Position numbers and translations under genes: made by a program. A DNA stretch of 31,057 nucleotides from a virus (lineage: Duplodnaviria; Caudoviricetes): the IMG/VR virus record IMGVR_UViG_3300012943_000051, positions 1-31,057 of that record. The stretch is one strand, 5' to 3'. This document shows, piece after piece, positions 1 through 31,057 of this stretch. The stretch's first letter is position 1, and every line of letters begins with the position of its first letter. The notes under the pieces are model-generated. The model was not told where the DNA came from. It worked only from the letters and a program-made list of their open reading frames with translations, and did no database searches.

Positions 1-1
1 C

Positions 2-268
2 GACTCGATCGGGGTGCGGGCTGACGAGGCCAGGGTGGAGGTCGCACCGCCAGACGAACAGGCGGACGAGGCAGAGCGCGGCGACGATGTCTGGGACCGC
101 ATCCGGGATCGGATCATCGCGGCTCGGGACAGGGCCAACAGCCAGCAGCAGTCGAGCTGGGCGCGGACCTATGCCTTCGCGCTGGACGACATCGCCACGC
201 TGGTCGGACTCGGGCAGGACCACGACGGTGCACCGACGGACATGGTGGGTGATGAGGCCGATGGCTGA
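2..268 (+). CDS. hypothetical phage protein (probably 5'-truncated by the window edge)
   Basis: Frame is open from base 2 to TGA at 266-268, has GC3-rich codons, and overlaps the next ATG at 261. Confidence 0.55.
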   Translation, partial: DSIGVRADEARVEVAPPDEQADEAERGDDVWDRIRDRIIAARDRANSQQQSSWARTYAFALDDIATLVGLGQDHDGAPTDMVGDEADG

Positions 269-493
269 CGGCAGCTACCGGACCCAGGGCCAGTACCGGC
301 CGCCGCGCAGTCGATCAGGGACACCGTGGAGCAGCTGTGGGGTGGTGCCCTCAGCAGCAGCGTCGAGACGAACGAGGTGGAGGTCCAGGCCACCCTCAAT
401 GTCGCCCTGTCCAACCTCGCGGTGGCCGAGGCGATCCACCGGGTCGCCGCGGCGCTGGAGTCCTTCCACGGCGGGACGGTGATGCCGCGATGA
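261..493 (+). pseudogene. small hypothetical gene with an apparent 1-nt frameshift near 298
   Basis: ATG261 gives MADGSYRTQGQYR; protein-like sequence then continues in the -1 frame (AAAQSIRDTVEQLWGG...TVMPR*). Its stop overlaps the next ATG (ATGA 490-493). Confidence 0.45.
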
Positions 494-717
494 CCGGGCG
501 GCACCGGCGGTGCGAGCACTGCGGGGTCGGGCGGCTGTGGGTGGCCGACCCCTTTGGCGACGGCCGTGGGCCGGTGGCCTGCTCCAACAGGGACTGCCCG
601 AGCAACAGGCCGACCGGCCCGATAGCGGTGGGCGACCACGCGATGCGGGCGGCGGCCGAGGTGGCCTCGATCAAGCGGGAGCTGCGGGCCAGGCTGGACC
701 GGGGTGACACGAGGTGA
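490..717 (+). CDS. small Zn-ribbon hypothetical protein
   Basis: MTGRHRRCEHCG...CSNRDC; ATGA and GTGA overlaps with both neighbours. Confidence 0.6.
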   Translation: MTGRHRRCEHCGVGRLWVADPFGDGRGPVACSNRDCPSNRPTGPIAVGDHAMRAAAEVASIKRELRARLDRGDTR

Positions 718-941
718 CCGAGGATGACGGCCCGCCCGACCCGTTCGGCGATGCCCACGACCATCTGGCGGAGATGCTGACGCAGATGGTGGATACCATG
801 CGGCAGTTGGCCGAGGCAGCCGCCGGCTACCGGAACACCCTTGTCGCACAAGGTTTCTCGGAAGAGATGGCGCAGGCCCTGGCGATGGACTTCCTGCGCC
901 GGATGCAGGCCAAGGCGATCCCGGTCCAGGAGGGGCAGTGA
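714..941 (+). CDS. hypothetical phage protein (helical)
   Basis: Coupled GTGA overlaps; typical codon bias; AAGYRNTLVAQGFSEEMAQ. Confidence 0.7.
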   Translation: MTEDDGPPDPFGDAHDHLAEMLTQMVDTMRQLAEAAAGYRNTLVAQGFSEEMAQALAMDFLRRMQAKAIPVQEGQ

Positions 942-1330
942 CCGTTACCGTGCGCTGTTTGCGCTGCCGCAACGACATCCCCGAGGACCTCAAGCACCGC
1001 GGCTACCCGGGCGTGCACTTCTGCCAATCGCCGGTGGGCCTGGACCTGGACCTGGACGCCCTGATCGCGCAGGAGAAGGAGGGGGACAACGCCGTGGGCG
1101 ACGAGTTGCCGGGGGTGAACGCGCAGGCGTTCGCCGCCCGGGAGGCGATCGAGGCCGGGCTGTGGGACCGGCACCTATCGATCCTGGCCGCGGTGATCCG
1201 CGCCCGGATGCGGACCGATGCGTGGCTGCACCCGCGCAACCCGGCCCACGACCCGGGCAGCCGCAGCCCGCAGCACAGCCGGGAGCCGAACCCGGACCGC
1301 CCCGACGCGAGACCGGAGCGGGCGTTGTAA
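938..1330 (+). CDS. hypothetical protein with N-terminal CxxC...HxC
   Basis: GTGA overlap with the upstream gene; followed by a terminator. Confidence 0.65.
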   Translation: MTVTVRCLRCRNDIPEDLKHRGYPGVHFCQSPVGLDLDLDALIAQEKEGDNAVGDELPGVNAQAFAAREAIEAGLWDRHLSILAAVIRARMRTDAWLHPRNPAHDPGSRSPQHSREPNPDRPDARPERAL

Positions 1331-1350
1331 CCCCGCACCCATCGAAGACC

Positions 1351-1391
1351 GGCCGTCTGCTCCTCACCCTCTCGGGAGCAGGCGGCCTTTT
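1351..1391 (+). terminator. intrinsic terminator
   Basis: 13-bp stem GGCCGTCTGCTCC/GGAGCAGGCGGCC (one G-U pair) followed by TTTT. Confidence 0.8.
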
Positions 1392-1411
1392 CGTGCCCTA
1401 ATCTGGAGTGC

Positions 1412-1747
1412 GTGCGTAATACGCATCGGACCTTTCACGAGCTGGCTCCACCTGTTCACGCAGGCTGGACCCAGCGCCGACCCGTCGGGCTCGTGACCCT
1501 GCCGTGCCCTGAATGCCTGGCTCGCGGCATCGCCACGATCCGCAGCCGCATCGGCTCTCGCCGGGTCCAGTGCAAGATGTGCAATCGGTTCGCCCAGCTG
1601 ACCAGGAACCAGGCTCGGAAGGAACTCGCGGTTCTGTACCCCGAGGACTTCAAGCGCCTGCGCGACCGGGCTGAGTATGACGTCTATGCGCTGCTGGTGG
1701 AGCAGTATTGCCAGATGAGCCAGGATGTGTCGCATGGGAACCGTTGA
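1412..1747 (+). CDS. Zn-finger (CxxC...CxxC) hypothetical protein
   Basis: CPEC and CKMC motifs; TAATCT lies 7 nt before the GTG (possible leaderless start). Confidence 0.6.
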   Translation: MRNTHRTFHELAPPVHAGWTQRRPVGLVTLPCPECLARGIATIRSRIGSRRVQCKMCNRFAQLTRNQARKELAVLYPEDFKRLRDRAEYDVYALLVEQYCQMSQDVSHGNR

Positions 1748-2339
1748 CCCCGACCTGGTGCTGCGACCCGATCAGCGCAGCGATCCGATGCTCTGGACCG
1801 TCCCGATGCCGGCCAAGTACCGGCCGCTGATCGAGGCCATCGACACCTCCACACCCTCGATGGAGCGGTTCGTCGGACCCGGTCGGGGCATGTCGCTCAA
1901 GTCCTTCGGGCACACCCCGAGCGGGGTGCACTTCCTGCTCACTCGGGCCGGCACCACGGTCCACGTCGACCCGGCGTACACCCGCTACAGCCATCAACTG
2001 ATCCTCCGCAACGACGGCAACCGCATCCGTGGACTACCTCGGTACGACAGTAGTGACTCCTCCAAGTGGCATTCACCGCTGGTCCCCGGGACCCTCTACG
2101 CCCTGGACACGCACTCCCCGCACCAGGGTCTGCACGACCCGCGCATCAGCCCCGCCGCCGGACTCAAGGCGGTGATCGCGGTGGACCGGGACCAGCCGCT
2201 GGACCCCGACGAGGTGTGGGAGCTGTTCCGCCCGTGGGTGGTGAGCGGCATCCAGTTCGCCGACGTGGCCCAGCCGGGCGACGTGCTCGCCTCGGTGAGC
2301 GCACCGCGCTGGCGGGACAACAAGGCCGGCGCTCGGTGA
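1734..2339 (+). CDS. putative 2OG-Fe(II) oxygenase / cupin-fold protein
   Basis: HxD (HVD) plus a distal His in GTLYALDTHSPH, the double-stranded beta-helix pattern; AGGA upstream of ATG1734 (alternative start 1725). Confidence 0.5.
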   Translation: MGTVDPDLVLRPDQRSDPMLWTVPMPAKYRPLIEAIDTSTPSMERFVGPGRGMSLKSFGHTPSGVHFLLTRAGTTVHVDPAYTRYSHQLILRNDGNRIRGLPRYDSSDSSKWHSPLVPGTLYALDTHSPHQGLHDPRISPAAGLKAVIAVDRDQPLDPDEVWELFRPWVVSGIQFADVAQPGDVLASVSAPRWRDNKAGAR

Positions 2340-2947
2340 CGGCAGGCGGTGGCTTGGTCACCCTGCCCCCGGTGTTCGTCACCGCCGTGCCGTGGGACCC
2401 GAAGCGGGCGGTGGCGGCGACCCGGATGGTGCAGTGGCTGCACTTGGCCGGGCACACCGCGACGGTGGTGTGGGACAAGCACCACGACCACTACGAGACG
2501 TTCGTCCGGATGCTGCGTTCGGCCGGCCAGGGCGCGGCGATCTTCCTGGAGGATGACATCGAGTTCACGTCGAACTGGGACGTGAAGATGGCGGCCGAGA
2601 TCGCCGCGCACCCGGACGTGCTGATCCAGACCTACTCGAACCGCAACGCCGACCTGACCTATGGTTCGCGGTGGGAGAAGGGCAAGTCCTACCTGAACAA
2701 CCAGTGCTGGTACGTCCCACCGGGGATGGCCGCGTCACTGGCCGACTATCTCGACACCTGGCCCAACCACCTGGACGGCACCGACCCGACGGGCACGGAC
2801 CTGGCGGTGAGCCACTACCTGCACGCCAATCGGCTGAGCTACTGGCTGGTCGCGCCGTCCCTCGTGCAGCACCGGGACTGGGTGAGCGCGATCAACCCGA
2901 AGCGCCCGCACGGCAAGATGCGGCAGAGCAAGTCGTACGTGCCGTGA
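2336..2947 (+). CDS. GT-A fold glycosyltransferase (GT25-like)
   Basis: AIFLEDD motif and C-terminal PSLVQH; GTGA overlap start. Confidence 0.7.
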   Translation: MTAGGGLVTLPPVFVTAVPWDPKRAVAATRMVQWLHLAGHTATVVWDKHHDHYETFVRMLRSAGQGAAIFLEDDIEFTSNWDVKMAAEIAAHPDVLIQTYSNRNADLTYGSRWEKGKSYLNNQCWYVPPGMAASLADYLDTWPNHLDGTDPTGTDLAVSHYLHANRLSYWLVAPSLVQHRDWVSAINPKRPHGKMRQSKSYVP

Positions 2948-3966
2948 CCGTCGAGACCTGGTCCGAGGTGTGGCCCGAGGACTTCATCACCACCGACGAC
3001 CTGGCCTGGTGGCTCGACCTCGCGCCGACACTGAGTTGGCGGTGGGCCACCACCTACGCCGACTCGGCCCCACACTCGTACGTGGTGCGGGACAAGGACC
3101 TCGACAGCACCCTGTTCGACCGCGCCGCCCGGGTGATCCGCACGTACGGTCGGCCGGGCAAGTTCTTCCGGTCCACCCAGCTCTACCTGTACGACCCGCC
3201 CGACTCCATCCCCGGCTCGGGCCGACCGATCCGGAAGTGGTGGACGATGAGCGGTCCGGTCTCGATCCAGGGCGTGATCAACACGACCGACGACGACCGG
3301 GTGTACGGGAAGCAGGACGCCCCGGACACCCGCTACCGCCCACCCAGGCCGCCCACCACGGTCATCGAGGACGACACCCGCGAGGTCTACGACGCCCTCG
3401 CGACGGCGTACGACGCGCGCTACGACCCGGCCCACTGCCCGCAGTGCACGACGGAGAACGAGGCGATCGCCCGGCTGATCCGCCGGCACTTCGGGGCGTA
3501 TGCACCCAGCACCCTCGACGTGGGCTGTGGGACCGGGCTCACGCTGGACCTGCACGTCACCGCGCCGGGCATCTACACCGGGGTGGACCCGAGCCAGGGC
3601 ATGCTGAACCAGCTCGTGCAGAAGCACCCGCGTGCGACCCGGCTGCTGCCGATGCGGATGGAGACGGCGCTGTCCGACCAACTCTTTGCCCCGCGCTCCT
3701 TCGAGCTGGTGGTCAGCCTGTTCGGCAGCCCCAGCTACCTCGAACCGTGGGCCATCTCCCCCATCGCGGAGCTGTCCAGTGACCTGACCGTGTTGATGCA
3801 CTACCGCCGCGGCTACTGGCCCTCGTACTGGCCGCACAAGCCCGCGCACATCGACGAGAGCCGGGAGGCGGCGGTCGAGCTGGTGGCCAGCCTGCTCACC
3901 GAGGGGCGTCGCCCCGCCCGCCAGTTCGACCTGGACGACATGGTCGTCACCGTGATCGGAGGCTGA
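2944..3966 (+). CDS. class I SAM-dependent methyltransferase with an N-terminal Trp-rich domain
   Basis: Motif I LDVGCGTG, then YTGVDPSQGML and FELVVSLFGS; N-terminal WRWATTY..APHSY...KWWTM domain. Confidence 0.8.
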   Translation: MTVETWSEVWPEDFITTDDLAWWLDLAPTLSWRWATTYADSAPHSYVVRDKDLDSTLFDRAARVIRTYGRPGKFFRSTQLYLYDPPDSIPGSGRPIRKWWTMSGPVSIQGVINTTDDDRVYGKQDAPDTRYRPPRPPTTVIEDDTREVYDALATAYDARYDPAHCPQCTTENEAIARLIRRHFGAYAPSTLDVGCGTGLTLDLHVTAPGIYTGVDPSQGMLNQLVQKHPRATRLLPMRMETALSDQLFAPRSFELVVSLFGSPSYLEPWAISPIAELSSDLTVLMHYRRGYWPSYWPHKPAHIDESREAAVELVASLLTEGRRPARQFDLDDMVVTVIGG

Positions 3967-3989
3967 GCGCCCAACAAGCGCGACCAATC

Positions 3990-5216
3990 ATGGGCAACGA
4001 CCTCGTGTTCACCGGCAAGGCCCGGCCGCACTACTTCCTGCCGGGCAATGTGTACGACGCTGCCCGCAAGAGGATCCGCTGGCTGTTCGACGAGTTCGAC
4101 GGGAAGGTCAGCGCCTCGGTGAGCGGCGGCAAGGACTCCACCGTGGTGGCGGAGCTGCTGGCCGACGTATCGCAAGAGCTGGGCTGCGGCCCGGCGCACC
4201 TGCACTTCCTGGACCAGGAGGCGGAGTACCAGGCGACCATCGACTACATGCGGCTGTACCTCGACCGCCCCGACCGTTACAAGCTGGACTGGTACCAGAT
4301 CCCGTTCCGGCTGTTCAACGCGGCGAGCTACGACGAGGAGTGGCTCTACGTCTGGGACACCCGGCTGGACGACAGCGGCTGGATCAGGCCGAAGGAACCC
4401 TCCTCGATCAAGGTGAATGACTTCTTCACGCCGCGCGGTCACCAGATCGACCGGTTCAAGGAGGTCCTCGGCGCGATGAACCAGCGCGACGGCGGGGCGA
4501 TCCTGACCGGGATGCGGTGCGAGGAGAGCCCGACCCGCCGGGTGTTCATGACCTCGGTCCCCTCGTACAAGTGGGCGACCTGGGCCTCGGCCGGCAAGCC
4601 GAAGGGCAGCTACTACCTGTTCCACCCGATCTACGACTGGTCCTACCGGGACGTGTGGAAGTCGATCCACGACAACGAGTGGGCCTACAACACCTTCTAC
4701 GACGTGCAGTTCCAGTACGGCATCCCGCTGCGAAACATGCGGGTCTCCTCGTTCCACCACGAGCTGAGCCTGGCCAGCCTGAACTATCTGCAGGAGGTGG
4801 AGCCGGACACCTGGGAGCGGGCGACCCGGCGGCTGGAGGGGCTGAACTCCTTCGCGCACGTCGGCGAGGACCAGTTCCAGCAGCGCGGCAAGCTGCCCTA
4901 CATGTTCGCCTCGTGGGACGAGTACCTGGAGTACCTGATCTGCAAGCTGATCCCGAAGCCGGAGAACCAGGACAAGTTCCGCCGGATGATCGTGCGTGCC
5001 ACCAAGGCCCTGCCGCAGCTGAGCCACGAGGAGGTGATGGTCTCGATGTCGGCGGCCATCATGGGCAACGACGTGTACGGCACCTCGGTCGACCAGTGGA
5101 TTAGCAGCAACACCCCGGCGGCCCGGCGCTACCTGGCCGGCGACCTGACCGCGGCGTCGACCGCCCGGCAGCGGGAGCTCGAACAGGAAGCGAGGTCCGC
5201 CAGCTATGCGGGCTGA
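3990..5216 (+). CDS. PAPS-reductase family PP-loop protein (IbrA/DndC-like)
   Basis: SVSGGKDS PP-loop, FLDQEAEY, GMRCEESPTR, HPIYDWSYRDVW and MRVSS; paired with an IbrB-like gene. Confidence 0.85.
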   Translation: MGNDLVFTGKARPHYFLPGNVYDAARKRIRWLFDEFDGKVSASVSGGKDSTVVAELLADVSQELGCGPAHLHFLDQEAEYQATIDYMRLYLDRPDRYKLDWYQIPFRLFNAASYDEEWLYVWDTRLDDSGWIRPKEPSSIKVNDFFTPRGHQIDRFKEVLGAMNQRDGGAILTGMRCEESPTRRVFMTSVPSYKWATWASAGKPKGSYYLFHPIYDWSYRDVWKSIHDNEWAYNTFYDVQFQYGIPLRNMRVSSFHHELSLASLNYLQEVEPDTWERATRRLEGLNSFAHVGEDQFQQRGKLPYMFASWDEYLEYLICKLIPKPENQDKFRRMIVRATKALPQLSHEEVMVSMSAAIMGNDVYGTSVDQWISSNTPAARRYLAGDLTAASTARQRELEQEARSASYAG

Positions 5217-6459
5217 GAACATGCCGGTCCACCCGAAGGGCGCCGATGGCCACCGGCTCGGCACCGCCTACATCGCGGAACGGGTGGCCGCCGCCAACGC
5301 GCTGATCGAGCAGGCGTTCGGGCTGCTGCCGTGGACCGACCCGGTGGGCCAGGTGCGGTGGGTACACATCGACCTGGTGCAGGCGAACGACTACAACCCG
5401 AACGCGGTGGCCTACCAGGAGATGAAGCTGCTGCACACCTCGATCAGTGAGGACGGCTACACCCAGCCGGTCGTTGCGATCATCGAGTCTCGCGTTGATA
5501 TCGTCCTACCATGCGGACATCTTTCAACGCTGACCCTGGATACCGCCCAGTTCCTGAAGGGGCTTTGCTGGGGTACTGCGCAGGACTACTTGATGGAGAG
5601 GGAAGCATCTCTTCCCCTCAAGGTCTCTCGCATCGCCACTCCCGATGGCGGGTCCAGATCAGCCAGTCCGCCGGCAACGACGGACGCGAACTCTGTGAAT
5701 GGCTCCGCGACCTCTGGTCCATCGGCAACGTCTACGAGCAGCGGGGATACTGCCTCGCCTATGTCTGGAACATCGCCAGAATCGGGGACGTCCAGCACTT
5801 CCTGGGATCATGTCTGCCCTACCTGCGAGTCAAGGCGCGTCGGGCAGCAGAAGTCCTGGCGACGATCGAGGCTGAGTCCGGCGGACTCCGTCGGGGTCGC
5901 TGGACTGACGCTGAGCTGGGATATCTCCGAGCGTGTGGCGAGTCAACCTCCGCCGATGCCATCGCCGGGATTCTCAACCGCAGCGCGTCCGCAGTTCGAT
6001 TCAAGAGAAACGAGCTTGGACTCCGACGCCCACCTCGTAGTGCGTGACCGATCCAAGGCGATCATCGTCGACGGCTTCCACCGATACACAGTCATGCGGA
6101 AGTATCCGGACATCTCGGCGCGGACGGCGGACCACCTCCCCCTCGTAGTCCTCGACAAGCCGATCACCGGCCGGATCGCGGCGACGGTGCGACACAACCG
6201 GGCGCGTGGCAAGCACAGCGTCACCGGCATGGGCAGCCTGGTGTTCCAGATGCTGAAGGAGGGCATGGCTCCGGAGGACGTCTGCAACAAGCTCGGTCTG
6301 GAGCCGACCGAGCTGGCCAGGCTGACCCACATCACCGGCTACTCCAAGCTGTACGGCGACGTGGAGTTCAGTCGCCCGGTGCTGACCAGCAAGCAGGTCA
6401 GCGCCAAGAGCAAGTACGCCGCCGCCCATCCCGACGAGCAGGTGCCGTCGGACTTCTGA
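5206..6459 (+). CDS. IbrB-like ParB/Srx-domain protein carrying a ~185-codon in-frame insertion
   Basis: ANDYNPN..V, GYTQPVV, IVDGFHRY and ATVRHNRARGKH. The normally short loop between GYTQPVV and IVDGFHR holds a long Ser/Thr-rich insert. Confidence 0.8.
   Translation: MRAENMPVHPKGADGHRLGTAYIAERVAAANALIEQAFGLLPWTDPVGQVRWVHIDLVQANDYNPNAVAYQEMKLLHTSISEDGYTQPVVAIIESRVDIVLPCGHLSTLTLDTAQFLKGLCWGTAQDYLMEREASLPLKVSRIATPDGGSRSASPPATTDANSVNGSATSGPSATSTSSGDTASPMSGTSPESGTSSTSWDHVCPTCESRRVGQQKSWRRSRLSPADSVGVAGLTLSWDISERVASQPPPMPSPGFSTAARPQFDSRETSLDSDAHLVVRDRSKAIIVDGFHRYTVMRKYPDISARTADHLPLVVLDKPITGRIAATVRHNRARGKHSVTGMGSLVFQMLKEGMAPEDVCNKLGLEPTELARLTHITGYSKLYGDVEFSRPVLTSKQVSAKSKYAAAHPDEQVPSDF
5511..6047 (+). 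CDS. LAGLIDADG homing endonuclease with C-terminal HTH, nested in an alternative frame inside the IbrB-like gene
   Basis: YCAGLLDGEGSI motif, VQISQ and LPYLRVKARRA; RWTDAE..L...IAGILNRSASAV HTH; codon usage differs from the host. Confidence 0.85.
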   Translation: MRTSFNADPGYRPVPEGALLGYCAGLLDGEGSISSPQGLSHRHSRWRVQISQSAGNDGRELCEWLRDLWSIGNVYEQRGYCLAYVWNIARIGDVQHFLGSCLPYLRVKARRAAEVLATIEAESGGLRRGRWTDAELGYLRACGESTSADAIAGILNRSASAVRFKRNELGLRRPPRSA

Positions 6460-6491
6460 CGGCCCGCCCAACCCGAGCAGAGAGGACCACC

Positions 6492-7088
6492 ATGGGACCC
6501 ATCGAGGTGGTGGAGCTGGACGCGGTGATTCCGTACTGGCGGAACCCGCGCACCATCCCGGACGACGCGGTGAACGCGGTGGCCGAGTCGATCCGGCGGT
6601 ACGGGCTGCAGCAGCCGATCGTCGTGGACTCGAACTCGGTCATCATCATCGGGCACACGCGGTACTCGGCGCTGCGCCGGCTCGGGTTCACGAAGGTGCC
6701 GGTCCGCCAGGCCACAGACCTGAGTCCGACCCAGGTGCGCGAGCTGCGGGTGATCGACAACCGCACGCACGAGTACTCCTCGTGGGACTTCGAGAAGCTG
6801 ACCGGCGAGCTGAGCGACCTGGACATCGCGCTGATGCAGGCGTTCTTCCCGGAGGCGGGTGTGATCGGCGACCCCGGCGCGGGCAGCGACTCGGACTACT
6901 ACCTCGAACCGGCGGACCCCGGGTCGGACTCCCGCATCGTGCGCGAGGTGGAGTTCGTCTGCCCCTCGTGCTTCCACACCTGGGAGATGCCGGTGTCCAA
7001 GGCGCAGGTCGCCACCGGCCTGCTCGATGTCAGCTCCGCCCCGCCCGTCACTGCCACTGCCACCCAGATCGCAGGAGCCCGAGCATGA
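6492..7088 (+). CDS. ParB N-terminal domain protein with a C-terminal CPxC ribbon
   Basis: PYWRNPR, YGLQQPIVVD, IIGHTRY, IDNRT and CPSCFHTW; GAGGA RBS. Confidence 0.85.
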   Translation: MGPIEVVELDAVIPYWRNPRTIPDDAVNAVAESIRRYGLQQPIVVDSNSVIIIGHTRYSALRRLGFTKVPVRQATDLSPTQVRELRVIDNRTHEYSSWDFEKLTGELSDLDIALMQAFFPEAGVIGDPGAGSDSDYYLEPADPGSDSRIVREVEFVCPSCFHTWEMPVSKAQVATGLLDVSSAPPVTATATQIAGARA

Positions 7089-7720
7089 CCGCCCCCTACA
7101 CCCGGCCCGACGGACCGCCGATGCCGGTCGAGCGCACGCTGGCCATCGAGGACATCAAGCCGTACTGGCGCAACCCGCGGCGCATCCCGCAGGATGCGAT
7201 CGACGCGGTGGCGGCCAGCATCGAGCGGTTCGGCTACCAGCAGCCGATCGTGGTGGACACCGAGAACGTGATCGTGGTCGGGCACACCCGGCACCAGGCG
7301 CTCAAGCAGCTCGGCTACACCAGCGTTCCCGTGTATGTCACCGACTTGCCCGAGAACAAGGTCCGCGAGTACCGGCTGGTCGACAACCGGACCAGCGAGA
7401 TGAGCGACTGGGACCACAGCGCCCTGGTGCTGGAGCTGCGGGAGTTCGAGACCGCGCTGCTGGACCGCTACTTCCCGGACGTGGATCTGGAGATCGGGGC
7501 CATCACCGCGGTGAACGACGTGACCTCCGGTGACGTGGACGAGGCGACCGGCAAGGTGAAGCGGGTGGCGGAGGCGGACCCGACGGCGACTCACACGACC
7601 AATGTGAAGTGCCCGGCCTGTTTCCACACCTTCGAGGTGCGGACCCGCTCGCTGCCCGGCCTGACCTACGACGACCTGTGGGAACTGGTCGAGGCGAGCA
7701 CCGGCACCGAGGCAAGCTGA
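7085..7720 (+). CDS. ParB N-terminal domain protein (tandem paralogue)
   Basis: PYWRNPR, FGYQQPIVVD, VVGHTRH, VDNRT and CPACFHTF; ATGA overlap; GGAG RBS. Confidence 0.85.
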   Translation: MTAPYTRPDGPPMPVERTLAIEDIKPYWRNPRRIPQDAIDAVAASIERFGYQQPIVVDTENVIVVGHTRHQALKQLGYTSVPVYVTDLPENKVREYRLVDNRTSEMSDWDHSALVLELREFETALLDRYFPDVDLEIGAITAVNDVTSGDVDEATGKVKRVAEADPTATHTTNVKCPACFHTFEVRTRSLPGLTYDDLWELVEASTGTEAS

Positions 7721-7725
7721 GCAGC

Positions 7726-8433
7726 GTGCCCCGCCGTACGGCTCCGCCGCCACCCTCACCAACCTCCACCGCGACCCGCCCTCGGCACCACCCGCCGAAG
7801 CACGACGCGGTGAGTGAGGTGCTGGCCGCGGTCGAGCAGTCCGGCGTGGACACCGACCCACTGCCCGAGCCCGGCTCCCTGGAAGCCCGGCGACGGGACC
7901 GGGAGCGGGTGCGGCGGACCGAAGCCTTGAGCCTTCGGCTGGCCGGGCTGACCTACGCCCAGATCTCCGAGCGGATGCGGATCAGCCACGACGCAGCCGA
8001 GGACATGGTCGACCGGGTGCTGGGCGAGGTGCGCGACCGGGGCGTGGCCGAGCTGCGGGAGCTGGAGGGTGCGCGGCTGGATCGGGCGCAGGCGGCGATC
8101 TGGACGCAGGTGCTGGAGGGTGACCTGAAGGCGGTCGACACCTTCCTGCGGCTGTCCTCGCGGCGGGCGAAGATGTTCGGCCTGGATGCGCCGACCAAGA
8201 TCGACCTGTCGCTGAACGTGCGGGCCGAGATGGAGCACGCGCTGGCCCAGCTCGAAGCGGTGGTGATGGGCGAGGTGGTCAGCGTGACGGACGTGCCGCT
8301 CCCGCGCTACCCGGAGACTCATGCCCAGCAGTACGACCCGTCCCACGCAGCTCCCGCCACCGGGCCAGCCGCATCAGGATCAGGCCCGTCATCGTCATCA
8401 CCGGACCATGATGACGCCCAGTTCGCAGGCTGA
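7726..8433 (+). CDS. terS: terminase small subunit (HTH)
   Basis: ALSLRLAGLTYAQIS HTH and RAKMFGLDAPTK; directly upstream of the large terminase. Start codon uncertain. Confidence 0.7.
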   Translation: MPRRTAPPPPSPTSTATRPRHHPPKHDAVSEVLAAVEQSGVDTDPLPEPGSLEARRRDRERVRRTEALSLRLAGLTYAQISERMRISHDAAEDMVDRVLGEVRDRGVAELRELEGARLDRAQAAIWTQVLEGDLKAVDTFLRLSSRRAKMFGLDAPTKIDLSLNVRAEMEHALAQLEAVVMGEVVSVTDVPLPRYPETHAQQYDPSHAAPATGPAASGSGPSSSSPDHDDAQFAG

Positions 8434-10141
8434 CCTCGGACCGATACCGGACGACCCGGTCGGGGCGATCGACGAGCTGCGCCGGTTGGCCGCGCAGTGC
8501 GGCAGCGACGCCGAGGCGCGGGCCATCACCAGCCGGATCGCCTCGCTGACCCGGGCTTATCGGATTACCCGCGGGATCGGGATGCCGCTGTCCCCGGTGG
8601 CGCAGGCGAAGGAGATCGACCCGCGCTTCGCCATCCGGCCGCACCTGGACCTGCTCGGTGAGCGGATCGCGGAGAACGTGCGGGCGGTGGAGCGCGGGCG
8701 CAACCGGATGGTGTGCGTCTCGATGCCGCCGAGAGCGGGCAAGTCCACCCTGATCTCGGTCTACACGCCGCTGTGGCTGCTGCGCCGGCACCCGGAGTGG
8801 CAGATCATCAGCGCCAGCTACGAGGGCGGGCTGCCCGCCGGGTGGGCGCGGCACGTCCGGCGGTTGATCGAGGCGGACCCGAACCTCGGGGTGGCGCTGG
8901 CACCGGACGGTGGGGCGGGCAGCCGGTGGTCGACCATCGAGGGCGGCGGGTTGTACTCGACCTCGGTGCGCGGTGCGCTGACCGGCCGCGGTGCGCGGGT
9001 GCTGCTGATCGACGACCCGGTGCGGGACTTCGTGGAGGCCCACTCGCTGGTGATGCGGCAGAACCTGTGGGACTGGTGGCTGAACGTGGCGCAGACCCGG
9101 CTCGAACCGCCCTACCTCGTGGTGGTCGTGATGACCCGGTGGCACGAGGACGACATGATCGGGCGGCTGCTCTCGGAGGACTACGAGGGCGACCCGCGCC
9201 AGTGGGAGCGGATCAGCCTGCCTGCCCTCGCGGAGGCGGACGACCCGCTCGGCCGGGGTGAGGGCGAGCCGCTGTTGTCCCCGCTGCTGACCGAGGACCG
9301 GAACGCGGCGATCGATCGGTGGCTGGACGTGAAACGGTCCGTCGGGACCTACACCTTCAGCGCGATGTACCAGCAGCGGCCGGCGCCGGCGAAGGGTGCG
9401 ATCTTCGACAGCGGGTGGTGGCGGTTCTGGACGATGAACTCCGAGCGGGCCACCGAGGACGGCCGGGTGGTCTATCTCGATCCGTCCAAGCTGACCGGCG
9501 GGCGCTGGGTGGACTCGTGGGACATGGCGTTCAAGGGCCGGGTGAAGGACACCGGCGGCGGTGGGTACGTCGTCGGCCAGCGGTGGGTCCGGCAGGGCGA
9601 CAACCGTTACCTGATCGCCCAGCAGCGGGGCCGGTGGTCCTTCGTGGAGTCCATCGCGGCGATGCGGCGGTGGGCCATCGCCGACAACCCGGGGCTGTCG
9701 CCGTGCGGGCACCTGGTGCACGAGCGGCTGATCGAGGAGGCGGCCAACGGGGCGGCCATCATCGACACGCTGAGCGATTCGATCAGCGGCATCAAGCCGA
9801 TCATCGCCAGCCTGGGCAAGGAGGTCCGGGCGCACGCGGTGACACCGGAGATCGAGAGTGGCAACGTCTACCTGCCGCATCCGGCGGACCCGGGCAACGG
9901 GTGGGTGAACGACTACCTCTCGGAGCTGCGGAACTTCCCGAACGATGTGGCCGACGACCAGGTGGACGCGACGACGCAGGCGCTGGCGGTGCTGCGGGTC
10001 GGCCGGCGCGGGCAGATCACCGTGCCCGGACGCCTCGCGCTGACCACCGGCAACCCGCAGTGGCAGGTCGGCCGGGACTACGCCCGAGCGGCGCTGTCCG
10101 ACCTGAACCGGCCGCGAGGTCGCCCGGCCGGCAGGTCCTAG
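8408..10141 (+). CDS. terL: terminase large subunit
   Basis: Walker A SMPPRAGKS, Walker B LLIDDP, VMTRWHEDD, nuclease motifs SWDMAFK and DDQVDA. Confidence 0.95.
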   Translation: MMTPSSQADLGPIPDDPVGAIDELRRLAAQCGSDAEARAITSRIASLTRAYRITRGIGMPLSPVAQAKEIDPRFAIRPHLDLLGERIAENVRAVERGRNRMVCVSMPPRAGKSTLISVYTPLWLLRRHPEWQIISASYEGGLPAGWARHVRRLIEADPNLGVALAPDGGAGSRWSTIEGGGLYSTSVRGALTGRGARVLLIDDPVRDFVEAHSLVMRQNLWDWWLNVAQTRLEPPYLVVVVMTRWHEDDMIGRLLSEDYEGDPRQWERISLPALAEADDPLGRGEGEPLLSPLLTEDRNAAIDRWLDVKRSVGTYTFSAMYQQRPAPAKGAIFDSGWWRFWTMNSERATEDGRVVYLDPSKLTGGRWVDSWDMAFKGRVKDTGGGGYVVGQRWVRQGDNRYLIAQQRGRWSFVESIAAMRRWAIADNPGLSPCGHLVHERLIEEAANGAAIIDTLSDSISGIKPIIASLGKEVRAHAVTPEIESGNVYLPHPADPGNGWVNDYLSELRNFPNDVADDQVDATTQALAVLRVGRRGQITVPGRLALTTGNPQWQVGRDYARAALSDLNRPRGRPAGRS

Positions 10142-10659
10142 CCCAGGATCAGCCTCAGTCTGGTACCCGGAGTCGGGGTGTCCTGCGAGCCGAAGATCGC
10201 CACCCGGACCGCGTTGATCGTGATCCACTGCGCGGTCGGTGGGTAGACGGGCCTGCCGCCCACGACGTACTGGCGGAAGGCGGTGACCGGCGGCGTGTCC
10301 GGGTCGTCGGTCAGCACGATGGTGTCCCCGACATCGAGCCCGGACAGGTCGTGCAGTGTGTCGTCGACGTCGGTGAGGGACAGCTGGATCTTCCGATTCG
10401 TCTCGCCCAGCACCTCGATGTGCACGCCGCCCGGTTCCACCGGCATCGAGGTAGTCCACTCCCAGACCCCGGCGTCACCGCCGCTGGTCGCGGGCAGCCG
10501 GGAGTACAGGTCCGTGATGGAGGCCAGCACCGAGGCGTTCTGCTGCTGCTGGGCGGCCAGGTACGAGGCGGTGCCCTGCATCAGCTCGACCCCTCGGTCG
10601 TACAGGTACTCGGGCGTGGGCAGGTCCCCGGGAGGTGTCGGCGTGAACGTCATGGACAT
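10138..10659 (-). CDS. hypothetical beta-rich protein, possibly a virion accessory protein
   Basis: Good codon bias on the minus strand; stop shares CTAG with the terL stop; start at 10653, 10659 or 10671. Confidence 0.65.
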   Translation of the reverse strand: MSMTFTPTPPGDLPTPEYLYDRGVELMQGTASYLAAQQQQNASVLASITDLYSRLPATSGGDAGVWEWTTSMPVEPGGVHIEVLGETNRKIQLSLTDVDDTLHDLSGLDVGDTIVLTDDPDTPPVTAFRQYVVGGRPVYPPTAQWITINAVRVAIFGSQDTPTPGTRLRLILG

Positions 10660-10669
10660 ACCCTGGACC

Positions 10670-10810
10670 ATGCCCGGGAGAGGCAAGTACAGGAGCATCA
10701 AGCTGCCGCGCGTCTACAACGCCCTCAAGCGCAAGGGCTACAGCAAGAGCAAGGCGGCGGCGATCAGCAACGCGATGGCGAACGGGTCGATCAACCGACG
10801 GCGGAAGTAG
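10670..10810 (+). CDS. small basic protein (46 aa)
   Basis: MPGRGKYRSIKLPRVYNALKRKGYSKSKAAAISNA; typical codons; TACCCT 5 nt before the ATG. Confidence 0.65.
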   Translation: MPGRGKYRSIKLPRVYNALKRKGYSKSKAAAISNAMANGSINRRRK

Positions 10811-10864
10811 CCCAAAGCGGCATCGGCGCTGGTCCGGTCGGGGTGCGCACCCTACCCTTGGCCC

Positions 10865-12922
10865 ATGCCTGAGCACGCTGCACTGCTGGCCCTTACCTCG
10901 ATGACGGCCGACGGCTGCGTGCCGTGCGCGCAGCGGTCCGCCGCGGTGCTGACGGTGGGGTACGACGCCGACGGGCGCGGTGTGTCGGCCGATCGAGTGA
11001 ATCTGGCTGACGACGTGGGGGATTCAGAGACCGACGCGACTTATACCCATACAACCCAGTGGTCCGGCGTGATCGGCGTCGAGGGCGAGCTGACCGGCGA
11101 CGGGCGGTTGATCGAACCGAACGCACTGCGCTGGGAGAACCTGCCGCTGCCGCTGCGCTACGTCAGCTCGGACGTGGGTGCGCACGACGGCGCGGTGGTG
11201 GTCGGCCGGATCACCTCGATCACCCGGGCCGACGGCGGCCAGATTCTCGGTGAGGGCGACTTCGACGTGTCCTCGACGTGGGGCGCGGAGGCCGCCCGGC
11301 AGGTCGGAGAGGGGCTGACCAACGGGGTCTCGATGGACCTGGACGACGTGGACTTCGAGCTGCGCATCGCGGGCGAGTTGATGGAGGACGACGGCCTGCT
11401 GCTGCCGATGTTCCTGGCCAGCGAGTCCCTCGATGCAGGCGAGGACACCGAGGACACGCCGTCCGACGAGCCCGAGACCGATGCCGACGGGCGGGTCACC
11501 GTGGCCACCATGAACGCTGACGACGAGGTGCGGGTGACCACCTCGGGCCGGATCAGGGCGGCGACCATCGTGGCGATTCCGGCTTTTGTAAACGCCCGTA
11601 TAGAGTTGACTGGTGAGCAAGCCGAAGACGCCAGCCTCGGAGCGGGTCTGGAAGCACATTCAGCGGGGAGCACCGGACGAGTGCTGGCTCTGGACGGGGT
11701 GGGCTTTCGCCCCGAAGCGCAATGGGGTACTGCGCGCGTACATCACCGAGGGTGGTCGGAGTCGGAAGTTCAAGGTCGTGGCCCGAGTGCTCTGGGAGAG
11801 TACGCAGGGTCCGATCCCACCGGGCCTGACCGTGGACCACACCTGCCAGAACACACTGTGCTGCAACGTATTCAGGCACTTCGAGCTGGTAACGGCAGCG
11901 GAGAACACGGCGCGGTACAACCGGGCGCGTGCTTTGTCGCTGTCAACCACCTGTGGGTTTGGGCACCCATTCAGCGAACAGAACACGCTGCTGGCGATGC
12001 GCCGACGCAAGGATGGTTCCACGTACGAGGTGCGGACCTGTCGAGCTTGCAAGTACGACCACGCTCGGAACCAGCGGACCTCGGACGGGGAGTTGGTTCG
12101 GACTCCCGCGTGGGTCTGACCGCGGCTGTCCCGGTCGATCCGCCCGCTGCCTGGTTCTCCAACCCGAACCTGCGCGAGCCGACCGCGATGCACTACGGCG
12201 ACGACGGCCGGGTGTACGGGCACATGGCGCTGTGGGGTACCTGCCACGTCGGCATCGGCCAGCACAACGGGACCTGCACCCCGCCGCCGCACTCAGCCAG
12301 CAACTACCAGCACTTCCACACCGGGGCGCTGCGCACCGCCGAGGGCAGCGAGATCGCGGTCGGGCACATCACTCTCGACACCCGGCACGCACCCGGCGCG
12401 GCGAATGCGGTGCGGGCGATGGCGCACTACGACCACACCGGGATGGTGGCGGCGGACGTGCGGGTGGGCGAGGACTCGCACGGCATCTGGGTGGCCGGCG
12501 CACTGCGGCCGGACGTGACCCCGACGCAGATGCGGGACCTGCGCAGCGCTCCCCTCAGTGGGGACTGGCGGCGGATCGGGTTCGCGCTGGAGATGGTGGC
12601 GAGCCTGTGCGTGAACGTGCCGGGGTACGGGGTCCCGCGACCCTCGGGCCTGGTCGCGGGCGGAGCTGTGGTCTCCCTGGTTGCGGCGGGGATGGTGGCT
12701 CCGAGGAAGGTCCGTCGACCGGGCACCGAGGGCGCGCTGAGCCTGGACGACCTGCGCTACCTCAAGCGGCTGGCCGACCGCGAGCGGGCCGAGGAGGCAG
12801 CGTTGGTGGCCTCTGGTTCGCTCGACACGGCCTCGGAGCTGGCCCGCCGGGTGCGGGCGTCCAGCCTGGCGATGCGGGTCCACCACCCGGCCAATCACCG
12901 GCCCGATCGAGGAGGGCAGTAG
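10865..12922 (+). CDS. capsid maturation protease (two-domain) with an in-frame insertion in the linker
   Basis: EGELTGDGR, AHDGAVVVGRI, GVSMDLDD and IRAATIVAIPAF; C-terminal domain PPAAWF.NP, GRVYGH.A.WGTCH and LSGDWR. Confidence 0.8.
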   Translation: MPEHAALLALTSMTADGCVPCAQRSAAVLTVGYDADGRGVSADRVNLADDVGDSETDATYTHTTQWSGVIGVEGELTGDGRLIEPNALRWENLPLPLRYVSSDVGAHDGAVVVGRITSITRADGGQILGEGDFDVSSTWGAEAARQVGEGLTNGVSMDLDDVDFELRIAGELMEDDGLLLPMFLASESLDAGEDTEDTPSDEPETDADGRVTVATMNADDEVRVTTSGRIRAATIVAIPAFVNARIELTGEQAEDASLGAGLEAHSAGSTGRVLALDGVGFRPEAQWGTARVHHRGWSESEVQGRGPSALGEYAGSDPTGPDRGPHLPEHTVLQRIQALRAGNGSGEHGAVQPGACFVAVNHLWVWAPIQRTEHAAGDAPTQGWFHVRGADLSSLQVRPRSEPADLGRGVGSDSRVGLTAAVPVDPPAAWFSNPNLREPTAMHYGDDGRVYGHMALWGTCHVGIGQHNGTCTPPPHSASNYQHFHTGALRTAEGSEIAVGHITLDTRHAPGAANAVRAMAHYDHTGMVAADVRVGEDSHGIWVAGALRPDVTPTQMRDLRSAPLSGDWRRIGFALEMVASLCVNVPGYGVPRPSGLVAGGAVVSLVAAGMVAPRKVRRPGTEGALSLDDLRYLKRLADRERAEEAALVASGSLDTASELARRVRASSLAMRVHHPANHRPDRGGQ
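11613..12119 (+). CDS. HNH homing endonuclease nested in the +1 frame inside the protease gene
   Basis: ECWLWTG, GPIPPGLTVDHTCQNTLCCN..HFELVT..EN and a C-terminal CxxGH...CxxC. Confidence 0.9.
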   Translation: MSKPKTPASERVWKHIQRGAPDECWLWTGWAFAPKRNGVLRAYITEGGRSRKFKVVARVLWESTQGPIPPGLTVDHTCQNTLCCNVFRHFELVTAAENTARYNRARALSLSTTCGFGHPFSEQNTLLAMRRRKDGSTYEVRTCRACKYDHARNQRTSDGELVRTPAWV

Positions 12923-12931
12923 GATAGCTAT

Positions 12932-13357
12932 GTGGAAAGAATCGACCCACTGATCCGGCTGCTTCGGAACTGCGACTGGGAGGACGGATGTCTGGTCTGG
13001 CAGGGGAGCGGGCCGAGGGAGTACGGAACGTTTCAACCCGGGACGCGTGCCTTAGATCCGAAAGAATACGTGCACCGGTTCGCGTACTTGAGGTTCGTGG
13101 GTTTGATCCCATCGGGCAAAGAGATCGACCACGTCGCCGCCCGTGGCTGCCACTCGAAGCGATGCATTCTCCCGTGGCACCTCGAAGCGGTGACTCACAG
13201 GGAGAATCGGAACAGGGCTCGACTCAAGGTGTGCCGAGCGGGGAAGCATGACCTCACCGATCCAGCCAACGTCAGATGGGATGGGAATGGTTGTCGTAGA
13301 GGCTGTCTCATCTGTCATCGCGAGCGAGCACTCGCCCGCTATCACGAGAGGGTGTGA
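12932..13357 (+). CDS. free-standing HNH homing endonuclease
   Basis: GCLVWQG, YVHR, EIDH...C..KRC..PWHLEAVT..EN and C..GKH...CLIC; lower GC than its neighbours. Confidence 0.9.
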   Translation: MERIDPLIRLLRNCDWEDGCLVWQGSGPREYGTFQPGTRALDPKEYVHRFAYLRFVGLIPSGKEIDHVAARGCHSKRCILPWHLEAVTHRENRNRARLKVCRAGKHDLTDPANVRWDGNGCRRGCLICHRERALARYHERV

Positions 13358-13608
13358 GTCCGACGAGCTGTAACTGCGGCGGCAAGGGCAAGAACAAGAC
13401 CGCCACCACGACCACCCAGAAGGCCGGGGCCGGTCAGGGCAGCCGGCCGACGAACATCGTGCCGGCCCAGCCGGTGAAGTCGGCGACTGGTCGGACGCAG
13501 ACCTTCACCCTGTTCGACGGCGCGGGGCCGGTGCAGTCCTTCGGCTCCCGGCTGGAGGCGGAGGCGGCCCGGGTCCGGCGCGGTGGCACGGTGTACGTCA
13601 CCGGCTAA
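13354..13608 (+). CDS. small head-module protein with an N-terminal CNCGG motif
   Basis: SCNCGG...SRLEAEAARVRRGG; GTGA overlap; follows the protease region. Confidence 0.7.
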   Translation: MSPTSCNCGGKGKNKTATTTTQKAGAGQGSRPTNIVPAQPVKSATGRTQTFTLFDGAGPVQSFGSRLEAEAARVRRGGTVYVTG

Positions 13609-13636
13609 CCCGAACCCGACCTGTCTCGACTATGAA

Positions 13637-14425
13637 CTACCGCGAAGGTTTGTCAGCTCCGACGATCACGCAGCGGCAGTTGGCGGTCTGGCCGGTCGGT
13701 GCGGACGGGTCGCCGGGGTAGGGGAGGGTGTAGCCGCCGACGACGAACGAGCCGGTGAGCGGCACGGTCTGGCCGCTGGCGGAGGCGTGCGCGGGCCGGA
13801 CGTGCCGGTCGTGGTGGGAGACCCACCGCTTGTACTTCACACCGGCCCGGCCGAGGTCGACCAGCGAGGAGACGCCATAGGCTGCGGTGGCCTCGGTGCG
13901 GGCAATTCGCTCGGCGGTCGTTGCGTAGGTGAAGCCGCCCTCCTCGATGGTTGGGGCCCCTGCCGCGTCCGAAGGATCCTGGGTTCGCACCGAGGTGCCG
14001 CGGTCCGGGGCCAGCGCCAGCCGCAGCTCGGCGGTGGTCTTGGGCCGGGACCAGCTCTGCTGGGTGGAGGCGGTGAGCACCTCGACCGCGCTCGAATACG
14101 CCCGCGACGGCAGGTTCGACGACCGCAGCCGCTGCTGCATCCCGCGCAGGTACGCCTCGACGAAGGGGTCGGTGCCCTTACCGCGGCCGAAGAACCGGCC
14201 CACCGTGCGGCCGAAGCCCTCGACCACGGTCTCCCATAACCCGAGCACCGAGCCGAGGGTGAAGGGGTTGCGACCGGCGGCCAGCAGCACCGCGGTCGGC
14301 AGTGAGTCCTGGGCGGCGGAGTTCACCTCGCGCAGGAACACCCGCAGCGAGCGGTCCATCTCCCCGGTCAACTGGCGGTCCAGCCGGGCTCGGCCGGCGG
14401 TGGCGGCACCGGGCGATTCAGGCAT
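13637..14425 (-). CDS. MuF-like minor capsid (head morphogenesis) protein
   Basis: RIARTEAT, KRWVSHHDRHVRPAH and YPGDP...ANCRC. Confidence 0.88.
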   Translation of the reverse strand: MPESPGAATAGRARLDRQLTGEMDRSLRVFLREVNSAAQDSLPTAVLLAAGRNPFTLGSVLGLWETVVEGFGRTVGRFFGRGKGTDPFVEAYLRGMQQRLRSSNLPSRAYSSAVEVLTASTQQSWSRPKTTAELRLALAPDRGTSVRTQDPSDAAGAPTIEEGGFTYATTAERIARTEATAAYGVSSLVDLGRAGVKYKRWVSHHDRHVRPAHASASGQTVPLTGSFVVGGYTLPYPGDPSAPTGQTANCRCVIVGADKPSR

Positions 14426-14885
14426 CGACGGACTCCCGCCCTCGGGCCGGGGTCGTGGCCGTGAGCACCACGTAGACCGGCAGGTGCAGCTGGGTCTCGA
14501 AGCGGTAGTGCAGCTCGGCCAGGGTGTGCGGGGTGCCGGTGATCACCAGGTCGTGCACGTAGGCGTCGAGGCAGGCGGTCACCTGCAGCGCGGTGATGTT
14601 GCAGCAGCCGTGCGTGTTGAGCATGGCCGGGATGACGTCCCAGGCCCCGCGCAGCGCCTTGTCGACGATGTCGTCGGTGTCCTGCCAGCGGGTGTGCACC
14701 TGGTGCAGCGGGGTGCGGGCCGCGGCGGCCTCGGCGAACCGGCTGCGCCCGCCGACCCGGAGCAGCCAGCGGCCCATCGCCTCCAGCGCCTTGACCACCA
14801 GCACGTCGCAGACGGCGAGCAGGATCTGGCTCTGGTCGTGCGGGGTCTGCTGCCCGCAGACCGGGCAGCGGGCCTCGTCGATCAT
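14418..14885 (-). CDS. hypothetical protein coupled to the portal gene
   Basis: ATGA overlap with the portal stop; MIDEARCPVCG...VCDVLVVKALEAMGRWL...GAW...GTPH. Confidence 0.7.
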   Translation of the reverse strand: MIDEARCPVCGQQTPHDQSQILLAVCDVLVVKALEAMGRWLLRVGGRSRFAEAAAARTPLHQVHTRWQDTDDIVDKALRGAWDVIPAMLNTHGCCNITALQVTACLDAYVHDLVITGTPHTLAELHYRFETQLHLPVYVVLTATTPARGRESVDA

Positions 14886-16603
14886 CCGACGTACACCCGC
14901 CCGTTGCCGCTGACACCACTCGCAGCCAGTCCACCGGCCTCGGCCGGCGGCACTGACGGCGGTGCGCCGTCGGTGGTCGGCACCCCGCCACCCTCGGGCA
15001 CCCTCGGCGGCGGCGGCGCGGGTGGCAGGTTGCCGGTTGCTGCTGCCCCACCCGGAGCAGCAGGAGCAGGGGCCGCGGGCTCCGCCGTCGGGTCGCTGAC
15101 CATCGGGATGTCGCCGGCCAGCACCGCCCGGATCTGGGCCACCAACTGCGGGATGCCGGGGTTCTGCACCAGGGTCGGCGAGGTGCGGGCCATCTCCAGG
15201 GCCAGCACGACCTCCTGCGGCAGGACGGCGGCGACGGCCGGTGCGTCCGACTCGTCGAAGCCGGTGGCGTTGCGCACCGTCTCGTCGCTGATCACGCCGC
15301 GCTGGTGCAGGGCGAGCGCGTCCTGGCTCCGGTTCGGCCGGACCACCAGGTCGCTCACGTCGTACCAGACGACGTATTGCCGGGCGGCGTCCTCGTCCAT
15401 GCCCTGGGCGATCAGCACCGGCCAGAGGTACTGAGTGGTCAGCGCGTCGCAGATCAGCGCCAGCGGCGGCTCCAGGTGGGTGGTGACCACGTCCTCCTGG
15501 ACCAGCCAGGCTCCCCAGTGGTTCATCCCCGACGTGCCGAGCAGCAACTCGGGCGGGGCGTCCTGACCTAGCGCCAACCGGCGGATCGCCTCGTCCCGCA
15601 GGTTCCGGCTCTCGGTGTCCAGCGGCTTGGCGAAGGTGATGAACTCGAACAGCCCGGCCGCGTCGTCCGGCACCGTGACCACCAGCGGTACCAGCGCGGA
15701 GGCGTTGGCCCGGTCCTCGATGGGCTTGAGCATGGCCTCCATCAGGGCCTCGGTGAACTGGTCGGTCATCTCGTCCTCGGGGATGCCCGCGGCGATCTGC
15801 AGTGCCCGCTGCGCCGACTGCGGCACGATGAGCAGCCCGGCCCCGGCCAGGCGAGAGTCCACCTGTGCGGAGATGTGCATGGTCAGGCCGACCAGCTCGC
15901 GCAGGACAGGCAGGCTCGACCTGGTCGGGGAGTCGGCCTCCCAGAACCGCCGCGGGTGCGGTCGCCAGACCCGGATCAGCCAGATGTCCTCCGGCTCGAC
16001 CTTGATCTGCTCCTTCTCGCCGTCGCCGAGCGCAAGCTGCACCTGGCCACCGGCCGAGCTGCTCACCTCGGAGACCGAGAGCATCCGCCATTCCAGGTCC
16101 TCGATGTCCAGCTCGCCGTCTTCGGTGCCGGGCCGGATACCAAGGCTGGCACCGCTCGGGCCGACCGAGACCGACCGGACCTGGGTCTCGTCCAGCGACA
16201 GCCCGCCGCGCAGCGTCTCAGGCAGCAGAGTGCGCGGGATGCCGGCCAGCCAGCCGTCGCCGGCGACGAACAGGTTGATGCCCATCCGGTTGAGGATCGC
16301 CGAGCGGCCGGCCATCGAGGACCCGAAGGCTTTCAGAACGGCGGCCACGTCGGTGTTCTCGGTGGGCACCGGATCGTCGGTGTCGTCCTGCGGCATGGTG
16401 CCGACGTAGAGCTTGGCCTGGGCCAGCCGACCGGCCAGCGTGGTGGCCAGGAAGCGTTGCTCACCGACCAGGTCGAACATCTCCCAGGCGTCCTCCTGCC
16501 AGCTCTTGGCGTTGGAACCCTGCCGCGTCATGGTGCGGTTGGTGAGGCGGCGGGCGGAGGCGACGAGTGAGGTCAGCGGGCGCGGCCCGGCAGGCGCGGT
16601 CAT
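14882..16603 (-). CDS. portal protein
   Basis: WQEDAWEMFDLVGE, RVWRPHPRR..EADSP, SRLAGAGLL, RRLALGQDAPPELLLG and NHWGAW; Pro/Ala-rich tail. Confidence 0.88.
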   Translation of the reverse strand: MTAPAGPRPLTSLVASARRLTNRTMTRQGSNAKSWQEDAWEMFDLVGEQRFLATTLAGRLAQAKLYVGTMPQDDTDDPVPTENTDVAAVLKAFGSSMAGRSAILNRMGINLFVAGDGWLAGIPRTLLPETLRGGLSLDETQVRSVSVGPSGASLGIRPGTEDGELDIEDLEWRMLSVSEVSSSAGGQVQLALGDGEKEQIKVEPEDIWLIRVWRPHPRRFWEADSPTRSSLPVLRELVGLTMHISAQVDSRLAGAGLLIVPQSAQRALQIAAGIPEDEMTDQFTEALMEAMLKPIEDRANASALVPLVVTVPDDAAGLFEFITFAKPLDTESRNLRDEAIRRLALGQDAPPELLLGTSGMNHWGAWLVQEDVVTTHLEPPLALICDALTTQYLWPVLIAQGMDEDAARQYVVWYDVSDLVVRPNRSQDALALHQRGVISDETVRNATGFDESDAPAVAAVLPQEVVLALEMARTSPTLVQNPGIPQLVAQIRAVLAGDIPMVSDPTAEPAAPAPAAPGGAAATGNLPPAPPPPRVPEGGGVPTTDGAPPSVPPAEAGGLAASGVSGNGRVYVG

Positions 16604-16613
16604 GGCAAGAAGG

Positions 16614-16820
16614 CTAGGTGGACGGCTCTACTGCGTCACCATCCCGCACCGCGATCGGCACCATCTCGAACAGCTCGGTCCGGCCGCTGATCGTGTCCAT
16701 GAAGGCGAGCCCGGACTCCTTGTCGTCGAACAGCACTGACGTCAGGACTCGCCAGCCGGGGATCACCGCACCGGTGATGTCGCGGCCCTCGGGTCCGTAG
16801 CGGACCATGCAGTAGGTCAT
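16614..16820 (-). CDS. hypothetical protein
   Basis: ATGA overlap with the upstream gene; typical codon bias. Confidence 0.6.
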   Translation of the reverse strand: MTYCMVRYGPEGRDITGAVIPGWRVLTSVLFDDKESGLAFMDTISGRTELFEMVPIAVRDGDAVEPST

Positions 16821-17158
16821 CCCGCGTCACCGAGCCGACTCGCCAGATGCCCGGCCACTTCGTTGAGGGCCAGGCCGCCGAGCAGGAACCGCCAGGCCCG
16901 GCCGACGCGGGATCGGGAGGAGGTCGACCCCGTGACGGCCAGGATACCGAAGCCTATCCAGGTCCCGACGCAAAACGGGCAGTCCAGGCCGGACACCAGC
17001 CGCTGCCGCGTGCCCTCGGGTATCTCGTCCGGGTCGTAGTCACCGGCCCAGTGGTAGGCCGGGTCCCGCACTGCCCATCGGCCGAGGTCGTCGGTCACCA
17101 CCAGCCGGGTCAGCCGCATCGTGGCTCCGAGCACCAGGACGGCATCGAGCGGCTTCAT
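16817..17158 (-). CDS. DUF1360-like membrane protein
   Basis: ATMRLTRLVVTD...CPFCVGTW plus hydrophobic helices; upstream of the portal gene. Confidence 0.75.
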   Translation of the reverse strand: MKPLDAVLVLGATMRLTRLVVTDDLGRWAVRDPAYHWAGDYDPDEIPEGTRQRLVSGLDCPFCVGTWIGFGILAVTGSTSSRSRVGRAWRFLLGGLALNEVAGHLASRLGDAG

Positions 17159-17296
17159 CGGCTCGGACCCTACCGATGTCGGACCCTGGCCGCGCCTCGA
17201 TCGCCACCGCAGATGCGACCCTCGCCAGCGCGCTTCCGACTCGACGCGACCAGATCCGTCCTGGTCGTATCACGCCCGGCCACAATTAGCAACTAA

Positions 17297-17371
17297 GTGT
17301 GACCTAAGTCACACGGGAAAAGTCCTACAAATCGCCCATTCCTTCCACTTCCGTACTACAATAGTGGTACG
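17297..17371 (+). promoter_or_regulatory. promoter 1: CRP-type box plus TACAAT -10/operator
   Basis: GTGTGACCTAAGTCACAC at 17297-17314; TACAAT at 17357. Confidence 0.8.
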
Positions 17372-17411
17372 TAAGCAAGCAGGCAAGAGTCTCTGAGAGG
17401 GAGAAAGCGAA

Positions 17412-17807
17412 ATGACGATCCGGCATCCGTACGAGAAGACGATCAGCCCGTTCAAGCAGGAGCTGGTCGAGGCAGTGCGCAAGTACGCCATCGAGCACTA
17501 CAACGAGGGCGGCTGGGACTTCCTGGTCGAGGCGTGGTCCGACGAGCAGGTGGCCGACACCATCGGCCTGGCCCGCTCTGTCGAGAAGGCCATCGCCAAG
17601 TGTGCCGAGTCGGTCGGCGCAGTCGGTGCCTACCGGGACGACGTGATCGCAGCCGGCGGCGGTGCGGATGAGTACGCCGATGACGCCACCGCCGCGGTGA
17701 TCATCGCCGCCGCCGAGAACGATCCGGCGATGGTCGAGCTGGAGAGCGGCGAAACCGTGAACGAGCTGCTGGCGCGGCTCACCGCTGAGACGAAGGAGAG
17801 CAAGTAA
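17412..17807 (+). CDS. hypothetical protein
   Basis: GAGAGGGAG RBS; AIEHYNEGGWDFLVEAWSD. Confidence 0.8.
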   Translation: MTIRHPYEKTISPFKQELVEAVRKYAIEHYNEGGWDFLVEAWSDEQVADTIGLARSVEKAIAKCAESVGAVGAYRDDVIAAGGGADEYADDATAAVIIAAAENDPAMVELESGETVNELLARLTAETKESK

Positions 17808-18040
17808 TGACCGGCAATCTGCCGAGGGTGGGCGACCGCTGGGACAGCACCGATACGGAGCGGGTGTGGGACCCGAAGTTGCACCACCACTACAGCCGGG
17901 TGGTCTGCGAGTGGACCGGCGTGATTGTCAAGATCACCTCGTACATGGACAACTCGGTCGAGGCCCACATTCGCCGGGACGACACCGGGGAGCTGGTCAC
18001 CCGATTCCTCGAAACCCCGCACGGCGACGTGTGCTTCTGA
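17807..18040 (+). CDS. hypothetical protein
   Basis: TAATG overlap; AGGAG RBS. Confidence 0.7.
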   Translation: MTGNLPRVGDRWDSTDTERVWDPKLHHHYSRVVCEWTGVIVKITSYMDNSVEAHIRRDDTGELVTRFLETPHGDVCF

Positions 18041-18136
18041 TGGCGAAACCCTTGTGCCGCATTGCCGGCGAGGGGTCCGTTGGACTTGCCCAGTCCGGCG
18101 CTGATGAGCCAGGGCACTCCAGAGAGGGAGCGAGCA

Positions 18137-18550
18137 ATGACGGACGAGGACCTGACTCCGGCCCAGGCCGAGCAGCAGGCGGCGCACTTGAAGTGCATGA
18201 CGGAGGCCGAGGAGCGTTATCGGAAGTCGGTGCGGCCGAAGAACATCGCCATCGGGATCGGGCTGGCCGTCGCGCTGGGGCTCGGTGTCCTCGGTCTCAC
18301 CCAGCTCGGCAGCGACGATCCGGTGACCGAGTTCGGCTACGGCACCTACACCGTCGGCGAGGATGTGGTGGCCGGGGCCTATCGGCCGACCCCGCCCGCG
18401 TTGGGCGATCCCGAGGTCTGCCGGTGGTCGATCACTCGCAATGACGTGGTGGTCCGTGGTGGCAAGGGGCTGCCCGCTCGCATCGAGCTGCAGGACGGCG
18501 ACGTCTTCGAGGCCGCCCCGACCTGCGGGGACTGGAAGCTGGTCAAGTGA
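18137..18550 (+). CDS. single-pass membrane protein
   Basis: GAGAGGGAG RBS; TM segment IAIGIGLAVALGLGVLGL; GTYTVGEDV.AG.Y...C.W domain. Confidence 0.75.
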   Translation: MTDEDLTPAQAEQQAAHLKCMTEAEERYRKSVRPKNIAIGIGLAVALGLGVLGLTQLGSDDPVTEFGYGTYTVGEDVVAGAYRPTPPALGDPEVCRWSITRNDVVVRGGKGLPARIELQDGDVFEAAPTCGDWKLVK

Positions 18551-18561
18551 TGCAGATTTGA

Positions 18562-18636
18562 GTGTGACGTAAGTCACACTCAATTTCACCTGCTAACTGT
18601 CCACTATGTCCGTTTCTGTACTACAATGGTACTACG
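18562..18636 (+). promoter_or_regulatory. promoter 2: CRP-type box plus TACAAT -10/operator
   Basis: GTGTGACGTAAGTCACAC at 18562-18579; TACAAT at 18622. Confidence 0.8.
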
Positions 18637-18699
18637 AGCGCGGAGATGCAGAGAGGCCCCTCCGCAAGACAGCCCGAGAGGGCAAGAGAGGAACTGAAA

Positions 18700-19230
18700 A
18701 TGCCCCGAGTGTGGAGCGATGAGCTGGCCGACTGGATGGTTCGGCCGGGTGCGACGGGTGGCGTCGCGTGGTGGGCCAACCCCCGCCCGCCGATGATTCA
18801 CGACCCGAAGAGTCGCTGTGCGGCCCGGACGCAGAACGTGGAGACGTTCGAGGTCATCACCCCGGACGAGGTGCGGGCTCGGCTCGCGGCGGACCAGAAG
18901 GCCGAGGCCGCGGACGGCTTCGCCAAGTACCGGTACTGCGCCCAGTGCCTGGTCACCCCGGTCCGGACCGAGCCGGACATGGTGAAGCTGCCCGGTGCGG
19001 CCCAGCCGAATGCCACCCCGGCCAAGACCGAACCGGTCCCGGCCAGCGGCGAGGTCACGGAGCAGCAGCTCAAGGACGCCGTGGCGGCCCGCGCCACCGG
19101 CACCCGGTCCGGCGCCAAGAGCCGGGCGCACACCGGCACCGCGGCTTCCGTGAAGCCCGGCCCGGCCCGTAAGACGCCGGCCCGCGCGCCGCGGACTCGG
19201 ACCCGGAAGGCGGTGGCCAAGCCCGAGTGA
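18700..19230 (+). CDS. hypothetical protein, possible Zn site plus a basic Lys/Arg/Ala/Pro-rich tail
   Basis: GAGGA RBS; H...C...CAQC; C-terminus KPGPARKTPARAPRTRTRKAVAK. Confidence 0.7.
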   Translation: MPRVWSDELADWMVRPGATGGVAWWANPRPPMIHDPKSRCAARTQNVETFEVITPDEVRARLAADQKAEAADGFAKYRYCAQCLVTPVRTEPDMVKLPGAAQPNATPAKTEPVPASGEVTEQQLKDAVAARATGTRSGAKSRAHTGTAASVKPGPARKTPARAPRTRTRKAVAKPE

Positions 19231-19237
19231 TGAATGT

Positions 19238-19259
19238 CCCCGCCCCTTCGGGGGCGGGG
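19238..19259 (+). other. GC hairpin with a cUUCGg tetraloop (terminator or processing signal)
   Basis: CCCCGCCCC-TTCG-GGGGCGGGG just after a stop codon; no U tract. Confidence 0.6.
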
Positions 19260-19297
19260 TCGCATCGCAGTACTCACCAGAACGAGAGGGGAATGCA

Positions 19298-19489
19298 ATG
19301 ACCGAATCCCGCGAATCGGGCCCCGAGCCGATCGCTGCGATTCTCCCGGAGGTGTTGGCCGATCTGGAGGAGAGGCAGCGCCAGCTCCGGGCCGGTGACG
19401 CCCAGCAAGCGGCAGCCGATGCGTTGGATGCGCGGCGACGGTTCCGCGAGCAGCGGGACACCACGGCGTATTGGCTGCGGAATCAGTGA
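19298..19489 (+). CDS. hypothetical protein
   Basis: GAGAGGGG RBS; helical sequence. Confidence 0.6.
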   Translation: MTESRESGPEPIAAILPEVLADLEERQRQLRAGDAQQAAADALDARRRFREQRDTTAYWLRNQ

Positions 19490-19500
19490 GCGAGCGGGCG

Positions 19501-19731
19501 ATGAAGCGGGTGCTGCCGGAGGCGGTGCCCGTCCCCGACCCGGCGAAGCGCCGACGGCGGTGCGCCTGCGGGTGCGGGGGCTGGACCCTGCGGACCTGGA
19601 TGCGGGGGCACGATCAGAAGGCGGTGCACGAGATGTGGGAAGGGCTGGGCTTTCCCGGCGTGGCGGGGATGTTCGCCGCCTATCGGGCCGGTCGGCTCGT
19701 CGTGATTCCGGAGCGGGAGGGAACGAAGTGA
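19501..19731 (+). CDS. CxCGCG...GHD Zn-binding hypothetical protein
   Basis: RCACGCGG...MRGHDQK. Confidence 0.7.
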   Translation: MKRVLPEAVPVPDPAKRRRRCACGCGGWTLRTWMRGHDQKAVHEMWEGLGFPGVAGMFAAYRAGRLVVIPEREGTK

Positions 19732-19922
19732 AGGTCCGCATCGAGTTCACCGTCGAGATCGACCCGGAGAAGTGGGTCGAGGTGTTCATGGCCGAGGAGG
19801 ACCGCGAGCTGGGGCTGACCGGGTTGTCTTACATCCGCCGGGACGTGAAGCAGTGGGTGGAGACCGACGTGATCGAGGGCCTGGGCGACAAGGGTGTCCT
19901 GGTCGTGAAGGAGGGTGACTGA
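19728..19922 (+). CDS. hypothetical protein
   Basis: GGAGG RBS and GTGA overlap; MKVRIEFTVEIDPEKW. Confidence 0.7.
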   Translation: MKVRIEFTVEIDPEKWVEVFMAEEDRELGLTGLSYIRRDVKQWVETDVIEGLGDKGVLVVKEGD

Positions 19923-20293
19923 TGGTCGACACCAGGGCGCGTGACCTGTCGGAGTTGTGCGAGGGTGCGGCCTACTGCCGCGCCTTCGGGCATTCGTGGG
20001 TGGACCTGCATCCGCCCAAGAACCAGGGCCGCAAGGGCCGGAAGGCGGGCTGGGCGTGCAGCCTGATCTGCGATCGGTGCCACACCGAGAAGCACTTCAT
20101 GCTCAGCCATCGCGGCGAGCTGACCGCCCCGCGGTACGTCTACCCGCCGCAGTATCTGGCCAGCTTCTTCATCGGCCCGGACGAGCGGGCAGCGATGCGG
20201 CTGGAGGCTCTCGGATTGCCGGTGGTCGACTCGCCGGCCGTGCCCGCACCGCCGAACCATCTGCGGCCCATCGAGGGCGGGAAGGCGGGCTGA
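19922..20293 (+). CDS. Zn-binding hypothetical protein
   Basis: CRAFGHSW...CDRC...YVYPPQY; TGATG overlap. Confidence 0.75.
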   Translation: MVDTRARDLSELCEGAAYCRAFGHSWVDLHPPKNQGRKGRKAGWACSLICDRCHTEKHFMLSHRGELTAPRYVYPPQYLASFFIGPDERAAMRLEALGLPVVDSPAVPAPPNHLRPIEGGKAG

Positions 20294-20308
20294 GGCGGTC
20301 TTGAGCGG

Positions 20309-20340
20309 AGCCCGGTACGACGCGGTCGTGCCGGGCTTTC
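20309..20340 (+). terminator. probable intrinsic terminator
   Basis: Stem AGCCCGGTACGAC/GTCGTGCCGGGCT with a short T run, after the operon end. Confidence 0.6.
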
Positions 20341-20469
20341 GCGTGCGCGTGGCGCGCGCCCGTCGGGCGTGCTCGTAGTACCAGCGTGGTACCTGAGCGG
20401 GCCGTACGGGCGCAAACGCCGCGGCCGCTATGTAGTACTAGGGTCCGACGGCAGCGGGCCGTACAGCTC

Positions 20470-20544
20470 GTGTGACATAAGTCACACGCGATATTTCCAG
20501 CGGAGCGCGCACGCTCCGTCACTACGTGTTACAATTGTCGTACG
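20470..20544 (+). promoter_or_regulatory. promoter 3: CRP-type box plus extended -10
   Basis: GTGTGACATAAGTCACAC at 20470-20487; TGTTACAAT with TACAAT at 20530. Confidence 0.8.
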
Positions 20545-20615
20545 CACGGAGGCTTGCTTCCGTGCAGCGGCTGGCAATCGCTCGGCTGTGACAACTACAG
20601 AGAGAGGGAATCACC

Positions 20616-20807
20616 ATGAGGGCAACCCCCGAAGGTGACCGGCTGCGCGCCGAGTTTGACGCGCTGGATGCGGAGATCGGCGCGATGTCGACCGGCCCGG
20701 AGCGCGATGCAGCGATGCAGCGGGCGGGCGAGTTGGCTGAGGCGATCGTGCAGGCCGACAAGCTGGAAATCGACCCGCGGGTCTACAGCCGGAACTGGTA
20801 CGTGTGA
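20616..20807 (+). CDS. hypothetical protein
   Basis: GAGAGGGA RBS, downstream of promoter 3. Confidence 0.7.
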   Translation: MRATPEGDRLRAEFDALDAEIGAMSTGPERDAAMQRAGELAEAIVQADKLEIDPRVYSRNWYV

Positions 20808-21016
20808 TGGCCGCGGAACTTGGTCCGTTTGAGAACGGGCTGGCGAGAATCGGTCGCACCAAGGCACAGTCGCGGATTCATCTGATGCGGGAGGGCGGCG
20901 GCGTGCTGTGCCGCCCGACCATATCGTTCGAGCGGCTGCATCCGGTCACCGGCACCAATGATCCGACGTGCGCGATGTGCATCGCGATGGCGGCCGGGAA
21001 GCGGATCGGTCGGTGA
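20807..21016 (+). CDS. small H/C Zn-binding hypothetical protein
   Basis: IHL...LC...PTCAMC; overlaps the upstream stop (start 20804 or 20807). Confidence 0.6.
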   Translation: MAAELGPFENGLARIGRTKAQSRIHLMREGGGVLCRPTISFERLHPVTGTNDPTCAMCIAMAAGKRIGR

Positions 21017-21031
21017 GGTGACGGGAACCGC

Positions 21032-21106
21032 GTGTGACATAAGTCACACGCGGTTTTCCGCGTAAGGCGCGAAGTGTAGCACGTTCCGTGTTACAATGGT
21101 AGTACG
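21032..21106 (+). promoter_or_regulatory. promoter 4: CRP-type box plus extended -10
   Basis: GTGTGACATAAGTCACAC at 21032-21049 (palindrome extends 21026-21055); TACAAT at 21092. Confidence 0.8.
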
Positions 21107-21127
21107 CAAGGAGGAGAGAGGGAGAGC

Positions 21128-21457
21128 ATGAGTTACGTCGTTCAGTTCAGCGAGGGCGTGCGGGTCAAGGCCGCCGGCTTCGTGGGCCAGGGCCGGGTGG
21201 CCCGGGTGCCCGGCCAGAAGGACCTGTGGGAGGTGAAGGGCTGGGGCGGCACCTATCGGGTGCGCACCAACCCGCAGTTCGATGGCCCCGAGCAGGAGCT
21301 GCGGTGGTTCGTCTGCACCTGCCCGTACAGCGATCACGCATCGCCCACGCTGGTGGATTGCAGCCACTCGCTGGCCGTGATTGTGATGGCCGAGGCCGCC
21401 CATCGTGGTCGCGTTGCCCGGACCGCGGATTGCCGGATGGCGGTGGTGGTCCCGTGA
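21128..21457 (+). CDS. SWIM-type zinc finger protein
   Basis: CTCP...CSH (CxC-xn-CxH); GAGAGGGAG RBS. Confidence 0.75.
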   Translation: MSYVVQFSEGVRVKAAGFVGQGRVARVPGQKDLWEVKGWGGTYRVRTNPQFDGPEQELRWFVCTCPYSDHASPTLVDCSHSLAVIVMAEAAHRGRVARTADCRMAVVVP

Positions 21458-22308
21458 GCGTCCGCCGGATGATGAAGTACGAGGATGTGCCTCCGGGCCA
21501 GGTCGAGCGGTACCTGATCAGCCCGCTGTGGGCCGTCGAGCAGAAGATGGACGGCACCCGCGGCCTGGCCGTGATCACCAAGGGCGGCGTGATCTGGCCC
21601 TACGGCGAGCGCGGCGAGGGGCGGCTGGCCCACTCTGCGGCCACCCAGTGGCTGCCGAGAATCGATGCCCGGCTGCTGGCGCTGGTGGCCGACCACGAGG
21701 ACGCGGAGATCGTCCTGGACGGCGAGATCATGATCCACACCGGCGAGTACCGGGTCTTCGACGTGCCGTACCTACGGATCGGCGGCCGGGAGTGGGTGGT
21801 GCCTGGTGACGCCCTGTCGCAGCGGCGCATCTACCTGGAGACCATCGGTGCGGCCCTGCACGGGGCGGGGCCGGTGACGGTGACCAGCTTCGCCTCCACC
21901 GAGGACGAGAAGCGGGCGCTGCTGGCGGCGGTCGAGGCGGCCGGTGGCGAGGGCGTGGTGTTCAAACGGCTCACCGGGTCCTACCAGCCGGGTCGGCGGA
22001 CCGGTGACGTGCTCAAGTTCAAGTTCACCTACTCGGTGGACGTGGTGGTCATCGAGCGGAAGACGAGCCCGAACTCGATCACCTTCGGGGTGTACGACGA
22101 GGCCGGCGTACTGAGGACGATCGGATCCTGTTCGATGATCGGAAAGCCGCACGTTGGGCAGGGTGACGTGGTTGAGGTGATGTGCCTCTACTGGACTGGA
22201 ACCTCCCTCTACCAGCCGAGAATGGTCCGTCAGCGGTTCGACAAGATGCCCCGTGATTGCACGACGGCCCAGCTTCGTGCCTACAGCCGAGATGCGGCCA
22301 AGGTGTGA
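21454..22308 (+). CDS. minimal ATP-dependent DNA ligase
   Basis: Motif I EQKMDGTR, III LDGEI, IIIa VFDV, IV EGVVFK, V LKFK; OB-fold end YQPRMVRQRFDK. Confidence 0.9.
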   Translation: MSVRRMMKYEDVPPGQVERYLISPLWAVEQKMDGTRGLAVITKGGVIWPYGERGEGRLAHSAATQWLPRIDARLLALVADHEDAEIVLDGEIMIHTGEYRVFDVPYLRIGGREWVVPGDALSQRRIYLETIGAALHGAGPVTVTSFASTEDEKRALLAAVEAAGGEGVVFKRLTGSYQPGRRTGDVLKFKFTYSVDVVVIERKTSPNSITFGVYDEAGVLRTIGSCSMIGKPHVGQGDVVEVMCLYWTGTSLYQPRMVRQRFDKMPRDCTTAQLRAYSRDAAKV

Positions 22309-22446
22309 CCTGGCAGGAGCACTTCGAGGCCAGTGTTCCTGATCGTCCGGAGAGTGGCTGCTGGATCTGGACCGGTGACTACTCCAAGGGCTACGGAAGT
22401 TGAGCACTCCGTACGACTGATCCCGACCTCAGTCCCAACTTCTCCA

Positions 22447-22496
22447 GAAAAAACTTTCTCGCCCATACCTATAGGTATGGGCGAGAAAGTTTTTTC
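22447..22496. repeat. perfect 50-bp spacer-less palindrome
   Basis: GAAAAAACTTTCTCGCCCATACCTA|TAGGTATGGGCGAGAAAGTTTTTTC, checked base by base. Confidence 0.95.
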
Positions 22497-22638
22497 CTGG
22501 GTGGATGGCAGTGGGTCGTGACCTGCGAAAACTCCGAATCGCCGTGGACGGTTCTCGGGCAGCGGTCTACGCTGACGATCGTTCCGCCGAGATGGCTGTA
22601 GGGCCTTCGGGAAGACCTCCGATCACAAGGAGAGCCCG

Positions 22639-24459
22639 ATGGCTGCACTGCACCCACTCGACCGCTTCGCCCGGCGGCTGACCGACTTCGCGGACCAGAC
22701 GGAGCCCGAGTTCGTCATCCCCTCGGACCTGGCCGCCCTGAGCGACGAGGAGCTGACCCAGCTCCACGAGCAGGCGGTCGCCCACTTCGACTCCCTGTTC
22801 AACGACGGCCAGGGCCTGGACCAGGCCGCCATCGACGCGCTGACCGTGCTGACCGAGGGCATCGAGTCCCTGGTCGCCGAGCTGGACGTGCGCGGGCAGG
22901 CCGCCGCCGACCGGACCGCTGCCGCGCAGGCGCTGGCCGCGCGTGCCCATCCGTCGGACGCGCACTCCGCCGACGGCGAGACCGACGGCGGTGACGGCGA
23001 GGTCGACACGACCGACGGCGAGGGTGACGGCGAGGGCGACGGCACCGACGACGAGGAGGAAACCCCGGCCGAGGAGACCGACGGGGCCACTGCGGTGGTC
23101 ACCGCCGCTGCGCCTCGCCGCGAGATCAGGGTCAACCTGGCCGGGCTGACCCGGCGCGCGCCCGCCCCGCGACCGGCGCACGAGGCCACCACGATGCGCG
23201 ACGTGGTGCTGGCGGCCGGCGACGGCGGAGTCCTGGCAGCGGGCACCGGCATGAACTGGGACGACGTCGGCCGGGCGATCGACCGCAGGCTGACCGGGTT
23301 CAGCCAGAGCCAGTACGAGTCGGCCCAGCGGTCCGGCACCCACCTGCGCCAGCAGTTCTCGGTGGCCACCCTGCGCAAGCCGATCGCGCCCGAGCTGACC
23401 GTGCAGAACAACGACCCCAGCCACGTCGACGAGGTGCTGCAGCGGGCGCGCAACGAGCACCGGCTGCCGGGTGGCTCACTGGTCGCGGCCGGTGGCTGGT
23501 GTGCGCCGTCGGAGACCCTGTACCAGCTCTGCGAGCTCGAATCGCGGGACGGCCTGGTCAGCGTGCCGACCATTGGCGTGGCCCGGTCGGGTATCCAGTT
23601 CACCCTCGGCCCGACCTTCCAGGAGATCTACGACGACACCGGGTTCGCCTACACCGAGCAGGACGCCATCGACGGCGACTGGGACGGCCAGGGTGGCGGC
23701 AGCAAGCCGTGCTACCAGGCCGAGTGCCCGCCGTTCAGCGAGGTCCGGCTGCAGCTCGCCGGGTTGTGCATCAACGCCGGTCTGCTGCAGCAGCGCGGCT
23801 TCCCGGAGCTGATCGCCCGGACGACTCGCGGTGCGTTGGTCGCGCACGATCACAAGATGAGCGCCAACGTCATCAACGCCATCGTGGCGGGTTCGACCGC
23901 GGTGACCATGACCGCCGGCCAGGCGGGTGCGACGGCTCCGCTGCTGGACGCCATCGAGCTGCAGGTCGAGCACTTCCGCTACTCGACCCGGCTGGCCCGC
24001 AGCACCACCCTCGAAGCGATCTTCCCGTACTGGGTGCGCGGCGTGGTGCGGGCGGACCTGAGCCGGCGGACCGGGATCGACCTGATCTCGGTGACCGACG
24101 CGATGATCGACGGCTGGTTCGCCCAGCGCGGCATCGCTGTGCAGTACGTCTACGACTGGCAGCCGATCACCGGGGCGGCGACGGCCTTCAAGGCGTGGCC
24201 GGCGACGGTGAAGTTCCTGCTGTACGCGGCCGGGACGTGGGTGCAGGGCGGCGGCGACCTGATCACGCTGGACACCATCTACGACTCGACCCTGCTCGGG
24301 CAGAACGAGTTCACCGCGTTGTTCACCGAGGAGAGCTGGCTGGTGGCCAAGCTCTGCCACGACAGCCGGGTGATCGAGATCGCGCTCTGCGGTGACGGCT
24401 CGACGGCGGCCGGGGTGGACATCGGCTGCGACGGCGTCGCGGTTGTCGTCGGACCGTAG
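22639..24459 (+). CDS. major capsid protein with a fused N-terminal scaffold (hexamer-type)
   Basis: AAGGAG RBS; helical, acidic N-terminus; LVAAGGWCAPSET.Y.LC, SKPCY, LDTIYDSTLL.QN.FTALFTEE. Confidence 0.88.
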   Translation: MAALHPLDRFARRLTDFADQTEPEFVIPSDLAALSDEELTQLHEQAVAHFDSLFNDGQGLDQAAIDALTVLTEGIESLVAELDVRGQAAADRTAAAQALAARAHPSDAHSADGETDGGDGEVDTTDGEGDGEGDGTDDEEETPAEETDGATAVVTAAAPRREIRVNLAGLTRRAPAPRPAHEATTMRDVVLAAGDGGVLAAGTGMNWDDVGRAIDRRLTGFSQSQYESAQRSGTHLRQQFSVATLRKPIAPELTVQNNDPSHVDEVLQRARNEHRLPGGSLVAAGGWCAPSETLYQLCELESRDGLVSVPTIGVARSGIQFTLGPTFQEIYDDTGFAYTEQDAIDGDWDGQGGGSKPCYQAECPPFSEVRLQLAGLCINAGLLQQRGFPELIARTTRGALVAHDHKMSANVINAIVAGSTAVTMTAGQAGATAPLLDAIELQVEHFRYSTRLARSTTLEAIFPYWVRGVVRADLSRRTGIDLISVTDAMIDGWFAQRGIAVQYVYDWQPITGAATAFKAWPATVKFLLYAAGTWVQGGGDLITLDTIYDSTLLGQNEFTALFTEESWLVAKLCHDSRVIEIALCGDGSTAAGVDIGCDGVAVVVGP

Positions 24460-24552
24460 TGGTGGTCCGTGGGCCGCGCCATGCCCGACGCGGCCCACTC
24501 ACCCACCCTCCCGCCAATCCACCCGCCTCCACCGGTCCTCACAGGAGTAGCC

Positions 24553-25398
24553 ATGCCGACCGTCGCTCCCGCTGCCCTGGTCACCGGCGCCCCGCGGGTG
24601 GCCCTGCCGTACGGGCTGTTCAGCACCTTCACCTTCCGGCCCGGCGGCGACCGGTGGGAGGCGGGCGTCTCCTTCGAGACCTTGACCTGCGACGAGGCGG
24701 GCGGCATCGGGTCGGCCCAGTGCGACCCGATGCCGACCGTCGGCCTGCCGAAGGACTTGGGCCCGAACGTGGGCGGTGTCGGTGAGGCCACTCCGTTCAC
24801 CGTCTACGGCCACTGGAGCTGTCAGCCGGTGGGCTACACCCCGGCCACTGCGCAGGGGCTGGCCACCGATCACTTGTTGGCCCGGGAGGAGGGCCGGGTC
24901 GAGCGGGCGTTCTGGACCGGGGACCTGGGCAACGAGCCGTACCTGGCCGACGAGGACGAGACGACGGTGCTGGCCGGCGGCACGGCGGTGAGCATCGTCT
25001 CGGCGCTGTCCATGCTGGAGGATTACGTCGCGGGCAACTACGGCAGCCAGGGCGTCATCCACATGACCCGCGGGCTGGCGATGGAGGCCGCGGCGATGAA
25101 CCTGCTGCTGGTCGTCGGTGGTCGGCTGACCACGATCCTGGGCACCCCGGTGGCAGCCGGCGGCGGCTATCCGGGCAGTGCGCCGGATGGCACCCCGCCG
25201 GGCAACGGCAAGAGCTGGGCGTACGTCAGCCCGGCCGTCTTCGGCTACCGCAGCGAGGTGTTCAACAGCAGCTCGACGCCGGGCGACCTGTTCGATCGCG
25301 GGCACAACGTGCTGACCGCGATCGCGGAACGCACCTACCTGCTCGGCTACGACCCGTGCGGCGTGGCCGGTGTGCAGGTCGACACGGCGCTGGTGTGA
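24553..25398 (+). CDS. second capsid protein (pentamer-type)
   Basis: AGGAG RBS; LPYGLFS...RWEAGVSF, PFTVYG...C and AIAERTY; immediately after the MCP gene. Confidence 0.65.
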   Translation: MPTVAPAALVTGAPRVALPYGLFSTFTFRPGGDRWEAGVSFETLTCDEAGGIGSAQCDPMPTVGLPKDLGPNVGGVGEATPFTVYGHWSCQPVGYTPATAQGLATDHLLAREEGRVERAFWTGDLGNEPYLADEDETTVLAGGTAVSIVSALSMLEDYVAGNYGSQGVIHMTRGLAMEAAAMNLLLVVGGRLTTILGTPVAAGGGYPGSAPDGTPPGNGKSWAYVSPAVFGYRSEVFNSSSTPGDLFDRGHNVLTAIAERTYLLGYDPCGVAGVQVDTALV

Positions 25399-25565
25399 TC
25401 CACCGTGCCCTCGCAGCTCGCGCTGGACATGAGCCCGGCTTCGACACCGCGTACGCCGGCGGTGGTCAGGGGGCCATCACCGACGGGATGCTTCTGTCCG
25501 CGATCCAGGCGAACTGGGCGCACGTCGAGGCCGTCTATGTCCCGCCCCCGGTGGTGATCCCGTGA
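25395..25565 (+). CDS. small protein with an ITDGMLLSAIQANW motif (possibly a fragment)
   Basis: GTGA overlaps on both sides. Confidence 0.55.
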   Translation: MIHRALAARAGHEPGFDTAYAGGGQGAITDGMLLSAIQANWAHVEAVYVPPPVVIP

Positions 25566-26386
25566 CTGCGCCTGCACCCACCTGTCCCGATTGGCCGATC
25601 GTCTACCCCGGCGACTGCCCGGCGCTGGACGGTGTCGCCGACCCGCTGGTCTACGAGCAGATGGCCACCCAGTACCTGTGGAACTGGACCGGCCGGGTCT
25701 ACGGCACCTGCCCGGTGACGGTCCGGCCGTGCCGCTCGGACTGCGCCGAGGGCATGTCGACGTTCTGGGGTGGCGGTCCCTACCCTCGCGGGCCGGCTCT
25801 GCGCGGCAGTGCACCGTGGACTCCGGTGCTGCTGGCCGGGCAGTGGTTCAACGTGGCCTGCGGGAGGTGCGGCGACGACTGCTCCTGCGGCGGGGGCACG
25901 CCTGCGCTGCGCCTGCCCGGCCCGGTGGCCTCGGTCGATCAGGTGCTGATCGACGGCACCGAGCTGGATGCCGCCGCCTACCGGGTCGACAACCACAGCC
26001 TGCTGGTCCGGCTGGACGGAGACGCCTGGCCGATCTGCCAGAACATGAGCGAGCCGGTGTCCGCGCCGAACACCTTCGCGGTGACCTACGACTACGGCAG
26101 TGAAGTTCCGGTCGGCGGGCAGATGGCGGCCGGTGCGCTGTCCTGCGAGCTGGCTAAGGCGGCGTCCGGCGACAATTCCTGCCAGCTCCCCCGGCGCATC
26201 CAGACCATCGCCCGGCAGGGCGTCACCATCGGCTTCCTGGACGCGATGGATGACCTGGATAAGGGCCGCACCGGCATCTGGCTGATCGACTCCTGGGTCT
26301 CCTCGGTGGTGAACCCGCCGCGAGCGAGCCGGGTCTACTCGGTGGACATCCCGCGTCCTCGGAACCGGGTGACGACATGGCCCTGA
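25562..26386 (+). CDS. head-to-tail adaptor
   Basis: LWNWTGRVYG.C..TVRPC, LPGPV.SV.QV.IDG, LPRRIQTIARQGV and TGIWLIDSW. Confidence 0.75.
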   Translation: MTAPAPTCPDWPIVYPGDCPALDGVADPLVYEQMATQYLWNWTGRVYGTCPVTVRPCRSDCAEGMSTFWGGGPYPRGPALRGSAPWTPVLLAGQWFNVACGRCGDDCSCGGGTPALRLPGPVASVDQVLIDGTELDAAAYRVDNHSLLVRLDGDAWPICQNMSEPVSAPNTFAVTYDYGSEVPVGGQMAAGALSCELAKAASGDNSCQLPRRIQTIARQGVTIGFLDAMDDLDKGRTGIWLIDSWVSSVVNPPRASRVYSVDIPRPRNRVTTWP

Positions 26387-26928
26387 GCGGACCCAGGACG
26401 CCCATGACGGCCGAGGTGGTCGCTCCACTCTCGGAGACCCTCGGACCGCTGCTGACGGCGCTGCTGGGCTGCACGGTGGCGGCGTTGAACCCGACACCGA
26501 AGGTGTCCTTCGTGGCGACCGGCATCGCCCCGGCCTGGGATGAGTGCTGCGAGGGGATGGCCTGGGTCCGGGTGCAAAGCCTGGAGATGGTCAGGCCGCC
26601 GGCGATGGGAATGACCCTGGGTGACCCGTGCCGCCGGTCCTGGCTGACCACGGTCGGCGTCGGTGCGCTGCGCTGTGCCAGCACGGTGCAGGACATCGGC
26701 GGGAACTGGGCGCCGAAGCCGAGTGCGATCACCGCCGACTCGATGCAGGTGCTGCTGGACGAGGCGGCGATCCTGAACGCGATGCACTGCTGCGTGCCGC
26801 CGAGTACGGCGCTCAAGTCGCTGACGGTGGTGCGCTGGGACGCCCTCGGCCCGGAGGGTGGCTGCGTCGGCGGCGAGTGGACGGTCAATCTGACGGTGCA
26901 GTCCTACGAGTGCGCGGAGCCGCCATGA
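26377..26928 (+). CDS. neck / tail-terminator-like protein
   Basis: AWDECCEG.AWVR, GALRCA and GPEGGCVGGEW; position in the module (start may be 26404). Confidence 0.6.
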   Translation: MALSGPRTPMTAEVVAPLSETLGPLLTALLGCTVAALNPTPKVSFVATGIAPAWDECCEGMAWVRVQSLEMVRPPAMGMTLGDPCRRSWLTTVGVGALRCASTVQDIGGNWAPKPSAITADSMQVLLDEAAILNAMHCCVPPSTALKSLTVVRWDALGPEGGCVGGEWTVNLTVQSYECAEPP

Positions 26929-26987
26929 TTCGATCGAACCGTCCGTTCGCTCCGCTCCACCCCGTCCCTCCACGAAAGGACTGACCG

Positions 26988-27617
26988 ATGCCCTCATTCG
27001 GACCTGGCACGCTGAAGATCGGTGAGGTGGCGACGGCGATCGACGTCTCCTGCCTGGTCAACAACGCAATCCTGTCGGCGGAGGCCAATACCGCCGACCC
27101 GACCACCAAGCTCTGTGGCACGCAGAAGCTCGGTGCCACCACCTACACCGCCACTCTGTCCGGGAACATGGACATTGACCCGGAGGACCCGGACGGCATC
27201 TTCTGCCTGTCCTGGGCCGCGCCCGGCGAATCGCTGCCCTTCGAGTTCATCCCGAACAGCGAGATCGGCACCACGGCCACCGGCATGCTCACCCTGCAGC
27301 CACTCGACTTCGGCAGCAGCGGCGAGTTCGGCGAGGACATGACGGCTGACTTCGAGTTCCAGGTCGAGTGGAAGCCGGTGATCGACTGCAACGCGGCTCC
27401 GGTGATCGCGACCGGGGCGACCGCGGGCATCCCGGGCACCTGGACGCCGACCGGCAGCAACCCGCCGGCCGACGCGGCGGGAGCCACCGCCACCTCCGTG
27501 GTGGCCTCGCCGAACACCGCGTGGACCACCGGTCAGTACGTCCAGGGCAGCACGGCCGGTACCGGCGGCCGGATGCACTGGAGCGGCACGGCCTGGGTCG
27601 CGGGTGCGGCGACCTGA
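26988..27617 (+). CDS. major tail (tube) protein with a C-terminal accessory domain
   Basis: AAGGA RBS; GPGTLKIG...DVSC...KLCG and PFEFIPN; C-terminal ATGATAG.PG...AWTTGQYV...HWSGTAW. Confidence 0.75.
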   Translation: MPSFGPGTLKIGEVATAIDVSCLVNNAILSAEANTADPTTKLCGTQKLGATTYTATLSGNMDIDPEDPDGIFCLSWAAPGESLPFEFIPNSEIGTTATGMLTLQPLDFGSSGEFGEDMTADFEFQVEWKPVIDCNAAPVIATGATAGIPGTWTPTGSNPPADAAGATATSVVASPNTAWTTGQYVQGSTAGTGGRMHWSGTAWVAGAAT

Positions 27618-27620
27618 GTC

Positions 27621-28001
27621 ATGGCAGAGGCCAAGGTCGTGACCCGGGGGAACCATGTGCTGGCTGCCAGCCTGCGCAAACTGGGCCGCGACCTGGCCGA
27701 GCCGACGGTGGCGAACAAGCAGGCCGGGGCGATCATCGTTCGGCACGCGCGGGTGTTCTGCCCGGTTCGCACCGGTCGGCTGCAGGGCTCTATCCACGTC
27801 AAGGACACCCGCGGCAAAGGTGTCACGGTGGTCGCCAGCGAAGGTCTGGTCTACGGTCCGGTGCAGCACTGGGGCTGGTCTGCCCACAACATCCGGGCAA
27901 CGCTGTTCATGACCCGGGGACTGGAAGCGGCTGCGCCCGAGTGCATTCGGATGTACCAGGCGCAGGTTCAGAGGGACGTGTCGGAGGTCCACGGAGCATG
28001 A
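27621..28001 (+). CDS. HK97 gp10-like neck/tail protein
   Basis: CPVRTGRLQGSI, YGPVQHWGW..HNI and FMTRG. Confidence 0.75.
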   Translation: MAEAKVVTRGNHVLAASLRKLGRDLAEPTVANKQAGAIIVRHARVFCPVRTGRLQGSIHVKDTRGKGVTVVASEGLVYGPVQHWGWSAHNIRATLFMTRGLEAAAPECIRMYQAQVQRDVSEVHGA

Positions 28002-28291
28002 AGAAGCTCGACATCCACATCGAGATGGACAACGGAGATGTCTTCGACATCACCACCAAGACGGCGGACTACCTGCTGTTCGAGGTGACCGCCCAGAAGC
28101 ACAAGTGGGGTGCCATCTCGGAGAACCCGGCCCGCTGGGAGGCGTTCCTCGGCTGGTCGGCCCTGCGGCGGCTGGGCAAGTACGGCGGGACCTGGGAAGC
28201 CTTCCAGCGGGAGGTCGACATGGTCGAAGGGAAGCAGCAGGAGGTGGACCCTACCCAGTCGGAAGTTGGGGACGCCTCATTGTCGAGCTGA
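27998..28291 (+). CDS. tail assembly chaperone (G)
   Basis: GGAG RBS and ATGA overlap; lies just before the tape measure gene. Confidence 0.75.
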   Translation: MKKLDIHIEMDNGDVFDITTKTADYLLFEVTAQKHKWGAISENPARWEAFLGWSALRRLGKYGGTWEAFQREVDMVEGKQQEVDPTQSEVGDASLSS

Positions 28292-28497
28292 GCCTAGCCA
28301 CCAGGCTGCCGCCGGACGAGGTGGCGGCCTGGTCCGACGAGAGACTGGCGACCTACCTGGACGTGTTCGAGCAGCGGGCATCACAGGTCAAGCCCGAGAA
28401 GAAACCCGATCCACGCGGGGAGGAGGCACTGACCGGTGGCCGGCGTAGCCCAGATAATCGTCGAGGTCTTGGTCGAAGCGGGCAAGGCCGCCGGTGA
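28249..28497 (+). CDS. tail assembly chaperone frameshift extension (T part of G-T)
   Basis: The -1 frame reads PYPVGSWGRLIVELSLATRLPP...W.DE.LATYLDV and has no obvious start of its own. Confidence 0.65.
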   Translation, partial: PYPVGSWGRLIVELSLATRLPPDEVAAWSDERLATYLDVFEQRASQVKPEKKPDPRGEEALTGGRRSPDNRRGLGRSGQGRR

Positions 28498-31057
28498 GGT
28501 CGACTCGCTGGCCGACAAGTTCGACGCGATGGGCAAGAAGCTGGCCGGGGCGGCGGCCGGTGCCCTCGGGCTGGCCGCTCTCGCCGGGTTCGCCAACTCG
28601 GCGCTGAACGCGGCCTCCGACCTCGAACAGGCCATGGGCGGCGTGGATGCCGTGTTCAAGGACAGCGCCAGCGCCATCCACTCCTGGGCCGCGGACACCA
28701 GCGACAACATCCGCCTGCCGGCTGCCGAATTCGAGCGGCTGGCCCTGGTCATCGGGTCCCAGCTCAAGAACGCGGGCGTCCCGATGGACCAGCTCGCGGG
28801 CAAGACGAAGGAGCTGATCCAGCTCGGCGGCGACCTGGCGGCAGCCGTCGGCGGGACGACAGCCGAAGCGGTGGAGGCACTCTCGTCCGCTCTCAAGGGC
28901 GAGTTCGACCCGATGGAGCGCTACGGCGTGGCGCTCAAGCAGGCCAGCGTGAACACCCGCGCCCTGCAGATCGCGCAGGGTGACGCGGCGAAGGCGGCCG
29001 AGCGAAGTACCCAGGTCCAAGCGACCCTCGCGTTGATCACCGAGCAGACTGCCGACTTCCACGGGCAGGCCGCCAGGGAGGCGGACACCTACGCCGCCGC
29101 TCAGGAGCACCTGAACGAGGTTTGGCAGAACTTCCTGGCCGCGGCCGGGGGCGGAGCCCTGTCCGGAGCCGGTGGCATCCTGAACCTGCTGGCCGATGCG
29201 CTGACCACGATCCAGCCATTTGTGGTGGCCATCGGCACCCTGGCCGGGGCGTTCCTGTCGCTGCCCACGCCGATCCTGGCGGCGGTGGCCGCGTTCACCG
29301 CCTTCACCCTGCTGCGCGGGCCGATGATGGGTCTGCTGTCCGGGATCGGCACCGCGTTCACGAACTTCTACGTCAGCGCCAAGCAGCTCCAGGCCGGGGC
29401 AGTGGTCGCTGGTGGTTCGATGAATACCTTCACTGCCATGGCCCGGACTGCGGGTACCGCGGCCAAGGGCCTCGGCTCCGCGATGCTCGGTGCTCTGGGT
29501 GGGCCCATCGGCATTGCCATTACTGTCGCGTTGACCGCGATCACCCTCGGGCTGTCCAAGTTCGCCCAGGATGCCGCCCGAGCCAAGCAGATGTCGGAGC
29601 AGGCGGCTGCGGGCATCGATCAGATGGCCGATGCCATCAAGGGTCTGGACCCGGACCAGATCGGGAAGGTCGGTCGGGAAGCCGCCCTGTCCCAGATCAA
29701 GATGGCCTCCTGGGGCAAGGAGTCCAAGGATCTCTCGGATTTCAATGATCGGCTCGGGGTCAGCCTGGACCTTCTCCTGGACGGAATGACCGGAGTGCCG
29801 GGGGCCAGCGAGAAGATCGAGGCTGCGTATCAGGCCCAGACCAAGGCGCTCAATGACACCATCGCGGCGGGCACCACTTACGGCGCGCAGGGCGAGATGA
29901 TGTTCGATCCGTCAGCTCAGGCTGCCCAGGAGAACCTGCGAATTCTCGATGAGATGCACTCCGCTTACGGACCGATGCTCGACGTGCAGGGACAAGCGGT
30001 CAAGCAGAACGCCGAGGAGGCCGCGGCCATCGCCGGGTTGACCGACGCGCAGGCCGCGATGATCCCGACCACCGAGCAGGTGGCGCAGGCGTACGACAAG
30101 CTCAAGGCCGCGGTGAAGGCGGCGGCCGATGCGACCGAGGGTCAGGGCTTCCTGGACGCGATGGCCCAGGCGGCCGACCGGGCCAGCCGAGCGGCGGACA
30201 TCCTCGGTGCCCGGCTCGAAGCCTTGACCGGCCGGAACCTGTCCGTCGAGCAGAGCCTGGTCAACTTCCAGCGCGGCATCCAGGACCTCGGTGAGTCCTT
30301 CAAGGGCGTCGGGGACAAGGTGCCGTCCGACGAGTTGGCCGCCTTCAACGTCACCCTGCTGAACCAGTCCAAGGAGGGTCAGGGGGCCTACGACGCCCTG
30401 GTCGACCTGACCAGTGGCTACAACGACATCGTCTCCCAGGCGTTCGCCGCGGGCTCGGCGACCGGCGACTTCGGCAAGGGGATCGGGGACGCCTCGGCCG
30501 CGGCGGACAAGGCCCGGTCCGATTTCATCGGGATGCACGACTCGATGGGTCTGACCGAGCAGCAGGCCCAGGCGCTGGCCGACAAGCTCGGCATCCTCGA
30601 AGGCACCAAGCTGGACATCTCGATCATCGCGGACGACGCGCAGGCCCAGGCCAGCCTCAAGCAGCTCGAATCGCTGTCCATCGACCCGAAGACGATCGTG
30701 ATGTACGCCGACGACCAGGCGACTCCGGAGGTGGACGCCAAGGTCAGCTACATCGACTCGGTGACCGGCCTGCCGAAGATCATCACCCTCGGGGCCAATC
30801 CGACCAGTGCCGATGCGGTACTGCAGGCGGTGCTGGCCGACATCAACGCCTCCCACGGCACCACGACCATCGACGGCAATCCGGTCCCGGCCCAGACAGC
30901 GGTCGCCTCGGTCCCGGCGGCGGCAGCGGCGACGACGGCGACGGTGAATACCGCGGCGAACACGGCCCCGGCCGAGCAGCAGATCGGTGCGGTGGCGGAC
31001 GGGAAGCGGGATGCCTTCATCGAGGTCGGGGCGAATACGACCATTGCGCAGCAGGCG
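28436..31057 (+). CDS. tape measure protein (runs off the window end)
   Basis: AGGAGG RBS plus GTG; ASDLEQAMGGVDAVF and LKGEFDPMERYGV; long Ala/Gly-rich helical ORF in the same frame to base 31057. Confidence 0.92.
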   Translation, partial: MAGVAQIIVEVLVEAGKAAGEVDSLADKFDAMGKKLAGAAAGALGLAALAGFANSALNAASDLEQAMGGVDAVFKDSASAIHSWAADTSDNIRLPAAEFERLALVIGSQLKNAGVPMDQLAGKTKELIQLGGDLAAAVGGTTAEAVEALSSALKGEFDPMERYGVALKQASVNTRALQIAQGDAAKAAERSTQVQATLALITEQTADFHGQAAREADTYAAAQEHLNEVWQNFLAAAGGGALSGAGGILNLLADALTTIQPFVVAIGTLAGAFLSLPTPILAAVAAFTAFTLLRGPMMGLLSGIGTAFTNFYVSAKQLQAGAVVAGGSMNTFTAMARTAGTAAKGLGSAMLGALGGPIGIAITVALTAITLGLSKFAQDAARAKQMSEQAAAGIDQMADAIKGLDPDQIGKVGREAALSQIKMASWGKESKDLSDFNDRLGVSLDLLLDGMTGVPGASEKIEAAYQAQTKALNDTIAAGTTYGAQGEMMFDPSAQAAQENLRILDEMHSAYGPMLDVQGQAVKQNAEEAAAIAGLTDAQAAMIPTTEQVAQAYDKLKAAVKAAADATEGQGFLDAMAQAADRASRAADILGARLEALTGRNLSVEQSLVNFQRGIQDLGESFKGVGDKVPSDELAAFNVTLLNQSKEGQGAYDALVDLTSGYNDIVSQAFAAGSATGDFGKGIGDASAAADKARSDFIGMHDSMGLTEQQAQALADKLGILEGTKLDISIIADDAQAQASLKQLESLSIDPKTIVMYADDQATPEVDAKVSYIDSVTGLPKIITLGANPTSADAVLQAVLADINASHGTTTIDGNPVPAQTAVASVPAAAAATTATVNTAANTAPAEQQIGAVADGKRDAFIEVGANTTIAQQA

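Follow-up and report, generated by a model that had tools for sequence, protein, structure and literature searches.

Endonuclease genes nested within two host genes

The window, a stretch of 31,057 nucleotides from a Caudoviricetes record (IMGVR_UViG_3300012943_000051), carries on its plus strand two host genes that each enclose an endonuclease gene in a different reading frame. The first (5206..6459) encodes a 417-residue ParB/Srx-fold protein of phrog_2159, for which the name IbrB is a label from the first-pass annotation, and it follows its partner, a PAPS-reductase/DUF3440 (IbrA-like) gene assigned by Pfam and PHROG (3990..5216). The host frame remains open across a dual-coding insert (5485..6050, ends approximate), which occupies a hairpin between QPVV and IVDGFHR and contains, in the -1 frame, a 178-residue single-motif, I-CreI-like LAGLIDADG endonuclease with a C-terminal tail (5511..6047). 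Enzymes of this type use a helix bearing an acidic catalytic residue, together with a conserved Gln and Lys. The nested ORF on its own scores below the Pfam cutoff (13.9 against 23.1), while a four-sequence profile matches the I-CreI and I-MsoI structures with E values of 1e-14 to 1e-5, and G-x-x-D-G-E-G, Q52 and K108 are invariant across the four aligned sequences. The distance between the flanking host motifs is 206 residues, as against 21 for the commonest empty spacing, so that the insert adds about 185 residues, close to the 537-nt ORF plus a 12-nt promoter and spacer; the earlier description of this insert as barely longer than its ORF is thus borne out. Empty ParB alleles accommodate roughly 30 additional residues at most in the same hairpin loop, and a model of the read-through product retains the ParB/Srx fold despite the insertion (Z 9.6, rmsd 2.4, 89 aligned).

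The second host gene (10865..12922) encodes a 685-residue capsid maturation protease-like protein, likewise open across its insert. In the linker between its domains lies a 168-residue HNH_3 endonuclease in the +1 frame (11613..12119), which at 37.5 bits exceeds the curated cutoff of 24.8 and displays a DH..N..H..N core. The coordinates and frames given for both nested genes in the first-pass annotation were verified. The HNH gene takes over most of the linker, the natural length of which varies from 26 to 621 residues; because linkers of 26 to more than 600 residues occur naturally, its tolerance in the protease needs no special device. Both other frames of a free-standing HNH_3 gene immediately downstream (12932..13357) contain stops, 5 and 2 respectively, and the gene holds up as the internal control for which it had been proposed. 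Logan contigs from the probable source run extend through both inserts without a single difference or gap, which argues against an assembly artefact, though these contigs are not independent of the window.

Stop avoidance in the host frames

There is no host-frame stop across either insert, as had been noted, and GC3-matched synonymous shuffles of the endonuclease genes lead one to expect 6.05 such stops in the LAGLIDADG gene (0 observed, P=0.0003) and 3.9 in the HNH gene (0 observed, P=0.015). Permutation of a gene's own codons gives P=0.012 for the HNH gene and is non-significant for the three LAGLIDADG copies available as DNA (P 0.24 for the window, 0.36 and 0.07), all of which are open where the GC3-matched shuffles predict 6.1, 7.0 and 8.4 stops. 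These three copies are divergent, with GC3 of 0.57-0.65 and 42-59% of their shared residues in different codons. Their Leu and Val codons rarely end in the G that would give a host-frame TGA (7/27, 8/33 and 4/23, as compared with 41/55 in ibrA and 66/96 in the capsid gene, a mis-framed terL row being left out), and none of the 34 HNH codons that precede GA, AA or AG ends in T, against 19/133 elsewhere. Shifted frames are open in 41/220 and 61/220 windows of ordinary genes, by a rough count in which some gene coordinates are mis-framed; hence a single open frame is weak evidence and the relatives carry the case. Selection on the host frame, which the first-pass annotation had proposed to test by such shuffles, is supported both by these depletions and by the conserved host-frame residues described below.

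Relatives and distribution

The LAGLIDADG insert is present at the same hairpin in 25 other proteins, with both IbrB-like and Spo0J-type ParB hosts; the insert-bearing relatives comprise 15 found among the 120 matches listed and 11 recovered by profile search. Each of the 26 host-frame peptides tested is compatible with a LAGLIDADG motif encoded in the -1 frame, with scores of 53-76 as against 34-52 for 24 controls. Protein databases return solely hosts with an open frame, and the unbiased sample consists of the two non-self nested copies found as DNA by stop-tolerant searches (L023 and L025); in both of them both frames are intact, so that the orthologous inserts checked for host-frame stops had none. 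A search with an alignment of the endonucleases added L026, which shares its contig with L023, as well as three distant copies that lie outside ParB genes and have many stops in the shifted frame. On a quick host tree of 71 rows the presence of the insert changes 9 times, at least 3 of these changes being forced, and its distribution among close hosts is patchy, indicating mobility. One LAGLIDADG protein, 54% identical to that of the window (P0241), was called as a gene of its own and could sit in a broken host. Three further proteins (P0244, P0250 and P0253) are fragments on contigs of 1.2-2.7 kb; P0244 alone among them groups with a full-length protein.

Searches of viral and genome contigs with the LAGLIDADG protein gave no matches, and none of the 79 measurable ParB/IbrB viral loci (from the best 80 of 596 confirmed) has the insert. 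Similarly, none of 66 measurable protease viral loci (from the best 80 of 518) has a nested HNH gene, and an HNH search returned 16 distant loci, 7 of which were inspected and gave no appearance of nesting. Among GenBank phages there were 2 weak LAGLIDADG matches, both annotated, and 380 HNH records, the 60 listed bearing annotations of HNH, endonuclease or hypothetical gene. HNH-type inserts were counted in 3 of 40 long protease linkers: the linkers of P0164 and P0183 fit +1-frame HNH motifs that were drawn up after reading both by eye, show no host-frame similarity to the window by BLAST, and are compatible with the presence of nested +1-frame HNH genes.

A conserved host-frame peptide in the ParB insert

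Conserved Cys, His and Trp residues occur in the host-frame peptide of the ParB insert. Two motifs stand out: C103-G-H105 (5512..5520), with C in 23/25 rows and H in 20/25, and C204-P-T-C207 (5815..5826), which lies over L-P-Y-L-R of the endonuclease and has each Cys in 23/25 rows. Both CxH and CPxC are present in 20 of the 25 aligned copies, although the profile used to find further copies favours rows bearing CPxC; the other 5 rows are without the complete C/H/C/C set, and P0027 is the only one to lose both halves together. C204 and C207 require G at a synonymous position of an endonuclease Leu codon, and that G is found in 23/24 and 23/25 rows, respectively, in contrast to 76/304 at other Leu columns. 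The CxH is also kept where the endonuclease appears to start 10-18 codons further on (the P-C of L023 is seen in DNA, the others are deduced from peptides). In the subgroup of the window the host-frame P-C overlaps the endonuclease ATG and I-V-L overlaps the -10 element, and these two are therefore partly explained by the other frame.

As a whole, the host-frame peptide looks to be under selection, and the conservation of CxH and CPxC suggests that they may form the two halves of a zinc clasp. The insert is predicted with a pTM of 0.46-0.54, a confidence that could leak from the endonuclease frame, and a model of the insert alone, itself of modest confidence, matched no known fold, its best hits being to unrelated folds at up to Z 4.2, a result that speaks neither for a novel fold nor for a different one.

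Expression signals

A -10-like hexamer, TATCGT (5499..5504), lies 6 nt before the LAGLIDADG ATG as a predicted leaderless promoter; TAGAGT (11601..11606) stands in the same position before the HNH GTG, and TAGGAT (12920..12925), whose TAG is the protease stop codon, before the start of the free HNH gene. TANNNT is found exactly 6 nt upstream of all 3 endonuclease starts in the window and of 5/5 starts for which DNA is available, as against 4 of the 1886 ATG/GTG triplets in the window, and in the 14 host codons around TAGAGT the GC3 drops to 0.43 from 0.93. A sigma-70 scan requiring two hexamers, with a -35 match, found nothing. TANNNT-N6-start is likely to be a leaderless promoter.

Read-through and its alternatives

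Taken together, we consider it probable that both inserts are read-through homing elements that operate without splicing. The host protein would be translated without interruption, the insert forming an additional loop in it, and the endonuclease would be made from its own short leaderless transcript, cut insert-free alleles and thereby copy itself. In the ParB-fold host the insert sits in a hairpin inside the domain; its host-frame peptide would partly fold, with CxH and CPxC binding zinc and holding the two ends of the loop together. The earlier suggestion of a tolerated loop or linker stands as regards read-through, which is best supported, but has to be modified for ParB, where the loop is probably not inert because its Cys, His and Trp residues are conserved.

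Removal of the inserts by an unrecognised form of splicing, through an atypical small intron or intein, is unlikely. Close to the start of the ParB insert there is indeed a Cys that hardly varies, and a residue near the end is mostly Ser/Thr, but the residue preceding the latter is variable rather than Asn or Gln, and the intein C-terminal signature, (H)N/Q followed by C/S/T, is absent from both host-frame peptides. Rfam gave no match over either insert, although atypical introns could be missed; the first-pass annotation, which had seen neither intron nor intein ending, is upheld in this. The inserts consist of little beyond promoter and ORF, pairing at their junctions is not stronger than in controls, the folding z-scores are -1.68 and -1.16, and RNA splicing leaves both stop avoidance and host-frame residue conservation unexplained. 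In its favour, according to the accessible text of the respective reports, spliced introns whose type is unclear are known from actinophages (PMC3706429) and inteins with out-of-frame endonucleases are described.

Very improbable is a bypass of the insert by ribosome hopping, or DNA excision, between the two in-frame copies of a 10-nt direct repeat, 582 nt apart (5476..5485 and 6058-6067). The bypass in T4 gene 60 uses an in-frame stop after the take-off codon and a matched landing codon, whereas the host frame here has no in-frame stop across the insert. Hopping or excision would leave about 11 codons from DGYT to VDG, where the 79 empty viral alleles that could be measured (from the best 80 of 596) all have 18-33, and the excision joint was not seen in contigs of the source run. 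The first copy of the repeat is not conserved in relatives, and we judge the repeat to be incidental. Genes in pieces, of the Aeh1 nrdA/mobE type, were rejected since each host stays one ORF. It is quite unlikely that the host proteins are inactivated or dispensable, with frames open by chance in GC-rich DNA and by ascertainment. Protein searches do select for open frames and roughly a fifth to a quarter of ordinary-gene windows have an open shifted frame, but all three divergent LAGLIDADG DNA copies are open and the host domains are conserved on either side of the insert. Moreover, capsid proteases are generally essential, and no second protease gene is seen in the half-complete contig.

Relation to known systems

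The first-pass annotation had thought this strategy possibly undescribed; it was anticipated by Arsenault, Gosselin and Gogarten (2025; PMC11855218), who, in a computational study as far as its accessible text goes, proposed read-through for HNH genes that lie out of frame within mycobacteriophage methylases. Four features of their ShiLan type are found here: a complete out-of-frame endonuclease filling nearly the whole insert (as in the ShiLan domain and in Pacc40 gp60), a stop-free host frame, no detectable intron or intein, and a patchy distribution. Read-through is the common proposal, and theirs also suggests leaderless initiation, for which the present loci offer an explicit TANNNT-N6-start. 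By comparison with the HNH genes in DNA methylases covered in that text, we find a -1-frame LAGLIDADG besides a +1-frame HNH, in ParB/Srx-fold proteins of several families and a capsid protease, and, in place of a mostly low-confidence peptide, a conserved CxH/CPxC with partly confident structure. From what is accessible of two preprints, inteins with out-of-frame or antisense endonucleases (bioRxiv 10.1101/2025.01.02.630785; 10.64898/2026.09.14.751524) share the overprinting within a translated host-frame segment, but there a splicing domain surrounds the endonuclease, and here there is neither an intein C-terminal motif nor room for one. Like the actinophage group I introns of capsid and tail genes (PMC3706429, in part), the HNH gene lies inside a virion-assembly gene, but those introns are spliced and have host-frame stops and a ribozyme core, none of which is seen here.

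The endonucleases of T4 mob/seg and Aeh1 nrdA/mobE either split the host gene or share no more than tens of bases with adjacent genes; here, in contrast, the overlap is total and the host remains one ORF. What they share with the present elements, on the available text of PMC2988022, is that they are intronless homing endonucleases beside or within conserved genes. In the literature surveyed, with most subscription papers outside its scope, we found neither an intein-free out-of-frame LAGLIDADG in ParB genes nor a nested HNH in a capsid protease. What appears to be new, judging from sequence, is a LAGLIDADG version of the overprinted, read-through insertion with conserved cysteines and histidine and a predicted zinc clasp.

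Tentatively, and with more doubt than we attach to read-through itself, we propose that a new mini-domain may have arisen in the second frame of the LAGLIDADG element. As an insulator with a zinc clasp (CxH + CPxC), it would do an intein's job without splicing by holding together the ends of the host hairpin, so that any ParB/Srx-fold protein could fold round a parasite of 190 residues. One element could in this way reach ParB families as varied as the IbrB-like, the Spo0J-type and others, hidden from gene callers. These loci would extend splicing-free overprinted homing from methylase HNH genes to LAGLIDADG enzymes and to a probably essential virion-assembly gene, and the TANNNT-N6-start would give a concrete answer to the question, raised in the accessible text of PMC11855218, of what allows such concealed endonucleases to be expressed. 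Gene callers annotate the host ORF and overlook the nuclease inside it; given that a search with the LAGLIDADG protein returned 2 matches while 25 other copies are seen in the host frame, homing endonucleases of phages are likely to be undercounted. The ParB element may be a compact example of a second frame giving rise, under selection, to a new protein module.

Endonuclease genes nested in open host frames

The two endonuclease ORFs lie entirely within other genes: ORF 5511-6047 in the -1 frame of a ParB/Srx-fold (IbrB-like) gene (5206-6459), and ORF 11613-12119 in the +1 frame of a capsid maturation protease-like gene (10865-12922), with no stops in either host frame. The latter encodes an HNH_3 nuclease (37.5 bits versus a cutoff of 24.8); the former is a single-motif LAGLIDADG protein that scores below the Pfam cutoff, yet a four-sequence profile of it matches the I-CreI and I-MsoI structures. 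Contigs of the probable source run, which are not independent of the window, span both inserts without difference. The free-standing HNH gene at 12932, singled out in the first-pass annotation as an internal control, is indeed interrupted in both alternative frames, by 5 stops in one and 2 in the other.

In GC-rich genes a shifted frame often stays open (41 of 220 and 61 of 220 windows, a rough background in which some genes are mis-framed). The stop-depletion test that the annotation had proposed gave, against GC3-matched synonymous shuffles, 6.05 host-frame stops expected for the LAGLIDADG gene (P=0.0003) and 3.9 for the HNH gene (P=0.015). Permutation of each gene's own codons gave P=0.24 and 0.012, respectively; the LAGLIDADG results differ because its codon usage already avoids G-ending leucine and valine codons, which create TGA in the host frame (7/27, versus 41/55 in ibrA, the PAPS-reductase/DUF3440 partner gene at 3990-5216, and 66/96 in the capsid gene). 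Likewise, none of the 34 HNH codons preceding GA, AA or AG ends in T, versus 19 of 133 other codons.

The ParB element and its host-frame peptide

Apart from the protein of the window, 15 of the best 120 homologues (2055 in all) carry a long insert at the same place, between DGYT/QPVV and IVDGFHR, with a spacing of 196-230 (14 measured; that of homologue P0012 was read by eye) versus 21-53 in empty homologues. A profile of the insert, searched against 1.84 billion representatives, gave 15 matches, 11 of them new, including Spo0J-type ParB proteins (QPIxVR...VAGERR) and another ParB-N family, with the insert always in the same hairpin; protein searches can return only open hosts, three matches are fragments on short contigs, and the relative P0241, a 54%-identical LAGLIDADG annotated as a separate gene, may lie in a broken host. 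All 26 host-frame peptides tested could encode the LAGLIDADG motif in the -1 frame (scores 53-76 versus 34-52 in 24 controls), the lowest scores hinting at nucleases decaying within hosts still open. Stop-tolerant searches recovered DNA for two relatives, L025 and L023 (sharing its contig with L026), whose nucleases are intact (51% and 42% identical) and whose host frames are open against 7.0 and 8.4 expected stops. The insert is rare: it is absent from all 79 viral loci that could be measured, drawn from the best 80 of 596. In a quick tree built from the host parts of the proteins (21 insert rows and 50 empty rows drawn at random from about 100) the insert label switches 9 times (shuffled mean 18.3), at least 3 of these forced by well-supported branches, a distribution that fits lateral spread or repeated loss. 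The ParB/IbrB-like gene also has a conventional intein site, a few codons ahead of the hidden-endonuclease site (P0012, P0029), and P0012 bears both elements. Homologues without the endonuclease (P0025, P0031, P0056, P0076, P0081, P0118) have a short insert rich in Cys and His at this hairpin, which may be what is left of the element or a zinc knuckle of separate origin.

The host-frame peptide of this insert looks to be under selection. The alignment used has 25 rows and excludes P0012, P0247, P0244, P0253 and P0254. Of these rows, 23 contain C103, 20 contain H105, and C204 and C207 occur in 23 each; the full set is found in 20. C204 and C207 sit on endonuclease leucine codons, each needing G at the synonymous position, and G is found there in 23/24 and 23/25 rows versus 76/304 at other well-filled leucine columns; two tryptophan columns show the same pull, and the remaining synonymous sites are well diverged (different codons for 36/85, 34/61 and 34/58 shared residues). 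In the window's subgroup the host-frame P-C overlaps the endonuclease ATG, and in L023 it lies about ten codons ahead of the nuclease start, with a nuclease-frame stop present; in many other rows the nuclease appears, judging from the peptides, to start at a later tryptophan codon, so that CxH would be retained where the host frame alone is coding. AlphaFold gives pLDDT of about 90 at the CxH and CPxC motifs with disordered stretches between them (pTM 0.46 for the insert alone), and the read-through model keeps its match to the sulfiredoxin structure across the insert, with Z 9.6 and rmsd 2.4 over 89 residues. The combination of CxH and CxxC is similar to one half of a RING-type zinc site, and this apparently selected peptide is predicted to form a zinc clasp holding the loop's two ends. 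Counting against a clasp are the five rows lacking part of the set (both halves are lost only in P0027), the bias of the profile search towards CPxC rows, and model confidence that may leak from the nuclease frame.

Several results speak against removal of the inserts by splicing. An Rfam search of the window returned no intron match, the inserts leave no room for a splicing element, their junction pairing does not exceed controls, their RNA folding is not unusual and an intein C-terminus is absent, in agreement with the earlier statement that no splicing element is apparent; splicing would also leave the host-frame selection unexplained. If ribosomes hopped, or DNA were excised, from one 10-nt repeat to the other, the product would be shorter than every one of the 79 empty alleles. 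That the hosts are simply dead is at odds with their conserved flanking domains and with three divergent copies, all open.

The protease element

The HNH gene occupies an inter-domain linker of 26 to 621 residues in homologues, which also houses other domains, even an intein; P0153 has a true intein there. Three of 40 linkers of 120-450 residues are compatible with HNH motifs in the +1 frame: that of the window, that of P0164, with an HNH of the same type, and that of P0183, with one of another type. These motifs were composed after P0164 and P0183 had been read by eye. As none of 66 measurable viral protease loci, from the best 80 of 518, has a nested HNH gene, and P0164 and P0183 are known as proteins, the support for this case amounts to a single copy in DNA plus two leads at the protein level. 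The HNH-compatible insert of P0183 (residues about 590-790) is flanked by duplicated host peptide. Relatives of the free HNH (48-51% identical) directly follow the protease gene in other phages (L150, L154 and L169, about 2680-3090), each with a TANNNT-like stretch a short way upstream.

Expression and genomic setting

Each of the window's three endonuclease starts, like those of L025 and L023, has TANNNT exactly 6 nt upstream. This arrangement was noticed post hoc; of the window's 1886 ATG/GTG triplets only 4 share it, these three starts and that of the protease gene. The free HNH's hexamer draws on the protease stop codon, and GC3 of the 14 host codons ahead of each nested start falls from 0.93-0.94 to 0.43-0.57. 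In mycobacteria, the available text of PMC3898074 describes TANNNT without a -35 element, and leaderless mRNAs, as common. We infer that each nuclease is made from its own leaderless transcript, with a promoter built out of recoded host codons; such recoding might also shield the occupied allele from cutting.

The record is linear, 31 kb, with an estimated completeness of 50%, and its terminase, portal, protease and capsid genes have their closest counterparts in phages of Microbacterium, Mycobacterium and Gordonia. The MuF-like (13637-14425, -) and portal (14882-16603, -) genes lie on the strand opposite to the terminase, protease and capsid genes, and the portal PHROG is matched in two ORFs, because a small gene from about 14880 (-) hits the final part of this profile as well. 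An ATP-dependent DNA ligase-like ORF (21226-22308) directly precedes the major capsid gene. Ahead of the terminase, 2066-7720 holds glycosyltransferase-like, methyltransferase, PAPS-reductase-like and three ParB-like genes, possibly a DNA-modification module. At 18041-18118 there is a weak match to the hammerhead type II ribozyme, which scores 27.7 bits (E 0.094) where the gathering score is 37.

Relation to known systems

The first-pass annotation had inferred a strategy other than introns, inteins or gene splitting, but could not confirm that it was undescribed. It is not categorically new, since Arsenault, Gosselin and Gogarten (2025; PMC11855218), in the text available, report HNH genes that lie out of frame within the methylase genes of mycobacteriophages while the host frames stay open, as in the window, and propose read-through with leaderless initiation on computational grounds, without experiments. 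Inteins containing out-of-frame nucleases are likewise described, as far as the available text goes, in bioRxiv 10.1101/2025.01.02.630785 and 10.64898/2026.09.14.751524. A literature search found neither an intein-free out-of-frame LAGLIDADG case nor a protease case. The window's inserts are thus a well-supported, real form of the recently described hidden-endonuclease insertion, to which they add a LAGLIDADG/ParB family, an apparently selected peptide predicted to be a zinc clasp, and a promoter signature, all worth testing.

Follow-up and report, generated by a model that had tools for sequence, protein, structure and literature searches.

The locus analysed here raises the question of how a gene that lies out of frame inside another open gene can be expressed. 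The window, by which we mean the whole stretch of 31,057 nucleotides (Caudoviricetes record IMGVR_UViG_3300012943_000051), comes from a soil actinobacterial phage and encodes three endonucleases, two of which are nested in host genes, namely a ParB-like gene and a capsid maturation protease gene, with the third standing downstream of the latter. A 2025 account of hidden out-of-frame nucleases left their translation open; the window points to specific bases for mutation and to predicted starts. The original prediction held that all three genes share a TANNNT-N6-start signature of leaderless promoters and that this signature is built from rare host codons. Having followed up these claims, we consider it likely that each nuclease is transcribed from its own TANNNT box as a leaderless mRNA, and that the two host genes are translated through the nested cassettes unspliced.

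Re-reading of the sequence bears out the hexamers, spacing and start codons at all three endonucleases: TATCGT (5499-5504) precedes the ATG at 5511 of the LAGLIDADG-like gene, TAGAGT (11601-11606) the GTG at 11613 of HNH1 and TAGGAT (12920-12925) the GTG at 12932 of HNH2, in each case across a spacer of exactly 6 nt. The extended TGn proposed for the first of these is likewise present as TG-A directly before TATCGT; the resulting predicted extended -10 box (5496..5504, plus strand) spans the host-frame codons V-D-I-V, and its TGA doubles as the upstream stop of the LAGLIDADG frame. Each gene begins at the earliest start codon that follows a stop in its own frame, and HNH1 and HNH2 have no other within their first 30 codons; the LAGLIDADG gene has one alternative, TTG at 5565. 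Across both strands of the window, 13 of 2295 ATG/GTG/TTG triplets have a TANNNT at 5-8 nt and just four have it at 6 nt, the fourth of these being the protease gene's own start, and all four are gene starts. The motif is not enriched as such (4 copies are seen, and 30 first-order Markov simulations of the window give an expectation of 4.7); the non-random aspect is the location of all four copies at gene starts rather than their number. For three of three nucleases, the chance expectation is about 1e-8 to 1e-7, if the sites are independent.

The signature is not specific to nucleases, as the protease and portal starts have it too. TACCCT (10853..10858, plus strand), 6 nt before the protease ATG, is conserved in relatives and is predicted to serve the host gene as a leaderless promoter of its own, and TAGCCT (16611..16616, minus strand), of the same promoter type, lies 7 nt before the ATG at 16603 of a 573-aa structural gene taken as the portal by its position. 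The nested genes were said to have no clear Shine-Dalgarno site, and indeed their best anti-Shine-Dalgarno pairing reaches only -1.9 and -2.4 kcal/mol. Among 11 other gene starts of the window that lack a box (one with a mis-set coordinate was excluded), nine pair at -4.6 to -11.5 kcal/mol; the PAPS reductase (-0.6) and gene 13354 (-3.0 kcal/mol) are also weak. Inspection by eye detected no convincing -35 box. According to PMC3160421, the leaderless signal places its first T some 12 bp before the start; the geometry of the nuclease boxes is canonical, with the first T about 12 nt before ATG or GTG. PMC3898074 describes no -35 motif in Mycobacterium tuberculosis, and reports that SNPs creating TANNNT often yield new start sites there, with only about 3,100 of about 16,400 TANNNT copies being active.

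We accordingly picture a simple route to expression. The principal sigma factor of the host would read TANNNT, transcription would begin with the first base (A or G) of the start codon, and ribosomes would initiate at the 5' end without a Shine-Dalgarno site, so that a gene lying out of frame within an mRNA could be translated. The boxes may have arisen where they were free of cost to host coding: in the protease by turning ATC silently into ATA, through silent choices in the D-I-V-L-P-C motif of the ParB cassette, and out of a stop codon at HNH2. The nucleases would spread their alleles by homing, while the protease would tolerate its insert as a linker and the ParB host protein as a loop that is partly folded and perhaps held by a zinc clasp.

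The first host gene (5206..6459, plus strand; 417 aa) matches phrog_2159 and has a ParB/Srx fold, its model (range 48-329) resembling sulfiredoxin with Z 10.5 and rmsd 2.7 over 89 aligned positions, and is presumably IbrB-like. It stays open through an insert of about 190 codons in a beta-hairpin loop. This cassette (approximately 5479..6054, plus strand; host-frame residues ~92-283) contains a nested single-motif nuclease gene of 178 aa (5511..6047, plus strand), whose codon position 1 falls on host position 3. Its LAGLIDADG-like assignment comes from a match to the Jada gp185 LAGLIDADG protein (E 7e-6); it also matches phrog_5046, there labelled HNH, and has no Pfam match. A further, high-scoring lead gives the same assignment. 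In the host frame, P102-C103-x-H105 (5509..5520, plus strand) is conserved (P and C in 9/9, H in 8/9), and the CCA-TGC codons of its first two residues also provide the nuclease ATG. Further along, C204-P205-x-C207 (5815..5826, plus strand) lies on synonymous positions of the nuclease's L-P-Y-L, and C204/C207 are a candidate metal-binding partner of C103/H105. The host-frame product keeps a C-x-H...C-P-x-C motif, and structure prediction renders the insert partly ordered. An insert-only model of moderate confidence gave no match in Foldseek and VIA (best E 2.1, best Z 4.0; no HINT chain among those listed), which would point neither to a known nor to a new fold.

The ParB insert is patchy, with six non-self inserts in 119 parsed proteins and none among the parsed viral loci. 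Its junction patterns retrieved 0 viral stretches and, from metagenome contigs, the window's own record only; locus scans in which the LAGLIDADG protein and the two host proteins each served as a single query found no relatives. The single match of a GTDB scan was short and was set aside as not being a genuine relative. A bolder reading, which we hold only tentatively and think rather less probable than its negation, is that three codes are selected in one stretch of DNA. The nucleases would silently create a leaderless promoter and start within host codons (by one base in the protease), and the 'junk' frame of ParB would be a de novo folded domain, clasped by zinc at C103/H105 and C204/C207, through which the parasite is looped out of the enzyme, with frames and promoter being co-maintained in phages of 41-68% GC.

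The second host gene (10865..12922, plus strand; 685 aa), named a capsid maturation protease after annotated Microbacterium phage relatives, is open through HNH1 (11613..12119, plus strand; 168 aa; HNH_3, E 1.8e-9), which lies in a variable linker and whose GTG shares bases with the Gly codon of the host's L-T-G. Immediately upstream are the host-conserved IPAF..ARI.LT codons (11576..11611, plus strand), many of them rare, which include the predicted -10 box (11601..11606, plus strand). The rarity claimed for codons at 11585-11608 is confirmed by counts in ten reference genes of the window (TTT 0/92, GTA 3/273, CGT 8/247, ATA 1/138, TTG 16/312). That these codons create the box holds for ATA (11600-11602) and TTG (11606-11608), but not for TTT, GTA and CGT, which lie outside the hexamer. 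The promoter gives no explanation for the rare codons upstream of the box. The wider statement that the boxes are built from rare host codons applies to HNH1 only: the ParB box belongs to the inserted cassette, where it nonetheless falls in a motif conserved in the host frame, and the HNH2 box consists of the protease stop and intergenic DNA.

Insert-free alleles offer a further comparison, for which 38 distinct ones were parsed from 86 loci after dropping those off the motif pattern. The presence of the same rare codons in such alleles had been named as counterevidence, and here the outcome is divided. ATA is the sole rare box codon missing from all of them (0/38), and GTA and CGT are absent as well (0/38), but TTT (4/38), GCT (2/38), ATT (3/38) and TTG (3/38) do occur, all four in one allele, L118. 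This allele reads ATC GAG TTG ACC GGT G, one synonymous change short of the box plus GTG. Another insert-free allele, L126, has a TANNNT at a different register. The protease insert is patchy too: of 22 further long linkers that were scored, one (P0042) contains it.

HNH2 is free-standing (12932..13357, plus strand; 141 aa; HNH_3, E 7.4e-9), with its stop overlapping the start of the next gene (13354), and the first half of its predicted -10 box (12920..12925, plus strand) is the protease stop codon. A strong Shine-Dalgarno sequence, AGGAGG (12910..12915, plus strand), lies 16 nt upstream of its start. Since insert-free L118 has the same protease ending directly before a small gene, this AGGAGG is probably the ancestral Shine-Dalgarno site of that small downstream gene, stranded upstream of HNH2.

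Relatives of HNH2 in the protease-capsid interval display TACGCT-N6 (L164), TATACT-N6 (L167 and L179, near-identical), TAAAAT-N6 using the protease stop codon (Colbert gp10) and TAAATT-N7 (YorkOnyx gp19), and the nested LAGLIDADG relative L206 has TAAAGT-N6-ATG in a different register. Protease starts have TANNNT in 5/5 annotated Microbacterium phages and in 14/21 unfused viral alleles. Among annotated nuclease relatives, which were hand-picked from match lists, five of 13 have the box, as against 7/92 neighbouring genes (Fisher p 0.006), and eight lack it. The hidden HNHs of ShiLan and Pacc40 have TANNNT at 5-8 nt in 0/2 cases, the nested nuclease of L205 is Shine-Dalgarno-led and in P0244 this register does not permit a box. 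Across relatives that have the box its position is conserved while its letters diverge, but the box is not universal for hidden nucleases. Leaderless expression of the nested nucleases thus gains from a canonical geometry that recurs with diverged letters, and is qualified by a signature that is neither nuclease-specific nor universal.

Both host frames are open and the nuclease frames are under selection. Under GC3-matched recoding of the window inserts and of L205 and L206, the latter two having been found via the nuclease frame, 6.1-8.6 host-frame stops are expected and 0 are seen. Milder nulls make this openness easier to obtain by chance: shuffling the LAGLIDADG gene's own codons gives P = 0.22, and recoding HNH1 with host codon usage gives P = 0.21. 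Host-frame changes at codon position 2 are favoured in the insert (193:77), not in the core (73:70). Long pieces from a sequencing run, possibly the window's own source, show 0 differences across both inserts, which speaks against assembly error, though not as independent support. Could the inserts nevertheless be removed, as introns, inteins or ribosome-bypass elements that escaped recognition, leaving the host frame non-coding across the promoter? Copies of a 10-nt direct repeat, GCGATCATCG, lie on either side of the ParB insert (5476-5485 and 6058-6067), and true inteins occur near the same site in seven homologues among those listed. However, Rfam yields no intron family at E <= 1 (two chance-level matches fall elsewhere, none in the inserts), and the junction residues of inteins (Cys/Ser at the N-terminal end; His-Asn plus Cys/Ser/Thr at the C-terminal end) are absent at the insert ends. 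Moreover, nuclease ORFs occupy nearly the whole insert, stops are purged and host-frame cysteines conserved, and the HNH1 box lies in host-conserved codons regardless of what happens downstream. Bypass or splicing at the repeat itself was rejected: it encodes the A-I-I of two strands that are both separate in insert-free alleles, and joining would delete a strand. We therefore rate removal of the inserts as very improbable. Ribosomal frameshifting into the nuclease frame was discarded as well, as stops in that frame precede the start by 3 nt in HNH1 and by 12 nt in the LAGLIDADG gene.

Homing nucleases are known to secure self-immunity through flanking changes, and the rare protease codons might thus mainly be an immunity or conversion tract removing the nuclease target, with the -10 box as a by-product or one of two functions. 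The codons outside the hexamer (TTT, GTA, CGT, ATT, GCT) and the absence of GTA and CGT from insert-free alleles fit this idea, but it leaves the equal spacing at the other two genes and in relatives unaccounted for, L118 has several such codons without an insert, and as regards the upstream codons it is compatible with the promoter model; we find it very improbable. A third possibility, which we consider unlikely, is internal initiation on a long host mRNA, aided by structure or, for HNH2, by AGGAGG or by re-initiation once the protease stop is passed, with the boxes as inactive relics or weak extras. It is close to a proposal in PMC11855218 (discussion 4.3), it draws on the Shine-Dalgarno site and the stop 9 nt upstream of HNH2, and ShiLan, Pacc40 and L205 cope without the box. 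Against it, both nested starts lack a Shine-Dalgarno site, the site before HNH2 belongs to the downstream gene in L118, and a constant 6-7 nt spacing with letters varying across lineages is what a promoter predicts. Finally, lower-GC cassettes (62-64% against ~70%) with flexible start choice could yield the motif accidentally, given the 4.7 copies expected window-wide; with starts pinned by an upstream in-frame stop and homology, every window copy at a gene start and the spacing recurring in relatives, this reading is already largely refuted and we give it next to no weight.

If leaderless expression from TANNNT boxes is correct, actinobacterial phages may be easy to invade, as a three-base promoter with leaderless initiation can come from a silent change, and TANNNT-N6-start would be a cheap search signature for overlooked nested genes. 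The conserved other-frame cysteines would represent one of few natural examples in which overprinting gave rise to a new folded domain.

Several known systems share parts of this arrangement. Actinobacterial leaderless TANNNT genes, as described in PMC3160421 and PMC3898074, have the same hexamer, distance, ATG/GTG start and lack of a Shine-Dalgarno site, with TGn recurring at one window site; the window differs in that the box lies inside another gene's codons or stop and serves a selfish nested gene. According to PMC2988022, the T4 homing endonuclease genes I-TevI/II/III, segA, segG, mobC and mobD have their own middle or late promoters, likewise embedded in the transcription unit of the host or in the 3' portion of the gene upstream. 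However, these are phage middle/late promoters in introns or gene ends, translation is Shine-Dalgarno-led and hairpin-controlled, and, unlike in the window, the genes are not leaderless and no open host frame spans the nuclease. Non-canonical actinobacteriophage inteins (bioRxiv 10.1101/2025.01.02.630785) also carry a nuclease ORF out of frame in an open host ORF, but possess a protein-splicing domain that the window inserts lack; neither 'promoter' nor 'leaderless' occurs in the text covered. Colbert gp10 (cluster B1 mycobacteriophages) and gp19 of Gordonia phage YorkOnyx are 44-49% identical to HNH2 and occupy the same protease-to-capsid interval, with Colbert gp10 sharing its 9-nt gap and stop-codon-derived box; both are annotated merely as HNH proteins, and their records note no promoter. 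A literature search, with subscription journals and supplements outside its coverage, found no internal leaderless promoter for a nested nuclease. The nested layout itself is that of the published ShiLan-type hidden nuclease, known from out-of-frame HNHs in mycobacteriophage DNA methylases (the ShiLan domain and the Pacc40 gp60 insert; Arsenault, Gosselin, Gogarten 2025, PMC11855218), with which the window inserts share an in-frame, stop-free host frame, a nuclease in another frame, the lack of an intron or intein signature and a patchy distribution. That study proposes leaderless initiation for the ShiLan-type nuclease on a larger transcript, and the word 'promoter' has 0 occurrences in its main text. 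In contrast to the ShiLan and Pacc40 elements, which lack TANNNT at 5-8 nt and reside in DNA methylases, the window's nested nucleases have it at 6 nt and sit in a ParB-like gene and a head protease gene; one of them is of LAGLIDADG type, and conserved Cys/His residues persist in the host-frame product of ParB where the ShiLan type has a plain loop.

The window is the whole 31-kb contig of a high-GC tailed phage, with its best gene matches in Microbacterium phages. All nuclease ORFs discussed here lie on the plus strand: a LAGLIDADG-like ORF (5511-6047) nested out of frame inside a ParB-like host gene (5206-6459, plus strand), an HNH ORF (HNH1; 11613-12119) out of frame inside the capsid maturation protease gene (10865-12922, plus strand) and a free HNH gene (HNH2; 12932-13357) 3' of the latter. 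The LAGLIDADG label is based on the ORF's own motif, on an Atlas lead and on a tblastn match (E 7e-6) to a gene annotated as LAGLIDADG; no Pfam match was recovered for this ORF, and PHROGs names its family HNH. Positions 1725-7720 hold a methyltransferase, a PAPS-reductase-like gene and three ParB-fold genes adjoining the terminase, probably constituting a DNA-modification module. Gene order at 10138-16603 is unusual: the minus strand carries portal-like and MuF genes that run towards the protease operon, and the capsid gene lies a long way off, at 22639. A weak type II hammerhead match was seen at 18041-18118 (27.7 bits, threshold 37 bits; E 0.094).

Checking the sequence confirmed the hexamers of the original prediction, TATCGT (5499-5504), TAGAGT (11601-11606) and TAGGAT (12920-12925), along with the 6-nt spacing to the start codon, a TGn ahead of the first box and the lack of Shine-Dalgarno (SD) sites at the two nested genes. 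The nuclease starts are not freely chosen, because each is the first start codon after a stop in its own frame. On both strands, TANNNT stands 6 nt before just 4 of 2295 start triplets, namely those of the three nucleases and the protease; at 5-8 nt it precedes 13 of 2295, the presumed portal start among them. The motif count is ordinary (4 seen versus 4.7 expected), but its placement is not, and the signature is real and well beyond chance. Its geometry is that of actinobacterial leaderless genes, whose hallmark in PMC3160421 is a TANNNT some 12 bp ahead of the start. For Mycobacterium tuberculosis, PMC3898074 reports promoters in which no -35 motif was found, a strengthening effect of TGn, frequent creation of start sites by SNPs giving a new TANNNT, and use of about 1/5 of all TANNNT copies. 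Judging by sequence, the three boxes are most likely three leaderless promoters. At the first site, a predicted pairing within a long transcript joins the -10 region to the opening codons of the nuclease (window 5490-5530), which would hide the ATG.

The further proposal that the boxes were built from rare host codons fared differently at each site. In the protease gene the rare codons are real, but the TAGAGT bases come from ATA and TTG only. Among 38 distinct insert-free protease alleles, the conserved Ile codon is ATC in 37 and ATT in one, and never ATA; GTA and CGT are likewise absent, whereas TTG (3), TTT (4) and GCT (2) do occur. The insert-free allele L118 reads ATC GAG TTG ACC GGT G against ATA GAG TTG ACT GGT G in the window; therefore the box and the GTG start sit on ancestral host sequence that was one silent base from complete. 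Together, this alignment and the codon counts uphold the proposal at HNH1 for the ATA codon. For the rare codons further upstream another cause is needed, which could be nuclease immunity, lineage bias or an upstream element. At the ParB site the box lies in cassette DNA, inside the host-frame motif D-I-V-L-P-C, where GAT (8% usage) supplies the T of the box and CCA (3.5%) the A of the ATG. The related locus L205 has this motif without a box or ATG there, its nuclease having an SD-led start some 20 codons further on, and in L206 a box and ATG of its own stand in a different register; thus the box is not forced by the amino acids. For HNH2 the proposal fails, the box being a stop codon plus three intergenic bases. 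The AGGAGG upstream of HNH2 is probably the SD of the small next gene, as suggested by insert-free L118.

HNH2 relatives between protease and capsid genes keep the box with different letters: TACGCT-N6 in L164, TATACT-N6 in L167 and L179, TAAAAT-N6 in Colbert gp10 and TAAATT-N7 in YorkOnyx gp19. The first half of the box is the protease stop codon in Colbert as in the window; in YorkOnyx a small gene separates protease from HNH. HNH1-related loci have a box at a plausible start in 3 of the 8 examined (from 16 loci; 6 distinct). Among 13 annotated actinophage nuclease relatives, hand-chosen from hit lists, 5 have the box versus 7/92 neighbouring genes (Fisher p 0.006; 5/14 and p 0.009 on adding one unannotated gene), and several box-less ones either carry an SD or begin within the preceding gene. 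The protease's own start has the box in 5/5 annotated Microbacterium phages and 14/21 unfused viral alleles, but in just 1/40 alleles with long N-terminal extensions. The box therefore belongs to a promoter type that is ordinary in these phages and that the nucleases share. In many cluster B1 phages an internal deletion has left only the C-terminal third of the HNH2 relative (phage Vortex gp10, L192:3028-3186) and has also truncated the -10 box at its end. L017, L018, L019, L021 and L026 share a conserved ATCCTA some 20 nt ahead of the protease box; it reads TAGGAT on the opposite strand and could be a divergent promoter or an activator site.

The ParB insertion site is a loop that in most homologues is 15-25 residues long. 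Of 119 parsed proteins, six besides the window's own reach 190-220 residues at this place, and five of the six are related to the window insert; two further carriers came from a search with 4 matches (the others being one already known and one unrelated repeat protein), and two, L205 and L206, from a nuclease-frame scan (2/6 loci). Although picked via the nuclease frame and not for an open host frame, L205 and L206 have 0 host-frame stops versus about 8.5 expected under GC3-matched recoding. Under milder nulls, chance accounts for the open frame with P 0.03-0.22 for the three LAGLIDADG inserts; for HNH1, P ranges over 0.004-0.21 according to the null used. Host-frame substitutions at codon position 2, the silent position of the nuclease frame, stand at 193:77 in the ParB insert versus 73:70 in the core, over five non-independent pairs. 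A C-x-H (5509-5520, plus strand) and a C-P-x-C (5815-5826, plus strand) are conserved in the host frame of the window, L205, L206, P0128, P0144, P0151, P0161, P0176, P0243 and P0244. P102-C103 and C204-P205-x-C207 are invariant in 9/9 aligned carriers and H105 is kept in 8/9, including carriers with the nuclease start elsewhere. Of 42 nuclease residues identical in three DNA sequences, just 3 give invariant host-frame columns, these being the C, P and C of C204-P205-x-C207. The AlphaFold model rebuilds the ParB/Srx core around the insert, with blocks at residues 91-140 (pLDDT 74-91) and 201-240 (76-88) and disorder between; folded alone, the insert is weaker (best model 63, others 38-54). The product of the overprinted host frame is not pure filler, and its C-x-H...C-P-x-C may be a zinc clasp that arose de novo. 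Nuclease-free ParB homologues (P0140, P0165, P0170, P0175, P0193, P0199 and P0204) have a loop of 31-47 residues at this site. Most of these loops show Cys/His patterns, which might be a forerunner or a leftover of the clasp. P0171 has a different open insert of about 220 residues in this loop, probably another hidden gene.

Protease linkers range from about 40 to >500 residues among homologues. One of these, P0042, scores 64 for a hidden HNH at the same offset, compared to 59 for the window, while the remaining 21 long linkers score 22-35; its residues V-S-L, read at the protein level, would allow a box in the register seen in the window. No intron families were found in the inserts, and the junctions of the nested inserts are not intein-like. 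In the ParB-like family, true LAGLIDADG inteins occur in P0132, P0167, P0168, P0217, P0218, P0220, P0222 and P0243, just a few codons before the place where the nested insert sits; P0243 has intein and nested insert side by side.

The nested layout is that of the ShiLan-type hidden nuclease (PMC11855218), for which leaderless initiation on a larger transcript was proposed with the promoter unnamed. None of the candidate starts of the hidden HNHs in phages ShiLan and Pacc40 has a TANNNT 5-8 nt upstream. In ShiLan gp65 the published GTG (L188:8516) is without the box, and a second GTG 26 codons later (L188:8594) has GGAGG 4 nt upstream and TAGGTT further up; this hidden HNH may start later than published and be SD-led. 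Nuclease-specific promoters have long been known in T4, according to PMC2988022, and the single ingredients are all known already. What is new is a concrete predicted promoter for a nested gene, its probable origin from a silent host codon, a family with LAGLIDADG nested in ParB, and signs that the host frame of that insert is under selection.
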